Assembly: GCA_002363385.1 (NCBI GenBank)
Contig: DEVL01000004.1
Coordinates: 155,630-219,629 of the forward strand
Direction of reading: 5' to 3'
DNA length: 64,000 bases
From: Stenotrophomonas maltophilia
GTDB taxonomy: Bacteria; Pseudomonadota; Gammaproteobacteria; Xanthomonadales; Xanthomonadaceae
The position numbers and the translations under genes are program-made. Shown in pieces: positions 1 to 64,000 of this stretch (its first letter is position 1; each line of letters opens with the position of its first letter). Below the pieces are notes generated by a model, which did no database searches, was not told where the DNA came from, and saw only the letters and a program-made list of their open reading frames with translations.

Positions 1-128
1 AGGTGAGAGCTTCAGCCTGGATGCGCAGCATCGGCATACCCGAGATGTGGGGAAGCGCGACATTTTACCCTGATTCGGGCGTCTTTGGCAGGGGGCGGAT
101 GCGACGCTGTGTCGCGCCGACGGCCGAG

Positions 129-255
129 GTAGAGCCGACCGTTGGTCGGCTGCCTCGTCGGCACCGCCTGAGCCCGGTAGAGCCGACCGTTGGTCGGCTG
201 CCTTTGGATGGACCTGCCACCGCGCCAAGAGCAGCCGACCAACGGTCGGCTCTAC
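129..255. repeat. Cluster of three SMAG-type REP palindromes. Direct copies lie at 129-151 and 177-199 and an inverted copy at 233-255.
   Basis: GTAGAGCCGACCGTTGGTCGGCT occurs twice, 48 nt apart. AGCCGACCAACGGTCGGCTCTAC follows in inverse orientation. Each copy is a GC-rich hairpin headed by GTAG. Confidence 0.85.
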
Positions 256-328
256 CAGGGGCGGCAGGTGTCGGCCGGCCCGAAATCGCGGCCACAGCGG
301 GCGCCGACGATGGGCCGGCGCAGACCGC

Positions 329-1210
329 TCAGAACGCTTCTGCCGCCTCGATGGTGTTCTGCATCAGGGTCGCCACGGTCATCGGCCCTACCCCGCCCGG
401 GACCGGGGTGATCCAGCTGGCGCGCTGGGCGGCGGCCTCGAAGCCGACGTCGCCGACCAGGCGGCCGTCATCCAGGCGGTTGATGCCCACATCGATCACC
501 ACGGCGCCCGGCTTGACCCATTCACCCGGCACGATGCCCGGCCGGCCGACGGCGACCACCAGGATGTCGGCGTTGCGCACCGACTGCTCCAGCACGTCCT
601 TGGGGGTGAACTTGTGGCAGCTGGTCACCGTGCAGCCGGCGATCAGCAGTTCCAGACCCATTGGGCGGCCCACATGGTTGCTGACGCCGACGATGGTGGC
701 GTTGCGACCGCGCACCGGCTGGTCGGTGTGGCCCAGCAGCGTCACGATGCCGCGCGGCGTGCACGGGCGCAGGCCAAACTCGCGCAGGGCCAGATGACCG
801 ACGTTTTCCGGGTGGAAGCCGTCCACGTCCTTGCGCGGGTCGATGCGGTGGATCAGGCGGTTGGCGTCCGGGATGCCCGGCAGCGGCAGCTGGACCAGGA
901 TGCCGTGGATCTTCGGATCGGCATTGAGCTGATCGATCAGGGTCAGCAGCTCGGCCTCGGTGGTGCCGGCCGGCAGATCGTAATCAAAGGCTTCGATACC
1001 CACTTTCTCGGCCGCGCGGCGCTTGTTGCGCACGTACACGGTCGAGGCCGGGTCGCCACCGACCAGCACCACGGCCAGGCCCGGACGGCTGCCACCGGCA
1101 GCCAGGCGGGCATCGACCCGGACCTTGAGGCTGTCCAGCAGGTCTTCGGCGATGCGGCGGCCGTCGAGAATGCGGGCGGAAGAAGCGGTGTCGGAAGTCG
1201 GTGAGCTCAT
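329..1210 (-). CDS. folD: Bifunctional methylenetetrahydrofolate dehydrogenase/cyclohydrolase FolD (293 aa)
   Basis: The translation from ATG at 1210 ([24 protein letters not shown]...) carries FolD hallmarks: [30 protein letters not shown] and [13 protein letters not shown]. The longer track ORF (to 1573) runs across a REP pair and into the next gene. Confidence 0.93.
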
Positions 1211-1275
1211 CGAGGGCGGCAGGCGTGGGGGCGACGGTCGTCTATTGTCCCCGATTCGGCCCGCCCCGCCCACCG

Positions 1276-1351
1276 GTAGTGCCGGCCGCTGGCCGGCAGC
1301 CACGATCGCCCGGGCAGCGCCACCTGGGTGCCGGCCAGCGGCCGGCACTAC
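1276..1351. repeat. Inverted pair of SMAG-type REPs: GTAGTGCCGGCCGCTGGCCGGCA at 1276-1298 and GTGCCGGCCAGCGGCCGGCACTAC at 1328-1351
   Basis: Two GTAG/CTAC-terminated palindromes face each other in the 148-nt gap between the folD start and the stop of the KefB-like gene. Confidence 0.85.
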
Positions 1352-1358
1352 CGTAACC

Positions 1359-3185
1359 TCATTCCTCTTCGGGCACCTGGTCGGCGTTGAGCGTGCGCGC
1401 CTTGCGCTTGGGCGCGGTGAACGGCGTCGGCGTCGGCACGCCCGGCAGCGCGCTGCCGAACACCATGTGCGCACCGGCACGCAGGTCTCCGCCCGCCATC
1501 TCCAGCTCGAAGCGTTCGGCATCGCGTTCGCGGATCTGCTCGGCGATCTCGCGCGCATCGTCCGGATCGGCACCCAGCTCCATCAACGCGGCCTGGCCGA
1601 ACTGGAGGGCCGACTCAAAGGTCTCTCGAATCTGGAAATCGACGCCGGCATGGATCAGACGCAGCGAATGCTCGCGGTCGAACGAGCGCACCAGCAGCTT
1701 GGCCTGCGGAAACTCGTGAGTGACCAGCTCCACGATGCGATCGGCATCCTGGTCATTGTTGACGCACACCGCGATCGCCCGGGCCGACGCCGCACCCGAG
1801 GCATGCAGCACATCCAGGCGTGTGCCATCGCCGTAGTAGATCTTGAATCCGAAACGCTCGGCGTTGTGGATCATGTCCACGTCGTTGTCGATGATGGTCA
1901 CATCCACATCGCGCGCCAGCAGCGACTGACTCGCCACCTGGCCGAAGCGACCAAAGCCGATCAGCAGCACGCTGCCGGACAGACCGTCGGCTTCTTCGAC
2001 GCCATCGAGCGAGACTTCACGATCCGGCATCAGCTTGTCGTGCAGCAGTACGAACAGCGGGGTCAGCGCCATCGAGAGCACCACGATCGCGGTGAGGTTG
2101 GCGTTGACCTGCACATCGATCACGCCGGCCACCGCCGCAGCCGAAAACAGCACGAACGCGAATTCGCCGCCCTGCGCCATCACCACGCCGCGATCCAGTG
2201 CTTGGCGATGATCACTGCCGAGGATGCGCGCGACCACGTAGATGCAGATCGCCTTGGCAAACATCAGCGCGAACACACCGGAGACGATCAGCGGCCAGTT
2301 GTTGGCGACCACGGTGAGGTCCAGCGCCATGCCCACGCTCAGGAAGAACAGGCCGAGCAGAATGCCGCGGAACGGCTCGATATCCGCTTCGATCTGGTGG
2401 CGGAAGGTGGATTCGCTGAGCAGCACGCCCGCAAGGAACGCGCCCATCGCCATTGACAATCCGCCCAACTGCATCAGCAGCGCGGCGCCGAGCACGACCA
2501 GCAGCGCGGCGGCCGTCATCACTTCGCGGGCCTTGGCGGCGGCGAGGATGCGGAACAGCGGATTGAGCAGGAAGCGGCCGACCAGCACCAGCCCGACGAT
2601 CGCACCGGCGGCGATGCCCACCGTGACCCAGCGCGACGTCTCGCCGGCATCGCTGTGCACCGGCGCCATGAACGCCACCACCGCCAGCAGCGGCACGATC
2701 AGCAGATCTTCGAACAGCAGGATCGAGACGATCTTCTGGCCGGTCGGCAGCGCGATGTCGCCTCGCTCGGCCAGCAACTGCATCACCACCGCGGTGGAGG
2801 TCAGCACGAACCCGGCGGCGCCGATGAAGGCGACCGGCAACGGGAAGCCAAGCAGCATGCACACGCCAGTGAGCACCGTGCCGCAGACCACGATCTGCAG
2901 CGTGCCCAGACCGAAGATCTCGTTGCGCAGGCTCCACAGATGCGAGGGCCGCATCTCCAGGCCGATCACGAACAGGAACATCACCACGCCGAGCTCGGCG
3001 GTATGCAGGATGGCCTGCGGATCGGAGAACCAACCGAACCCGAACGGGCCGATGGCCAGGCCCGCGGCGAAATAGCCCAGCACCGAGCCCAACCCGAGCC
3101 GGCGGAACAGCGGCACCATGACCACTGCCGCACCCAGCAGGGCGACCACTTTCACCAATTCACTGGCACCTGCTTCCACCGCCAT
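1359..3185 (-). CDS. CPA2-family monovalent cation:proton antiporter, KefB/KefC-like K+ efflux protein with a C-terminal TrkA-N (RCK) domain (608 aa)
   Basis: A multi-TM N-terminal half ([31 protein letters not shown]) is followed by a Rossmann-like segment ([11 protein letters not shown]...). Confidence 0.8.
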
Positions 3186-3337
3186 GCGGTTGCTTCCCCG
3201 GACTACAAAAGATGCGTCAACGATAGGGCAAAGCGTTGAAGGGCAGTAGCGCGGATGATGCGTTTTATCGTGCTGAATTCAGAACGATATTCCACCTTGA
3301 TGTCAGATCGTCCTGAAATCGCGACCGAACTCGGCGC

Positions 3338-3457
3338 TAGAGCCACGCCATGCGTGGCTGCCCTCACCCGGCCCCCTCGCCAACCGCATCCACGCATGGC
3401 GTGGATCTGCATTGCCTCACGGACAAATCGCGCATCCCACGCATGTGGTGGATCTAC
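3338..3457. repeat. Three copies of a second REP family with an ATCCACGC..GCGTGGAT core, at 3338-3359, 3388-3410 and 3434-3457
   Basis: The three copies read CTAGAGCCACGCCATGCGTGGCT, ATCCACGCATGGCGTGGATCTGC and ATCCCACGCATGTGGTGGATCTAC. The last is GTAGATCCACC..GTGGGAT on the minus strand. All lie in the 281-nt gap between the KefB-like start and the moeB stop. Confidence 0.75.
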
Positions 3458-3466
3458 GCCTACCTC

Positions 3467-4603
3467 TCAGGCGCTGCAGAACGCGGCGTAATCGATGTAC
3501 CCGGGGAACTCGCGCCCGGGGGCACAGAGCGGGCAGACCGGATCCGGACGCAGCCGCGTCTCGCGGAAGCGCATGCTCAGCGCATCGAAGGTCAGCAGGC
3601 GACCGATCAGTGGCTCGCCGATGCCGAGCAGGAGCTTGAGCACTTCGGTGGCCTGCAGCAGGCCGACCATGCCCGGCAACACGCCGAGCACCCCTGCCTC
3701 CGAGCAGTTGGGGGCGAACTCGGGCGGCGGCGGCTCGGGGAAGAGGCAGCGGTAGCACGGCGCGGTACCGCGCTGGCGGCCGGCATCGAACACGCTGACC
3801 TGGCCGGTGAAGCGCTCCACCGCGCCATACACCAGCGGAATGCCATGCTGCAGGCAGGCATCGTTGAGCAGGTAACGCAGCGGGAAGTTGTCCGAGCCAT
3901 CCAAAACAACATCAACACCTTCGAGCAGTGCATCGATGTTGTCCGAGGTGACCCGCGCCTGCACCGCCTCCACGTCCAGCGATGGATTGAGCGCGAGCAG
4001 GCGTGCGCGTGCCGAGAGCACCTTGGGCTCGCCGACGCTGGCATCGGTATGGATGATCTGCCGATGCAGGTTGCTGCGGTCGACCACATCATCATCGGCG
4101 ATGCGCAGGTGCCCTACCCCGGCCGCGGCCAGGTAGAAGCTGGCCGGTGCGCCCAGGCCGCCAGCGCCGAGCACCAGCACGCGTGAGGCGAGCAGCGTCT
4201 TCTGGCCGTCGATACCGACCTGCGGCAGCAGCAGATGACGTGAGTACCGCTCGTTGAAGTCACGCTCGGCGTCGCTCTGCATCGGCTGCACCAGGGCCAG
4301 GCCGTCAGCGCGCCACGCGGTGGTGCCCCCGTGCACGGACGCAATATTCGTGTAGCCCAGGTCAGACAGGAAAACGGCGGCTTCCATCGAACGCCTGCCG
4401 CTCTGGCAGATCAGGACGACCTCGCGATCAGTGGCTGGCAGGTAGGTGCTTGGCTCGGCGTGGAGATCGCCCTTGGCGATGCCGAGCGCACCTTCAGCCA
4501 TGCCGGTGGCACGCTCATGCGCCTCGCGGACGTCGATCAGCAGTGCGCCATGGGCGAGGCGTTCCCGGGCCTGCGCCGGGGTGAGTTCGTGGATCGTGCT
4601 CAT
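3467..4603 (-). CDS. moeB: Rhodanese-domain / ThiF-MoeB-type adenylyltransferase-sulfurtransferase fusion (378 aa)
   Basis: The N-terminal rhodanese domain has an active-site loop CQSGRRS. The C-terminal E1-like domain has LVLGAGGLGAP, DDDVVDRSNLHRQ and the zinc-site pairs CYRC and CPLC. The start is taken at ATG 4603, downstream of the der terminator. Confidence 0.8.
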   Translation of the reverse strand: MSTIHELTPAQARERLAHGALLIDVREAHERATGMAEGALGIAKGDLHAEPSTYLPATDREVVLICQSGRRSMEAAVFLSDLGYTNIASVHGGTTAWRADGLALVQPMQSDAERDFNERYSRHLLLPQVGIDGQKTLLASRVLVLGAGGLGAPASFYLAAAGVGHLRIADDDVVDRSNLHRQIIHTDASVGEPKVLSARARLLALNPSLDVEAVQARVTSDNIDALLEGVDVVLDGSDNFPLRYLLNDACLQHGIPLVYGAVERFTGQVSVFDAGRQRGTAPCYRCLFPEPPPPEFAPNCSEAGVLGVLPGMVGLLQATEVLKLLLGIGEPLIGRLLTFDALSMRFRETRLRPDPVCPLCAPGREFPGYIDYAAFCSA

Positions 4604-4645
4604 GCGGAGGATTATCGCGCACGGGGGCGTCGGCAGCGCCAATGA

Positions 4646-4671
4646 AAAGAGCCGGCTTGCGCCGGCTCTTT
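4646..4671 (-). terminator. Rho-independent terminator downstream of der
   Basis: AAAGAGCCGGC-ttgc-GCCGGCTCTTT is a perfect hairpin. On the minus strand it is followed by TTTTC. Confidence 0.7.
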
Positions 4672-4677
4672 GTTGGG

Positions 4678-6069
4678 TCACTTGCCCTTGACGTGCTTGA
4701 TCAAGCGGCGCTTGCGCTTGAGCTGACGTTCGGTGAGCACGTTCTTCTTGCCTTCGTAGGGATTCACACCCTCGCGGAAGATGAACTGCACGGGCGTGCC
4801 GACCAGCTTGAAGCGCTTGCGGAAGAAGTTCTCCAGGTAGCGCTTGTACGACTCCGGCAGGTCTTTCAGACGGGTGCCGTGGACGATGAAGGTCGGCGGG
4901 TTGGAACCGCCCGGATGCACGTAACGCAGCTTGGACACGTGACCACGGATCGCCGGCGGCGGGTTGGTCTCGTACGCCGTTTCCAGCGCCTTGTTGACTT
5001 CGCTGGTGCTGAACTCGTGCGTCGCCGAGGCATGCGCGGCGTGGATGCAGCGGAACAGCTCACGCAGGCCGGAGCCGTGCTTGGCCGAGATGCGCACCAC
5101 TTCCGCCCACGGCACGAAGCCGAGCTTGCGCGACACCAGGGCTTCAGCCTGCTCGCGCTGGTAATCGGTCAGGCCATCCCACTTGTTGATCGCCACCACC
5201 AACGCACGGCCGGCATCGAGCACCGCGCCGAGCACGCTGGCATCCTGATCGGTGACACCTTCCGAGGCATCGAGCATCAGCACCGCAACCTGGCACTGCT
5301 CGATGGCCTGCAGGGTCTTGATGACGCTGAACTTCTCGACCACTTCCTCGACGCGCGCCTTGCGACGCAGGCCGGCGGTATCGATCAGGCGGTACTCACG
5401 CCCGTCGCGCTCCATGTCCACCGCGATCGAATCGCGGGTGGTACCGGGCACTTCGGAGGCGATCATGCGCTCTTCGCCGAGCAGACGATTGACCAGCGTC
5501 GACTTGCCCACGTTGGGGCGGCCGACGAAGGCGATGCGAATGCGGTTCGGGTCGGTGTCCAAGGTCTCGGTGGTGCCCTCTTCCGGCAACCGTTCCACGA
5601 CCTCGTCCAGCAGATCATCCAGGCCCTGACGGTGCGCGGCCGAGACGGTCAGCATTTCGCCGAAGCCGTAACGGGCAAATTCCGAACGCACGGTGTCTTC
5701 GTTCATGCCGTCGATCTTGTTGATCAACAGCAGGGTCGGACGGGCCAGCTTGCGCAGCCAGGACAGGATCTCGTCGTCCATCGGGCCCTCACGGGCATCG
5801 ACCACGAACAGGATCAGATCCGCTTCCGCGGCGGCAGCACGGGCCTGGCGGGCGGTAGCGCCGGCCAGACCTTCTTCTTCACCGGCGATACCACCGGTAT
5901 CGACCACCAGGAACGGGTGGTCTTCATCAAGACGACAAACACCGTAATTACGGTCCCGGGTCACGCCGGGCTGGTCATGGACCAGCGCGTCGCGCGTACG
6001 GGTAAACGCATTGAACAGCGTGGACTTGCCGACATTCGGCCGTCCAACCAGGGCGACCAAGGGCAGCAT
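4678..6069 (-). CDS. der: Ribosome-associated GTPase Der/EngA with two GTPase domains (463 aa)
   Basis: Two G1 motifs are present ([12 protein letters not shown] and [12 protein letters not shown]), with a KH-like C-terminus. The gene lies in the conserved position next to bamB. Confidence 0.95.
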
Positions 6070-6081
6070 CGCGGTAACTCC

Positions 6082-7290
6082 TTATTGTGCCAACCGGAAT
6101 GCGGTCAGCTTTCCATCAACGTTCTGCACCAGCAGAATCCCATCGGCGACCACCGGCTGTGCCAGGAGGGCGTCGCCGCCACTCTTGGCGCGCGCCGCGA
6201 ACTCACCGTTATCGGTCCGCAACCAGTGCAGATACCCCTTGTAATCACCGACCACAACGTAATCGCCGTGGATGACCGGACCGGTCAGCGAACGACGGGC
6301 CAGACCCGTCTGCGACCACATGGCCGAACCGCTGGTCTTGTCCAGGCCGAACACGCCGCCCTTGTTGTCGGTGACGAACACATTGCTCGAGGTCAGGGCC
6401 ACGCCACCGGCGCCACCATGATCACGCGCCCACAGCGGACGGCCGGTCGGGCCTTCGATCGCCATGGTCTGGTTCTTGAAACTGCTGACGTACAGCGTAT
6501 TGCCTTCCAGCACCGGGGCGCCGTCGATGTCGGCCATGCGCTCCAGCTCGGTGCGGCCTTCGCCGGTACCGACCATCTGGTCCCACAGCGTGCGGCCGTC
6601 CTGCATGGCCAGCGCGGCGATCGAGCCATCATCGTTGCCGATGAACAGCACGCCCGGGCCGGTCACGACCGGGGCATTGCCACGCACGGTGAGTGCCGGC
6701 AGCTCGCGCGGGTTGAACCAGCGCTGGGTGCCGTTCTCGACATCCAGACCGGTCACGCGACCGTCGTTGCTGCGCACGAACACCATGCCCTGGCCAACGG
6801 CCGGGGCGGAAATCACTTCACCCGGCACCTTGGCGCGCCACTTTTCGGTGCCGTCCGCCGCGTTCAGGGCGATGACCTGACCGTCCAGCGTGCCGATGAC
6901 GACCAGGCCTTCACCCACGCCCGGGCCACCGGACAAGCGCAGCTTGGGCTTCTTCTTTTCCTTGGCCGGCTCGTAGGTCCAGACCTTCTTGCCGGTCTGC
7001 AGGTCGATGGCGTGCACGCCACCGTAGATGGCGGCGGCATAGACGCGACCATCGGCGACCACCGGGCCCTGACGGACGCCGATGCGCTTTTCGCCCTTGC
7101 CCACGTTGGCCGACCAGATCCGGTCCACCTTGGTGGTGGCATCGAACTTGACCAGTTCGGCCGGTTCCAGCGCCTTCTTGGCCGCGGCATCTTTGCCGGC
7201 GAACCAGCCCTTCATCGTGCTGCAGCCGGTCAGGGCCATGCCCAACAGGGCAACCGTGGCAACGCGCTTGATCATGACCATCTGATTCAT
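6082..7290 (-). CDS. bamB: Outer membrane protein assembly factor BamB, a PQQ-like beta-propeller lipoprotein (402 aa)
   Basis: A lipobox is present (LALTGC|S), with repeated propeller blades. Synteny is yfgM-bamB-der. The start ATG overlaps the yfgM stop by 1 nt (TAATG). Confidence 0.88.
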   Translation of the reverse strand: MNQMVMIKRVATVALLGMALTGCSTMKGWFAGKDAAAKKALEPAELVKFDATTKVDRIWSANVGKGEKRIGVRQGPVVADGRVYAAAIYGGVHAIDLQTGKKVWTYEPAKEKKKPKLRLSGGPGVGEGLVVIGTLDGQVIALNAADGTEKWRAKVPGEVISAPAVGQGMVFVRSNDGRVTGLDVENGTQRWFNPRELPALTVRGNAPVVTGPGVLFIGNDDGSIAALAMQDGRTLWDQMVGTGEGRTELERMADIDGAPVLEGNTLYVSSFKNQTMAIEGPTGRPLWARDHGGAGGVALTSSNVFVTDNKGGVFGLDKTSGSAMWSQTGLARRSLTGPVIHGDYVVVGDYKGYLHWLRTDNGEFAARAKSGGDALLAQPVVADGILLVQNVDGKLTAFRLAQ

Positions 7291-7928
7291 TACACCGACT
7301 CCGCAGGATCGGTGACGGTGCCACCGGCATCCGTCAACTTGGTTTCCAGCAGGCGCCGCTGGGGCGCTGCCACGTCCAGCGTCTTGAGCGCCTTCTCATA
7401 CTGTTCGCGGGCCGCGTCACGCTTGCCCTGCGCCATCAGCGCATCGCCATGGATTTCCAGGCTGGTGCTGTCGGTTGCGGTGCCGAGCTGCTTGATCGCA
7501 TCCTCGGTCTTGCCGGTGGCCACCAGAAGGCGCGCGACGCGCTGCTCGATCACCGGCTTGAATTCAGGGTCGGCCTTGATCGCGCGCAGGGTCGCCAGCG
7601 CGTCGTCGTTCTTGCCGGCATCGACCTGGGCCTTGGCCAGCTGCAGCGCAGCCAGATCGGCATAGATGTTGGCCTTGCCGCTTTCGAGCGCCTTCACGCC
7701 CTTGGCCGCCTGCTCCAGATCCTTGTCTTCCAGGCTCTTGAGCACGACCTGGTACTGGACGTTGGCACCGGCCAGGCTGTTGCTGTGCCGGGTCTGCCAT
7801 TCCTTCCAGCCCCAGATGCCACCGATCGCGATGGCGACACCGGCCAGGATGCTGACACCGTTCTTCCGCAGCCAGCTGCGGACGCGTTCACTTTGTTCGT
7901 GCTCGTCGAGCAGGTCGTCGATCGCCAT
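7290..7928 (-). CDS. yfgM: YfgM-family membrane-anchored TPR protein, an ancillary SecYEG translocon subunit (212 aa)
   Basis: It has a single N-terminal TM segment (ILAGVAIAIGGIWGW) followed by an Ala-rich TPR-like periplasmic domain. It lies in the conserved position upstream of bamB. Confidence 0.7.
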   Translation of the reverse strand: MAIDDLLDEHEQSERVRSWLRKNGVSILAGVAIAIGGIWGWKEWQTRHSNSLAGANVQYQVVLKSLEDKDLEQAAKGVKALESGKANIYADLAALQLAKAQVDAGKNDDALATLRAIKADPEFKPVIEQRVARLLVATGKTEDAIKQLGTATDSTSLEIHGDALMAQGKRDAAREQYEKALKTLDVAAPQRRLLETKLTDAGGTVTDPAESV

Positions 7929-7987
7929 GCGTACTCTCGCCCCGCCCGTAAGGAGGAGCTATTTGAATTGGATTGGGGAAACGCAGC

Positions 7988-8851
7988 TCAGTGCGAAACT
8001 GGGGCCACGGAGCCGTCAGAGGATACCGTAAAGCGTGCCACGTTGGCTCGCTGGTACGGCGAAAGGTCGACGATAGTGCCGCCCTGCTGAACCTCGACCG
8101 CCGATGCATTGCCCAGCACCATGCGGGCCACCTGCCCCGGTGCGAAGCTGCGGGTCTCGCCCGACTTCAGCAACGCCTTTTCGACGGTCGTGCCATCGGG
8201 CGCGGTGATGTCGATCCAGCTGTCGCCATTGAACTGCAGAGTGAGACCGCCGCCCACGGCCACTGGCGCGGCAGCAGGACGCGGGACCGGCGTCAGCGAC
8301 GCCAGATACGGCGCGGACGGTGCCGAAGGCTTGGCGCTTTCGGCCGTCGCTGGCGCCGGGGCGGTTGGTGTGTCGCCACCGGCCACCGGTACCGCCGCCG
8401 GGATGACATCCAGCGACGCGGTATTGGGGGTGTTGGCCGTGCCATCGAAATGGCCGCGGGTCGCAAACCAGACCGGCACCGCCAGCACGGCGGTGATGCC
8501 GACATACAGCACGCGACGGCCCAGGCTTTCGGCGATGCGACGCGCGCGCGGCGTATGCGTATGGCTCACCAGCTGCGGCGGCACGATCGGACCGATGTGC
8601 GCCTGTTCGAGAACGTCGCCGATATCCACCTTCAGCAGGCGGGCGTAGCTTCGGAGCTGGCCGCGGACGAAGACCGGCGCGCCCAGGCGCTGCCATTGCT
8701 CTTCTTCCAGCGATTTGACTACCTGAACCGGCATGCGCAGCTGCTGCCCCACCGCTTCCAGGGTCAGGCCGGCCGCTTCACGGGCCTGGCGAAGACGGGC
8801 TCCGCAACCGGCCGCAGTATCAAAAGCGTTCACAGTCTGGTCATCAATCAC
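7988..8851 (-). CDS. rodZ: RodZ-like cytoskeleton protein with an N-terminal HTH domain and one TM segment (287 aa)
   Basis: An N-terminal XRE-type HTH (LRQAREAAGLTLEAVGQQLRM) is followed by a TM segment (LYVGITAVLAVPVWF), a Pro/Ala-rich linker and a C-terminal domain. It lies between pilW and yfgM. Confidence 0.72.
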   Translation of the reverse strand: MIDDQTVNAFDTAAGCGARLRQAREAAGLTLEAVGQQLRMPVQVVKSLEEEQWQRLGAPVFVRGQLRSYARLLKVDIGDVLEQAHIGPIVPPQLVSHTHTPRARRIAESLGRRVLYVGITAVLAVPVWFATRGHFDGTANTPNTASLDVIPAAVPVAGGDTPTAPAPATAESAKPSAPSAPYLASLTPVPRPAAAPVAVGGGLTLQFNGDSWIDITAPDGTTVEKALLKSGETRSFAPGQVARMVLGNASAVEVQQGGTIVDLSPYQRANVARFTVSSDGSVAPVSH

Positions 8852-8857
8852 AGTGCT

Positions 8858-9655
8858 TCAACCCCGGGGATTAGGTGCCGCATCCTGCGGAAATTCATCA
8901 TGAATTCGCTGCAGATAGCGACCGGATGCCACGTTGTCGCCAAGCCGCGCCTCGATTTGAGAGGCAAGTTGTAACACGGAACGTGTGGCCGGTGCAGCCG
9001 CCAGACGCCGTTGCGCAAAGGCGCGGGCCTCGAAATAGCGCCCTTGGGCGTACTCGCTGCGGGCCATCGACTCCAGTGCGTACGCATTGGCGGGATCTAT
9101 CTCAAGTGCTCGACGCAGGTCCGGCGTAGCCCGTTCGGACTGGCCCGCCTCCAGCGCGCAGCCGCCGGCATTGGCCAGTGCGGAGGCCGGCGTGGTGTAG
9201 CCCGGCGCCTGCAGGGCGCGATCAAACCAGACCAGCGACTCGGCCGGCCGGCCATGAGCACATAGCCAAGCACCATAATTATTGAGGACGTCACCCCGAT
9301 CCGGGGCCAGCTCGGCGGCCTTGGCATACAGCGGGCCGGCGCCGGCCTCATTGCCACGCTGCGTGGCAATGGCCGCCAGCATCATGTATGCCTCTGGACG
9401 TCGCGCGTCGATCTTCATCGCCGCGCGGACCCGCTTCTCGGCGGCATCCAGGGCGCCGGCGCGCATCGACTCGCCGGCCAGGACCATCTGGTCCTGGTAA
9501 TTCACACGCTTGCGGATCTCGGGGTTGTCACGGGCCTCATAGGTCGGTGCGACCTCGAGCGGAGCGGACGGCGGTTTGACACCTTGTTTGCCACAGCCGG
9601 CCAATGCCAGCGCGAAGAAAACAACGGCTGGCAATCGGCGATCAGGCAGCGGCAT
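8858..9655 (-). CDS. pilW: Type IV pilus biogenesis/stability TPR lipoprotein PilW (PilF of Pseudomonas) (265 aa)
   Basis: A lipobox is present (LALAGC|G), followed by TPR repeats. The rlmN-pilW-rodZ synteny matches Pseudomonas. Confidence 0.7.
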
Positions 9656-10847
9656 TCCGGTCTTTCCCGTCCTGCAGCGTTTTGTTGAACTCGGCCTGGC
9701 GGCGCGTGCGATCCATCACTTGGCCCTTGAGCTGGCCACAGGCGGCATCAATGTCGTCGCCGCGGGTGCGCCGCACCATCGTCAGCACCTTGGCATCGAG
9801 CAGGATCTTCTGGAAGGCGCGGATTTCCGTTTCGCCGGAGCGCTCATAGCGCGTACCGGGGAACGGGTTGAACGGAATCAGGTTGACCTTGCCCGAGTTC
9901 GAGGCCTGCACGGCATTGTCGAACTGGCGCATCAGCCGCGCCAGCTGGCGGGCGTGCTCGGGCTGGTCGTTGATTCCCTTCATCAGGGTGTATTCGAAGG
10001 TGACTGACTCGCGGCGCTTGTTGGCGCGCAGGTAGCGTGCGCACGAGGCCATCAGCTCAACGATCGGGTACTTCTTGTTGAGCGGGACCAGAGTCTCGCG
10101 CAGTGCATCGTTGGGCGCATGCAGCGACACCGCCAGCGACACGTCGCTCTCGGCGGAGAGTCGGTCGATCTGCGGCACCAGGCCGGAGGTGGACAGCGTC
10201 ACCCGCTTGTTGGCCAGGCCGTAGCCCAGATCGTCGCGCATCACGCTCATGGCGCGCACGACGTTGTCGAAATTCATCAACGGCTCGCCCATGCCCATCA
10301 TCACCACGTTGGTGAGACGACGCTGCTTGTGCGGGATGTTGCCCAGATGGCGCGCCGCGACCCACACCTGGCCGATGATCTCGGCAGTGGAGAGGTTGCG
10401 GTTGAAGCCCTGGGTGGCGGTCGAACAGAACGTGCAGTTCAGCGCACAGCCGACCTGCGAAGACACGCACAGCGTGCCGCGGTTCTTGTCCGGGATGTAG
10501 ACCGCTTCGATCGCGTTCTTGCCATCGGTGCCCATGGCCAGCAGCCACTTGTGGGTGCCATCGGCGGAGGGCTTGTCGAACACGATGTTGGGAACCAGCA
10601 CCTCGGCATGCTGCTTGAGCTTGGCGCGCAAGGCCTTGCCGAGGTCGGTCATGTCATCGAAATCGGTGACGTAGTGATGGTGGATCCACTTCATCACCTG
10701 ATGGGCACGGTAGCGCGCTTCGCCGAGTGTCTCGGCGAAGAAGCGCTCCAGACCCTCGCGATCGAGGTCGAGCAGGTTCTGCTTGGCCACAGCCGGGCCC
10801 GGAACGAGCACGGATGGGATGGCGGTTGGCTGTACGACCTCGTTCAC
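9642..10847 (-). CDS. rlmN: 23S rRNA/tRNA A2503/A37 C2-methyltransferase RlmN, radical SAM (401 aa)
   Basis: The radical-SAM cluster motif is [11 protein letters not shown], with GMGEPLMN and a C-terminal DIDAACGQL. The start is placed at GTG 10847, just after the ndk stop. The longer track ORF would overlap ndk by about 90 nt. Confidence 0.9.
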
Positions 10848-10857
10848 GGCATCACTC

Positions 10858-11283
10858 TCAGCGCGAGACGACTTCAGTCGCGGCGAAGAAGTAGGCGATT
10901 TCGATCGCGGCATTCTCAACCGAGTCCGAGCCGTGGGCGGCATTGGCATCGATGGATTCAGCGAAGTCGGCGCGGATGGTGCCTGCGGCGGCTTCCTTCG
11001 GGTTGGTGGCGCCCAGCAGGTCGCGGTGGGCCAGCACGGCGTTCTCGCCTTCCAGCGCCTGGATCATCACCGGGCCGGAGATCATGAACTCGACCAGCGC
11101 GTTGAAGAACGGACGCTCGCGGTGCACGGCGTAGAAGCCTTCGGCTTCACGGCGCGACAGCTGCTTGTACTTGGCGGCCACGACCTTCAGGCCGGCCTTT
11201 TCGAAGCGGGCGTAGATTTCACCGATGACGTTCTTGGCGACGGCGTCCGGCTTGATGATGGAAAGGGTGCGCTCCAGCGCCAT
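10858..11283 (-). CDS. ndk: Nucleoside-diphosphate kinase (141 aa)
   Basis: [15 protein letters not shown]..., the active-site NAAHGSDS and the length are typical of Ndk. Confidence 0.96.
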
Positions 11284-11405
11284 GGGAATACTCCGTTGGG
11301 CGGGCCACTTGATCGGCCCGAGGTTAACATGAAAAAAACCCGCGTCAAAACGCGGGCTTAGCCTGATATACGTGCGCCAATTCTAACGTGTAACCCCGCC
11401 GTACG

Positions 11406-11498
11406 GTAGTGCCGGCCGCTGGCCGGCAACGCCCTGTGCGCCTCGGGTGATCGGCCTGTTCAGGCAATGGCGTGGTTGCCGGCCAGCGGCCGGCACTG
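11406..11498. repeat. Inverted pair of SMAG-type REPs at 11406-11428 and 11477-11498
   Basis: GTAGTGCCGGCCGCTGGCCGGCA is paired with TGCCGGCCAGCGGCCGGCACTG, whose terminus is degenerate. Both lie in the ndk / TetR divergent gap. Confidence 0.8.
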
Positions 11499-11571
11499 TC
11501 GGGAGCGCGGATGAACGAACCCCCGTTTCTGCTGCGCCGCACAATGCGGTGACGCAACCGCAGGTCTAATA

Positions 11572-11587
11572 TCAAACAATCGTTTGA
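11572..11587. promoter_or_regulatory. Candidate PsrA-type operator TCAAAC-AATC-GTTTGA
   Basis: A perfect 6-bp inverted repeat with a 4-nt spacer lies 18 nt upstream of the TetR start. It fits the PsrA consensus G/CAAAC-N2-4-GTTTG/C as I recall it from Pseudomonas. Confidence 0.6.
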
Positions 11588-11604
11588 TTGAACTGCCCTG
11601 CCCC

Positions 11605-12267
11605 ATGGCCAAACCTGCTCACTTCTCCACCAAGGACCGCATCCTCGGCGCTGCCGAGGAATTGTTTGCCCTGCACGGGTTCGCGGGCACCTCGCTGCGC
11701 CAGGTCACCAGCCAGGCCGATGTGAACATCGCCGCGGTCAACTACCACTTCGGCTCCAAGGAAAACCTGGTCAACGAGGTCTTCCGCCGCCGCATGGACG
11801 AGATGACCTCGGCACGCCTGACCCAGCTGGAGTCGGCCCGCCGCGAGCATCCCGGTGAACTGCGCCCGGTGCTGGCGGCCTTCGTCGAACCGGCCCTGGC
11901 CATGGCCCAGGACCGCCAGACCGGCGGCGCGTTCGTGCGCGTCATCGCGCGTGCCTACGCGGAGAAGAACGACAACCTGCGCAAATTCCTTTCCGACCAT
12001 TACGGCCACGTTCTGCGCGACTTCGGCAAAGCGATCTCCGCCTGCGTGCCGGGGCTGAGCAAGGAAGAGCTGTACTGGCGCCTGGATTTCCTCGCCGGCT
12101 CGCTGACCTATGCCATGGCCGACTTCGGCCTGATCAAGCGACCCGCCGGTGTCACCGAAGCGGCGCATCGTGCCCATGCCGCCCAGGAACTGATTCATTT
12201 CGCCGAAGCCGGATTCCGCGCCAGCGCGGTCTCGAGCGCTTTGACGACCTCCCTTTCCACCCCGTAG
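11605..12267 (+). CDS. psrA: TetR-family transcriptional regulator, PsrA-like fatty-acid-responsive repressor (220 aa)
   Basis: The N-terminal HTH (ILGAAEELFALHGFAGTSLRQVTSQADVNIAAVNYHFGSKENL) closely resembles Pseudomonas PsrA. It lies directly upstream of, and co-oriented with, the fad genes. Confidence 0.72.
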   Translation: MAKPAHFSTKDRILGAAEELFALHGFAGTSLRQVTSQADVNIAAVNYHFGSKENLVNEVFRRRMDEMTSARLTQLESARREHPGELRPVLAAFVEPALAMAQDRQTGGAFVRVIARAYAEKNDNLRKFLSDHYGHVLRDFGKAISACVPGLSKEELYWRLDFLAGSLTYAMADFGLIKRPAGVTEAAHRAHAAQELIHFAEAGFRASAVSSALTTSLSTP

Positions 12268-12286
12268 AGCCGGGCGCTGACCGGCT
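12264..12286 (+). repeat. GTAG-headed mini-hairpin GTAGAGCCGG-gcgctga-CCGGCT, whose GTAG contains the TetR stop codon
   Basis: The stop TAG at 12265-12267 is part of the GTAG head. The 6-bp GC stem sits in the 43-nt gap before fadN. Confidence 0.55.
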
Positions 12287-12310
12287 TCCAGACAACAAAG
12301 GCTTATCGAC

Positions 12311-14683
12311 ATGTCCAATTCCCTGCTAGTCCGCCGCGCCGCCGTGCTGGGTGCCGGCGTCATGGGTGCCCAGATCGCCGCCCACCTGACCAACGCCGGC
12401 GTCGACACGGTGCTGTTCGACCTGCCCGCCAAGGAAGGTCCGGGCGATGGCATCGTGCTCAAGGCCATCGCCAACCTGGGCAAGCTCAGCCCGGCCCCGC
12501 TCGCCAGCAAGTCCTACGCCGAGGCGATCACGCCGGCCAACTATGAGACCGGCCTGGAGCAGTTGAAGGACTGCGACCTGATCATCGAAGCCATCGCCGA
12601 ACGGATGGACTGGAAGCAGGACCTGTACAAGAAGATCGCCCCGTTCGTGGCCGATCACGCCGTGCTGGCCTCCAACACCTCGGGCCTGGGCATCAACAAG
12701 CTGGCCGACGTGCTGCCGGAGCAGCTGCGCCATCGTTTCTGCGGCGTGCACTTCTTCAACCCGCCGCGTTACATGCACCTGGCCGAGCTGATCCCGGCCA
12801 CCAGCACCGATGCCTCGGTGCTGGAAGGCCTGGAAGCCTTCCTGGTCACCACCCTGGGCAAGGGCGTGGTGTATGCCAAGGACACCCCGAACTTCATCGG
12901 CAACCGCATCGGCGTGTTCTCGATCCTGTCCACCATCCACCACACGCAGGCCTTCGGCCTGGGCTTCGATGAGGTGGACGGCCTGACCGGCCCGCTGGTC
13001 GGCCGCCCGAAGTCGGCGACCTACCGCACCTCCGACGTGGTCGGCCTGGACACCATGGCGCACGTGATCAAGACGATGGGCGACACCCTGCCCAACGACC
13101 CGTGGCATGAGTTCTTCAAATCGCCCAAGTGGCTGGATGCGCTGATCGCCAAGGGCGCCCTCGGCCAGAAAACCGGTGCCGGCATCTTCCGCAAGGTCGG
13201 CAAGGACATCGTGGTCCTCGATCTTGAGAAGCAGGACTACCGCCCTGCCGACCGCACCGCCGCCCCGGAAGTGGTCGAGATCCTGAAGATCAAGAACCCG
13301 GCGGAGAAGTTCGCCAAGCTGCGCGAGAGCCAGCACCCGCAGGCGCAGTTCCTGTGGGCGACCTTCCGTGATCTGTTCCATTACAGCGCCTACCACCTCG
13401 CCGATATCGCCGAGACCGCGCGCGACGTCGACCTGGCCATCCGCTGGGGCTACGGCTGGTCGCTGGGCCCGTTCGAAACCTGGCAGGCCGCCGGCTGGAA
13501 GCAGGTTGCCCAGTGGATCGCCGATGACATCGTCGCCGGCAAGAGCATGAGCAGTGCCCCGCTGCCGGATTGGGTGTTCGATGGCCGCGATGGCGTGCAC
13601 GCCGCCGAAGGCAGCTACAGCCCGACCCGCAACGCCAAGCTGCCGCGTTCGGCCCTGCCGGTGTACCAGCGCCAGCGCTTCCCGGATCCGCTGCTGGGCG
13701 AGACCTTCAGCCCGGGCGAGACCGTGTTCGAGAACGACGGCGTGCGCATGTGGCACGACGGCGACGGCATCGCGGTGGTCAGCTTCAAGACCAAGATGAA
13801 CACCGTGTCCGACCACGTGCTCAACGGCCTGCAGGAAGCGATCAAGCGCGCCGAGCAGGACTACAAGGGCCTGGTGATCTGGCAACAGAAGGAACCCTTC
13901 TCCGCCGGTGCCGATCTGGCCGGTGCGCTCGGCCTGCTGCAGGCGGGCAAGGTCGACCAGTTCGAAGAGATGGTGCACAACTTCCAGCGCACCAGCCAGG
14001 CGATCAAGTATTCGCTGGTGCCGGTGGTGACCGCCGTGCGCGGCCTGGCCCTGGGCGGCGGCTGTGAGTTCCAGATGCACAGCGCCAAGAGCGTGGCCGC
14101 ACTGGAAAGCTACATCGGTCTGGTCGAAGCCGGCGTCGGTCTGCTGCCCGCCGGTGGTGGCCTGAAGGAACTGGCCGTGCGCGCCTCGCAGGCCGCAGGC
14201 CCCGGCGGTGACGTGTTCGCCGAGCTGAAGAAGACCTTCGAAACCGTCGCGATGGCCAAGGTCTCCAACTCCGCGGTCAACGCCAAGGAACTGGGCCTGA
14301 TGCGCGCCACCGACAAGGTCGTGTTCAACAGCTTCGAGACGCTGCACATCGCCAAGGCCGAAGTGCTGGCGCTGGCCGAAGGCGGCTACCGTCCGCCGAT
14401 GCCGGCCCGCCGCATCCAGGTCGCCGGTGACGTCGGTATCGCCACCTTCAAGATGATGCTGGTCAACATGCTGGAAGGCCGCTTCATCAGCCCGTACGAC
14501 TACGAGATCGCCGTGCGCATCGCCACCGTGCTGTGCGGCGGCGAAGTGGATCGCGGCACGCTGGTGGACGAAGAGTGGCTGCTGACGCTGGAGCGCAAGC
14601 ACTTCGTCGAACTGGCCCAGCAGGAAAAGACCCAGGCCCGCATCGCGCACATGCTCAAGACCGGCAAGCCGCTGCGGAACTGA
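12311..14683 (+). CDS. Bifunctional 3-hydroxyacyl-CoA dehydrogenase / enoyl-CoA hydratase, FadN-type domain order with the dehydrogenase N-terminal (790 aa)
   Basis: The N-terminal NAD fold is AVLGAGVMGAQIAAH and the crotonase-fold segment contains PFSAGADL. A thiolase gene follows. Confidence 0.88.
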   Translation: MSNSLLVRRAAVLGAGVMGAQIAAHLTNAGVDTVLFDLPAKEGPGDGIVLKAIANLGKLSPAPLASKSYAEAITPANYETGLEQLKDCDLIIEAIAERMDWKQDLYKKIAPFVADHAVLASNTSGLGINKLADVLPEQLRHRFCGVHFFNPPRYMHLAELIPATSTDASVLEGLEAFLVTTLGKGVVYAKDTPNFIGNRIGVFSILSTIHHTQAFGLGFDEVDGLTGPLVGRPKSATYRTSDVVGLDTMAHVIKTMGDTLPNDPWHEFFKSPKWLDALIAKGALGQKTGAGIFRKVGKDIVVLDLEKQDYRPADRTAAPEVVEILKIKNPAEKFAKLRESQHPQAQFLWATFRDLFHYSAYHLADIAETARDVDLAIRWGYGWSLGPFETWQAAGWKQVAQWIADDIVAGKSMSSAPLPDWVFDGRDGVHAAEGSYSPTRNAKLPRSALPVYQRQRFPDPLLGETFSPGETVFENDGVRMWHDGDGIAVVSFKTKMNTVSDHVLNGLQEAIKRAEQDYKGLVIWQQKEPFSAGADLAGALGLLQAGKVDQFEEMVHNFQRTSQAIKYSLVPVVTAVRGLALGGGCEFQMHSAKSVAALESYIGLVEAGVGLLPAGGGLKELAVRASQAAGPGGDVFAELKKTFETVAMAKVSNSAVNAKELGLMRATDKVVFNSFETLHIAKAEVLALAEGGYRPPMPARRIQVAGDVGIATFKMMLVNMLEGRFISPYDYEIAVRIATVLCGGEVDRGTLVDEEWLLTLERKHFVELAQQEKTQARIAHMLKTGKPLRN

Positions 14684-14695
14684 CGGAAGAGAACG

Positions 14696-14718
14696 GTAGT
14701 GCCGGCCGCTGGCCGGCA
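14696..14718. repeat. Single SMAG-type REP GTAGTGCCGGCCGCTGGCCGGCA
   Basis: It is identical to the copies at 1276 and 11406. It sits between the fadN stop (14683) and the fadA start (14753). Confidence 0.85.
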
Positions 14719-14752
14719 ACATCTTCCAGACCCCATTCAAGAGATCACTGCA

Positions 14753-15961
14753 ATGACCAAGCAAATCCAGGACGCCTACATCGTCGCCGCCACCCGCACC
14801 CCGGTGGGCAAGGCGCCCAAGGGCGTGTTCCGCAATACCCGCCCCGACGACATGCTGGCCCACGTGCTCCGCTCCGTCGTGGCACAGGCGCCGGGCATCG
14901 ACCTCAACCGCATCGACGACGCGATCATCGGCTGCGCGATGCCGGAGGCCGAGCAGGGCATGAACGTGGCGCGCATCGGCGTGCTGCTGGCCGGCCTGCC
15001 GGACACCATCGCCGCGCAGACCGTCAACCGCTTCTGTTCCTCCGGCCTGCAGGCCGTGGCGATGGCCGCCGATCAGATCCGCTTGGGCAATTCGGACCTG
15101 ATGCTGGCCGGTGGCACCGAGTCGATGTCGATGGTGCCGATGATGGGCAACAAGATCGCCATGGCGCCGAGCGTGTTCGACAACGACCACGTCGCCATCG
15201 CCTACGGCATGGGCATCACCGCCGAGAAGGTCGCCGAAGAATGGAAGGTCTCGCGCGAGGAGCAGGACGCGTTCGCCCTCGCCTCGCACCAGAAGGCCAT
15301 TGCCGCGATCCAGAACGGCGAGTTCAAGGACGAGATCAGCCCGTACGATGTGCGCACCCGCCAGCCGGACCTGGCCGACGGCCGCCGCATCATCACCCGC
15401 GACAAGATCGTGGATACCGACGAAGGCCCGCGCCTGGATTCGTCCGCTGAAGGCCTGGCCAAGCTGCGCCCGGTGTTCCGCAACGGCCAGTTCGGCGGCA
15501 CGGTCACCGCGGGCAACTCCTCGCAGATGAGCGATGGTGCCGGTGCGGTGCTGCTGGCCTCCGAGCAGGCGATCAAGGATTACGGCCTGACCCCGCTGGC
15601 CCGCTTCGTCAGCTTCTCGGTCGCCGGTGTGCGCCCGGAAGTGATGGGCATCGGCCCGATCGCTGCGATCCCGAAGGCACTCAAGCAGGCTGGCCTGACC
15701 CAGGACCAGCTGGACTGGATCGAGCTCAACGAGGCCTTTGCCGCGCAGTCGCTGGCCGTCATCCGCGATTGCGGCCTGGACCCGTCCAAGGTCAACCCGC
15801 TGGGCGGCGCGATCGCCTTGGGCCACCCGCTGGGTGCGACCGGCGCGATCCGCACCGCCACCCTGCTGCACGGCCTGCGCCGCCGCCAGCAGAAGTACGG
15901 CATGGTGACCATGTGCATCGGCACCGGCATGGGCGCGGCGGGTATCTTCGAATCGCTGTAA
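14753..15961 (+). CDS. fadA: Acetyl-CoA C-acyltransferase (3-ketoacyl-CoA thiolase) (402 aa)
   Basis: Thiolase motifs are present: the active-site Cys in VNRFCSSGLQA, NEAFAAQ, and the C-terminal CIGTGMGAAG. The start is taken at ATG 14753 (MTKQIQDAYIVAA). Confidence 0.92.
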   Translation: MTKQIQDAYIVAATRTPVGKAPKGVFRNTRPDDMLAHVLRSVVAQAPGIDLNRIDDAIIGCAMPEAEQGMNVARIGVLLAGLPDTIAAQTVNRFCSSGLQAVAMAADQIRLGNSDLMLAGGTESMSMVPMMGNKIAMAPSVFDNDHVAIAYGMGITAEKVAEEWKVSREEQDAFALASHQKAIAAIQNGEFKDEISPYDVRTRQPDLADGRRIITRDKIVDTDEGPRLDSSAEGLAKLRPVFRNGQFGGTVTAGNSSQMSDGAGAVLLASEQAIKDYGLTPLARFVSFSVAGVRPEVMGIGPIAAIPKALKQAGLTQDQLDWIELNEAFAAQSLAVIRDCGLDPSKVNPLGGAIALGHPLGATGAIRTATLLHGLRRRQQKYGMVTMCIGTGMGAAGIFESL

Positions 15962-16048
15962 GGCATTGATCGGTGCCGGCCAACGGGTCGGCACCGATGG
16001 ATGCGACAGGTGTGCACCGACCGTTGGTGGGTGCACAGTCGGAAACGA

Positions 16049-16074
16049 AAAGGGCAGCCTCTCGGCTGCCCTTT
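16049..16074. terminator. Bidirectional rho-independent terminator between convergent fadA and galU
   Basis: AAAGGGCAGCC-tctc-GGCTGCCCTTT is a perfect 11-bp stem with A/T runs on both sides. Confidence 0.75.
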
Positions 16075-16091
16075 GCTGTTGTGCAGGAGGC

Positions 16092-16113
16092 GCCGGCCAG
16101 CGGCCGGCCCTAC
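16092..16113. repeat. Degenerate SMAG-type REP GCCGGCCAGCGGCCGGCCCTAC
   Basis: It has the CTAC terminus and the GGCCGG palindrome, and lies in the fadA/galU convergent gap. Confidence 0.6.
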
Positions 16114-16133
16114 ACGCCGCGACGGCGTTGCCC

Positions 16134-17015
16134 TCAGCCTTCGGCCAGCATCTTCTGCAGCACTTCGCGTGCCGGGCCCGCCAGCTTCTCGTTGTCGAGC
16201 GCAAAGCGGATCGTAGCTTCGACCAGCCCCAGATGGGTACCGCAGTCGAAACGACGGCCTTCAAAGCGGAACGCGTCCACGCGCTCGCTCTTGAGCAGTT
16301 CGGCAATCGCATCGGTCAACTGGATCTCGCCACCTGCACCGGTGCCAGTCGCTTCGAGCAGCTCGAAGATCTTCGGGCTCAGCACATAGCGACCGACCAC
16401 CGCCAGATCGCTCGGGGCGTCTTCCGGCTTGGGCTTCTCGACGATGGCGCTGATCTTGCCCTGGCGGCCGTCGAAGGCCTCTGTGGCCACGATGCCGTAG
16501 CTGCCGGTCTTGTCATGCGGCACGTCTTCCACTGCGATGATGCTTGCACCGGTGGCTTCGTTGGCGTCGGCCATCTGCTTGAGTGCACCGTTGCCGCGGT
16601 TCCAGATCAGATCGTCCGGCAGCAGCACGGCGAACGGCTCATCGCCAACAATCGCCTTGGCACACAGCACCGCATGGCCCAGGCCCAGTGCTTCGGCCTG
16701 CGTCACGAACACCGCACGAACGCCGTTGGGCAGGACGTGGCGAACCAGCTCAAGCTGTTCCGTCTTGCCGGCGCGCTCGAGCTTCTGTTCCAGCTCGTAG
16801 GCCTTGTCGAAGTAATCGGCAACCGCATGCTTGTAGCGGTTGGTGATGAAGATCAGAGTGTCGCAACCCGCTTCGATTGCCTCATCCACCGCGTACTGGA
16901 TCAGCGGCCGATCAATGATCGGCAGCATTTCCTTCGGAACGGTCTTGGTGGCCGGAAGGAATCGCGTGCCCAAGCCTGCGACAGGAAATACCGCCTTGCG
17001 AATACGCTTGCTCAT
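16134..17015 (-). CDS. galU: UTP--glucose-1-phosphate uridylyltransferase (293 aa)
   Basis: KAVFPVAGLGTRFLPATKTVPKEMLP and VEKP are present. The start ATG overlaps the upstream stop (TGATG). Confidence 0.94.
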   Translation of the reverse strand: MSKRIRKAVFPVAGLGTRFLPATKTVPKEMLPIIDRPLIQYAVDEAIEAGCDTLIFITNRYKHAVADYFDKAYELEQKLERAGKTEQLELVRHVLPNGVRAVFVTQAEALGLGHAVLCAKAIVGDEPFAVLLPDDLIWNRGNGALKQMADANEATGASIIAVEDVPHDKTGSYGIVATEAFDGRQGKISAIVEKPKPEDAPSDLAVVGRYVLSPKIFELLEATGTGAGGEIQLTDAIAELLKSERVDAFRFEGRRFDCGTHLGLVEATIRFALDNEKLAGPAREVLQKMLAEG

Positions 17016-18922
17016 CAGAACCTGTTGGCCTCACGCGCCGGAAAGGCGAGAACTTTAGCAGAGCTGACGTGATCGTCCTGTTGTAGCGGAGAGAACTCCG
17101 GCATGGTCGAGAACAGGATGCTGTTGATCGCATCGGTGTCGTAAGTGGCGATCGCCTCACGCAGTTTCGGCACATTGGCCAGCACCTGCTCGCGGGCGAA
17201 GGTACGCACGCCGGCTTCCAGAATCTTGGGATGCGCGGTCGGGCGATAGTCCTCGTCCGAATAGAACAGCGTCTCGTGCAGCTTTTCGCCCGGGCGCAGG
17301 CCGGTATAGACGATGGCGATGTCCTTGTAGGGCTGCTTGCCGGCCAGCCGGATCATCTGCTCGGCCAGCACGCGGATCGGCACCGGCTCGCCCATGTCCA
17401 GCGTATAGATCGCACCATGCGAGGCCGAGGCGGCCGCCTGCAGGATCAGCTGGCAGGCCTCGGGGATCGTCATGAAGTAGCGGGTCACTTCCGGGTCGGT
17501 CACGGTGACCGGGCCACCCTTGAGGATCTGCTCGCGGAAGACCGGTACCACGCTGCCCGCCGAGGCCAGCACATTGCCGAAGCGCACGGTCACGAAACGG
17601 GTGTGGCTGGTCTTCTGGTCCAGGCTCTGGCAGATCATTTCCGCGTAGCGCTTGCTGGCGCCCAGCGCGTTGACCGGATCGACCGCCTTGTCGGTCGAGA
17701 TGAAAACGAAATGCTCGATCTTCGCCTCGACACAGGCACGGGCCACGGTCTCGGTGGACAGAATGTTGTTGCGCACCGCCTCGCGCAGCTGGCGCTCCAG
17801 CACCGGCACCTGCTTGTAGGCCGCGGCGTGGAAGACGGAGTCCACGCGCGAGAGCGACAGTGCATGACGGATCACCGCCGGATCACCGCAGTCACCCAGC
17901 ACGGCTTCCACTTCCAGATCCGGGAAGCTGCGCTGCAGTTCGGCCTCGATGGTCAGCAGCAACAGCTCGCTCATCTCGACCAGCACGATGCGCCCTGCCC
18001 CATGGCGGGCACACTGGCGGCACAGTTCCGAACCGATCGACCCGCCGGCGCCGGTGACCAGTACCGTACGCCCGCCCAGCCAGCCGCGGATCAGCGCCCA
18101 ATCCGGCAGGATCGGCTTGCGACCCAGCAGATCTTCGATCGCCACTTCCTTGAGCACACCCGGCAGCGAATGGCCCAGCAGAATGTCATTGAGCTTGGGG
18201 ACCATGCGGAACGGCACGCCGGTGCTTTCGCAGATGGCCACCACCCGCTGCATGCCAACGGCATCCAGCGACGGAATGGCAATCACCAGAAGTTTGGCGG
18301 CGGTCTCGCGGACCACGGCGGGCGCATCTTCCAGCGTGCCGAGAATCGGCAGCCCCTGCAGCTTGGCGCCCTGCAGGTGCGGGGCGTCGTCAAGCAGGCC
18401 CACCGGTTCGAAGTCACCGGAACGGCGCAGATCGCGGACCAGGGCTTCGGCCGCCTGGCCGGCACCGAGGATCAGCACGCGGCGGGCGGTCACGTCCGAT
18501 TGCAGTGCCTGGTAGTCCTTCCACGCGCGGTACAGCAGGCGCGGCGCGCCCAGCAGGGCCGACAGCGCGAACGGGTAGATGACCAGCACCGACATCGGCA
18601 CGCCTTCGAAGCGCTTGTACGCCAAGGCCACCACGATGGCGAGCAGGCCGATGAAACTGGCTTTGAAGATGTTGAGCAGATCGGCGACGCTGGCAAAGCG
18701 CCACAGGCCGCGATACAGCCCCACCCGCCAGAACACCACAGCCTGAATGACCAGGACCAGCGAGGTATCGATGTTCCAGAGCGGCAACGCCGGCGCATCG
18801 GCCAACATCGAGTAGCGTCCAGCGTGCAGCAGCTGCCAGCACGCCCAGACCATGAACAGGTCGTGGGCGACGATGGCCGCTCGGGGCATCAAGCCCGTGA
18901 TTCGGTCCTGCCAAGGCGTCAT
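17015..18922 (-). CDS. Membrane-anchored nucleotide-sugar 4,6-dehydratase/epimerase, WbpM/CapD/PglF family (635 aa)
   Basis: N-terminal TM helices are followed by two Rossmann segments (LILGAGQAAEAL and VLVTGAGGSIGSEL) and the Polysacc_synt_2-type catalytic domain. Confidence 0.82.
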   Translation of the reverse strand: MTPWQDRITGLMPRAAIVAHDLFMVWACWQLLHAGRYSMLADAPALPLWNIDTSLVLVIQAVVFWRVGLYRGLWRFASVADLLNIFKASFIGLLAIVVALAYKRFEGVPMSVLVIYPFALSALLGAPRLLYRAWKDYQALQSDVTARRVLILGAGQAAEALVRDLRRSGDFEPVGLLDDAPHLQGAKLQGLPILGTLEDAPAVVRETAAKLLVIAIPSLDAVGMQRVVAICESTGVPFRMVPKLNDILLGHSLPGVLKEVAIEDLLGRKPILPDWALIRGWLGGRTVLVTGAGGSIGSELCRQCARHGAGRIVLVEMSELLLLTIEAELQRSFPDLEVEAVLGDCGDPAVIRHALSLSRVDSVFHAAAYKQVPVLERQLREAVRNNILSTETVARACVEAKIEHFVFISTDKAVDPVNALGASKRYAEMICQSLDQKTSHTRFVTVRFGNVLASAGSVVPVFREQILKGGPVTVTDPEVTRYFMTIPEACQLILQAAASASHGAIYTLDMGEPVPIRVLAEQMIRLAGKQPYKDIAIVYTGLRPGEKLHETLFYSDEDYRPTAHPKILEAGVRTFAREQVLANVPKLREAIATYDTDAINSILFSTMPEFSPLQQDDHVSSAKVLAFPAREANRF

Positions 18923-18938
18923 AAACCGCGTAATCCTT

Positions 18939-19913
18939 CTAGTTGCGCATTCCCTTGCGCAGGAGCAGCCAAAGGCCGGTCGCGAAGATCAACCACGCGA
19001 CGGCCACGGCAGCCTCCCACCTCGGCTGCAAATTCGTGCATGCATTAAACACTGCCGCACTGAATATTCCAAAAACAAGATACACCCAGGTGACGAAAGT
19101 GTGGCTTGCGCCACTTTTCACCGCGCGCTGATAGAGATGCTGCGTGTGGGGTTCCATCCAGCGCTGTCCCGACAGGATGCGCGAAAGCAGTGTGAAGCCT
19201 GCGTCCACAAGAAAGGCTGACAGCGGCACGAGCAGCAGCAACCAGTGGATATCCGTGCGCACACTGGCCAGACACACCAGGGCGGCGATCGCATAGCCTA
19301 GCGCCCCGCTCCCCACGTCCCCCATGAAGATGCGCGCGCGCGGGTAGTTGAACGGCAGGAAGCCCAGACAGGCCAGCCCCAGCACCACGCCCGCCAGCCC
19401 ATAGGGCGGCGGCAGCACCAGCGCGAAGGCGATGCCGGCCAGAATCGCCTGGGTGGTGGCAATCCCGTTGATCCCATCCATGAAGTTCCAGATGTTGATC
19501 AACGAGGTGGTAAACAACAGCGCAAGCAGGGCCTGCCAAGGATTGCCCGTGGCATGCAGCACCAGGCCGGCAAGCAACGCCGCCGCCACAAGGTGCACCA
19601 GCAGACGGCGGATCGCAGGTAACGGGCGGTGGTCGTCCCACCAGCCGATGCCGGCCACGAGCACCAGCCCCAGCGCGAACACCGCCAGCGCGCCCCAGGC
19701 CTTGGGCCAGATCATCGCCGCGACGACCGTCGCCAGCAACAGGGTCAATACGATTGCAATGCCACCGCCGCGCGGCGTCGCGACACCATGGCTGCGGCGC
19801 TCGCCGGGCTCATCCAACAGATTGCGCCGAAGTGCATAGGCGCGGGCGCCCCAGGTCAGCCCCGCCGACACCGCCAGCACTGCCAGCAGCCCGGACATCC
19901 AAGCGACCATCAT
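18939..19913 (-). CDS. Glycosyltransferase family 4, polyprenyl-phosphate HexNAc-1-phosphate transferase (WbpL/WecA-like) (324 aa)
   Basis: This is a polytopic membrane protein with DDxxxL-type (WWDDHRPL) and NFMDGINGI motifs typical of the MraY/WecA superfamily. Confidence 0.8.
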   Translation of the reverse strand: MMVAWMSGLLAVLAVSAGLTWGARAYALRRNLLDEPGERRSHGVATPRGGGIAIVLTLLLATVVAAMIWPKAWGALAVFALGLVLVAGIGWWDDHRPLPAIRRLLVHLVAAALLAGLVLHATGNPWQALLALLFTTSLINIWNFMDGINGIATTQAILAGIAFALVLPPPYGLAGVVLGLACLGFLPFNYPRARIFMGDVGSGALGYAIAALVCLASVRTDIHWLLLLVPLSAFLVDAGFTLLSRILSGQRWMEPHTQHLYQRAVKSGASHTFVTWVYLVFGIFSAAVFNACTNLQPRWEAAVAVAWLIFATGLWLLLRKGMRN

Positions 19914-19916
19914 GCG

Positions 19917-21095
19917 TCAGAGCACCGCGTAGTTGAGCAAGGGCTTGACGGTGCCCCATTCCTTGCAGCTCGGGCACTGCCAGTGATGCGTGCGCGCGCC
20001 GAAGCCACAGCGCGTGCAGCGGTAGGCCGGGTTGCGGACCAGCAGCTGATCGGTGATGTGCTTGAGGTCGTGCAGGGTCGCGGTCGAATCTGCGCCTTCG
20101 GCCAGGGTCAGGTCGATCAGCGCCGACTCACCACGGACCGACGGACGATCCTTGAGCTGGCGGCCGAGATAGGCGCGTGCCGGGGCGACGCCCTCCTGCT
20201 CTTCCATCAGCTGGGTCAGGGCCAGCACCGGGGCGATGCCGCGATAGTGCTCGGTCATCTCCGACAGGAACGCGCGCGCGCCACCCAGGTCACCGACCTT
20301 GCGGTAGTTCTGCATCAGCGATTGCAGCACTTCGGGCAGATACTCGGGATCGTTGCGCGCAGCGCGCTCATAGGCACGCACGGCCGCTTCGGCATTGCCG
20401 GCATCGTTCTCCAGGCGCCCCTCGATGATGCCGGCACGCACCGACATCGCATCGGCCTGGTAGGCACGCGCGATCGCCGCCCGCGCTTCCTCGATCTTGC
20501 CGGCACCGCGGTAGCGCTCGGCCAGTTCGCACTCGAACTGCCCGATCAGCTTGCCCATCGGCTCGCCGGTGACTTCTTCGAAGCGGCTGGCGTTGTCGAT
20601 CGCCTTTTCCCAATCGCGCTCGGCCTGGTAGATGCCGATCAGGTGCTTGAGCGCCTGCGGGGCACGCTGGTCGATCTGGGCCAGCTCGGTGAACACGGTT
20701 TCGGCGCGATCGAGCAGACCAGACTTCATGTAGTCCTCGCCCAGCGCCAGCAGTGCCTGGACGCGCTGCTGATCGGTCAGATCGGCGCGGTTGACCAGGC
20801 CCTGGTGCAGGCGGATCGCACGATCCACCTCACCGCGGCGGCGGAACAGGTGGCCCAGCGCGACCTGGGTCTCGAAGGTTTCCTTGTCCAGCTCGGCGAT
20901 GTGCAGGAACAGCTCGATCGCCTTGTCCGGCTGCTCGTTGAGCAGATAGTTCAGGCCACGGAAATACGTGCTGGACAGATGACTGACCTGGTTGTCGCCA
21001 TGGCGTTGACCGCCGCGACGCCCGATCACCCAGCCGGACAGCGCGGCCAGGGGCAGGAACAGGAAGAACCAGAACCACTCGGAGACAAATTCCAT
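19917..21095 (-). CDS. lapB: Lipopolysaccharide assembly protein LapB (YciM): TPR repeats plus a C-terminal rubredoxin-like zinc finger (392 aa)
   Basis: An N-terminal TM segment and TPR repeats are followed by the C-terminal CTRCGF...HHWQCPSCKEWGTVKP. It lies directly downstream of lapA. Confidence 0.88.
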   Translation of the reverse strand: MEFVSEWFWFFLFLPLAALSGWVIGRRGGQRHGDNQVSHLSSTYFRGLNYLLNEQPDKAIELFLHIAELDKETFETQVALGHLFRRRGEVDRAIRLHQGLVNRADLTDQQRVQALLALGEDYMKSGLLDRAETVFTELAQIDQRAPQALKHLIGIYQAERDWEKAIDNASRFEEVTGEPMGKLIGQFECELAERYRGAGKIEEARAAIARAYQADAMSVRAGIIEGRLENDAGNAEAAVRAYERAARNDPEYLPEVLQSLMQNYRKVGDLGGARAFLSEMTEHYRGIAPVLALTQLMEEQEGVAPARAYLGRQLKDRPSVRGESALIDLTLAEGADSTATLHDLKHITDQLLVRNPAYRCTRCGFGARTHHWQCPSCKEWGTVKPLLNYAVL

Positions 21096-21101
21096 CGGCG
21101 C

Positions 21102-21386
21102 TCAGCGTCCGTCGAATGTAGAAGAAGAAGGGGGAGCCACGACCACGGCAGGCGCGGCCTTCTGCGCACGGCGCAGTTTGGCGTACAGCGGGATCACCAT
21201 GCTGGCCAGCACGAGGCCGCCGCCGATGAGCGCACCGGACAACAAGGCGATGATGATCGCCACGCCGGTGGTGGAATTGATCTGGGTAAAGCCCAGGCTG
21301 ATGATGATCGGCTGCGAATTGAGCGCACCGATGATCAGACCCACGACCAGAACCGCCAGCAGGATCAGCAGACGTACGATATTCAT
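21102..21386 (-). CDS. lapA: Lipopolysaccharide assembly protein LapA (YciS, DUF1049) (94 aa)
   Basis: It is a small protein with two TM segments in the ihfB-lapA-lapB arrangement. Confidence 0.72.
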   Translation of the reverse strand: MNIVRLLILLAVLVVGLIIGALNSQPIIISLGFTQINSTTGVAIIIALLSGALIGGGLVLASMVIPLYAKLRRAQKAAPAVVVAPPSSSTFDGR

Positions 21387-21464
21387 GCAGCAGCTCCAGT
21401 TCCGTAGGGCTCAAGAGTAGCGGACTAACACTCCGCTCTACCAGCCGACTCCGTGGAAATCACG

Positions 21465-21484
21465 CATCCGCCCCTTGGCGGATG
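21465..21484 (-). terminator. Hairpin downstream of ihfB, a candidate terminator or attenuator
   Basis: CATCCGCC-cctt-GGCGGATG lies 6 nt after the ihfB stop. On the minus strand it is followed by CGTGATTTCC, a weak T tract. Confidence 0.45.
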
Positions 21485-21489
21485 GACAC

Positions 21490-21795
21490 TCAGGCAGGAT
21501 CGCTTTCCAGCGGCACCACGGCGCTGACGCGCTCACGCAGTTCCTTGCCCGGCTTGAAGTGCGGGACATGCTTGCCCGGCAACGCGACCGATTCCCCGGT
21601 CTTGGGGTTGCGCCCCAGCCGTGCAGGCCGGTAGTGCAACGAAAAACTGCCGAACCCACGGATCTCGATGCGATCCCCGCCGGCCAGCGCCCCACCCATC
21701 ATTTCCAACAACGACTTCACGGCCAGATCGACATCGTCCGACTTCAAATGCGCCTGTCGGCGCGCCAGGATTTCGATCAGCTCGGATTTGGTCAT
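21490..21795 (-). CDS. ihfB: Integration host factor beta subunit (101 aa)
   Basis: MTKSELIE..., [10 protein letters not shown] and GRNPKTGE are HU/IHF family signatures. It lies in the conserved position downstream of rpsA. Confidence 0.95.
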
Positions 21796-21828
21796 TACGG
21801 GCTCTTGGGGAGGAACTCAGACCCTGAA

Positions 21829-21854
21829 ACGGCCCGGACTGATGTCCGGGCCGT
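21829..21854 (-). terminator. Strong hairpin between rpsA and ihfB
   Basis: ACGGCCCGGAC-tgat-GTCCGGGCCGT is a perfect 11-bp stem. On the minus strand it is followed by TTCAGGG. Confidence 0.6.
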
Positions 21855-21882
21855 CCAGGAAACTACGACAGCGACAGACCGA

Positions 21883-23568
21883 TTACTCGGACTTGTTGCC
21901 GTTCAGCTGTGCACGCAGCAGCGCGCCGAGCTGGGTGGTGCCGCTGGAAGCCGAAGAGGACTGGTATTCCTCCAGCACTTCGCGCATTTCCGCATCGTCC
22001 TTGGCCTTGATCGACAGCTGCAGGGTACGACCCTTGCGATCCATGCCCACGAACTTGGCTTCGACCTTGTCGCCGACCTTCAGGAACTGGGTCGCGTCGT
22101 CAACGCGCTCGTTCGCAACGTCGCGAGCGGCCACGTAGCCTTCGATGCCGTCAGCCAGTTCGATGGTAGCGCCCTTGGCGTCCACTTCCTTGACCACGCC
22201 TTCGACCTTCGAACCCTTCGGGTTGGCAGCCATGTACTGACCGAACGGATCCTGCTCCAGCTGCTTGACGCCCAGGCTGATGCGCTCGCGCTCCGGATCG
22301 ACGGCCAGGACGACGGCGTCCAGGTTGTCGCCCTTCTTGAAGTTGCGGACCACGTCTTCGCCGGTGGTGTTCCAGCTGATGTCGGACAGGTGCACCAGGC
22401 CATCGATACCGCCGTCCAGGCCGATGAAGATGCCGAAGTCGGTGATCGACTTGATCTGGCCCGAGACCTTGTCACCCTTCTTGTGGATGGCAGCGAAGGT
22501 TTCCCACGGATTGGCGGCAACCTGCTTCATGCCCAGCGAGATGCGGCGACGCTCCTCGTCCACGTCCAGGACCATGACTTCAACTTCGTCACCGACCTGC
22601 ACAACCTTGGACGGGTTGACGTTCTTGTTGGTCCAATCCATTTCCGACACGTGCACCAGGCCTTCGACGCCCGGCTCGATCTCGACGAATGCGCCGTAAT
22701 CGGTGACGTTGGAGACCTTGCCGAAGACGCGGCTGTTGGCCGGGTAACGACGGGCGATGTTGTCCCACGGATCTTCGCCCAGCTGCTTCAGACCCAGCGA
22801 AACGCGGTTGCGCTCGCGGTCGAACTTCAGCACGCGCACGTCCAGCTCGTCGCCGACGTTCACGACTTCGGACGGATGGCGCACGCGCTTCCAGGCCATG
22901 TCGGTGATGTGCAGCAGGCCGTCGATACCGCCCAGGTCCACGAATGCGCCGTAATCGGTCAGGTTCTTGACGACACCCTTCAGGATCGCGCCTTCCTGCA
23001 GCTTGTCCATCAGCTGCTCGCGCTCTTCCGAATGCTCGCTTTCGACGACTGCACGACGGGACACAACGACGTTGTTACGCTTGCGGTCCAGCTTGATGAG
23101 CTTGAATTCCAGCTCCTTGCCTTCCAGGTAGGCCGGGTCGCGCACGGGGCGCACATCCACCAGCGAACCGGGCAGGAACGCGCGGACATCCTTGATGTCC
23201 ACAGTGAAACCACCCTTGACCTTGCCGCTGATGCGGCCGGTGATGGTTTCGTTCTTTTCCAACGCTTCTTCCAGCTCGTCCCACACCATCGCGCGCTTGG
23301 CTTTCTCACGCGACAGGACGGTTTCACCGAAGCCGTTCTCGATGGAATCGAGGGCAACCTTGACGACGTCGCCTTCAGCGACATCGATCTCGCCAGCGTC
23401 GTTACGGAACTGTTCGATCGGCACGATGCCTTCGGACTTCAGGCCGGCGTTGATCACCACGACATCGCCGCGGACTTCAACAACGACACCGCTGACGATC
23501 GAGCCCGGCTTCAGCTTGGCCAGATTGGCCTGACTGGCTTCGAACAGCTCTGCAAATGATTCGGTCAT
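21883..23568 (-). CDS. rpsA: 30S ribosomal protein S1 with six S1 domains (561 aa)
   Basis: [10 protein letters not shown]... begins the protein, and S1 motifs recur (GFLPGS, DYGAFV, GLVHxS). The start is taken at ATG 23568. Confidence 0.96.
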
Positions 23569-23761
23569 TAGATTTACTCTGTTGGACACATGGGCATTGG
23601 CCCCCGAGGGAACCGCTTACTGCCCGCCTGTTGGTCGACCCCGGAAACGCAGGTCGTGTGTTAAGTAGGAAAACCGCCACGCATCATTGCGGGACGGAGC
23701 TTTTGTTGCCTTGCGATGGTGCGACACCGCCGATGGATTGACGGCCCTCCTTTACAACGGA

Positions 23762-24442
23762 TCAGGCACCCGAAACCGGAAGCAGATCCAATACCTTGGC
23801 AACGACGGCGTCGATGCCAATACCACTGGTGTCGATGACGACGGCATCGTCTGCCGGCTTCAGGGGCGCCACTGTGCGCTGTGCATCACGGGCGTCGCGG
23901 GCCATGATCTCGCGCAGGAGGTCGTCAAAGTTAACCGAAACACCCTTGTCTTTCAACTGCTTATGCCGGCGCTCGGCCCGCTCTTCGGCGCTGGCGGTCA
24001 AAAACACCTTGAATGGCGCGTCCGGGAAGATGACCGTGCCCATGTCCCGGCCGTCGGCGACCAGGCCCGGCTCCATCCTGAATGCGCGCTGGCGCTCTTT
24101 CAGCGCCGCCCGGACCTCCGGGATGGCCGCGATCGCCGACGCCAGGGCGCCGGTGGTCTCCAGGCGCAGTTCGTCGGTCGCGTCGGTCTCGTTGACCAGC
24201 ACCCGCAGCCCGCCATCGGCCGATTCCACGAACCGCACATGGGTGTCGAAGGTGCAGCGGACCAGCGCCGAGGCGTCGGAGGTATCGATATCAGCCCAGC
24301 TGGCCGCCACGCCCACCGCCCGGTACAGGGCGCCCGAATCCAGGTAATGCCAGCCCAACCGGCGTGCGACAATGCGGCTGACAGTGCCTTTTCCGGCCCC
24401 GGAAGGGCCATCGATGGTGAGCACGGAAGGAAGCTGATTCAT
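23762..24442 (-). CDS. cmk: Cytidylate kinase (226 aa)
   Basis: [14 protein letters not shown] is the P-loop and YLDSGALYR is present. It lies upstream of rpsA as in many Proteobacteria. The start is taken at ATG 24442. Confidence 0.93.
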
Positions 24443-24516
24443 GGGTTTCCCTGTAAAATTGACGGCCCATTCTAGCCCCTGCCCGGGGTGCTCCGAGACC
24501 TTTTTGGTGCAACCAC

Positions 24517-24546
24517 TTGAAAGGATGGAAAAAAGCCCGGTAGAAT
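24517..24546 (+). promoter_or_regulatory. Candidate sigma70 promoter for the L36 gene: TTGAAA-18 nt-TAGAAT
   Basis: The -35 TTGAAA lies at 24517-24522 and the -10 TAGAAT at 24541-24546, about 90 nt upstream of the L36 ATG. Both hexamers are close to consensus in an otherwise GC-rich gap. Confidence 0.5.
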
Positions 24547-24636
24547 GGCGGGCTTGAACGGGCGTCACCTGCCGATTGTCATCTGCATATCGCGGCCGCG
24601 CTCCAACCGAATCCAACGTTTACGCCGAGGTATGCA

Positions 24637-24762
24637 ATGAAAGTCCTTTCTTCCCTGAAGTCGGCCAAGTCCCGTCACCGTGACTGCAAGGTCGTCCGTC
24701 GCCGTGGCAAGATCTTCGTGATCTGCAAGTCGAACCCGCGTTTCAAGGCTCGCCAGCGCTGA
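24637..24762 (+). CDS. rpmJ: 50S ribosomal protein L36, type B (the YkgO-like paralogue lacking the zinc ribbon), 41 aa. It is not in the supplied ORF track.
   Basis: My own translation is [41 protein letters not shown]. It closely matches the E. coli YkgO pattern (..DC.IV.R.G...[12 protein letters not shown]). A GAGG RBS lies 7 nt upstream and a terminator follows. Confidence 0.9.
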
Positions 24763-24819
24763 GCCGGCCGGCCTCACGGCCGCCACCGGCCCCTCACCGG
24801 GCCGGATGATGAACAAGAA

Positions 24820-24840
24820 GCCGCCTACGGGCGGCTTTTT
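24820..24840 (+). terminator. Rho-independent terminator after the L36 gene
   Basis: GCCGCC-tacg-GGCGGC is followed by TTTTT. Confidence 0.8.
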
Positions 24841-24943
24841 GCTGCCATTTTTGTTGTAATCGCCGGGTAGCCCACGGCCGTCGGTCATCAGACCTGTGAC
24901 CCTGGGGCCTTCCGCATTCTTGACCACTGGGGAGTAGATCGAG

Positions 24944-25270
24944 ATGAAGCGTTACCTGACCACCTTGCCGTTGCTGGCCGTACTGGCCGTTTCCAGTGCC
25001 CACGCCGACACGCTGCTGATTGACCGCAGCCGTGAAAAGCCCGCTGTCGCCCTGCCCGTCCGCGGCCAGAGCATGCAGCAGGTCCAGACCCAGTTCGGCG
25101 ACCCGGGCGAACGTCTGGAACCGCGCGGCGGGCAGAAGCGCCAATGGCCGACGATTAACCGCTGGGTCTACCCGCAGTTCACCGTCTACTTCGAAAAGCA
25201 GAAGGTGATCGACGTGGTGGCCAACCGCGCCGACGCCAACGAGATCGGGCCGAAACCGCCGATCCGCTGA
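24944..25270 (+). CDS. Small secreted hypothetical protein, possibly with a BamE/SmpA_OmlA-like fold (108 aa)
   Basis: A signal peptide is present (MKRYLTTLPLLAVLAVSSAHA|D). The mature part has the pattern GQSMQQVQTQFGDP...WVYPQFTVYFEKQKV, which is reminiscent of SmpA/OmlA domains. The function is unknown. Confidence 0.55.
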   Translation: MKRYLTTLPLLAVLAVSSAHADTLLIDRSREKPAVALPVRGQSMQQVQTQFGDPGERLEPRGGQKRQWPTINRWVYPQFTVYFEKQKVIDVVANRADANEIGPKPPIR

Positions 25271-25316
25271 CCCCTTTCCCTTTGCCCGCCCACCGGCGGG
25301 CCATCGCATCGAGATC

Positions 25317-26351
25317 ATGAACGACACGCTCCGCTTTCCGGCCGAATGGGAATCCCAGTCCGCCATCCTGATCGCCTGGCCCCACGCCGACACCGACTGG
25401 GCAGATCGCCTGGGTGACGTCGAGGACACCTACATCGCGCTCGTCGCGGCCATCACCCGCTTCCAGCCGGTGGTGATCATCGTCGCCGACGACGACCTGG
25501 AGGCGTACGCCGACGCGCGTCTGCGCTCGAACCGGATCGATACGGACCGCGTACGGTTCGTGACCGCCCAGTACGACGACACCTGGCTGCGCGACTCCGG
25601 CCCGATCACGCTCAAGCGTTCCGATGGCGGCTTCCGCCTGCTGGACTTCCGCTTCACCGGCTGGGGCGGCAAGTTCGACGCGAGCCTGGATGATCAGCTG
25701 GTGGGCGTGCTGCACGCGGCCGGCACCTTCGCCAACGCCGAACTGCAGAGCATTCCGTTCGCGCTGGAAGGCGGCGGCATCGAGACCGATGGCGCCGGCA
25801 CTCTGCTGACCACCTGGCAGTGCCTGCACGAGCGTCATCCCGACCGCAGCCGCGAATCGCTCAGCACGGACCTGGCCACCTGGCTGGCGCAGGACCGTGT
25901 GCTGTGGCTGGATCACGGCTATCTGGAAGGCGACGACACCGACGCCCACATCGATACGCTGGCCCGCTTCGCCTCGACCGACAGCATCGTCTACCAGGCC
26001 TGCGATGACGCCAGCGATTCGCATTACACCGAACTGCAGGCGATGGGTGCCGAGCTGGCCGCGCTGCGGACCAGCGATGGCCAGCCGTATCGTCTGTTCC
26101 CGCTGCCGTGGGCGCAGCCGGTGATCGACGAAGGTCGTCGCCTGGCGGCGTCGTATGCGAATTATCTGATCCTCAATGGCGCGGTGCTGATGCCGGCCTA
26201 CGGCGATGCCGCCGACGAGGCTGCGCGTGCGGTGTTGGCCCAGGCGTATCCGGACCGCGAGATCGTGGCGGTGCCGTGCCGTTCGCTGATCTGGCAGAAC
26301 GGCAGCCTGCACTGCATCACGATGCAGCTGCCGGCGGGGTTGCTGGCCTGA
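25317..26351 (+). CDS. aguA: Agmatine deiminase, PAD_porph family (344 aa)
   Basis: FPAEWESQ and WLRDSGP are present, with the catalytic Cys in the C-terminal GSLHCITMQ. An N-carbamoylputrescine amidase gene follows. Confidence 0.88.
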   Translation: MNDTLRFPAEWESQSAILIAWPHADTDWADRLGDVEDTYIALVAAITRFQPVVIIVADDDLEAYADARLRSNRIDTDRVRFVTAQYDDTWLRDSGPITLKRSDGGFRLLDFRFTGWGGKFDASLDDQLVGVLHAAGTFANAELQSIPFALEGGGIETDGAGTLLTTWQCLHERHPDRSRESLSTDLATWLAQDRVLWLDHGYLEGDDTDAHIDTLARFASTDSIVYQACDDASDSHYTELQAMGAELAALRTSDGQPYRLFPLPWAQPVIDEGRRLAASYANYLILNGAVLMPAYGDAADEAARAVLAQAYPDREIVAVPCRSLIWQNGSLHCITMQLPAGLLA

Positions 26352-26382
26352 TCGACCAGTGAGCACCTCGGCCTGGCGGGCC

Positions 26383-26471
26383 GGAGCGGGTTTGCGGGGG
26401 ACGCCGTAAACCCATCCCTGGGGGCTTAAGTCGCGGCATCCATGCCGCTCATACCCCCGCAAACCCGCTCC
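26383..26471. repeat. Structured intergenic element: an 18-bp perfect inverted repeat enclosing a nested 7-bp hairpin
   Basis: GGAGCGGGTTTGCGGGGG (26383-26400) pairs perfectly with CCCCCGCAAACCCGCTCC (26454-26471). The 53-nt loop contains GCGGCAT-cc-ATGCCGC. Confidence 0.7.
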
Positions 26472-26566
26472 GACCCGCCTTCGACAGTGGGTCGGCAGCC
26501 GACGGAAGAGCGACAGCCCGCAACTGATGGTTGTGGCCCGTCCACCGATGTTCCGGCCATCCTGCA

Positions 26567-26590
26567 GAGCCGGCCAGCGGCCGGCACCAC
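26567..26590. repeat. Degenerate SMAG-like palindrome GAGCCGGCCAGCGGCCGGCACC
   Basis: It has the GGCCGG..GGCCGG palindromic core of the SMAG family but no GTAG/CTAC ends. It lies in the aguA-aguB spacer. Confidence 0.5.
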
Positions 26591-26680
26591 CGATGCGGGT
26601 GTTGCCCATTTAGCAGCCAGCACGCTGCGTGCACCCATCCGCGATAAACTGCGTTTTTCCCCTTGCAGGACCGTCTCCGG

Positions 26681-27568
26681 ATGAGCTCACGCCACACCCT
26701 TTCCGTCGCCCTGATCCAGGAGCGCAACCACGGCGATGCCGAGGCCAATCTGGCCGTCATCGAAGCGCGCGTGGCTGAAGCGGCCGCTCAGGGTGCCAAG
26801 CTGATCCTGCTGCAGGAACTGCACAACGGCGCGTACTTCTGCCAGCACGAGTCGGTCGATGAGTTCGATCTGGCCGAGCCGATCCCGGGCCCGAGCACCG
26901 AACGGCTGGGGGCGTTGGCCAAGAAGCACGGCGTGGTGCTCGTCGGCTCGCTGTTCGAGCGTCGCGCGGCGGGGCTGTACCACAACACCGCAGTGGTCTT
27001 CGAGAAAGACGGCACCCTGCTCGGCAAGTACCGCAAGATGCACATCCCGGATGATCCGGGCTTCTACGAGAAGTTCTACTTCACCCCGGGCGATCTGGGC
27101 TTCACCCCGATCGATACCTCGGTGGGTCGTCTTGGCGTGCTGGTGTGCTGGGACCAGTGGTACCCGGAAGCGGCGCGTCTGATGGCGCTGGCCGGTGCCG
27201 AGCTGCTGCTCTATCCCACCGCGATCGGCTGGGACCCGGATGACCAGCGCGACGAACAGGGCCGCCAGCGCGATGCGTGGGTGCTGAGCCACCGCGGCCA
27301 TGCGGTGGCCAACGGCGTTCCGGTGCTGAGCTGCAACCGCGTCGGCCATGAAGCCTCGCCGCTGGGCGCGTCGGGCATCCAGTTCTGGGGCAACAGCCAC
27401 GTGCTGGGCCCGCAGGGCGAGTTCATCGCCGAAGCCGGTGGCGAGCCGACGGTGCTGGTCTGCGATGTGGACCTGCAGCGCAGCGAACACGTGCGCCGCA
27501 TCTGGCCGTTCCTGCGTGATCGCCGCATCGATGCATACGGCGATCTGCTCAAGCGCTACATCGACTGA
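26681..27568 (+). CDS. aguB: N-carbamoylputrescine amidase, a carbon-nitrogen hydrolase (295 aa)
   Basis: Nitrilase-superfamily catalytic motifs are present: LQELH, YRKMHIP and VLVCWDQWYPE. It is paired with aguA. Confidence 0.88.
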   Translation: MSSRHTLSVALIQERNHGDAEANLAVIEARVAEAAAQGAKLILLQELHNGAYFCQHESVDEFDLAEPIPGPSTERLGALAKKHGVVLVGSLFERRAAGLYHNTAVVFEKDGTLLGKYRKMHIPDDPGFYEKFYFTPGDLGFTPIDTSVGRLGVLVCWDQWYPEAARLMALAGAELLLYPTAIGWDPDDQRDEQGRQRDAWVLSHRGHAVANGVPVLSCNRVGHEASPLGASGIQFWGNSHVLGPQGEFIAEAGGEPTVLVCDVDLQRSEHVRRIWPFLRDRRIDAYGDLLKRYID

Positions 27569-27588
27569 CCGACCAGGACACCCCCACC

Positions 27589-28119
27589 GTGACCGTGCAG
27601 CTGCGCGATGCCACCGATGCCGATATCGCGGCCATCACCGCGATCTATGCGGTGGAAGTGACCGACTTCGTCAACACCTACGAGTACGAGATTCCGGAGG
27701 CGGCCGAAATGCGCCGCCGCATGCAGGACATCGTCGGCCGCGGCTTTCCGTACCTCGTGGCAGAGGTCGATGGCCAGGTGGCCGGCTATGCCTACGCCAA
27801 TACCTATCGCGGCCGGATCGCCTACCAGTGGACCGTGGAGAACTCGGTCTATGTGGATGCGGCGTTCCAGGGCCGCGGCGTCGGCACCGCGCTGATGCAG
27901 GGCCTGATCGATGCCTGCGTCGCGCGCGGTTACCGGCAGATGGTGGCCGTGATCGGCGAGCCCACCAACACCGCCTCCATCAAACTGCACGAGCGTTTCG
28001 GTTTCCATACCGTCGGCGTTTTCCGCGGCCTCGGCCGCAAGCATGGCCGCTGGCTGGATACCGTCCAGATGCAGCGCGCGCTCGGCGATGGTGCCGACAG
28101 CGCCCCTTCGAATGAATGA
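27589..28119 (+). CDS. GNAT-family N-acetyltransferase, of the phosphinothricin / methionine sulfoximine acetyltransferase type (176 aa)
   Basis: The acetyl-CoA site is QGRGVGTAL, with ASIKLHERFGF and the typical PAT-like N-terminus IRDATDADIAAITAIY. The start is GTG. Confidence 0.75.
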   Translation: MTVQLRDATDADIAAITAIYAVEVTDFVNTYEYEIPEAAEMRRRMQDIVGRGFPYLVAEVDGQVAGYAYANTYRGRIAYQWTVENSVYVDAAFQGRGVGTALMQGLIDACVARGYRQMVAVIGEPTNTASIKLHERFGFHTVGVFRGLGRKHGRWLDTVQMQRALGDGADSAPSNE

Positions 28120-29344
28120 TGCAATGACCGATACCCTGATTGACGCCGGCGACACGTTGTTCGCTGGCCAGCCCGTCCGCATCGTCGAACGCGATGGCGT
28201 GCGCTACACCCTGCTGGGCACCGCGCACGTCTCGCAGGCCAGCGTGGAAGCGGTGGAACGTGCGATCGAAAGTGGCCGCTTCGATGCGATCGCGGTCGAG
28301 CTGGACGCGCAGCGCCTGCAGGCACTGACCGATCCGGATGCGCTGGCCAAGCTCGACCTGGTCGAAGTGATCCGCAAGGGCCGCGTGGCCCTGTTCGCTG
28401 CCAACCTGGCGTTGGCCGCCTACCAGCGCCGCCTGGCCGAACAGCTCGAAATCGAGCCGGGTGCCGAACTCAAGCGCGCGGTCACCCTGGCCAACGAACG
28501 CAACCTGCCCGTGCATCTGATCGACCGCGAGGTTGGCCTGACCTTCCGGCGTGCCTCGCAGCGCCTGGGCTTCTTCGGCAAGATCAAGCTGGTGATGGGC
28601 CTGGGCGCCGGCCTGTTCGCTTCGGAAGAAGTCGGCGAAGACGAGATCGAAAAGCTCAAGCAGGGCGACATGCTCGAAGCCAGCTTCGGCGAGTTCGCCA
28701 GCGAGAGCCCTGCCCTGTACGAAACCATCATCGGCGAGCGCGACCGATACATGGCTACGCGCCTGCGTGAAGTGCACGACCCGGCCCAGCGCGAAGTGCT
28801 GGCCGTGGTCGGTGCCGGTCATCTGGCCGGTCTGGCCAGGTACCTGGAAACCGACACCGACGCGCCGGGCCCGCTGCGCGAGTCGCTGGAAGACGTGCCG
28901 AAGAAGCGCAACATCCCGTGGATCACGCTGGCGATCCTGGCCATCGTGCTGACCGGTATCGGCGTGGGCTTCTATCGCGGTGGCCTGGGTGTCGGCAGTG
29001 AGCTGCTGGCGGTCTGGGCGATGTACACCGGCGGTCTGGCCGGCCTGGGCTGCCTGTTGGCGGGCAGCCACCCGCTGAGCATCCTGACCGCGATCGTGGT
29101 CGCGCCGTTCAAGCCGTTCCGGCTGAGCATCCCGACCGGTGCATTCTCGGCCCTGGTGGAAGCGCGCCTGCGCAAGCCGGCCTACGAAGACTTCCTGAAG
29201 CTGCGCGACGACGCGCAGAGCGTCAAGGGCTGGTACCGCAACCGGGTGACCCGCGTGGTGCTGACCTTCATGCTCACCAACCTGGGCAGCATGCTCGGGT
29301 TGTGGCTGACCGGGTTCCAGGTGTGGGGCAAGGTCGCGGGGTGA
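28112..29344 (+). CDS. TraB/GumN-family protein, the pheromone-shutdown-type TraB determinant (410 aa)
   Basis: LLGTAHVSQASVEAV and VVGAGHLAGL are present, followed by C-terminal TM segments. The start at ATG 28112 overlaps the GNAT stop by 8 nt. ATG 28124 is an alternative. Confidence 0.7.
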   Translation: MNDAMTDTLIDAGDTLFAGQPVRIVERDGVRYTLLGTAHVSQASVEAVERAIESGRFDAIAVELDAQRLQALTDPDALAKLDLVEVIRKGRVALFAANLALAAYQRRLAEQLEIEPGAELKRAVTLANERNLPVHLIDREVGLTFRRASQRLGFFGKIKLVMGLGAGLFASEEVGEDEIEKLKQGDMLEASFGEFASESPALYETIIGERDRYMATRLREVHDPAQREVLAVVGAGHLAGLARYLETDTDAPGPLRESLEDVPKKRNIPWITLAILAIVLTGIGVGFYRGGLGVGSELLAVWAMYTGGLAGLGCLLAGSHPLSILTAIVVAPFKPFRLSIPTGAFSALVEARLRKPAYEDFLKLRDDAQSVKGWYRNRVTRVVLTFMLTNLGSMLGLWLTGFQVWGKVAG

Positions 29345-29369
29345 TTCCCGCGCCGGCTGTGAATCGAAA

Positions 29370-29394
29370 GGCCACGCAATGCGTGGCCTTTTTT
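29370..29394 (+). terminator. Rho-independent terminator after the TraB-family gene
   Basis: GGCCACGC-aat-GCGTGGCC is followed by TTTTTT. Confidence 0.8.
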
Positions 29395-29413
29395 GTGCCC
29401 ATGGGCGCCGCGG

Positions 29414-29453
29414 GTAGTGCCGCCCCACGTGCAGATCCACGCCCTGCGTGGAT
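29414..29453. repeat. Composite REP: a GTAG head plus GCAGATCCACGCCCTGCGTGGAT, of the same family as 3388-3410
   Basis: The ATCCACGC..GCGTGGAT palindrome is shared with the 3338-3457 cluster. Confidence 0.65.
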
Positions 29454-29461
29454 GCGGTTCG

Positions 29462-29494
29462 CAAAAAAAGGGAGGCCCGCCCAACGGGCCTCCC
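29462..29494 (-). terminator. Rho-independent terminator of the RND operon
   Basis: On the minus strand, GGGAGGCCCG-ttggg-CGGGCCTCCC is followed by TTTTTTT. It lies 8 nt after the RND stop. Confidence 0.85.
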
Positions 29495-29501
29495 CGCACC
29501 C

Positions 29502-32500
29502 TCAAATCGATTCCGCGCCCGGCTCGACTACCGGGGCAGCCACGCCTCGGCCACGCGCACGCTGGATGATCCGCGACACCGCCGTGCTCATGTCATCCAG
29601 CATGGCGTAGATGGTCGGCAGGAACAGCAGGCTGACCACCGTGGAGAACGCCAAGCCGCCGGCGATGGCGCGGGCCATCGGGTAGTACGGCGGCCCGTTG
29701 CCCAGCAGCTGGGTATCGGTCATCGAGATCGGGATCATCGCCAGGATCGCGGTGCCCATCGTCATCATGATCGGGCGCAGGCGCTCGCGTGAACCCTCCA
29801 CCAGCGCCTGGGTCCGCCCCATGCCGCGGCGGCGCAGGTTGTTGATGTGCTCGATCATCACGATGCCGTTGTTCACCACCACGCCCATCAACACCAGGAT
29901 GCCGATGAAGGACATGATCCCGAACGAGGTGCCGGTGATCCAGAACAGCCAGAACACCCCAAAGATCGAGAACAGCACGCCGCTCATGATCGCCGCCGGG
30001 AACAGCAGCGATTCGAACACCGCCGCCATCACCACGTAGATCATCACCAGCGCGATCACCAGATTGAACATCATCTGCGACATCGCCTTGTCGTCGTCGC
30101 CGTAGTCACCGCCGTCGAAGCTGAAGGTGTAGCCGGCCGGGAAGCTCATCGGCTTGAGCATCTCTTCCATCGCCTTGCGCCCTTCCGGCACGGTCACCTT
30201 CTCGGCCAGATTGGCCTTGATGGTCAACGTCGTCTGGCGGTTGGTGCGACCGATCTGCGTGGCCGAGGGTTTGATCGCCACATCGACCAGGCTCAGCAGC
30301 GGCACCGAACGACCGTCGCCGGTACGCACGGTGTAACTGGCCAGATCTTCCGGGCTGCTCTGCTCGGCACCGGCAAAGCGCACCCAGACCGGCACTTCGC
30401 TGTCGCCGCGGCGGAACTCGCGCAGCGGCGCACCACGCAGGGCCAGGCCGACGAAGCTGGCGACCTGCTCGGCATTGAAGCCGAACGCAGCGGCGCGCTC
30501 GCGGTCGACGTGGATGGACAGCTCGCTGCCCTTCTCACCATTGTCGATGCGCACATCGCGGAGTTCCTTGCGCTGGGCCAGCAACGGCACGACTTCCTCG
30601 CCGATCTCCTGCAACATCTTGGTCGAGTCGCCGACCAGCTGAACCTGCACCTGGTTGTTGCCGCCGCCCCCACCTTCGCCCGAGTTGCCCACCACGTAAT
30701 CGGCACGCGCCGAGCGGGGCAGCCCCTTTCGCAGTGCTTCCTGCACGGCCGGCATGTTCTTGGCATGCTCGGTATCGAAGGTCACGATCGTGCTGCTGCC
30801 TTCCTGCTCGCTGTACCAGGAATACACCTGCGTGATGTGCAGGGCCTGGCGGTTGTCGTCCAGGTAGCGCTCCACGCGCGCCACTTCCTCGGACATCTGG
30901 CCGAAGGTGTACGCCCCCTTCCAGTTGTAGCCGATGAACACCTCGTGGCCGCCCTCGCCACCGAACATGTCGATCTTGGTGAGCTTCATCGGCACCAGGC
31001 TGATCAGCACCACCATCAGGATGCCGAACACGCTCCAGCCACGGTGCTCCAGCGTCCACTGCAGGACCTTGGCATAGCGGCGCTGCAGGCGGGCGATCAC
31101 GCCCGTCTCCGAATGCACCAGCTTGGGCGTCTGCATGCGCGCGGACAGCATCGGGATCAGGCTCACCGCGACCAGCCAGGAGGCCAGCAGCGAGACCGAG
31201 ATCGTGATCGCGATCTGCGCCATGAAGATGCTGATGTTGTTGGTCTCACCGAACAGGTTCGGCACGAACACGATGCAGTGGCACAGGGTGCCGGCGCTCA
31301 ACGCGATGGCCACGTTGCGGGTGCCGATGATCGAGGCCAGCCGCGGCTGGTCGGGCATGCGCTCGCGTTCCTGGTAGATGCTCTCCACCACCACCACGGC
31401 GTTGTCCACCAGCATGCCGACCGCCAGCAGCAGGCCCATCATGGTCAGGATGTTGAGGGTGACGCCGGCGAAGTACATGAAGCCCAGCGTGATCACGAAA
31501 CAGATCGGGATCGCCAGGGTCACCATCAGCGTGGACGGCCAGTGCCGCAGGAAGAAGAACAGCACCGTGACCGACAACAGCAGGCCCACCGCACCGGCTT
31601 CGGCCAGCTCCAGCAGCGAGGACGTCACCATCTTGCCCTGGTTGTCGATCACCTTGATCTGCACATCGCGCATCGAGGGCTGCTTGCGGATCGCCTCGAC
31701 CTCGGCCAGCGCGGCACGCGAGACCTCGACCAGGTTGGCGCTGCGCTCCTTGAAGATGTCCAGACCCACGGCCGGGTTGCCGTCCAGGCGGCGACCGTAG
31801 TTCATGCGGGTGGGCTTGAGCCGGATCTCGGCGATGTCACCCAGGCGCAGGCCCTTCGTATCGATCACCAGGTCGCGCAGTTCCTGCAGATCGGTGATCT
31901 CGCCCACCGGCTGGATCCGCACGCGCTGGCCGTTGTCGTCGATCTGCCCGGCCGAGATCGAGAAGTTCAGCGTGCGCAGGCGGTCGCTGAGCTCGTTGAT
32001 GCTCAGGTTGTGCGCGGTCAACCGGTCCGGGCTGATCGCGATCTCCACTTCGTTCGGCGGCGCGCCGGAAATGTTGACCCGTGCCACACCCGGGATGCGC
32101 TCGATCCGCCGCTTGAACTCGCGGTCGAGCATGTCGTACGCGCCGGTCAGATCGGTGGCGCTGGCCAGGCGTACCTTCAGCACCGGATCGTCGCTACTGG
32201 ACCACTTGAACACGTTGTAGCGCTGCAGGTCGTCGGGCAGATCGCTGCGGATCGCATCGATGCGCTCACGGGCATCGGAGGCCGCGATGGCGATGTCGCG
32301 GTCCCAGTCGGTGAACTCGATGAAGATGCTGGCGCCTTCGGAGGTAGCCGAGGAGCGCATGCGCTTGATCCCGGTCATCGTCGCCAGCGCTTCTTCGGTC
32401 GGCCGGATGATGTTGCGCTCGACCTCCTCCGGGGTGGAGCCGGTATACGGCACCTGCACGAACAGGAACGGCGCGGAGATGTCCGGCAACGCCTCCAACG

Positions 32501-32597
32501 GCAGGCGGAACGAGGCGATCAGGCCCACCACCGCCAACGATACAAAACACATGATCGTGGTGATGGGCCGGCGGATGGAGAACTCGGCAATGCTCAT
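29502..32597 (-). CDS. RND efflux transporter permease subunit, second of two tandem RND genes (1031 aa)
   Basis: It has the AcrB/MdtC-type architecture: an N-terminal TM segment (RRPITTIMCFVSLAVVGLIA), two large periplasmic loops and 12 TM segments. The start ATG overlaps the upstream stop (ATGA). Confidence 0.9.
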   Translation of the reverse strand: MSIAEFSIRRPITTIMCFVSLAVVGLIASFRLPLEALPDISAPFLFVQVPYTGSTPEEVERNIIRPTEEALATMTGIKRMRSSATSEGASIFIEFTDWDRDIAIAASDARERIDAIRSDLPDDLQRYNVFKWSSSDDPVLKVRLASATDLTGAYDMLDREFKRRIERIPGVARVNISGAPPNEVEIAISPDRLTAHNLSINELSDRLRTLNFSISAGQIDDNGQRVRIQPVGEITDLQELRDLVIDTKGLRLGDIAEIRLKPTRMNYGRRLDGNPAVGLDIFKERSANLVEVSRAALAEVEAIRKQPSMRDVQIKVIDNQGKMVTSSLLELAEAGAVGLLLSVTVLFFFLRHWPSTLMVTLAIPICFVITLGFMYFAGVTLNILTMMGLLLAVGMLVDNAVVVVESIYQERERMPDQPRLASIIGTRNVAIALSAGTLCHCIVFVPNLFGETNNISIFMAQIAITISVSLLASWLVAVSLIPMLSARMQTPKLVHSETGVIARLQRRYAKVLQWTLEHRGWSVFGILMVVLISLVPMKLTKIDMFGGEGGHEVFIGYNWKGAYTFGQMSEEVARVERYLDDNRQALHITQVYSWYSEQEGSSTIVTFDTEHAKNMPAVQEALRKGLPRSARADYVVGNSGEGGGGGNNQVQVQLVGDSTKMLQEIGEEVVPLLAQRKELRDVRIDNGEKGSELSIHVDRERAAAFGFNAEQVASFVGLALRGAPLREFRRGDSEVPVWVRFAGAEQSSPEDLASYTVRTGDGRSVPLLSLVDVAIKPSATQIGRTNRQTTLTIKANLAEKVTVPEGRKAMEEMLKPMSFPAGYTFSFDGGDYGDDDKAMSQMMFNLVIALVMIYVVMAAVFESLLFPAAIMSGVLFSIFGVFWLFWITGTSFGIMSFIGILVLMGVVVNNGIVMIEHINNLRRRGMGRTQALVEGSRERLRPIMMTMGTAILAMIPISMTDTQLLGNGPPYYPMARAIAGGLAFSTVVSLLFLPTIYAMLDDMSTAVSRIIQRARGRGVAAPVVEPGAESI

Positions 32598-35500
32598 GCC
32601 GGCTCCTGTGCAGCGTCAGGGTCCGTTTCGGACACGCGCGTCTTGAGGTGGCGGCCACGCTCGCGGTAGTAGGCATCGCCACGACGATCCAACAGGTCGT
32701 ACACCACCGGGATCACCACCAGCGTCAGCAGCGTGGAGACAAGCAGGCCGCCGATCACGGTGATCGCCATCGGCGCGCGCACTTCGGCGCCCTCGCCCAT
32801 CGCCACCGCCAGCGGCAGGAAGCCGAACAGCGTGCACAGCGTGGTCATGATGATCGGGCGCAGGCGGGAACGCGCGCCTTCCACCAGCGCCTCGCGCTTG
32901 GGCACACCGGCCTCGCGCAGCTGGTTGACCTTGTCAATCAGGATGATTGCGTTCTTGGTCACCAACCCCACCAGCAGGATCAATCCGATGAACACCACCA
33001 CCGAAATCGGCTTGCCGGTCAGCATCAGCGCCAGGATCGCGCCGACCAGGGCCAGCGGAATGGTGAACAGGATGACGAACGGGTGCAGCAGCGATTCGAA
33101 CTGCGAGGCCATCACCAGGTAGACCAGGAAGATCGCCAGGCCGAAGGCGAAGATCAGCGAGCGTGCCGAATCCGCCAGCTCCTCACCCTGCCCACCGATG
33201 TGCATGCCCACACCCGCACCCAGCGGCTGCTTGGCGACCATGTCCTGCACTTCGCGCACCGCGCCGCCCAGGTCGATGTCGCGCAGGTTGGCCGAGACCA
33301 CCGCCACGCGGGTCTGGTCGGCGCGATGGATCTCGCTCGGGCCGTTGGTGGCCACCACCTCGGCCACCGAATCCAGCGTCACCGGCCGGTTGCTGCCCGG
33401 ATTGACGATCAGGCGGCGGATGCTGTCCACGCTCGCCCGGTCACCTTCCTGGGCACGCACCAGCACGTCGATCTTGCGGTCGCGGAAGCTGTAGCGCGTG
33501 GCCACGTCGCCGCGCACCTTCTTGACCACCACATCGGCGATCTGCCGCGTGGTCAGGCCCAAGGCACCGGCGCGCTCCTGGTCGAAGCGGATCTGGATCT
33601 CCGGGAAGCCTTCCTCCACCGTGGATTTGACGTCGGCGTAGTGCGGGTTGTTTCGCAGCATCGCAGCCAGCGCCTTGCCCGCGGTTTCCAGCGTGGCCAT
33701 GTCCTGGCCGCGCAGTTCCACTTCCAGCGGGGTGGAGAAGCTGAAGAGCGCCGGGCGGGCGAAATCGACCTGCACGCCGGGGTGCTGCTGCATCGATTCG
33801 CGCAGACGCTCGGTGATCGCCGCTTCGGTGCGGGCGTTGCCGCCACCGGCCATGACCACGGTCAGCTTGCCGATGTTTTCGCCACTCTCGGTCGGGCTGG
33901 CATCCAGGCGGGTGCCGCTGCCACTGACGCCGTACAGCGAGGCGATGCTGTCGTCCTTGGCATGGGCCAGCTGCATCTCGCGCACCAGCGCATCGGTCTG
34001 CTTCAGCGGCGTGCCGGCCGGCAGCTTGGCAGTCATTTCAAAGCGATCCTGCGCAAGCTGCGGGATCAGATCCGCACCCAGCATCGGCACCAGGGCCATC
34101 GTGCCGACGAAGGCCAGCGCCGCCAGGCCCAGCACCTTGCCCGGGTGATGCAGCGCGCCCGGCAGCAGCTTGAGGTAGCCACGTTCGGCACCGGCGTAGG
34201 GCTTCATCGCCACATCGCTGGCCTTGCGCATCACCGGGCCGACCACGGCCACCAGGCCGCGCCAGACGCGGATCACCGACCAGGCCATCCCGAAGCAGAT
34301 CCAGCGCACCAGCGTGCCCACGCCACGACGGCTGCCGGCGACCGGCTTCAGCCAGCGGCTATCCGGCTGCCACGCCGCATGCGTGGGTTCTTCCGGGAAG
34401 GCCAGCGGCGGACGGCCCTTGAGCGAGCTCAGCATCGGGATCAGGGTCATCGAGACCAGCAGCGAGATGGCGATTGCGATCGCCACGGTCAGCGCCTGGT
34501 CGCGGAACAGCTGGCCGGCGATGCCGTCCACGAACACCAGCGGCAGGAACACCGCGATGGTGGTCAGGGTCGAGGCGACCACGGCCATGCTGACTTCGCG
34601 GGTGCCTTCAATCGCGGCCTGCAGAATGCTCAGGCCGCGCTCGCGCGCTTTGGCGATGCTCTCCAGCACCACGATGGAATCATCCACCACCAGGCCGGTA
34701 GCCAGCGCCAGGCCGCCGAGCGACATCACGTTCAAGCTCAGGCCGAGCTGGCCCATGAAGAAGAACGTGGTGATGATCGAGACCGGCAGCGACAGGCTGA
34801 TCACGAATGTGCTCCAGCCGTCGCGCAGGAACAGGAAGATGATCAGGATGGCGAGGATGCCGCCGATCACCGCGTCTTTCTTGACGTCGCTGATGGCATG
34901 TTCGATGAAGCGCGACTGGTCTTCGATCGTGGTCAGTTCGGCATCGCCGGGCACCTGGCCCTTGATCTGTTCCAGACGCGCACGCAGCGCCTCGGCCGTC
35001 GAGACCGTGTTGGCATCGCCCTCCTTGTAGATCGCCAGCTCGACCGCTTCCTTGCCGCCCAGACGGATGATCGCTTCGCGTTCCTTGTAGCCCTGGCGCA
35101 CGGTGGCGACATCTTTCAGCCGTACCGGCACACCATTGGCGATGTTGGTGGAGCTGCTGCTGGACGCGCTCTGCGCCGCCGAGGCGGCGGCGATGGCGGC
35201 ATCCGAGCCGGTCGACGCGGCGATGGCGAACATCTGCTGCATCGCTGCATCGGCGGCACTGCCGGTGCTGCTCTGGGTGGTCACCAGCAGGTTGCGGATG
35301 TCCTCCAGATCAGCGAACTGGTTGACGGTGCGCACCAGGTAACGCTGCGAGCCTTCCTCCAGACGACCGCCGGAGATGTTGATGTTCTCTTCCTTGAGCC
35401 GCTTGATGACGTTGTCGATCGGCAGGTTGAGCTGGGCCAGCTTCTGCTGGTCGATGTCGACCTGGATTTCATCCTCCAGACCGCCGCCAACCTTGACCGC

Positions 35501-36103
35501 CGCCACGCCGGTGACCGGCTCCAGTTTCTTCTTCAGGTCTTCATCGGCGTAGCGGCGCAGCTCGGTGAGCTGGCGCACGGCCTCGGCATCGCTGGACGGA
35601 TCGGTCCTGGCCGAGATCACCAGGCGCATGATCGGCTCGGTGGACGGATTGAAGCGCAGCAGCACCGGGGACTTCGCCTCCAGCGGCAGGTTCAGCGCTT
35701 CCATCTTGTCGCGCACCTCCAGGCTGGCCTGGTCCATGTTGGTGCCCCAGGCGAACTCGAGCACCACATCGCTCTGCCCGGTGCGCGAGATCGATTTGAG
35801 CTTGCGCAGGTTCTTGACCACGCCGACGGCCTCTTCGACCGGCTCGGTGATCAGGGTTTCGATTTCCGCCGGGGCCGCACCGGTGTACTCGGTGCGCACG
35901 GTCAGGGTCGGGTAGCTCAGGTCGGGCAGCAGGTTGACCTTGAGATTGCCCAGCGCGATGAAGCCGAACAGCATCAGCGTGACGGTGAACATCGCGATGG
36001 TGACGCGGCGACGGGTGGCGAATTCCACCAGGCCGCCGCCTTGGGTACCCGGGCGATCGCCCTGGTGCGGATCCTTGCCGTGGTCATTGCCGGCCGCTGT
36101 CAT
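32594..36103 (-). CDS. RND efflux transporter permease subunit, first of two tandem RND genes, unusually long at 1169 aa
   Basis: The RND fold is shown by VNLLPDLSYPTLTVRTEYTGAAPAEIE. It also has an Ala/Ser-rich insertion and an extended TM6-TM7 linker. The start ATG overlaps the MFP stop (ATGA). Confidence 0.88.
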   Translation of the reverse strand: MTAAGNDHGKDPHQGDRPGTQGGGLVEFATRRRVTIAMFTVTLMLFGFIALGNLKVNLLPDLSYPTLTVRTEYTGAAPAEIETLITEPVEEAVGVVKNLRKLKSISRTGQSDVVLEFAWGTNMDQASLEVRDKMEALNLPLEAKSPVLLRFNPSTEPIMRLVISARTDPSSDAEAVRQLTELRRYADEDLKKKLEPVTGVAAVKVGGGLEDEIQVDIDQQKLAQLNLPIDNVIKRLKEENINISGGRLEEGSQRYLVRTVNQFADLEDIRNLLVTTQSSTGSAADAAMQQMFAIAASTGSDAAIAAASAAQSASSSSSTNIANGVPVRLKDVATVRQGYKEREAIIRLGGKEAVELAIYKEGDANTVSTAEALRARLEQIKGQVPGDAELTTIEDQSRFIEHAISDVKKDAVIGGILAILIIFLFLRDGWSTFVISLSLPVSIITTFFFMGQLGLSLNVMSLGGLALATGLVVDDSIVVLESIAKARERGLSILQAAIEGTREVSMAVVASTLTTIAVFLPLVFVDGIAGQLFRDQALTVAIAIAISLLVSMTLIPMLSSLKGRPPLAFPEEPTHAAWQPDSRWLKPVAGSRRGVGTLVRWICFGMAWSVIRVWRGLVAVVGPVMRKASDVAMKPYAGAERGYLKLLPGALHHPGKVLGLAALAFVGTMALVPMLGADLIPQLAQDRFEMTAKLPAGTPLKQTDALVREMQLAHAKDDSIASLYGVSGSGTRLDASPTESGENIGKLTVVMAGGGNARTEAAITERLRESMQQHPGVQVDFARPALFSFSTPLEVELRGQDMATLETAGKALAAMLRNNPHYADVKSTVEEGFPEIQIRFDQERAGALGLTTRQIADVVVKKVRGDVATRYSFRDRKIDVLVRAQEGDRASVDSIRRLIVNPGSNRPVTLDSVAEVVATNGPSEIHRADQTRVAVVSANLRDIDLGGAVREVQDMVAKQPLGAGVGMHIGGQGEELADSARSLIFAFGLAIFLVYLVMASQFESLLHPFVILFTIPLALVGAILALMLTGKPISVVVFIGLILLVGLVTKNAIILIDKVNQLREAGVPKREALVEGARSRLRPIIMTTLCTLFGFLPLAVAMGEGAEVRAPMAITVIGGLLVSTLLTLVVIPVVYDLLDRRGDAYYRERGRHLKTRVSETDPDAAQEPA

Positions 36104-37245
36104 TGACGGCTCTCCGCCTTGGCCGGTGCCGGCGTGGCGACGGCAGTGGCGGCCGGCTTGGCACCGATCACCTGCACCGCGGTGCCGTCACGCAGCGCCA
36201 CCTTGCCGGCGGTCACCACCTGGTCACCGGCGGCCAGACCCTCGCGGATTTCCACCCACGGGCCTTCGGCATAGCCGAGCTTGACCGGCACGCGCGCGGC
36301 CTTGCCCTCGCGCACGCGGAACACCGCCGGCTCGCCATCGTCGAGCAATGCGATGCGCGGCACCACCAGGGCATCGGCGCGCTGGTCGTAGTCGATGCGG
36401 ATGCGGCCGAACATGCCCGGCTGCAGGCCGTCAGCATCTTCGCCGAACCCACTGACCACGCGGAACGTGCCGCTGCCGGCGTCGACCACCGGCGAGATGC
36501 GGTCCACCGTGCCGGGGAAGGTCTTTCCCGGCAGCGCGTCGGCGATCAGCGTCACCGGCTGACCCGGGCGCAGCGTGGCCAGCTCGCGTTCGGGCACGTT
36601 GAGCGTGGCTTCCAGGCGCGAGTTGTCGACGATGCGGAAGATCGGCGTGTTGATCTGCACGAAGTTGCCGGTCTTGATCGAGCGCGAGGCGATCACCCCC
36701 GAGATGGGTGCGATCACCGTGGTGTAGGAAAGCTCCAGCGTGGCCAGGCGGTACTGCGCGCGGGCGTTTTCCAGGTCGTACTTGATCTGGTCGACGTCCG
36801 AGGCGCTGACCATCTGCTGGCCGATCAGCTTCTGGGCGCGCTGGTAGTTGTTCTCCAGCTTGCGCATCTGCGCTTCGCTCTGGGCGACGGCCAGGCGCGC
36901 CCGGTCCGGATCCAGCCGCACCAGCGGCTGCCCGGCGCGTACCTGCTGCCCTTCCTCGACCAGCACCGCCAGCGCGACACCGGAGGTCTTGGCGACCACC
37001 TGCGACTCGCCCCTGGGCTCCAGTGCAGCCGTGCCGGTGTAGCTGGCGGCGACCGCGCGATGGCTGGCGGCGACGGCTTCGACCGGTACCGCATCGACCT
37101 TCTTCTCGGCCTTGCCGTCCTTTTCAGCGGCATTGGCTTCGGCTGGGCCGGCGCCACCGCAGCCGCTGAGCAGCAGGGTGGAAGTGATCAGCAGTGCAGC
37201 GGCGCAGCGTCCGGTGCGGCCGAGCAGGAAAGAATGTCGCGACAT
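36100..37245 (-). CDS. Efflux RND periplasmic adaptor (membrane fusion protein), a lipoprotein (381 aa)
   Basis: A lipobox is present (LLLSGC|G). The HlyD/AcrA-type lipoyl, coiled-coil and beta-barrel layout is present, with IAPISGVI. Confidence 0.88.
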   Translation of the reverse strand: MSRHSFLLGRTGRCAAALLITSTLLLSGCGGAGPAEANAAEKDGKAEKKVDAVPVEAVAASHRAVAASYTGTAALEPRGESQVVAKTSGVALAVLVEEGQQVRAGQPLVRLDPDRARLAVAQSEAQMRKLENNYQRAQKLIGQQMVSASDVDQIKYDLENARAQYRLATLELSYTTVIAPISGVIASRSIKTGNFVQINTPIFRIVDNSRLEATLNVPERELATLRPGQPVTLIADALPGKTFPGTVDRISPVVDAGSGTFRVVSGFGEDADGLQPGMFGRIRIDYDQRADALVVPRIALLDDGEPAVFRVREGKAARVPVKLGYAEGPWVEIREGLAAGDQVVTAGKVALRDGTAVQVIGAKPAATAVATPAPAKAESRQ

Positions 37246-37449
37246 CGTCGTGTCCCTAAGGATGCGTGGGCAGGTGTGGTAGCAAAGTAATGCACCACGT
37301 CACGACCACACCATATCCCAAAGGTCATGGTGACCTGCGACGATGGCTTTCCGACCCCGGTTTCAGCTAGATGAAATGGCAGGCTATACTCGGCCCAGTT
37401 CCGTACCCCACGCCGGAACGACCAGACCCGTTTATCGGAAAAGGACATC

Positions 37450-37842
37450 ATGCGCCCGCAGCCGCTCGCCGCTTGTCTCGCTCTGGCCGTCCTCCTGCCC
37501 CTCGGGGCCGCCGCACAGGCCGCAACACCCACTCCTGCAGTACCCGCCACCCCCGCTCCGGCCGCTACCGCGCCGGCGCCTGCCGCCGTCACCGGCCGGT
37601 TCGACAATGGCCGGGTCCTGGCGTACACGTGCCAGGGGTGCCACGGCATCACCGGGTACAAGAACGCCTACCCCAGCTACAAAGTGCCCAAGATCGGCGG
37701 GCAGACCCGTGAGTACCTCAGCCAGGCGCTGACCGAGTACCGCCACGGCAAGCGCAAGCATCCGACGATGCAGGCGCAGTCGATGAGTTTCAGCGAACAG
37801 GAGATCGCCGATCTCGCTGTTTACCTGTCCACCGTCAAATAA
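37450..37842 (+). CDS. Monoheme class I c-type cytochrome, resembling half of a cytochrome c4 (130 aa)
   Basis: It has a signal peptide, a Pro/Ala/Thr-rich linker, the heme motif CQGCH, and a distal Met in HPTMQ. Confidence 0.82.
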   Translation: MRPQPLAACLALAVLLPLGAAAQAATPTPAVPATPAPAATAPAPAAVTGRFDNGRVLAYTCQGCHGITGYKNAYPSYKVPKIGGQTREYLSQALTEYRHGKRKHPTMQAQSMSFSEQEIADLAVYLSTVK

Positions 37843-37850
37843 GCGCGCTC

Positions 37851-38312
37851 ATGTCGAAAGCCACGCCACTCCAGCGTTACGCCATCGCCCTGTCCGTTGC
37901 CCTGCTGATGACTGCGTGTTCGCAGTCACAGGTGGAGAACAGCGCAGATTCCGCCGCCGATCCGGGCCACGCCAGTGGTGAACACGGGTCCGGCTCCTCC
38001 GCCGGCCTGCCGGCCGGCCGCATCGCCGCCGGCGAGGCACGTGCCCAGGTCAAGGGCAAAGCCACCGGCCAGAGCTGCATCGACTGCCACGGGGCGGACG
38101 GCAACAAGCCGATCGACCCGACCTACCCGAAACTGGGTGGGCAGTACGGGGATTACCTGGCGCACAGCCTGCAGGCCTACCGTGCGGGGGATCGCCAGCA
38201 CGCGCTGATGACCCCGCAGGCGACCGACCTGAGCGATCAGGACATCGCCGATCTGGCCGCGTACTTCGGCTCACGGCCGACCCAGCTGCGGGATCTGCAC
38301 GGGTTGAAATGA
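37851..38312 (+). CDS. Monoheme class I c-type cytochrome, a lipoprotein and a paralogue of the preceding gene (153 aa)
   Basis: It has a lipobox (LLMTAC|S), the heme motif CIDCH, and a distal Met in HALMTPQ. The C-terminal half aligns with the upstream cytochrome (..DLSDQDIADLAAYF vs ..SFSEQEIADLAVYL). Confidence 0.82.
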   Translation: MSKATPLQRYAIALSVALLMTACSQSQVENSADSAADPGHASGEHGSGSSAGLPAGRIAAGEARAQVKGKATGQSCIDCHGADGNKPIDPTYPKLGGQYGDYLAHSLQAYRAGDRQHALMTPQATDLSDQDIADLAAYFGSRPTQLRDLHGLK

Positions 38313-38317
38313 GGGCG

Positions 38318-38344
38318 GTAGAGCCGACCAACGGTCGGCTCTAC
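38318..38344. repeat. Perfect SMAG palindrome GTAGAGCCGACC-AA-CGGTCGGCTCTAC
   Basis: This 27-nt element is perfectly self-complementary. It lies between the convergent cytochrome c and uup genes. Confidence 0.9.
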
Positions 38345-38357
38345 AACGATCGCCGGA

Positions 38358-40241
38358 TCAGGCGTCCAGTTCTTCCCAGCGGGCGTACGCCGCATCCAAC
38401 TCGGCCTGCACCTTGGCGAGCTTCGCATTGTGCGCGGCCATGTCGGGCGCGCTGCGCTGATAGAACGCCGGGTCGTTCATCGCGGCGGTGAGCCCTTCGA
38501 CGTCCTTCTCCAGCGTTTCGATCTTCAACGGCAGCTGTTCCAGCTCACGCGCGTCCTTGTAGCTCAGCTTGCGCTTGGGCTCGGCCGGCGCGGCAGCGGC
38601 AGCGGCCGCAGCAACCGGCTTGGCGGACACCACGGGTGCGGACGCAGCCGCGGCGGCCACGCGTGCGGCGTGGCGCTGCCAATCGGTATAGCCGCCCACA
38701 TACTCGCCGACCACGCCATCGCCTTCCATCACCATCGTGGAGGTCACCACGTTGTCCAGGAAGTCACGGTCATGGCTGACCAGCAGCAACGTGCCGGTGT
38801 AATCACTCAGCAGCTCTTCGAGCAGCTCGAGGGTTTCCACGTCCAGATCGTTGGTCGGTTCATCCATCACCAGCAGGTTGGACGGCTGCGCGAACAGCTT
38901 GGCCAGCAGCAGGCGGTTGCGCTCACCACCGGACAACCGGGTGATCGGTGCGCGGGCGCGCTCGGGCGAGAACAGGAAATCCTGCAGGTAGGCATGCACG
39001 TGCTTGCGTTTGCCGTTGAACTCGATGAAATCGCGGCCCTCGGCCACGTTCTCGATCGCGGTCCAGTCTTCGCGCAGCACCGCACGGTACTGGTCGAAGT
39101 AGGCGATCTGCAGGTTGGTACCGGCACGCACTTCGCCGCTCTGCGGCTGCAGGTCGCCCAGCAGCAGCTTGAGCAGCGTGGTCTTGCCGCTGCCGTTCGG
39201 CCCGATCAGGCCGATGCGGTCGCCGCGCAGGATGACGGTGCTGAAGTCCTTGACCATCACGCGCTCGCCGAAGGCGAACGAGATGTCCTTGACGTCGATC
39301 ACCTTCTTGCCGGAGTTCTCCGCCTGCGCCGCTTCCATGCGCACGTTGCCGCCAAGTTCGCGGCGCTGCGAGCGATCGTTGCGCATTGCCTTGAGGCGGC
39401 GCACACGGCCTTCATCGCGGGTGCGGCGCGCCTTGATGCCTTGGCGGATCCAGATTTCTTCCTGCGCGAGCAGTTTGTCGAAGCGCGCGTTTTCCTGCGC
39501 CTGCGCGTTCATGCGCTCTTCGCGGCGGCGTTCGTAGTTGGCCCAGTCGCCCGGCCAGCTGGTGACCTGGCCGCGGTCGATCTCGACGATGCGGGTAGCC
39601 AGTGCACGCAGGAAGCGGCGGTCATGGGTGACGAACACCACGCTGCCGTTCCAGTTCTTGAGGAACATTTCGAGCCAGTCGATGGCTTCGATGTCCAGGT
39701 GGTTGGTCGGTTCGTCGAGCAGCAGCAGATCCGGCGAGGACACCAGCGCGCGGCCGAGCAGCACGCGGCGCTTCATGCCGCCGGACAGGCGCGCGAATTC
39801 GGCATCGCCGTCCAGGTCGAGCTTGGTCAGGGTTTCGCTGACGCGCTGGTCCAGGCCCCAGCCGTTGGCGGCGTCGATCTTGGCCTGCACGGCCGAGAGC
39901 GCATCGCCGTCGAAATCGTCGGCCATGCTCAGGTGGTGGAACTCGGCCAGCCACTGGCCCAGTTCGCCAAGGCCGTCGGCGACCACATCGAAGACGCTGC
40001 CGGCGGCACCGTGCGGCACCTCCTGTTCCAGGCGGGTGATGCGCACCCCCTGCTGCACGCGGACTTCGCCGTCATCGGGCTTGTGATCGCCGGACAGCAG
40101 TTTGAGCAGGGTCGATTTGCCGGCGCCGTTGCGCCCGATCAGGGCGATACGCTCGCCCGGCTCGATCGACAGTTCGGCTTTTTCCAGCAACAGGGGGCCG
40201 CCGACGCTGAAGTCGACGTTTTGCAGAGTAATCAGAGGCAT
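38358..40241 (-). CDS. uup: ABC-F family ATPase Uup (627 aa)
   Basis: It has two ABC cassettes (GRNGAGKSTLLK and GPNGSGKTTLLK, with LSGG signatures), no TM domain, and a C-terminal coiled-coil DNA-binding tail. Confidence 0.85.
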   Translation of the reverse strand: MPLITLQNVDFSVGGPLLLEKAELSIEPGERIALIGRNGAGKSTLLKLLSGDHKPDDGEVRVQQGVRITRLEQEVPHGAAGSVFDVVADGLGELGQWLAEFHHLSMADDFDGDALSAVQAKIDAANGWGLDQRVSETLTKLDLDGDAEFARLSGGMKRRVLLGRALVSSPDLLLLDEPTNHLDIEAIDWLEMFLKNWNGSVVFVTHDRRFLRALATRIVEIDRGQVTSWPGDWANYERRREERMNAQAQENARFDKLLAQEEIWIRQGIKARRTRDEGRVRRLKAMRNDRSQRRELGGNVRMEAAQAENSGKKVIDVKDISFAFGERVMVKDFSTVILRGDRIGLIGPNGSGKTTLLKLLLGDLQPQSGEVRAGTNLQIAYFDQYRAVLREDWTAIENVAEGRDFIEFNGKRKHVHAYLQDFLFSPERARAPITRLSGGERNRLLLAKLFAQPSNLLVMDEPTNDLDVETLELLEELLSDYTGTLLLVSHDRDFLDNVVTSTMVMEGDGVVGEYVGGYTDWQRHAARVAAAAASAPVVSAKPVAAAAAAAAPAEPKRKLSYKDARELEQLPLKIETLEKDVEGLTAAMNDPAFYQRSAPDMAAHNAKLAKVQAELDAAYARWEELDA

Positions 40242-40277
40242 CCGACCATTGTACGGTCTGGCGATGCGCGGCGTCGC

Positions 40278-41174
40278 TTACTGCTGACCGAACGCATCCG
40301 CAGGCAGCCCCAGCAGTTCCCCCAGCGCCGGCGGCACCCGCTTGCCGGGATGGCGTACCAGCCACAGCTGGCGCGACATGGGCGGCACCGGCGTGTCCAC
40401 CTCGGTCAGCCTCCCCAGCGCAAGCAGATCGGCCACCGCCTGCCGCGACAGGCACGCCAGGCCAAGCCCGGCCGCCGCCGCCTGCTTGATCGCCTCGGTG
40501 CTGCCCAGCTGCATGGAACGGGCGAAGTGGTGCAGGTGCGGCAACAGCGCCTGCTCGACCGCCTCGCGGGTACCCGAGCCCGGCTCGCGCAGTAGCCAGC
40601 GGGCCTGCGCCAGCGCCGCGACATCCATGCAGGCCGGCGTCGTTCCCGGCGCGGCCATGATGACCAGTTCATCGCGCTGCCACGGCAGCACCTGCAGGCC
40701 GCTTTCATGGCACGGTCCTTCAATCAGGCCCAGATCCACCTCCAGCCGCTGGACTGCGGCGACCACGTCGGCACTGTTGCCGATCCGCAGGTCCACCTGC
40801 GCATGCGGGTTATCGGCCAGCAGCGCGGCGACGCGGGTCGGCAGCAGGTAGTTGCCGATCGTGGTGCTGGCCCCAAGCCGCAGCAGCAGGGGCTGCGCAC
40901 CGGTTTGGATCTGCCCGACGCCGGCCAGCCGCTCCAGATCGACGGCGGCGGACAGCAGCGCGCGGGCGGGATCCAGCAGCGCCCGCCCCTGCGCGTTGAG
41001 CACCAGCCGGCGCCCGATCCGGTCGAACAGCGGGCCGGCGAGCTGGCTTTCCAGCTCATTGAGGGCAGCGCTGGTGGCCGATTGCGACAACGCCAGCTGC
41101 GCTCCCGCCGCAGCCGTCGTGCCGGCGTCGGCGATGGACACAAAAACCTGCCATTGGCGAAGGGTGAGGTGCAT
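40278..41174 (-). CDS. LysR-family transcriptional regulator, YeiE-like (298 aa)
   Basis: The N-terminal wHTH is LRQWQVFVSIADAGTTAAAGAQLALSQSATSAAL. It is divergent from a yeiH-like gene, as in E. coli yeiE-yeiH. Confidence 0.8.
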   Translation of the reverse strand: MHLTLRQWQVFVSIADAGTTAAAGAQLALSQSATSAALNELESQLAGPLFDRIGRRLVLNAQGRALLDPARALLSAAVDLERLAGVGQIQTGAQPLLLRLGASTTIGNYLLPTRVAALLADNPHAQVDLRIGNSADVVAAVQRLEVDLGLIEGPCHESGLQVLPWQRDELVIMAAPGTTPACMDVAALAQARWLLREPGSGTREAVEQALLPHLHHFARSMQLGSTEAIKQAAAAGLGLACLSRQAVADLLALGRLTEVDTPVPPMSRQLWLVRHPGKRVPPALGELLGLPADAFGQQ

Positions 41175-41278
41175 GCCGCCAATTAACGCACCAAACAGGT
41201 CGAAATGACATAAACAATGCGTTTTACAGGTTCATCAACGGCGCGCAGGCTAGGAAGGTGATCTGACTGGAGACACCT

Positions 41279-42355
41279 GTGAACAGCTCTGCCGCCGCCC
41301 TGCCCTGCTCCACCAACGCCCAACGCTGGCGCAGCCGCCTGCCCGGGCTGCTGCTGACCGGCGCGGTGGCTGCAGCGGCCATGGGACTGGCACCGCTGCC
41401 GTGGTTACAGGCGCACGGCATCAGCGCGCTGACCCTGGCCATCATGCTCGGCATTGCCGTGGGCAACACCGTTTATCCGCGGCTGGCGGCCCATGCCGGC
41501 GCCGGGGTGGGGTTTTCCAAGCACTGGCTGCTGCGGGCGGGCATCGTGTTGTACGGCCTGCGCCTGACCTTCCAGGATATTGGCCAGGTCGGTGTCGGCG
41601 GGGTGCTGATCGATGCGCTGGTGCTGACCAGCACGTTCGTGCTGGCCTGGTGGGCCGGGACGCGGTGGTTCGGGCTCGATCAGCAGAGCGCCCTGCTGAT
41701 CGGCGCCGGCAGCTCGATCTGCGGTGCGGCGGCGGTGATGGCGGCCGAGCCGGTCGTGCGCGGGCGGGCGGAACAGGTGACCGTGGCGGTCTCCACCGTG
41801 GTCGTGTTCGGCACGCTCGCGATGTTCCTGTACCCGGCGCTCTACCAGCTCAACCTCACGCACGGGTGGATCGCGATGAGCGCGCAGACGTATGGCGTGT
41901 TCACCGGCTCGACCGTGCACGAGGTCGCCCAGGTGGTCGCCGCCGGTCGCGCGGTGAGCGAGCCTGCCGCCGACACGGCCGTGATCGCCAAGATGGTGCG
42001 GGTGATGATGCTGGCGCCGTTCCTGGTCGCACTGTCGGTGCTGCTGGCGCGCGGTGGTACGCCTGGCGCGGTCGGCCAACGCGTGAAGATCGTGGTGCCC
42101 TGGTTCGCGTTCGGCTTCGTGGCGGTGGCCGGACTCAATTCGCTGAAGATGCTGCCGGCGGCGGTGGTCAGTGCGGCGATCGATCTGGACACCGTGCTGC
42201 TGACGATGGCGATGGCCGCGCTCGGCCTGACTACGCATGCCTCGGCGCTGCGCAGGGCCGGGATGAAGCCGCTGCTGTTGGCGCTGCTGCTGTTCGGCTG
42301 GCTGCTGGTGGGGGGGCTGGGGATCAATCTGGGCGCGCACGCGCTGCTGGGCTGA
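41279..42355 (+). CDS. yeiH: YeiH/UPF0324-family inner membrane protein, a putative sulfate exporter family transporter (358 aa)
   Basis: It is polytopic and Gly/Ala-rich, with IGAGSSICGAAAV. It is divergent from the LysR gene. The start is GTG. Confidence 0.72.
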   Translation: MNSSAAALPCSTNAQRWRSRLPGLLLTGAVAAAAMGLAPLPWLQAHGISALTLAIMLGIAVGNTVYPRLAAHAGAGVGFSKHWLLRAGIVLYGLRLTFQDIGQVGVGGVLIDALVLTSTFVLAWWAGTRWFGLDQQSALLIGAGSSICGAAAVMAAEPVVRGRAEQVTVAVSTVVVFGTLAMFLYPALYQLNLTHGWIAMSAQTYGVFTGSTVHEVAQVVAAGRAVSEPAADTAVIAKMVRVMMLAPFLVALSVLLARGGTPGAVGQRVKIVVPWFAFGFVAVAGLNSLKMLPAAVVSAAIDLDTVLLTMAMAALGLTTHASALRRAGMKPLLLALLLFGWLLVGGLGINLGAHALLG

Positions 42356-42388
42356 GGCACGCCGGGCGGACTTCTGCGACACTACCGC

Positions 42389-43771
42389 ATGTCTGAATTC
42401 TCCTCCCTGCCGCTGAAACCAGCGCTGCTGCCCGGCATCGATGCCATGGGCTACACCTCGCTCACCCCCGTGCAGGCCCAGAGCCTGCCGGCCATTCTTG
42501 AGCGCCGCGATGTCATCGCACAGGCCCCGACCGGCAGCGGCAAGACCGCCGCCTTCGGCCTGGGCCTGCTGCAGGCGCTGGACCCGTCCGTGACCCGCGC
42601 CCAGGCGCTGGTGCTGTGCCCGACCCGCGAACTGGCCGACCAGGTCGGCAAGCAGATCCGCAAGCTGGCCACCGGCATTCCGAACCTGAAACTGCTGGTG
42701 CTGACCGGCGGCATGCCGCTGGGCCCGCAGCTGGCCTCGCTGGAAGCGCACGACCCGCAGGTCGTCGTCGGTACCCCCGGGCGCATCCAGGAACTGGGCC
42801 GCAAGCGCGTGCTGCATCTGGGTGGCGTGACCACCCTGGTGCTGGATGAAGCCGACCGCATGCTCGACATGGGCTTTGAAGAGCCGATCCGCGAGATCGC
42901 CGGGCGCACCAGCAAGGACCGCCAGACACTGCTGTTCTCGGCGACCTTCCCGGATGAGATCCGCGAGATCGCCCGCGTGCTGCTGCGCGATCCGGTGGAG
43001 GTGACCGTGGAAGGCGCCGATCATGCGCCGGCGATCCGCCACCTGTTCTGCGAGACCGAGCTGGCACTGAAGCAGAAGGCGCTGGCCGGCCTGCTGCTCA
43101 AGTACACGCCGGAATCGGCCGTGGTGTTCTGCAACACCCGCCGCGATGTCGACGATGTCGCCATTTCGCTGCAGCAGTTCGGTTTCTCCGCACTGCCGCT
43201 GCACGGCGAGATGGAACAGCGTGACCGCGACGAAGTGCTGGTGCGTTTCGCGAACCGCAGCTGCAACGTGCTGGTTGCCAGCGACGTGGCCGCGCGTGGG
43301 CTGGATGTGCAGGACCTGGCCGCAGTGATCAATTACGAGCTGCCGACCGATATCGAAACCTACGAGCATCGCGTCGGCCGCACCGGACGCGCCGGTGCCA
43401 CGGGCCTGGCGATCAGCCTGGTGACGCATCGCGAGCGCAACCGCGCCGATGCACTGGAGGCCGCACAGGGCAAGCCGCTGGACTGGCAGAAGACGCCGCT
43501 GGCCACCGCACGCCCGCCGGTGTTGCCGCAGGCGGCGATGACCACGCTGCGCATCGATGGCGGCAAGACCGACAAGCTGCGCCCGGGCGACATCCTCGGC
43601 GCACTGACCGGCGATGCCGGGCTGGCGGCCAAGTACATCGGCAAGATCGACATCTACGCCACGCGCTCGTACGTGGCCATCGCGCGCGAACATGCGGGCC
43701 GGGCAATCGCCCAGCTGGAGGCCGGCAAGATCAAGGGTCGTCGGTTCCGCGTCCGCAAGATGGATGTCTGA
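42389..43771 (+). CDS. dbpA: ATP-dependent RNA helicase DbpA (460 aa)
   Basis: DEAD-box motifs are present: AQAPTGSGKT, DEAD, SAT and HRVGRTGRAG. The DbpA-specific C-terminal RNA-binding domain is also present (LRIDGGKTDKLRPGDILGAL). Confidence 0.9.
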   Translation: MSEFSSLPLKPALLPGIDAMGYTSLTPVQAQSLPAILERRDVIAQAPTGSGKTAAFGLGLLQALDPSVTRAQALVLCPTRELADQVGKQIRKLATGIPNLKLLVLTGGMPLGPQLASLEAHDPQVVVGTPGRIQELGRKRVLHLGGVTTLVLDEADRMLDMGFEEPIREIAGRTSKDRQTLLFSATFPDEIREIARVLLRDPVEVTVEGADHAPAIRHLFCETELALKQKALAGLLLKYTPESAVVFCNTRRDVDDVAISLQQFGFSALPLHGEMEQRDRDEVLVRFANRSCNVLVASDVAARGLDVQDLAAVINYELPTDIETYEHRVGRTGRAGATGLAISLVTHRERNRADALEAAQGKPLDWQKTPLATARPPVLPQAAMTTLRIDGGKTDKLRPGDILGALTGDAGLAAKYIGKIDIYATRSYVAIAREHAGRAIAQLEAGKIKGRRFRVRKMDV

Positions 43772-43774
43772 GCG

Positions 43775-43844
43775 GGAGAGCCGACCGCTGGTCGGCTCCC
43801 CTTTCGTCGCGACGTCTGAGGTGCCGGCCAACGGCCGGCACTAC
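43775..43844. repeat. Two REPs: GGAGAGCCGACCGCTGGTCGGCTCC (43775-43799) and GTGCCGGCCAACGGCCGGCACTAC (43821-43844)
   Basis: One member of each SMAG sequence type lies side by side in the convergent dbpA/apt gap. Confidence 0.8.
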
Positions 43845-43875
43845 CAGGGGCGGTAGGCCCGCGCGGAGTCCCGGC

Positions 43876-44412
43876 TCAATAGACCAGGTTGGCCAGCAGG
43901 GGGACGTCATCCGTCCAGCGGTCGCGGCCACCGAGGCCGGCCAGCTCCACCAGCACCGCCGCACCGACCACTTCGACCTGCAGCTGACGCGCCAGCGACA
44001 ACGCTGCCAGCAAGGTGCCGCCCGTGGCGAGCACATCATCGATCACCAGCACGCGTGCGCCGGCCGGCAAGGCATCAGCGTGCACCTCAATGCTGTCGGT
44101 GCGGTATTCCAGGGTGTAGTCCTGGCGCAGCACCTTGCCGGGCAGCTTGCCCGGCTTGCGCACCGGCACGAAGCCCACGCCCAGCACCCGCGCCATGGCC
44201 GCGCCGAGGATGAAGCCGCGCGACTCGATCCCCATGACCGCCTGCAGGTTGGCATCGCGCCAGGGCGCGACCATCGCATCGATGGCGGCCGCGAAATCCG
44301 GGCCGTCGGCGAGCAGCGGCATGATGTCCTTGAACAGGATGCCCGGCTTGGGGAAATCGGCGATGTCGCGCAGGCGGCCGGCCCAGGCGGGCGTGGCGGA
44401 AGACTCGGTCAT
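43876..44412 (-). CDS. apt: Adenine phosphoribosyltransferase (178 aa)
   Basis: [11 protein letters not shown] is present, with the PRPP-binding loop [13 protein letters not shown]. The start is taken at ATG 44412. Confidence 0.93.
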
Positions 44413-44520
44413 GGGTCTGGAAACAAACAGGGTGGCATAGGGTAAACGCTTCGGCGGGGGCCTGCAGATCCCCGGCACCAGGGCATTGCTGCGTTCCAGC
44501 CATGCGTTGATCCGCTCACC

Positions 44521-44550
44521 TCGAATTCGCACACCCGTGCGATAATCGCC
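44521..44550. promoter_or_regulatory. Candidate PcaR (IclR-type) operator upstream of quiA: TCGAATTCGCAC-accc-GTGCGATAATCGCC
   Basis: It contains the inverted repeat TCGCAC/GTGCGA and a CGATAATCG core. The same core is seen at 54803-54817 and 60052-60066. It lies 127-156 nt upstream of the quiA GTG. Confidence 0.5.
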
Positions 44551-44676
44551 CTAACTGGTTGTTCACCCCGCTTCCGCGATAAGCAGCGAAGCGACCAACG
44601 GTCCCCGCCACGCACGGCGCGCGCGGGCCTGTCCGGTGCCGGTCGGCACCGGATTTCCTGTAGAGGTTCATGCAAC

Positions 44677-47145
44677 GTGGACAAGAACACGAAACCGTCG
44701 GCCCTGGGCCGCACTCTGCTGGTCCTGCTTGGCATCGTGGTGATGCTGTTCGGGCTGGCGTTGCTGGTAGGCGGCGTCCGCCTGGTCCAGCTCGGCGGCA
44801 GCTGGTATTTCCTGCTGATGGGCGGCGCATCGCTGCTGGCCGGTCTGCTGCTGGTCCTGCGGCGGCCGATGGGCGCGGCACTGTACGCGGCGGCCTTCAT
44901 CGCCACCGTGGTGTGGGCGCTGGCCGATGCCGGGCTGGAATTCTGGCCCCTGGTCTCGCGACTGGTCATGCCGGCGGTGCTGGCGATGCTGGTGGCACTG
45001 GCCTGGCCGGCACTCAAGCGCGGCCGTGGGCGGCCCGCCGGGCGCTCGGCGTATGCCGTCGCGGCGCTGCTGCTGGTCGGTCTGCTGGGCACGGCGGTCT
45101 CCGCCTTCCAGCCGCGCCCGGTCGTCACCGCCCAGGGCGCACGCCCGGCCGTGGTGCCGGTGGCCAAGGGCAGCGAACAGCGCGACTGGATGCATTGGGG
45201 CAACACCACCGCCGGCACCCGCTTCGCCGCGCTGGACCAGATCACGCCCGCCAATGTGGCGCAGCTGCAGGTGGCATGGACCGCGCACACCGGCGATGTG
45301 CCCCAGAGCGATGGCTTCGGTGCCGAAGACCAGCTCACGCCGCTGCAGATCGGTCAGACCCTGTATCTGTGCACGCCCCACAACCGGGTGATCGCGATGG
45401 ATGTGGACAGCGGCCAGCAGCGCTGGGCGTTCGACCCCAAGGCCACTGCACCGAACTGGCAGCGTTGCCGGGGGCTGGGCTACTTCGATGCCGCGCTGCC
45501 GTTGAACGGCGTGCCCACTGTGGCGGCGGCCGCATCGTCCGGAACGGCTTCGCCCGCAGCACCGCCAGCACCTGCAGCACCACAGGCACCCGCCGCTGCC
45601 GTGACCGGCACACCCCCGGCGATCTGCGAAAAGCGGATCCTGATGACCTCGATCGACGCCCGCCTGTTCGCGCTGGATGCCGCCACCGGCGCACCGTGCA
45701 CCGATTTCGGCGACAACGGCGTGGTCGACCTCAAGCGCGGCATGGGCGAGATCAAGCCCGGCTTCTACACCCTCACTGCCGCGCCGCTGGTGGCCGGTGA
45801 GCTGGTGATCGTGGGCGGCCGCGTGGCCGACAACATCGAGGTCGGTGAACCGTCCGGTGTGGTGCGCGCCTACAACGTGCGGACCGGTGCACTGGCATGG
45901 GTCTGGGACCTGTCCAAGGAAACCCCGGACGTGCCGCTGGATCCCTCGATCCATTACACCCGGGCCACGCCCAATGTATGGACCTCGATGGCCTATGACC
46001 CGCAGCTGGGCCTGGTCTATCTGCCCACCGGCAATACCACGCCTGACCAGTGGGCCGGCGAGCGCACCCCGCAGGATGACAAGTACAGCTCGGCGGTGGT
46101 GGCGCTGGATGTGGCCACCGGCAAAGAGCGCTGGGTGTACCAGACCGTGCATCACGATCTGTGGGATTACGACCTGCCCGCGCAGCCGACCTTGACCGAC
46201 GTACCCGATGGCAAGGGCGGCACCCTGCCCGCCCTGCTGCAGATCACCAAGGCCGGGCAGGTGTTCATGCTCAACCGCGCCACCGGCCAGCCGATCACCG
46301 AGGTGCGCGACATCAAGGCGCCGCAGGGCAAGGCTGATGGTGAGCGCTACTCGCCGACGCAGCGCCTGTCGGTCGGCCTGCCGCAGATCGGTGCGCAGAC
46401 CCTGACCGAATCGGACATGTGGGGCGCCACGCCGATCGATCAGATGCTGTGCCGCATCCAGTTCAAGGGCTTCCGTTACGAGGGCATGTTCACCCCGCCG
46501 GGCGAAGACCTCGCGCTGCAGTGGCCCGGTTCGCTGGGCGGCATGAACTGGGGCAGCGCATCGGTGGATCCGACCACCGGCTACCTGTTCGTCAACGACA
46601 TGCGCCTGGGCCTGTGGACCAAGCTCATTCCGCGCGCGCAGATGACCGAAGGCGCAGGCGGTGTGGAGATGGGCGCGGCCTCGCAGACCGGCACACCGTA
46701 TGGCTCGCTGCGGGATCGCTTCCTGTCCAAGCTGGGCATCCCGTGCCAGAAGCCGCCGTTCGGCACGATGTCGGCGATCAACCTGGCCACCCACGAACTG
46801 GTGTGGCAGGTGCCGGTCGGTACGGTGAAAGACACCGGACCGATGGGCATCAAAATGCGCCTGCCGATTCCGATCGGCATGCCGACGCTTGGCGGTTCGC
46901 TGGCCACGCAATCGGGATTGCTGTTCTTCGCCGGTACCCAGGATTACTACCTGCGCGCCTATGACAGCCGCACCGGCGAAGAGGTATGGAAGGCCCGCAT
47001 GCCGGTGGGCAGCCAGGGCACGCCGATCACCTATGTGTCGCCGAAAACCGGTCGCCAATACGTGGTGATTTCGGCTGGCGGTGCACGTCAGTCGCCGGAT
47101 CGCGGTGACTACGTGATCGCCTACGCGCTGCCGGCGACGCGCTGA
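44677..47145 (+). CDS. quiA: Membrane-bound PQQ-dependent dehydrogenase of the glucose/quinate/shikimate family. Context suggests quinate/shikimate dehydrogenase (quinone) (822 aa).
   Basis: Five N-terminal TM helices are followed by a PQQ beta-propeller (W-containing repeats, DLWDYD). It neighbours pcaR and the qui/pca array. Sequence alone cannot exclude glucose dehydrogenase (Gcd). The start is GTG. Confidence 0.65.
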   Translation: MDKNTKPSALGRTLLVLLGIVVMLFGLALLVGGVRLVQLGGSWYFLLMGGASLLAGLLLVLRRPMGAALYAAAFIATVVWALADAGLEFWPLVSRLVMPAVLAMLVALAWPALKRGRGRPAGRSAYAVAALLLVGLLGTAVSAFQPRPVVTAQGARPAVVPVAKGSEQRDWMHWGNTTAGTRFAALDQITPANVAQLQVAWTAHTGDVPQSDGFGAEDQLTPLQIGQTLYLCTPHNRVIAMDVDSGQQRWAFDPKATAPNWQRCRGLGYFDAALPLNGVPTVAAAASSGTASPAAPPAPAAPQAPAAAVTGTPPAICEKRILMTSIDARLFALDAATGAPCTDFGDNGVVDLKRGMGEIKPGFYTLTAAPLVAGELVIVGGRVADNIEVGEPSGVVRAYNVRTGALAWVWDLSKETPDVPLDPSIHYTRATPNVWTSMAYDPQLGLVYLPTGNTTPDQWAGERTPQDDKYSSAVVALDVATGKERWVYQTVHHDLWDYDLPAQPTLTDVPDGKGGTLPALLQITKAGQVFMLNRATGQPITEVRDIKAPQGKADGERYSPTQRLSVGLPQIGAQTLTESDMWGATPIDQMLCRIQFKGFRYEGMFTPPGEDLALQWPGSLGGMNWGSASVDPTTGYLFVNDMRLGLWTKLIPRAQMTEGAGGVEMGAASQTGTPYGSLRDRFLSKLGIPCQKPPFGTMSAINLATHELVWQVPVGTVKDTGPMGIKMRLPIPIGMPTLGGSLATQSGLLFFAGTQDYYLRAYDSRTGEEVWKARMPVGSQGTPITYVSPKTGRQYVVISAGGARQSPDRGDYVIAYALPATR

Positions 47146-47151
47146 GCCCCA

Positions 47152-47178
47152 CGCGCCACGGTCACTGACCGTGGCGCG
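47152..47178 (+). terminator. Perfect 12-bp hairpin between quiA and pcaR with no T tract
   Basis: CGCGCCACGGTC-act-GACCGTGGCGCG lies 7 nt after the quiA stop. Confidence 0.45.
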
Positions 47179-47210
47179 GCGGCTTCGCTTCGCTGCGTGC
47201 AGCCCTTACC

Positions 47211-48095
47211 ATGCACGATCACCGAGTACGAAGCACCGCCATGTCTGCCGCACCTCCCAGCCGTCGTCCCCAGCGCGCCCCTGCCCCACCGCAGGATCGC
47301 GGGCTCAGCCACGAGCTGATGCAGCAGATCCAGGACAATCAGGGCGATCCGGATTTCATGACCTCCCTTGGCCGTGGCCTGGTGGTGCTGAGTGTGTTTT
47401 CGCAGCACCCGCGCGAAGTGACGATGTCGCAGATCAGCACCGAGACCGGCATCTCGCGGGCGGCGGTGCGTCGCGTGCTGTATACGCTGGAGAAGCTGGG
47501 CTACGTGGGCGAACAGGGCCGTGGCTTCGTGCTGCTGCCGCGCGTACTCGGCATCGGTGGCGCTTATGTCGCCTCCTCGTCGATGACGGCCGCCGCACAG
47601 CCCGTGCTGGATGCCCTTCGCGACGACGTACATGAGTCCTGCTCGCTGGGCGTGCTCGATGGTGACGACGTGCTGTATGTGGCCCGCGCCGAGACCGTGC
47701 GGATCATGTCGATCGGCCTGCGTGCCGGCAGTCGCCTGCCGGCGTACTGCACCTCGATGGGCCGCGTGCTGCTGGCAGCGTTGCCGCGCGACACGCTGGA
47801 AAGTTATCTGGAACGCAATCCGCTGCGCCCGCGTACCGAGCGTACCGTGACCCGCATGGAGGACTTCCTCGACATGCTGGATCGCGTGCGCCGCGAAGGC
47901 GTTTCACTGGTGGACCAGGAGCTGGAGATCGGGCTGCGCTCGATCGCCGTGCCGGTGCATGCGCGCAATGGCACCGTGGTGGGCGCGCTCAACATCGGCA
48001 CCCAGGCCGGACGGATCAGCCTGGGCGTGATGCAGTCGCAGCTGCTGCCGCGGCTGCGCGAAGCGGCGCAGCGCCTGGGCAACCTGCTGCACTGA
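47211..48095 (+). CDS. pcaR: IclR-family transcriptional regulator PcaR/PcaU-type (294 aa; ATG 47241 is an alternative start)
   Basis: The IclR wHTH is MSQISTETGISRAAVRRVLYTLEKLGYV, followed by the effector domain (LPAYCTSMGRVLLA, ELEIGLRSIAVPV). It lies adjacent to the pca genes. Confidence 0.85.
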   Translation: MHDHRVRSTAMSAAPPSRRPQRAPAPPQDRGLSHELMQQIQDNQGDPDFMTSLGRGLVVLSVFSQHPREVTMSQISTETGISRAAVRRVLYTLEKLGYVGEQGRGFVLLPRVLGIGGAYVASSSMTAAAQPVLDALRDDVHESCSLGVLDGDDVLYVARAETVRIMSIGLRAGSRLPAYCTSMGRVLLAALPRDTLESYLERNPLRPRTERTVTRMEDFLDMLDRVRREGVSLVDQELEIGLRSIAVPVHARNGTVVGALNIGTQAGRISLGVMQSQLLPRLREAAQRLGNLLH

Positions 48096-48101
48096 CGCAA
48101 C

Positions 48102-48494
48102 TCAGCCGGCGTGTTCGCCGGCCTGCTCTTCGAGGATCGGCTTGGCCAGCGCGAAGGCGTGGTTGGCGGCGGGCACGCCGCAGTAGATCGCCGCCTGCAG
48201 CAGCGCTTCCTTGATCTGCTCCGGGGTGACGCCGTTGTTGCGGGCGGCGCGGATGTGCAGCTTGAACTCTTCGTCGTGGCCCAGCGCCACCATCATCACG
48301 ATGGTCAGCAGCGAACGCGTGTGCCGCGGCAGGCCATCCCGGGTCCAGACCGTACCCCACGCGGTTCGCGTGATGAACGCCTGGAACTCCTCGGTGAAAT
48401 CAGTGCGTGCCTGCAGCGAGCGCTCCACGTGCGCTTCGCCGAGCACGGCGCGGCGTACCGCCAGGCCAGCTTCGTAACGTTCCTGTTCGTCCAT
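48102..48494 (-). CDS. pcaC: 4-carboxymuconolactone decarboxylase (130 aa)
   Basis: The CMD-family pattern is FTEEFQAFITRTAWGTVWTRDGL..R.RSLLTI..., at the end of the pca array. The start is taken at ATG 48494. Confidence 0.88.
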   Translation of the reverse strand: MDEQERYEAGLAVRRAVLGEAHVERSLQARTDFTEEFQAFITRTAWGTVWTRDGLPRHTRSLLTIVMMVALGHDEEFKLHIRAARNNGVTPEQIKEALLQAAIYCGVPAANHAFALAKPILEEQAGEHAG

Positions 48495-48543
48495 TGTGGG
48501 GTGCTCGTTCTGAGGTGGGGGCGTGCCGACCATCGGTGGCGCG

Positions 48544-49320
48544 CTAGCGAAGGTGGGCGGCGAGCGCTGCGGTGAACGCGTCGGCCGATTCGATGTTGCA
48601 GATGTGGCGCCCGGGCACTGCGATGGAATGGCCATCGGCCACGCCCTGCGCGATCGCATCCAGATCCGCCGGTGGGCACACCGGGTCGTCGTCGCCGGCG
48701 ATCGCCAGGGTCGGCACGGTGATGCGCTCGAGTTGGTCACGGAAATCGGCCGTGGCCACGGCATGGCAGCAGCCGACGTAGCCGTCCACGTCCGTAGCGA
48801 CAAAGCGCTGCAGGACGTCCTCCACCACGGCGGGCTCGGCCTGGGCAAACGCCGGGGTGAACCAGCGCTCGGCCGTTCCCTCGCGCAGCGGCAGCAGGCC
48901 ATCGCGTTGCACCTGGGCAATGCGCGCAGTCCAGCTGTCCAGCGTGCCGATCTTCGCGGCCGTGGCGGCCACCGTCAGCGTGTGCAGGCGCTCACTGACG
49001 TGCACGCCCAGCCACTGGCCGGTCAGGCCGCCGATGGAAAGCCCGCAGAAATGGCTGCGCTGCACGCTCAGGTGATCCCACAGTGCAACGACGTCTGCAC
49101 CCAGCTCCGCCACGCTGTACAGACCGGGCGGTGTGCTGGACTGACCATGCCCGCGGCGGTCGTAGCGCAGGATGCGGAACTGCGTCGACAACGCCTCGAC
49201 CTGCCGGTCCCACATGTGCAGGTCGGTGCCCAGCGAGTTGCAGAACGTCAACCACGGCGCCTGGACCGGTCCATCGATCCGGTAATGCAGACGGTGCGAG
49301 TCCAGCTCAAGAAACGGCAT
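48544..49320 (-). CDS. pcaD: 3-oxoadipate enol-lactonase, alpha/beta hydrolase (258 aa)
   Basis: The nucleophile elbow is FCGLSIGG. The N-terminus is LHYRIDGP and the C-terminus has a catalytic His. It lies between pcaB and pcaC. Confidence 0.88.
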   Translation of the reverse strand: MPFLELDSHRLHYRIDGPVQAPWLTFCNSLGTDLHMWDRQVEALSTQFRILRYDRRGHGQSSTPPGLYSVAELGADVVALWDHLSVQRSHFCGLSIGGLTGQWLGVHVSERLHTLTVAATAAKIGTLDSWTARIAQVQRDGLLPLREGTAERWFTPAFAQAEPAVVEDVLQRFVATDVDGYVGCCHAVATADFRDQLERITVPTLAIAGDDDPVCPPADLDAIAQGVADGHSIAVPGRHICNIESADAFTAALAAHLR

Positions 49321-49344
49321 GCAACACTCCAGGAAAAAGAAGGA

Positions 49345-50688
49345 TCAACGCTGTGCCAGCACGCGGTTGATCCAGGTATCGGCCATGCCGCGCCAGCTGT
49401 CCGGCGCGAACAAGGCATCCAGTTGCGTCGGCGACAGTTGCGCGGTCACCTCGGGCATCTCCGTCAACACCTCGCGCAGGTGACGCGACTGCGCCAGCGC
49501 CTGGCGCGCCGCCTGTTCCACCAGTGCGTGCGCAGCCGATTTGCCCAGCGACTCGGCCAGCGTCACGGCCACCGCCTCGGCGTAGAGAAGGCCGCCGTGG
49601 CTGTCCAGGTGCTCCTGCATGCGGGCGCGGTCCAGCTGCAGCCCCTGCACGACCACCGTGATCTGCGCCAGGCTGCCGGCGCATAGGCGCACGATCTCCG
49701 GCACGGTTTCCCACTCGGCATGCCACTGCCCTGCCGCGCGCTCGTGCGGCTGCGGCATCGCCGCGAACAAGGTGGACACCAAGCCCGGCACCCGGCTGGC
49801 CGCAGCGATCGCCGCGACGCAGCCGACCGGGTTGCGCTTGTGCGGCATGGCGGAGGAGCCGCCCTTGCCCTCAGCGGCCGGCTCGAGCGCTTCGGCCACC
49901 TCGGACTGCATCAGCAGCACGATATCGGTGGCGATCTTGCCCAGCGTGCCGGTCAACAGGGCGAACACGCTGCCGAACTCGGCAACGCGGTCGCGCGCGG
50001 TGTGCCAGGGCAAAGCCGGCACCGGCAACTGAAGTTCCTCGCCCAGCGTCTGCGCCACGTCCAGGCCGCGCGTCTGCAACGACGCCAACGTACCCGCGGC
50101 GCCGCCGAACTGCAGCACCAGCGTATCGGCATGCAATGCCTGCAGGCGACGCTGGCTGCGCTGCAGTGCATCGAGCCAGCCGGCCGCCTTCAAGCCGAAC
50201 GTCACCGGCACCGCCTGCTGCAACAGCGTGCGGCCGGGCAAGCCGGTATCGCGCTCGGCATCGGCCAACGCGGCCAGGGCATCGCACAGCACCTGCAGAC
50301 GATCCTGTACCCACGTCAATGCGGTACGCAGCTGCAGCACCGAACCGGTGTCGATGATGTCCTGGCTGGTCGCGCCCCAATGCACCCAGCGCGCGGCCTC
50401 GGCACTGTTCCGCCCGACCTGCGCGGTCAACGCCTTGACCAGTGGAATGGCCGGATTGCCGGCCAGCGCGGTGGCCCGGCCCAGCGCCGGCACTTCGTAC
50501 CGCTCGGCCCGGCAGGCCGCTTCGATCGGGCCCAGCGCGTTCGCCGGGATCACCCCACAGCGCACCTGCGCCCGCGCAAGCGCGGCCTCAACATCGAGCA
50601 TCGCCTGCAGCCGCGCGGTGTCGGTGAACACCGCATCGACCTCCGGCGCACCGAACAGGCCACCGAGCAGGGAGTAGGAATCGCTCAT
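49345..50688 (-). CDS. pcaB: 3-carboxy-cis,cis-muconate cycloisomerase (447 aa)
   Basis: The fumarate-lyase superfamily signature is GSSAMPHKRNP. It sits in pca context. The start is taken at ATG 50688. Confidence 0.9.
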   Translation of the reverse strand: MSDSYSLLGGLFGAPEVDAVFTDTARLQAMLDVEAALARAQVRCGVIPANALGPIEAACRAERYEVPALGRATALAGNPAIPLVKALTAQVGRNSAEAARWVHWGATSQDIIDTGSVLQLRTALTWVQDRLQVLCDALAALADAERDTGLPGRTLLQQAVPVTFGLKAAGWLDALQRSQRRLQALHADTLVLQFGGAAGTLASLQTRGLDVAQTLGEELQLPVPALPWHTARDRVAEFGSVFALLTGTLGKIATDIVLLMQSEVAEALEPAAEGKGGSSAMPHKRNPVGCVAAIAAASRVPGLVSTLFAAMPQPHERAAGQWHAEWETVPEIVRLCAGSLAQITVVVQGLQLDRARMQEHLDSHGGLLYAEAVAVTLAESLGKSAAHALVEQAARQALAQSRHLREVLTEMPEVTAQLSPTQLDALFAPDSWRGMADTWINRVLAQR

Positions 50689-50756
50689 CACGCGCCATCC
50701 ATTCACAGTAGGAACCAGCTTACCCGCGCCAGGTTGGCGCAACGTGCAGGCCCGGA

Positions 50757-51320
50757 TCAGTAATCGAAGAAGACCGTTTCGTGTTCGCCCTGCATGCGCA
50801 CGTCCCAGTGGTACAGGCCATTGCCCTGCGCCTGTGCGATGAGGGTGGCGCGGCGCTCAGCCGGCACCAGCGCCAGGATCGGATCCTCGGCGTTGCCGGG
50901 CGCGTCGCTGAAATACAGGCGCGCACTGGCCGCCCGCAACAGACCACGCATGAAGACCAGCACCATCAGGTGCGGCGCCTGTGCCTGCCCGCCGGGCCCT
51001 GCCACGCTGCCGGGGCGCACGGTGGTGAAGGCGAAGCGCCCCTGCTCATCGGTCGGCACTCTGCCCCACCCGGCAAACGCCGGATCATGATCGGCATGCC
51101 GCGGGTCCTCCGGGTGCGCATAGATGCCTTGTGCATCGGCCTGCCAGATTTCCAGCACGGCATCGGAGACCGGTACGCCCAGGCCGTCGAACACCTGCCC
51201 CTGCACCTGCACGCGCTCACCCTGCGCCTGGGATGGTGCGATATCGGTGCGATACAGCGGTTCCAGGCCCAGACGGTAGTACGGGCCTACGGTTTGCCAT
51301 GGAGTGGATTGGAAACTCAT
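50757..51320 (-). CDS. pcaG: Protocatechuate 3,4-dioxygenase alpha subunit (187 aa)
   Basis: It is an intradiol dioxygenase small subunit (TPWQTVGPYY) immediately downstream of pcaH. Confidence 0.9.
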   Translation of the reverse strand: MSFQSTPWQTVGPYYRLGLEPLYRTDIAPSQAQGERVQVQGQVFDGLGVPVSDAVLEIWQADAQGIYAHPEDPRHADHDPAFAGWGRVPTDEQGRFAFTTVRPGSVAGPGGQAQAPHLMVLVFMRGLLRAASARLYFSDAPGNAEDPILALVPAERRATLIAQAQGNGLYHWDVRMQGEHETVFFDY

Positions 51321-51324
51321 CTGC

Positions 51325-52035
51325 TTACTCCCACACGGTCATCTTGCGACCACGCAAGACGATGTCGAAACGATAACCCAGCGCGAATTCGTTCTCGGTG
51401 TTTTCCCAATCGAACGAGGACACCATGCGCGCACGCGCCTTGGCATCGTCCACGCAGTTGTAGATCGGATCGAACTCCAGCAGCGGGTCGCCGGGGAAGT
51501 ACATCTGCGTGACCAGACGCTGGCCAATGCCTTCGCCATGCAGCGAGAAATGGATATGCGCCGGCCGCCACGCGTTGAAGTGGTTGCGCCACGGATACGC
51601 GCCCGGCTTGATGGTGGTGAAGCGGTAACGGCCGTGTTCGTCGGTGAGCACCTGGCCGGTGCCGATGAAATTGGGGTCCAGCGGTGCGTCGTGCTGGTCG
51701 CCTTTGTGCAGGTAGCGGCCGGCGGCGTTGCACTGCCACACCTCGACCACGCGGTTGCGGACCGGGCGGCCGTTCTCATCCAGCACACGGCCACTGACCA
51801 CGATGCGCTCGCCCAGCGGCTGGCCCTTGAAACCGGCGGTCAGATCGGCCGCATGCTTGCCCAGAGTGATGCGGTCCAGGGTGGGGCCGGTCACTTCGGA
51901 CAAGGTGGCCGGGATCCGGATCGGATCGCGACCGGGGCCGCGCAGGCGCGTGGACGCATACGGCAGATGGATGCGGTCCGGCTGGGAGCCGGGATACGGC
52001 CTGCGGTAACCGCGCAGGTCAGTGGGATCGCTCAT
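51325..52035 (-). CDS. pcaH: Protocatechuate 3,4-dioxygenase beta subunit (236 aa)
   Basis: An intradiol dioxygenase motif with Fe ligands is present (GRYRFTTIKPGAYPW...RPAHIHF). Confidence 0.92.
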   Translation of the reverse strand: MSDPTDLRGYRRPYPGSQPDRIHLPYASTRLRGPGRDPIRIPATLSEVTGPTLDRITLGKHAADLTAGFKGQPLGERIVVSGRVLDENGRPVRNRVVEVWQCNAAGRYLHKGDQHDAPLDPNFIGTGQVLTDEHGRYRFTTIKPGAYPWRNHFNAWRPAHIHFSLHGEGIGQRLVTQMYFPGDPLLEFDPIYNCVDDAKARARMVSSFDWENTENEFALGYRFDIVLRGRKMTVWE

Positions 52036-52141
52036 GGCGTACTCCGATTGGCGGGCGGCCGGACGACCGCGGCTGTGGTGCTACGGCACGCTGCCACGCG
52101 GGGGCGACAGCGGCCGTGAAGCGGAAAAAAGGAAAACGGAT

Positions 52142-53356
52142 TCAGACGCGCTCGATCGCCAGCGCCACGCCCTGGCCGACACCGATGCACATGGTGGCCA
52201 GGCCACGTCGGCCACCGCTGGCCTCCAGCTGACGCATCAGGGTGAGCGCGAGCCGCGCCCCGCTCATCCCGAGCGGATGACCGAGCGCGATGGCGCCGCC
52301 GTTGGCGTTGACGTGCGCGGCATCGTCGGGGAGCCCGAACTCGCGCAGGCAGGCCAGCCCCTGCGAGGCGAACGCCTCGTTGAGTTCGATCGCGTCGAAA
52401 TCGGCGATGTCCAGCCCGAGCCTAGCCAGCAGGCGCCGCGTGGCCGGCACCGGGCCCATGCCCATGATCGCCGGCTCCACGCCCGCGCTGGCAAACCCGA
52501 GGATGCGCGCACGCGGGGTCAGACCCAGCGCCTGCACCTGCGCACCGGAGGCCAGCAGCAGCGCAGCGGCCCCATCGTTGATACCCGAGGCATTGCCGGC
52601 GGTGACGGTACCGGGCTGACGGAACAGCGGCTTGAGCTTGCCCAGCGCCTCGATCGTGGTATCGGCACGCGGGTGTTCGTCGTGCTCCACGCGCACGCTC
52701 TCGCCGCGCTTGCGGCCCGGCGCATCCACCGCGACGATCTCGCCCTCGAAGAAACCGCGCTGCTGGGCCGCGGCGGTGCGCTGCTGGCTGCGCAGCGCGA
52801 ATGCATCCTGGTCCTCGCGCGAAATCGCGTAGCGCTCGGCGACGTTCTCCGCGGTCTGGCCCATGGTGTCCACGCCGTGCAGCTCGCGCAGCCTGGGGTT
52901 GATGAAGCGCCAGCCCATGGTCGTGTCCTCCAGGGTCTGGTCGCGTGCGAACGCGACACCGGGTTTGCCCATCACCAGCGGCGCGCGCGACATCGATTCG
53001 ACCCCGCCGGCGATGGCCAGCCCGAGTTCGCCGGCGGCAATGCCGCGGGCCACCGTGCCGATCGCATCCAGGCCCGACCCACACAACCGGTTGACGGTGC
53101 TGCCCGGCACGTTGACCGGCAAGCCGGCCAACAGCAGGCTCATCCGCGCCACGTTGCGGTTGTCTTCGCCGGCCTGATTGGCACAGCCCAGGTAGACCTC
53201 CTCGATCAACGATGGGTCCAGCTGCGGGTTGCGTGCCAGCAGCGCTTTGATCGGGAGCGCGCCCAGGTCGTCGGCCCGGATGCCGGACAGGGCGCCGGCG
53301 TAGCGGCCGATCGGGGTGCGGATACCATCGACGATATAGATGTCCTGCAAGGTCAT
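52142..53356 (-). CDS. pcaF: 3-oxoadipyl-CoA thiolase (404 aa)
   Basis: Thiolase motifs are present: [18 protein letters not shown] and CIGVGQG. An AAGGAG RBS is followed by ATG 53356, directly after the pcaJ stop. Confidence 0.9.
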
Positions 53357-53357
53357 G

Positions 53358-54005
53358 TCAGGCTCCTTCACTCATCTGCAGCGGCAGGCCGGTCAGCTCG
53401 CGCAGCTGCGCCAGCGTCACCCCGTCGACCATCTCCAGCACGGTCGCGCCGTCCTTGCCCAGGTCGAACACGGCGACATCGGTATAGACCCGCGAGACGC
53501 AGCGCAGGCCGGTCAGCGGATAGCTGCACGCGGCCACCAGCTTGCTCTGCCCCTGCTTGGTCAGCAGGTCCATCATCACGAACACCTGCTTGGCACCGAT
53601 GGCCAGATCCATCGCGCCGCCCACCGCCGGAATCGCATCGGCCGCACCGGTGCTCCAGTTGGCCAGGTCGCCCTGCGCCGATACTTGGAACGCACCGAGC
53701 ACGCAGATGTCCAGGTGGCCGCCACGCATCATCGCGAACGAATCGGCATGGTGGAAATAGCAGCCGCCGGTCAGCAGCGTCACCGGCTGTTTGCCGGCGT
53801 TGATCAGGTCCGGATCCTCCTCACCGGGTGAAGGTGCCGGGCCCATGCCCAGCAGCCCGTTCTCCGACTGCAGGAAGATCTCCTTGTCGGCCGGCAGGAA
53901 GTTGGCCACCGTGGTCGGCAGCCCGATGCCCAGATTGACGTAGGCACCTTCCGGGATGTCACGCGCAACGCGCGCGGCCATCTGGTCGCGGCTGAGGCGG
54001 TTCAT
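53358..54005 (-). CDS. pcaJ: 3-oxoadipate CoA-transferase subunit B (215 aa)
   Basis: The CoA-transferase family I beta subunit is recognisable (catalytic Glu in the SENG motif: LQSENGLLG). It overlaps the pcaI stop by 4 nt. Confidence 0.9.
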
Positions 54006-54691
54006 GCGCGGTCTCCTGCAGTGGTCGACGCGGGCAGTTCGACCACCCGCTGGACGAAGATGCCCGGGGTCACCACGGCCTCGGGATCGAGTTCACCCAA
54101 GGGCACGACCGATTCCACCTGCACGATCGCACAGCGCGCGGCCATCGCCATCAGCGGGCCGAAATTGCGCGCGGTCTTGCGGTAGACCAGGTTGCCCCAG
54201 CGATCGCCGTGATGCGCCTTGATCAGCGCGAAGTCGGCATGCAGCGGGTACTCAAGCACGTAATGGCGACCGTCGATCTCGCGGGTTTCCTTGCCCTGCG
54301 CAAGCTCGGTGCCGTAGCCGGTGGGGGTGAAGATCGCCCCCAGTCCCGAGCCGGCCGCATGGATGCGCGCAGCCAGATTGCCCTGTGGCACCAGTTCCAG
54401 TTCGATCTCGCCGGCGCGGTACGCCGCATCGAAATGCTGCGAATCGGACTGACGCGGGAACGAACAGATGATGCGGCGCACGCGCTTGTGCTGGATCAGC
54501 GCGGCCAGCCCGCTGTCACCGTTGCCGGCGTTGTTGTTGATGATGGTCAGCCCGCGCGCGCCCTGCGCGATCAAGGCATCGATCAGCGCGTCAGGCATGC
54601 CGGCGGTACCGAACCCGCCGATCATCACCGTTGCGCCGTCGTGGATATCGGCCACCGCTGCGTCAGCGCTGGCCACGGTCTTGTCGATCAC
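54002..54691 (-). CDS. pcaI: 3-oxoadipate CoA-transferase subunit A (229 aa)
   Basis: The CoA-transferase alpha subunit is recognisable (IHDGATVMIGGFGTAGMP). The start is placed at GTG 54691, preceded by AAGGAG with a 7-nt spacer. The longer track ORF has no homologous N-terminus. Confidence 0.88.
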   Translation of the reverse strand: MIDKTVASADAAVADIHDGATVMIGGFGTAGMPDALIDALIAQGARGLTIINNNAGNGDSGLAALIQHKRVRRIICSFPRQSDSQHFDAAYRAGEIELELVPQGNLAARIHAAGSGLGAIFTPTGYGTELAQGKETREIDGRHYVLEYPLHADFALIKAHHGDRWGNLVYRKTARNFGPLMAMAARCAIVQVESVVPLGELDPEAVVTPGIFVQRVVELPASTTAGDRA

Positions 54692-54782
54692 TGCATTGCT
54701 CCTTGCCACGCACTGCGATGCGCGGCCACGTGCGGGAAGACTCTGGAAGGGACCATGGTGCGGAGCGCGCGTCGCGCGGTCA

Positions 54783-54817
54783 ATCCGATATTCGGCCACT
54801 TGATTCGATAATCGCAC
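54783..54817. promoter_or_regulatory. Candidate PcaR operator between pcaK and pcaI: two direct boxes, ATCCGATATTCGGCC and ATTCGATAATCGCAC, with a 20-nt period
   Basis: The box at 54803-54817 matches GTTCGATAATCGCAC at 14 of 15 positions. The second box is weaker and lies 20 nt upstream. Both sit in the 150-nt gap before the pcaI start. Confidence 0.6.
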
Positions 54818-54841
54818 ATCATTGCGGTTCTCCCGGTGGGC

Positions 54842-56161
54842 TCAGGTACGCGTCTGGCCAACGCCCACGCGCAGCCCCAGGCAGGCCCATGCGGCGAGGG
54901 CCAGCGGCAGCGCGCACAGCACGTACAGTGCGGCCGGCGACCAGCCCGCATCGACCAGCAGGCCCACGCTCAACGGCGAAAGAATCGCGCCGACGCGCCC
55001 GATGCCGATCGCCCAGCCGAGCCCCGTGGTGCGCACGTCCGCCGCGAATACCACTGGCGCGGCGGCATACAGGCCGGCCATCGCGCCGAACAACGCTGCG
55101 CCGATCACGAAGGCGATCGGGAACGCGATCTCCAGGCGGGTGTTGAAGCCGGCGAACAGCAGCATCGCCAGCATGGCCAGCACCAGGCTGGCGGCCGTCA
55201 GCCGCGACAGTGCCCAGCGCGAGGCAAGCCAGCCGAACAGACTGCCGCCGACAATGCCTCCGAGGTTGAGCAGCACGCCACCGGTGATGCCCTGCTGCGC
55301 CGAGACGCCGGCGGAGACCAGCAGCTTCGGCGTCCAGCTCAGCACGAAGTAGAACGCGAACATGTGCAGGAAGAAGGCCATGGCGATCAGTACCGCCACC
55401 CGGCGCAGGTCGCCCACGAACAGCGCCGCGTAGCCTTTGCGCCCATCGGCGCGCACGGGTACCGGTGGCAGTGCCTGCAAGGCCGGCATGCGCATGCGCG
55501 CCAGCAGCGCATTGAGCCGCGGCAACGCATCTTTCGGCCGTCGCGCCACCAGGAAATCCAGGGATTCGGGCAGGCAGGCGAGCACCAGCGGAATACACAG
55601 CAGCGAGGCACCGGCACCGATCAGGAACACGCTATGCCAGCTGAAGTGTTCCAGCATCCACGCGGCCAGCAGGCCGCCGAGGGTGGCCCCGATGGGATAC
55701 CCGGTCGCCTGCATCGCCACCGCCGTGCTGCGCCATTTCGCATTGGCATACTCGGCCGTGATCACCCCTACCCCGGCCAGCATGCCGCCGATGCCGATAC
55801 CGGTGAACACACGCAGTGCGGCGAGCTGCCAAGCGTTGGCGGCCAGCGCGGATGCGGCCATGCCCACGGTCAGGATCACAAGGCAGAGCATGATCATCGG
55901 CCGGCGACCCCAGCGGTCGGCCAGCGGTGCGAGCAGGAACGAGCCCAACGCCATCCCGACCAGACCGGCACTGAGCATGATGCCCAACACCCCGCCCGAC
56001 AGCCCCCAGTCGGCCGATACGTGCGGCGCCGTGAACGCCATCACCATCACATCGAAGCCATCGAGCATGTTCAACAGCACGCAGATCGCGATGGCGGTCC
56101 ACTGGAAGGGACTCATCCGCTCGAGCACGAGCGGGGAAGCGGCGGCGGTGGCATGGCTCAT
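54842..56161 (-). CDS. pcaK: MFS aromatic acid:H+ symporter (AAHS family), PcaK-like protocatechuate/4-hydroxybenzoate transporter (439 aa)
   Basis: It has 12 TM segments. The motifs LDGFDVMVMAFTAP and PLADRWGRRP are typical of PcaK/BenK-type transporters. The start is taken at ATG 56161. Confidence 0.78.
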   Translation of the reverse strand: MSHATAAASPLVLERMSPFQWTAIAICVLLNMLDGFDVMVMAFTAPHVSADWGLSGGVLGIMLSAGLVGMALGSFLLAPLADRWGRRPMIMLCLVILTVGMAASALAANAWQLAALRVFTGIGIGGMLAGVGVITAEYANAKWRSTAVAMQATGYPIGATLGGLLAAWMLEHFSWHSVFLIGAGASLLCIPLVLACLPESLDFLVARRPKDALPRLNALLARMRMPALQALPPVPVRADGRKGYAALFVGDLRRVAVLIAMAFFLHMFAFYFVLSWTPKLLVSAGVSAQQGITGGVLLNLGGIVGGSLFGWLASRWALSRLTAASLVLAMLAMLLFAGFNTRLEIAFPIAFVIGAALFGAMAGLYAAAPVVFAADVRTTGLGWAIGIGRVGAILSPLSVGLLVDAGWSPAALYVLCALPLALAAWACLGLRVGVGQTRT

Positions 56162-56210
56162 ACAAGGTTCCTGCGACAACGTGATGCGAAAGGTGTCCGG
56201 CGGGGAGGTC

Positions 56211-57062
56211 TCAGCGACCGGCCTGGCTGGAGGCATGGATGACCTGGAGCACCGACTGCAGCTGCTCGACCTCGACCTGGCCCGGCGCCGACGGCGTGCC
56301 GATCATGCCGAAGGTCAGCGCCTGGCCGAAGGTTTCACCGGCCAGCCGCGAGACCACGCCGGTGCCGCCCATGGACATCGTCAGCAGGGGCTTGCTGGTG
56401 CGCTGGCGCACCTGCCAGGTGGCATCCAGGAGGGTAAGTACGTCGCCGGCGTCCTGCGGCATCACCGCGATCTTCAACACATCCGCGCCCATCGCGTCCT
56501 GCCGCAGCAGCCGCGCGATGATCTCCTCGCGCGCCGGCGTGGCGTGGAAGTCGTGGCTGGACATCACCACCTTCACACCGGCTTTGTGCGCCTGCGCGAC
56601 CAGCGCCGCGACCCGAGCCGGATCACGGAACATTTCCACGTCGATCAACTGGGCGAAGTCACCGTGCAGCAGCGTGCTGTACAGCGCCGCGTAGTCCGCA
56701 TCGCTGATCGGCTTGCTGCCGCCTTCGGCCTGGGTACGGAAGGTGACGATCATCGGCTTGCCGTCCAGCGCGCGCGCGATGCGCTTGCCGAGCGCGACCA
56801 GCGCCGTGCCATCGGTGGCGATGTCCAGGTAATCGATGCGCCATTCGGCCAGGTCGGTGGAGGGGCTGGCGGCGATCGCGGCGGCCTGCTGCAGCGCCCG
56901 TTCGGCGGTGGCGCCGGTGATCGGCACGATGGTGCGCGGCGCGCCTTCGCCGATGCGCAGTGCACCGACCTGCAACGGCGTCACCGCCGGCGGAGCGGCC
57001 TGCGCCACGGATGCCACGCCGCCCAGCACGGCAGCCAACAGATAGGGAGTAAACGCGCGCAT
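56211..57062 (-). CDS. quiB: Type I 3-dehydroquinate dehydratase carrying an N-terminal signal peptide, a catabolic QuiB-type enzyme (283 aa)
   Basis: The signal peptide is MRAFTPYLLAAVLGGVASVAQA|A. The AroD fold is shown by IGEGAPRTIVPITG, SSHDFHATP (catalytic His) and the Schiff-base Lys in LKIAVM. The start ATG overlaps the porin stop (TGATG). Confidence 0.85.
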   Translation of the reverse strand: MRAFTPYLLAAVLGGVASVAQAAPPAVTPLQVGALRIGEGAPRTIVPITGATAERALQQAAAIAASPSTDLAEWRIDYLDIATDGTALVALGKRIARALDGKPMIVTFRTQAEGGSKPISDADYAALYSTLLHGDFAQLIDVEMFRDPARVAALVAQAHKAGVKVVMSSHDFHATPAREEIIARLLRQDAMGADVLKIAVMPQDAGDVLTLLDATWQVRQRTSKPLLTMSMGGTGVVSRLAGETFGQALTFGMIGTPSAPGQVEVEQLQSVLQVIHASSQAGR

Positions 57063-58357
57063 CAGAAAGTGACCTTGGTCTGTACACCCAACGCCCAGGC
57101 GTTGTCGGTGCGGGTATAGGCGAACGTGCCGGGATTGACGATGTACTGCACGTCCGGGCGGATCATCAGCCAAGGCGTGACCTGGATGCTGTAGGACAGT
57201 TCGAACAGTTCTTCGGCCTGGCTGAGCTGGTACAGCGGCGAATCGCCCGGTACGCCCATGCCGACGAGATCGGCGCGGCGCGCATCGACCAGGCGGCGGT
57301 TGATGTCCGCACCGACGTAACCGAGCGCGATGCTGTCCTGCGCCCGTGAGCCGATGCCCTGGTAGACGCCACCCAGCGCGTACCACCGTCGGATCTGCGC
57401 GGTATCGGTATCGGACACCATGTACTGCGCGAACGCGGTCAGTCCGCGCTGCGGATCACCGGCTTCGCGGGTCAGGCGCTGCTCGGCCAGCACGTAGGCG
57501 CCATGGCGTCCCGTGGTCGGCGAGGTATCCAGGCCACGCTGATTGACCCGCGAGGTGTCGTAGTAGCCGCCGAACTTGTACACGCCCGGATGAGTGCCGC
57601 CCTTGTCCGGCGTCCAGGTCACTTCCAGCGGGAACAGCGAGCCGGTGGTGCCCGACACGAACGGGCGGAACGCGTTGCGTTCGATGTTGCCGCCGAGGTT
57701 CGGGTTGACCTGGAACCACCCGGTGCGCACGTTCAACGCCGGGCTGACCTGCTGGGCCACTTCACCGCCCCAGCGTGCCGTGGGGTAGTTGTACCAGCCG
57801 CTGTTGCCGGACATCGCCAGCGGATGCGCGCAGAAGGCCGCGTTGACGAAGTGGGTCAGCAGGCTGTGCAGGCCGAACTGGTTGCCCATTGCGTAATAGC
57901 CCAGCTTGAAATACGACTGGCCGGCGTTGAAGGTCTGGTCGTAGCTGGCTTCGGTGAGGCGGGTGTACTGGCCACCGTAGGCTTCCTGGATCGGAAAGCG
58001 GTTGCCGACCAGATCGGCCGAGGTGCTGTTGCCGCGGCGGTCATTGAGCGTGACGTGGAATGCACCGCCGCTCCAACCGGCCAGCGTGCCCATGTCCAGG
58101 TCCACGCCCACGCGCACCTGTTGGGCATAGCGCGCGCCGGTGCGGCCGTAACCGCCGTCGACCACCCCCATCGCTTCGCCGACATAGTCACCGCGGAACC
58201 GGATGCCGCGTTCATCCAGCGAGGTGCGGGTGCCGCCCCAATCGCCGGTCAGAGTGGTGCCGTCGTAGCGGTTGGCGGACTGCGCGGCGGCCAGCGCCGG
58301 GCACAGCAGCGCCGTGGCGACCAGCGTGGACAGGGAGGTTCGGATCAGGACGGCCAT
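57062..58357 (-). CDS. OprB-family carbohydrate-selective porin, QuiX-like (431 aa)
   Basis: It has a signal peptide (..LCPALAAAQS), the OprB pattern LTGDWGGTRTSLDERGI, and a C-terminal aromatic residue (F). It occupies a position equivalent to quiX of the Acinetobacter qui cluster. Confidence 0.8.
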   Translation of the reverse strand: MAVLIRTSLSTLVATALLCPALAAAQSANRYDGTTLTGDWGGTRTSLDERGIRFRGDYVGEAMGVVDGGYGRTGARYAQQVRVGVDLDMGTLAGWSGGAFHVTLNDRRGNSTSADLVGNRFPIQEAYGGQYTRLTEASYDQTFNAGQSYFKLGYYAMGNQFGLHSLLTHFVNAAFCAHPLAMSGNSGWYNYPTARWGGEVAQQVSPALNVRTGWFQVNPNLGGNIERNAFRPFVSGTTGSLFPLEVTWTPDKGGTHPGVYKFGGYYDTSRVNQRGLDTSPTTGRHGAYVLAEQRLTREAGDPQRGLTAFAQYMVSDTDTAQIRRWYALGGVYQGIGSRAQDSIALGYVGADINRRLVDARRADLVGMGVPGDSPLYQLSQAEELFELSYSIQVTPWLMIRPDVQYIVNPGTFAYTRTDNAWALGVQTKVTF

Positions 58358-58377
58358 GGGTATCTCTCGAAAGGGGA

Positions 58378-59889
58378 TCAGCGCAGCGACAGCGGTGCGC
58401 TGAGAGGCGACGTCGCGCCCAGCGCGGAGGTCGCGGTAGCGGTCACGGTGGCGATGTCAGCCGCTTCGCCAGTGGTCGGCAACGCCAGCGTGAAGCGGCC
58501 TTGCCCCTGTGCATCGGTGATCGCCTCGACCGTGCCGAGCAGGCGCTCGGCTTCGCGACCCTGCGCGGCGCGGTTGCCGAAGAGTTCCAGCTGATAGCGC
58601 TGTGCTGGCATGCCCTGGAAGACACCCTGCACCGTGCGCGCTGCCCCCTTGCCCTGCACGGCCTGCAGCGTCGGCGCGGCCTGGCCGAGATTGGGGGCCG
58701 GTTGACACTCGGCCTGCCCCGGCGCGGTGCAGATACGCGCACGCTTGGCCGGATCGTTGTCCACCCCGCGCCCGCGCGAACCGATGAAGCTGGCGTGCTC
58801 CAGCCCTGGCACCCCGAACACGATCGCGCCGCGCGGCTGGTCCTTGACGCACGCACCACCGGCTTCACAACGCTCGATCTTCAGCCCGTTGTCGAAGATA
58901 CGGTTGGCGCTGAAACGATTCGGTGCGCTGACCGGTTGCGGTCGCACTGCGATGCCGATGCCGTTGCCGGTGATGGTGTTGCCGTCCACCACGTTCCCGC
59001 TGCCGGTGATGCTCAGCCCGATCGAATTGCCCGTGAACGTGTTGGCCGCGATGTAGTTGCGGTTGCCCCAGTTGATCTGCAGGCCATCGGAGTAATCGAC
59101 GAAGCGGTTGCGAACCACGGTGTTGTCGTTGCCCCACAGGATCTCGATGCCCTGCGACGGTTCGGGATTGGCGGCGGTGGACTGGAACAGGTTGTCGGCC
59201 ACCAGGTTCCAGGCAGCGCCGCGGGTCAGCTCCAGCCCATCGCCGTTGTCCACGAACTGGTTGCGCACGATCCGGTTGTGCACCGTGGTGGTGGCGGTGG
59301 ACTGGCCCTTGCCGTCGTCACCGGTGAGCATGATGCCGGCACCGCCTTTGTTGGCGACGATGCGGTTGTCGTGGATCTCGCTGTGGCTGCTGCGGTTGAT
59401 CAGCACGCCGATGCAGAAATTGCGGATCTCCAGCCCCGTCAGTTCCACACCGCGGGTATCACGCAGCACCAGCCCCGGCAGCGTGGTGGTACGCACGTTG
59501 GTACCGGACTGGCCCGGTTCGGCCCCCGGGCAGGCATCAGTGCCGGTGCCGGTGACATAGGCCGAGCCGTCGATGGCCACGTACTGGCCATCGCGCGCCC
59601 ACGGCGTGCCGACGATCTGCACCGGCCCGACGATCTCCGGCAGCGGCGTGGCCGGACGGATCACGTACGGCGCATTGCCCACCGCGGCAATCTCGATCCG
59701 ATAGCGCCCGGGCGCCTGGTTGGCGGTGCTGATCGCCCAGCGCAACGAGCCTGGGTTGGCATCATCGGCATAGCGCTCCACCTTCAGCACCTCCAATGGC
59801 GTGAGCGCAGGCTCGGCCTGGAAGGCCTGTGCCAGCGACGGCAGCATGGCAAGCAGGGACAGGGAAACAGCAGACAGACGGCAACGCAT
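58378..59889 (-). CDS. Secreted right-handed parallel beta-helix repeat protein of unknown function, NosD/pectin-lyase-fold-like with a CSLREA-like N-terminal motif (503 aa)
   Basis: The signal peptide is MRCRLSAVSLSLLAMLPSLAQA|F. GSLRWAISTAN is present. About 22-residue repeats of the type N.I..N...GI recur (IHDNRIVANKGGAGI, VRNQFVDNGDGL, VDGNTITGNGIGI). The C-terminal domain is Cys-containing. The start at ATG 59889 has GGAG 7 nt upstream. ATG 59895 and GTG 59937 are alternatives. Confidence 0.7.
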   Translation of the reverse strand: MRCRLSAVSLSLLAMLPSLAQAFQAEPALTPLEVLKVERYADDANPGSLRWAISTANQAPGRYRIEIAAVGNAPYVIRPATPLPEIVGPVQIVGTPWARDGQYVAIDGSAYVTGTGTDACPGAEPGQSGTNVRTTTLPGLVLRDTRGVELTGLEIRNFCIGVLINRSSHSEIHDNRIVANKGGAGIMLTGDDGKGQSTATTTVHNRIVRNQFVDNGDGLELTRGAAWNLVADNLFQSTAANPEPSQGIEILWGNDNTVVRNRFVDYSDGLQINWGNRNYIAANTFTGNSIGLSITGSGNVVDGNTITGNGIGIAVRPQPVSAPNRFSANRIFDNGLKIERCEAGGACVKDQPRGAIVFGVPGLEHASFIGSRGRGVDNDPAKRARICTAPGQAECQPAPNLGQAAPTLQAVQGKGAARTVQGVFQGMPAQRYQLELFGNRAAQGREAERLLGTVEAITDAQGQGRFTLALPTTGEAADIATVTATATSALGATSPLSAPLSLR

Positions 59890-60005
59890 GCGCATACTCC
59901 GCACAGGGAAGGGAACTCCTGCGGTCTTCCCCTGCACCTGGCTTCAGTACCGTTTCGGCACTGCCCTCGCCCGCCAGAGGTGGATCGCTTGGAACGGGAT
60001 TGAAA

Positions 60006-60066
60006 GTAGGTTTATCGCACTGCACCATTCAAGTGCGTTTATCGACTATGCGTGCGATTATCGAAC
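60006..60066 (-). promoter_or_regulatory. Triple PcaR-type operator and candidate promoter of the beta-helix/quiX/quiB... array
   Basis: On the minus strand the sequence reads GTTCGATAATCGCAC (60066-60052), gcat, AGTCGATAAACGCAC (60047-60033), and then an inverted copy GTGCGATAAACCTAC (60020-60006). Embedded hexamers TTCGAT-16 nt-GATAAA could serve as -35/-10 elements. Confidence 0.65.
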
Positions 60067-60206
60067 AACAGCCCTACGACCATTGTCGTAGGCGCGCACG
60101 CGACGCCGCGCACGGCTCTGCCGCAGCGAGACTGCAACAGCGCATTCATCGATGGGAACGTCTGCGGCGGGCAGCATCCGGAACCGCGCCCGCAGTGACT
60201 TACGAC

Positions 60207-61778
60207 TTACGAGCTGCAGGAGAGCATCGAGCAGCCGGCCTTCACCCGCGCCCACTCGGGTCGCTTGGCCGCGAAGTGCTCGCGTCCGGGCTGCACGTCA
60301 TACGGGCGCCGCAGCACCTCCAGCAGCGTGTGCACGCCACTGAGATCGCCCTGCTCCGCCTGCTCGATCGCCTCCTGGGCCAGCCAGTTGCGCAGCACGT
60401 AGACCGGGTTGGCGCGAGCCATCTGCTGCTGGCGCGCCTGGGTACTCAGGCCATCGACACGCAGTCTCGCCGCGTACTGCTGCAGCCATGCCTGCAGCGA
60501 CGGCAGCACCGCCTCGCGACGAGCCGGGCTGTAGAACGCCTCCTCCAGCACCGCCACCGAAGGCGCTGCAGGATCGAGCGCCATCAGCCCACGGAAGGCC
60601 AGAGTCATGTCCATCTCGCCCTCGTGCAGAATCTCCAGCCACGCCGCCATCAACGCCACGTCGTCATCGCGGCAGGTGTCCAGGCCCAGCTTCGCGGCGA
60701 TGTCGGCGCGCTCGCAGTCCGCGTGCACCTGCTGGAAACGCGCCAGCCCGTCATGCAGCGGGGTGACATCCTCGAACAGCGGTGCCAAGGCCTGGGCCAG
60801 CCGGGTGAGATTCCAGTACGCCACCTGCGGCTGCGTGCCGAAACGATAGCGTCGGCCCTGCGCGTCGGTGGTGTTGGGGGTCCATTCCGGATCGTAGTCC
60901 TCGACCCAGCCGTACGGGCCGTAATCGATGGTGAGCCCGAGGATGGAGAGGTTGTCGGTATTCATCACGCCATGCACGAAACCGACGCGCATCCAATGCG
61001 CGACAAGCACCGCGGTGCGCTCGCAGATTTCGGCAAACCAGCGCGCATGCCGCGCCTCGCCCGCCTCTGCCAGCGCAGGAAAATCGCGCGCGATGCAGAC
61101 ATCGGCCAACTGCCGCAGCAACGTCGTGTCACCGCGCGAGGCCGGCAGTTCGAAGCTGCCGAAGCGGATGAACGACGGCGCGACGCGACACACGATCGCG
61201 CCGGGTTCGGCTTCAGGGTGACCGTCGTAGAACATGTCGCGCACGACGGCATCGCCGGTGCCGACCAGACTCAGCGCGCGCGTGGTCGGCACGCCGAGGT
61301 GATGCATCGCTTCACTGCACAGGAACTCGCGGATGGACGAGCGCAGCACCGCACGCCCGTCGGCGCCCCGCGAGTACGGTGTGCGCCCGGCGCCCTTCAA
61401 CTGCAGCTCCCAATGCGCACCGTCCGGGGTGAGCAGCTCGCCCAGCGAGATCGCACGGCCATCGCCGAGCTGCCCCGCCCAATGGCCGAACTGATGGCCA
61501 CCGTAGTTGGCCGCCCACGGTGCCATCCCGGCATACAACGCATTGCCGCCGAACACCCGCGCGAAATCCTCGCTCTGGATCAGGTCCTCGCCCATGCCCA
61601 GCAGCGTGGTCACCTCAGGCGAGTAAGCCAGCAGCCGTGGCGCGGCAACCGGCGTCGGCATGACCGAGGACCACGCGGCCTCCCGCACCTCGCGCACGCG
61701 CGGGCCGGTTTCCGGGTCGCCGGGCAGGTCACGGATGAAACGGTTATCGAAACGCAGGGGCTGGGTGCTCATAGGCAT
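60207..61778 (-). CDS. selO: Protein adenylyltransferase SelO (YdiU/UPF0061) (523 aa)
   Basis: [33 protein letters not shown] and HGVMNTDN are SelO pseudokinase-fold signatures. Confidence 0.88.
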
Positions 61779-61809
61779 GAAATGGGGGCAGACCGGCTGC
61801 CCCGCAAGT

Positions 61810-62502
61810 TCAGCGCGAACCGCCGCCGAGGTTCAACGGACCGCCGCGCTCCACCGCACGCTGGTACGCCGGGCGCTGCTCGATCCGCGCCAGGTACGCC
61901 TGCAGCCGTGGGTAGGCGGTCATGTCGCCACCGCGCGCGGCGGCGGCCTGGATCGGGAAGCTCATCTGGATATCGGCAGCGGTGAAGCGTTCACCGGCAA
62001 ACCACGGCGACTGGCCGAGCTCGCGTTCCATCCAGTCCATGTGCAGCTTCACCTGCGGACGCACGAAGCCGTTCAGCGCCTTGTCGGCAATGGAGCGCGC
62101 GATCGGCTTGGCGAAGAACGGCATCGGCGCGTTGCGCAGCCGCGAAAACACCAGCGTCATCACCAGCGGCGGCATCGCCGAGCCTTCGGCGTAGTGCATC
62201 CAGTAGCGGTAACGCACCCGTTCGGGGGCCTGGGCCGGCATCGGCTCGGGCGAGAGCTGGCGGCCGCTGTCGTAGCGGTCGGCGAGGTATTCCAGGATCG
62301 CGCCGGATTCGGCCAGGACCAGCGCATCGTCCTGCAGCACCGGCGATTTTCCCAGCGGGTGCACGTCGCGCAGCGCCTGCGGTGCCAGCCAGGTCTTGGG
62401 ATCGCGCTGGTAGTTGACGACCTGGTACGGCAGGCCCAGTTCTTCGAGCATCCACAACACGCGCAGCGAGCGCGAGTGGTCCAGATGGTGCACCTTGATC
62501 AT
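61810..62502 (-). CDS. Glutathione S-transferase (230 aa)
   Basis: The N-terminal thioredoxin-like domain has [22 protein letters not shown] and ESGAILEYL. The C-terminal domain is helical. The start is taken at ATG 62502. Confidence 0.82.
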
Positions 62503-62600
62503 CGAGGGTTCCGCAGGGTCAAAGCGGCATCGTAACCGGGCGGCCGGCACGATGACGTCTTCAACGTGTTCCGCAGTGGCGATGGCCGGATCCCGCCCAA

Positions 62601-62635
62601 TAAAAAACGCCGGAAGCTCTCGCTTCCGGCGTTTT
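62601..62635 (-). terminator. Rho-independent terminator of the cold-shock gene
   Basis: On the minus strand, AAAACGCCGGAAGC-gaga-GCTTCCGGCGTTTTTTA is a perfect 14-bp stem with a T run. Confidence 0.85.
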
Positions 62636-62663
62636 AGGCGACCTTACGGTTGCGGGGGGTCGA

Positions 62664-62873
62664 TTAGACCGCCTGCACCTGGTCAGCCTGCATACCCTTC
62701 TGGCCCTGCACGGCGACGAACGTCACCTTCTGGCCTTCCTGCAGCGACTTGAAGCCGGTGCCCTGGATCGCGCGGAAATGCACGAAGAGGTCCGGGCCGC
62801 TTTCCGGGGTGATGAAGCCGAAGCCCTTGGCGTCGTTGAACCACTTCACGGTGCCCTGCTGACGATCAGACAT
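62664..62873 (-). CDS. cspA: Cold-shock protein, CspA family (69 aa)
   Basis: [15 protein letters not shown] (RNP1) and DLFVHF (RNP2) are present. Confidence 0.95.
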
Positions 62874-63174
62874 GTACTAACTCCTGAAACAATAGTTGAA
62901 ATAATCGCGGCCGCCGCGTATCGGGGCCGAGACTGAGTTGCAGGCGTTGGTAAAGCGGATCGATGAGCAGATCGTGAGATCAACTGCACCAGGCCACGAT
63001 TCACGGTGACCCTAGCAAACACAGTGTGGGTGACGATACTCGTGTTTTACCGAAAAAGCGATAGCTGGTTGATTCAGCCATCCTCCCCCTCCCGCCTGAC
63101 AGGACAAGGGGTCGGGCGATCCTACACAAAATCGCACCCCCTATTCAGATTTTTCCTACCTTAAGATCAGCAAA

Positions 63175-63651
63175 ATGACAGATGCACCGACCCCTAAAGT
63201 TCACATCTGGGTGGACGCCGACGCCTGTCCGGCGGTGATCAAGGAAATCCTGTTCCGGGTCGCCGAGCGTGCCGGGATCGAGATGACCCTGGTCGCGAAC
63301 CACTGGTTGCGGACCCCTCCCTCCCGTTTCATCCGCTCGATCCAGGTCCCGCCGGGCCTGGATGTGGCCGACAGCGAGATCGTCGACCGGGTGCAGCCGG
63401 GCGACCTCGTCGTCACGCAGGACATCCCGCTGGCGGCCTTGGTACTGGACAAGAAGGCCGTCGCATTGAACCCGCGCGGCGAGCTCTACACCCCCGACAA
63501 CATGGCCGAGCGGCTGTCGATGCGCAATTTCATGGAGGAACTGCGCGGCTCCGGCGTTCACACGGGCGGACCGGCGCCGCTGCATGCGCGCGACAAGCAG
63601 GCCTTCGCTGCGCAGCTGGATCGTTGGCTGGCCAAACATTCGGCAAGATGA
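63175..63651 (+). CDS. yaiI: YaiI/YqxD-family protein (UPF0178/DUF188) (158 aa)
   Basis: IWVDADACP and [12 protein letters not shown] are the conserved DUF188 pattern. Confidence 0.8.
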
Positions 63652-63701
63652 ACGGACGGATGGCGGGTCGAGGGTCCGGCGTAGCGGAGAGTCGCGGCCC
63701 G

Positions 63702-63724
63702 GTAGTGCCGGCGGCCGGCTCTAC
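63702..63724. repeat. SMAG-type REP GTAGTGCCGGCGGCCGGCTCTAC, overlapping the stop codon of the pseudouridine synthase gene
   Basis: It is a GTAG..CTAC palindrome. The CTA at 63721-63723 is the TAG stop of the minus-strand gene. Confidence 0.8.
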
Positions 63725-64000
63725 AGGCGAAGCGACAGCCCGCTGGTGAACGTGCGCCGCTTCCCGGTCAGCGGGTCATCGAACGTCAATTCCTTCGCCA
63801 GTAGTTGCAGCGGCGCGTCCGCCGGCCCATCGGCGAGCAGCTCCGGGTACAGGTCGTCGCCCAGGATCGGCGCGCCCAGCCCCGCCATGTGCACGCGCAA
63901 CTGGTGCTTGCGGCCGGTGACCGGGTGCAGCCGGTAGTGCCAGGCCGGTCCAATGCCGTCGATCACCTCGATGCGGGTCCGGGCATTGGGCTCACCAGGC
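63721..64000 (-). CDS. RluA-family pseudouridine synthase, C-terminal part only; the gene continues beyond the window edge
   Basis: HPVTGRKHQLRVHMAGLGAPILGDDLY is the conserved RluA-family C-terminal motif. The frame stays open to position 64000, upstream of the GTG listed in the ORF track. Confidence 0.75.
   Translation of the reverse strand, partial: PGEPNARTRIEVIDGIGPAWHYRLHPVTGRKHQLRVHMAGLGAPILGDDLYPELLADGPADAPLQLLAKELTFDDPLTGKRRTFTSGLSLRL

Follow-up and report, generated by a model that had tools for sequence, protein, structure and literature searches.

Genes and putative operators in the qui/pca cluster

The window, the whole stretch of 64,000 nucleotides (64 kb) of Stenotrophomonas maltophilia DNA analysed here, includes a cluster of qui and pca genes. 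On the minus strand the order is quiC-quiX-quiB, a pcaK-like MFS gene, pcaIJF-pcaHG-pcaB-pcaD-pcaC, and pcaR and quiA follow on the plus strand. The first gene, here called quiC (58378..59889), encodes a protein of 503 aa which, from homology, fold and synteny, appears to be the precursor of a beta-helix 3-dehydroshikimate dehydratase of the Acinetobacter type. Its stop codon is separated by 20 nt (58358-58377), the gap given in a preliminary description of this DNA, from the start of a gene for a QuiX-like porin of the OprB family (431 aa, 57062..58357; Pfam OprB, E=1.8e-84). The stop codon of the porin gene overlaps the ATG of quiB (TGATG; 56211..57062), which encodes a type I 3-dehydroquinate dehydratase of 283 aa (Pfam DHquinase_I, E=1e-63, and TIGR01093) that has an N-terminal signal-like leader and shares 51 % identity with Acinetobacter QuiB. 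The MFS gene (54842..56236, start codon uncertain) encodes a transporter of the aromatic acid/H+ symporter family (TIGR00895, E=3.6e-106) that is PcaK-like, its match to the PcaK model (E=8e-57) being under the cut-off of that model.

The pca block from pcaI to pcaC, also on the minus strand, spans 48102..54691. Pfam domains identified pcaI (54002-54691; CoA_trans), pcaH (51325-52035) and pcaG (50757-51320; both Dioxygenase_C), pcaB (49345-50742; Lyase_1), pcaD (48544-49320; Abhydrolase) and pcaC (about 48102-48500; CMD), and pcaJ (53358-54005) and pcaF (52142-53371) were recognized by tblastn, in which they matched the CoA-transferase and thiolase genes of Acinetobacter. On the plus strand, a PcaR-like regulator of the IclR family is encoded at 47211..48095 (pcaR; Pfam HTH_IclR and IclR_C) and quiA at 44677..47145 encodes a protein of 822 aa resembling PQQ-dependent quinate/shikimate dehydrogenases (Pfam PQQ, E=9e-221), which is 49 % identical to the protein in the quiA slot of Acinetobacter.

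A motif search for PcaR-type operator boxes returned eight matches in the window, with 1.39 expected. The gene had been described as lying directly behind a triple PcaR operator, and three boxes are indeed found upstream of quiC, though only one of them is perfect. This one, GTTCGATAATCGCAC (60052..60066, minus strand), is 163 nt upstream of the quiC start and is the operator sequence reported for PcaR of P. putida (PMC12455658). The other two are degenerate, namely AGTCGATAAACGCAC with three mismatches (60033..60047, minus strand) and the weak GTGCGATAAACCTAC with four mismatches (about 60006..60020, minus strand), the last read by eye as it was under the threshold of the motif search. Further boxes lie in the 150 nt that separate pcaI from the MFS gene (one mismatch; 54803..54817, minus strand) and upstream of quiA (two mismatches; 44537-44551). 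Hence, the features of a PcaR regulon, putative operators of the GTTCGATAATCGCAC type before quiC, pcaI and quiA and a linked IclR gene, are present, and the neighbouring IclR-type PcaR probably controls expression through these boxes. Co-transcription of the genes and PcaR control are predicted for the source organism. A hairpin resembling a terminator (60073..60092, minus strand), situated between selO and the promoter region of quiC, is suggestive only, as hairpins of this kind are no more numerous in the region than expected by chance.

Features of the quiC product

The quiC ORF has a longer version, starting with GTG, that extends to 59937. The ATG at 59889 is preceded by GGAG ending 7 nt before it, and the alignments of homologs begin at the same residue. 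The 503 aa ORF on the minus strand in the preliminary description (58378-59889) was, thus, retained. A Sec signal peptide, also proposed there, is predicted from sequence features and hydropathy at residues 1-22 (MRCRLSAVSLSLLAMLPSLAQA; 59824..59889, minus strand). The N-terminus, MRCRLSAVSLSLLAMLPSLAQA followed by FQ, shows the n/h/c layout: it contains Arg residues, residues 5-16 form a hydrophobic core, and AQA stands at residues 20-22. In the AF2 model pLDDT is <50 across residues 1-26. Six Cys (C120, C159, C341, C347, C387 and C395) are invariant in an alignment of 14 family members, which fits an exported, disulfide-bonded protein, and the mature protein is likely to be periplasmic.

Pfam found only beta-helix families in QuiC, Beta_helix (PF13229, E=7e-17) and NosD (PF05048, E=7e-16). 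In the AF2 model (pLDDT 85.4), eight regular three-strand coils are formed by residues 138-332 and are preceded by N-terminal partial coils; approximately ten beta-helix turns had been counted earlier. The Cys-containing C-terminal domain noted at that time corresponds to the part that carries C341, C347, C387 and C395, and beyond it, at about residues 405-500, is a beta-sandwich. The GSLRWAISTAN motif, which had also been singled out, makes up residues 47-57, and five of its positions (L49, R50, W51, A52 and N57) are invariant. The 14 aligned sequences, from Acinetobacter, Psychrobacter, Advenella, Pseudomonas, Solimonas, Pseudoxanthomonas and the window, share approximately 150 invariant columns, and in addition to the six Cys the window QuiC keeps the family invariants DNGDGLELTRGAA, NPEPSQGIEIL and YSDGLQINWG. 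Charged residues are strongly conserved along one face of the helix. Plausibly, the mechanism in the groove of the beta-helix is an elimination of the E1cB type that employs acidic and basic residues which are invariant and lie on successive coils (DNGDGLELTRG, NPEPSQGIEIL and YSDGLQINWG).

Relationship to QuiC of Acinetobacter

When QuiC was compared to the PDB using phmmer, the best match was 8wm1_A (E=1.4e-164, residues 31-501), a structure released in 2024 with the deposited title '3-dehydroshikimate dehydratase (DHS dehydratase)'. It was also the best PDB match of the AF2 model in Foldseek (TM 0.89/0.96, rmsd 1.7 A over 473 columns), and the matches after it were approximately 43 orders of magnitude weaker. 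Structure prediction, which had been suggested as a check, places the window protein on a known structure. An A. baumannii cluster with 2061 members shows 95 % identity to the sequence of 8wm1; some of these members carry the name '3-dehydroshikimate dehydratase (DHS dehydratase) [Acinetobacter baumannii]', and 8wm1 is an Acinetobacter protein.

An Acinetobacter protein, P0127, is 54 % identical to the window QuiC (E 4e-180, residues 4-503). Its gene lies between quiB and the quiX porin gene in the arrangement pcaIJFBDKCHG - DHquinase_I - [beta-helix] - OprB - PQQ, and from this position P0127 is QuiC itself. A natural QuiC-QuiB fusion protein (P0066) also exists. In the JGI and NCBI/UniRef records many family members are already named '3-dehydroshikimate dehydratase', including one from Stenotrophomonas chelatiphaga.

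The function assigned to the family rests on the PDB title, the database names, the secondary literature and what Elsemore and Ornston reportedly described for Acinetobacter QuiC in their primary paper of 1995. In A. baylyi ADP1, QuiA, QuiB and QuiC take quinate to protocatechuate in the periplasm (PMC4213383), and quiC of A. baumannii is the gene for turning 3-dehydroshikimate into protocatechuate (PMC9649394), the reaction of 3-dehydroshikimate dehydratase (EC 4.2.1.118; PMC9324987). Literature searches returned no paper on structure 8wm1, no enzyme assay for the window QuiC or for any Stenotrophomonas ortholog, and nothing specific on quinate in Stenotrophomonas or Xanthomonas.

The proteins from the two genera are homologous over their full length (54-57 % identity, E 1e-164 to 4e-180) and share the beta-helix, Cys-rich linker and C-terminal beta-sandwich (in the window protein, as seen in the AF2 model) and the six conserved Cys; a corresponding N-terminal export signal is predicted in the window protein. 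The genes share their surroundings, as in both cases quiC adjoins pca genes and the genes of an OprB porin and of a type I dehydroquinase that is exported, and quiA is nearby. The order differs. In Acinetobacter the qui genes come after the pca genes, as quiB-quiC-quiX-quiA, with quiC directly behind quiB, whereas in the window quiC is first (quiC-quiX-quiB-MFS-pcaIJFHGBDC) and quiA is on the other strand past pcaR. The boxes also differ, as those in the window match the P. putida PcaR site and none was found within 400 nt upstream of the Acinetobacter quiC. The cluster in the window is a rearranged version of the Acinetobacter pcaIJFBDKCHG-quiB-quiC-quiX-quiA cluster.

Taken with the operator-like sequences, the homology, fold and synteny leave little doubt that the window gene is quiC, encoding a probably secreted right-handed beta-helix protein whose predicted activity is that of the 3-dehydroshikimate dehydratase of the Acinetobacter type. 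The gene had been said to occupy the slot that quiC fills in Acinetobacter, and it does so because it is quiC. Though a non-homologous periplasmic 3-dehydroshikimate dehydratase was among the functions first proposed, only the function, still putative, survives, as the window protein is 54 % identical to P0127 and matches 8wm1 over its full length. It was also claimed that the protein is a candidate for a new periplasmic pathway component and that no beta-helix protein was known to have an assigned role in hydroaromatic catabolism, but Acinetobacter QuiC is such a protein. Hence, the beta-helix protein represents a step of the pathway that was already known and adds no new component to it.

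Based on orthology and the Acinetobacter literature, quinate and shikimate would cross the outer membrane, probably via the OprB-type porin QuiX, and be oxidized at the periplasmic face by QuiA, a PQQ dehydrogenase bound to the membrane. QuiB, a type I dehydroquinase that is exported, would then convert 3-dehydroquinate to 3-dehydroshikimate, which QuiC would dehydrate and aromatise to protocatechuate. Protocatechuate would be imported by the PcaK-like MFS symporter and broken down through beta-ketoadipate by PcaHG, PcaB, PcaC, PcaD, PcaIJ and PcaF.

Distribution of the family

Neighbouring genes were compared for Acinetobacter and for 26 Lysobacteraceae-type loci of sufficient length. The order quiC-porin-quiB-MFS is kept in 19 of the 20 Stenotrophomonas loci, the sole exception being a 6-kb contig that ends just past quiC, and is also found in Pseudoxanthomonas, Xanthomonas and other Lysobacteraceae. 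A loss of synteny with the qui genes in related genomes had been named as evidence that would count against a role in the pathway; synteny is conserved. Loci of Stenotrophomonas, Xanthomonas and Lysobacteraceae likewise keep the first PcaR-type box upstream of quiC, and in related loci it is again followed, 19 nt downstream, by a matching second box. In Solimonas and Azotobacter, quiC adjoins quiB.

Approximately 50 homologs from the P. putida group, sharing approximately 63 % identity, are stand-alone genes with unrelated neighbours and without qui or pca genes. Upstream of these orphans, only weak PcaR boxes with two to three mismatches were found, at approximately 10 of the approximately 50 loci. 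Membership of the family is, therefore, by itself no proof of a role in quinate catabolism, and the orphans could act on a different periplasmic substrate. It is conceivable, if rather unlikely, that the beta-helix QuiC family holds more than one function. Separately, no published account was found that explains how a small molecule is dehydrated by this polysaccharide-lyase-like fold, so that the chemistry may, with the same reservation, put the fold to a new use. The Stenotrophomonas gene itself would not become new through either possibility.

Alternative functions

The right-handed beta-helix is the fold of polysaccharide lyases, and a lyase or esterase acting on polysaccharide or pectin and freeing quinate or phenolic acids from plant conjugates was the second function proposed in the preliminary description. 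QuiC shares with NosD and the polysaccharide lyases (PL6, PL9 and phage tailspikes) the general fold and the repeat signature PF13229/PF05048. Weak sequence matches to PL6 alginate lyases were found (7dmk, E=0.005; 6qps, E=0.58), as were structural matches to lyases and tailspikes (E about 1e-5 to 1e-6). However, these fall short of the match to 8wm1 by approximately 160 (sequence) and 43 (structure) orders of magnitude, their TM values are 0.25-0.44 compared to 0.89, and the full-length homology is to the protein in the quiC slot of Acinetobacter. In addition, no carbohydrate-active or esterase genes were detected alongside quiC when the window ORFs were searched with Pfam, and the predicted substrate of QuiC is a small molecule and not a polymer. 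As nothing beyond the general resemblance in fold speaks for a lyase or esterase, we regard this function as very improbable.

That QuiC acts on some other periplasmic substrate, and that dehydroshikimate is converted by another enzyme encoded in the genome, such as one of the TIM-barrel QuiC1/QsuB type, is hardly credible. The orphan genes of the P. putida group suggest that the link of the family to quinate catabolism may not be a strict one, and the view of the genome is limited to 64 kb. Against this, quiC is tightly packed with the quiX porin gene and exported quiB behind a perfect PcaR box in an arrangement that is conserved across the Lysobacteraceae, QuiC shares the approximately 150 invariant columns with the Acinetobacter proteins, and Pfam detected no TIM-barrel-type dehydratase among 40 of the 42 likely window genes (called by third-position GC content).

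The third proposal, a binding or scaffold protein, here taken as one without catalytic activity, and a reading as a NosD-like maturation protein or an ABC accessory, which some database names suggest, draw on the Pfam NosD match and on some NCBI homolog records named 'nitrous oxide reductase family maturation protein NosD', but are scarcely tenable given the score with the NosD subfamily model TIGR04247 (47.1 bits compared to a cut-off of 300), a match to the NosD structure 7o0y of only E=0.065, marginal sequence similarity to NosD and the lyases overall (E 0.005-0.6), a different genomic context with no nos genes among the window ORFs scanned, and the conserved charged face of the helix, which together with the enzyme assignment in the PDB and the literature argues for catalysis. 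Identity as NosD was rejected on the TIGR04247 score and the lack of nos genes among these ORFs.

Annotation of quiC

The known TIM-barrel 3-dehydroshikimate dehydratases, P. putida QuiC1 (PDB 5HMQ), C. glutamicum QsuB, Bacillus AsbF and fungal Qa-4, are cytoplasmic and sugar-phosphate-isomerase-like, with a barrel domain that we take to be Pfam AP_endonuc_2, and their fold is unrelated to that of the window QuiC. They catalyse the same reaction and likewise serve to channel quinate and shikimate to the protocatechuate branch (PMC7442255, PMC9324987 and PMC8264583). Identity of the window protein as a TIM-barrel dehydratase was rejected, as Pfam gives only Beta_helix and NosD.

Identification of quiC completes an ordinary periplasmic module for conversion of quinate and shikimate to protocatechuate in a Stenotrophomonas-like genome. 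This is of little scientific news, and its practical value lies in annotation. Family members are variously named '3-dehydroshikimate dehydratase', 'right-handed parallel beta-helix repeat-containing protein', 'NosD domain-containing protein', 'nitrous oxide reductase family maturation protein NosD' and 'mannuronan 5-epimerase' in public records, and searches of Pfam and NCBIfam gave no model specific to the beta-helix QuiC family. Consequently, as happened in the preliminary description, readers or pipelines familiar with TIM-barrel dehydratases alone will wrongly score quiC as missing.

Identity of the beta-helix protein

As proposed in the preliminary description, the ORF at 58378–59889 (− strand, 503 aa) is real, and its third-position GC content of 0.84 is typical of genes in this 66–70 % GC window. 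A longer version that starts with GTG extends to 59937; a GGAG lies 7 nt ahead of the ATG at 59889, and alignments with homologues begin at the residue encoded by this ATG. The other features described previously were also found. The N-terminus, MRCRLSAVSLSLLAMLPSLAQA followed by FQ, has the layout of a predicted Sec signal peptide, GSLRWAISTAN occupies residues 47–57, Pfam returned Beta_helix (E=7e-17) and NosD (E=7e-16), and a gap of 20 nt separates the stop codon from the OprB-family porin gene that follows.

Though it was initially suggested that the protein might be a new, non-homologous periplasmic 3-dehydroshikimate dehydratase, on sequence grounds the gene is the orthologue of Acinetobacter quiC and is, thus, an already known component. 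The guess at the function appears to be right and the premise of novelty is wrong, as the protein is 54 % identical over its whole length (E 4e-180) to an Acinetobacter homologue of 486 aa, P0127, and matches the dehydratase structure 8wm1. The contig that encodes P0127 carries, in order, genes for an IclR regulator, two CoA-transferases, a thiolase, Lyase_1, a hydrolase, MFS, CMD, two dioxygenases, DHquinase_I, the beta-helix protein, an OprB porin and a PQQ dehydrogenase. This is the classical pcaIJFBDKCHG-quiB-quiC-quiX-quiA order, with the beta-helix protein at the quiC position. The QuiB proteins of the window and of Acinetobacter share 51 % identity. In A. baylyi ADP1, quinate is converted to protocatechuate by QuiA, QuiB and QuiC, located in the periplasm (PMC4213383), and quiC is the gene used in turning 3-dehydroshikimate into protocatechuate in A. 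baumannii (PMC9649394).

The best PDB match by sequence is 8wm1_A (E=1.4e-164, aligned residues 31–501), deposited under the title '3-dehydroshikimate dehydratase (DHS dehydratase)', and the runners-up, PL6 alginate lyase and NosD, have E values of 0.005 and worse. When the 8wm1 sequence, as read from the PDB alignment, was used to query a large protein collection, it proved to be an Acinetobacter protein sharing 95 % identity with a 2061-member cluster from A. baumannii, in which some of the members carry the same name. In the AlphaFold2 model built for the window protein (mean pLDDT 85.4), eight regular coils of beta-helix are followed by a Cys-rich linker and, at the C-terminus, a beta-sandwich. 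The model superimposes on 8wm1_A with TM 0.89/0.96 and an rmsd of 1.7 Å; the structural runners-up are phage tailspikes and polysaccharide lyases (E about 1e-6).

Many family members, including a Stenotrophomonas chelatiphaga protein, are already called 3-dehydroshikimate dehydratase in JGI, NCBI and UniRef. Public naming is nevertheless inconsistent, rival names being 'NosD domain-containing protein', 'nitrous oxide reductase family maturation protein NosD', 'mannuronan 5-epimerase' and 'right-handed parallel beta-helix repeat-containing protein', and searches of Pfam and NCBIfam gave generic beta-helix and NosD models and no dedicated QuiC family model. The primary description of QuiC, that of Elsemore and Ornston in 1995 (J Bacteriol 177:5971), reportedly gave quiBCXA as the gene order and found the sequence of QuiC to be unlike anything then known, from which it would follow that the beta-helix nature of QuiC has been little appreciated.

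Organization of the qui/pca cluster

In Acinetobacter, the pca genes are followed by quiB-quiC-quiX-quiA, whereas in the window quiC-quiX-quiB-MFS-pca lie on one strand and quiA on the other. Downstream of quiC (59889–58378) on the − strand are the quiX porin gene (58357–57062), quiB (57062–56211), which includes a signal-like leader, and the gene for a PcaK-like aromatic acid/H+ symporter of the MFS (56236–54842). The quiB ATG overlaps the porin stop codon (TGATG, 57060–57064), suggesting translational coupling; quiB hence starts at 57062, and the 391 aa version given by the ORF finder is over-extended. Next come pcaI, pcaJ, pcaF, pcaH, pcaG, pcaB, pcaD and pcaC, in that order (54691–48102, − strand), pcaJ and pcaF being assigned from tblastn matches to the Acinetobacter genes. 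An IclR-type regulator gene (47211–48095) and quiA, a PQQ quinate/shikimate dehydrogenase-like gene (44677–47145), are on the + strand. No TIM-barrel-type dehydroshikimate dehydratase was detected among the window ORFs scanned with Pfam.

The 15-mer GTTCGATAATCGCAC is the Pseudomonas putida PcaR operator (PMC12455658), and eight boxes of this type were found in the window versus 1.39 expected. The triple operator claimed upstream of quiC comprises one perfect copy (60052–60066), with the others being weaker, namely a copy with three mismatches (60033–60047) and a third spotted by eye. Further boxes lie in the 150 nt gap between the MFS gene and pcaI (54803–54817, one mismatch) and about 125 nt upstream of quiA (44537–44551, two mismatches). 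The boxes ahead of quiC, pcaI and quiA suggest three PcaR-controlled promoters rather than one long operon, and PcaR probably coordinates the three; for this organism, both the regulation and the co-transcription are inferred.

The window most likely encodes a module that operates in the periplasm, like the one known from Acinetobacter, in which quinate and shikimate would enter through the porin and be oxidized by QuiA, exported QuiB would dehydrate 3-dehydroquinate, and exported QuiC, whose activity and location we infer for this organism, would dehydrate and aromatize 3-dehydroshikimate to protocatechuate, which the MFS symporter would import into the beta-ketoadipate pathway.

A terminator-like hairpin (60092–60073) separates the quiC promoter region from the gene directly upstream, which encodes a SelO-family protein adenylyltransferase (60207–61778, − strand) and is preceded by a GST gene (61810–62550). 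The SelO-family gene is at the same position in 16 of 20 Stenotrophomonas loci; in three of the remaining loci, the upstream flank is shorter than 500 nt.

Conservation and alternative functions

When one genome was scanned for each species, 227 relatives emerged, the best 80 of which were fetched; the closest, from Stenotrophomonas rhizophila, is 97 % identical, which assigns the window to this species or a near relative. Synteny with qui genes, whose absence had been listed as a possible objection, is conserved in Stenotrophomonas and other Lysobacteraceae. The order quiC-porin-quiB-MFS-pcaIJFHGBD is kept in 19/20 Stenotrophomonas loci, the exception being a 6 kb contig that ends just after quiC. 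Pseudoxanthomonas and Xanthomonas loci retain quiC-porin-quiB, usually with the MFS gene (a 5.5 kb Xanthomonas contig has quiC-porin only), as do an unclassified Lysobacteraceae locus and a metagenome bin that carries the label Pseudomonas. Solimonas has quiC-quiB-porin-quiA adjoining pca genes, and Azotobacter and Azorhizophilus have quiC-quiB. All 20 Stenotrophomonas loci have a PcaR box ahead of quiC, as do six of the nine other Lysobacteraceae-type loci. In one metagenome-assembled genome, a 3.4 kb contig encodes a putative QuiC-QuiB fusion, P0066 (778 aa, L084 197–2533; a cluster of 11 member sequences), which combines an N-terminal beta-helix with a C-terminal type I dehydroquinase.

When 14 diverse family members are aligned, about 150 columns show no variation, among them those of DNGDGLELTRGAA, NPEPSQGIEIL and YSDGLQINWG in successive coils and of six Cys of the mature protein. 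Given the conserved context and these residues, it is unlikely that the window protein has diverged in substrate specificity. All that supports the earlier proposal of a plant-conjugate lyase or esterase is the general fold. The protein scores 47 bits with the NosD model, for which the cut-off is 300, and no nos genes were found among the window ORFs scanned, both of which contradict a role as a scaffold or NosD-like protein. For the QuiC dehydratase, a search of the literature found no published mechanism for beta-helix enzymes of this activity; we speculate that invariant acidic and basic residues in the groove could perform an E1cB-type elimination, by analogy with the beta-elimination of beta-helix lyases.

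About 50 homologues from the P. putida group (L029–L080, e.g. L051 10001–11386, and L082/L083 10001–11473) are about 63 % identical and have a signal peptide. They are stand-alone genes among unrelated ones (BrkB-like, peptide deformylase, CvfB, AceK), with no qui/pca neighbours within 10 kb, and PcaR-like matches are at best weak (2–3 mismatches, ~90–117 nt upstream, about 10 loci).

Other loci in the window

Unrelated to quiC, an MdtABC-like arrangement at 29502–37245 (− strand) consists of an HlyD-type membrane-fusion gene and, after it, a pair of AcrB/RND transporter genes that encode 1031 and 1169 aa. A FadB-like (3-hydroxyacyl-CoA dehydrogenase/enoyl-CoA hydratase) and thiolase gene pair (12311–15961, + strand) behind a TetR-family regulator gene (11584–12267, + strand) is an ordinary fatty-acid oxidation locus.
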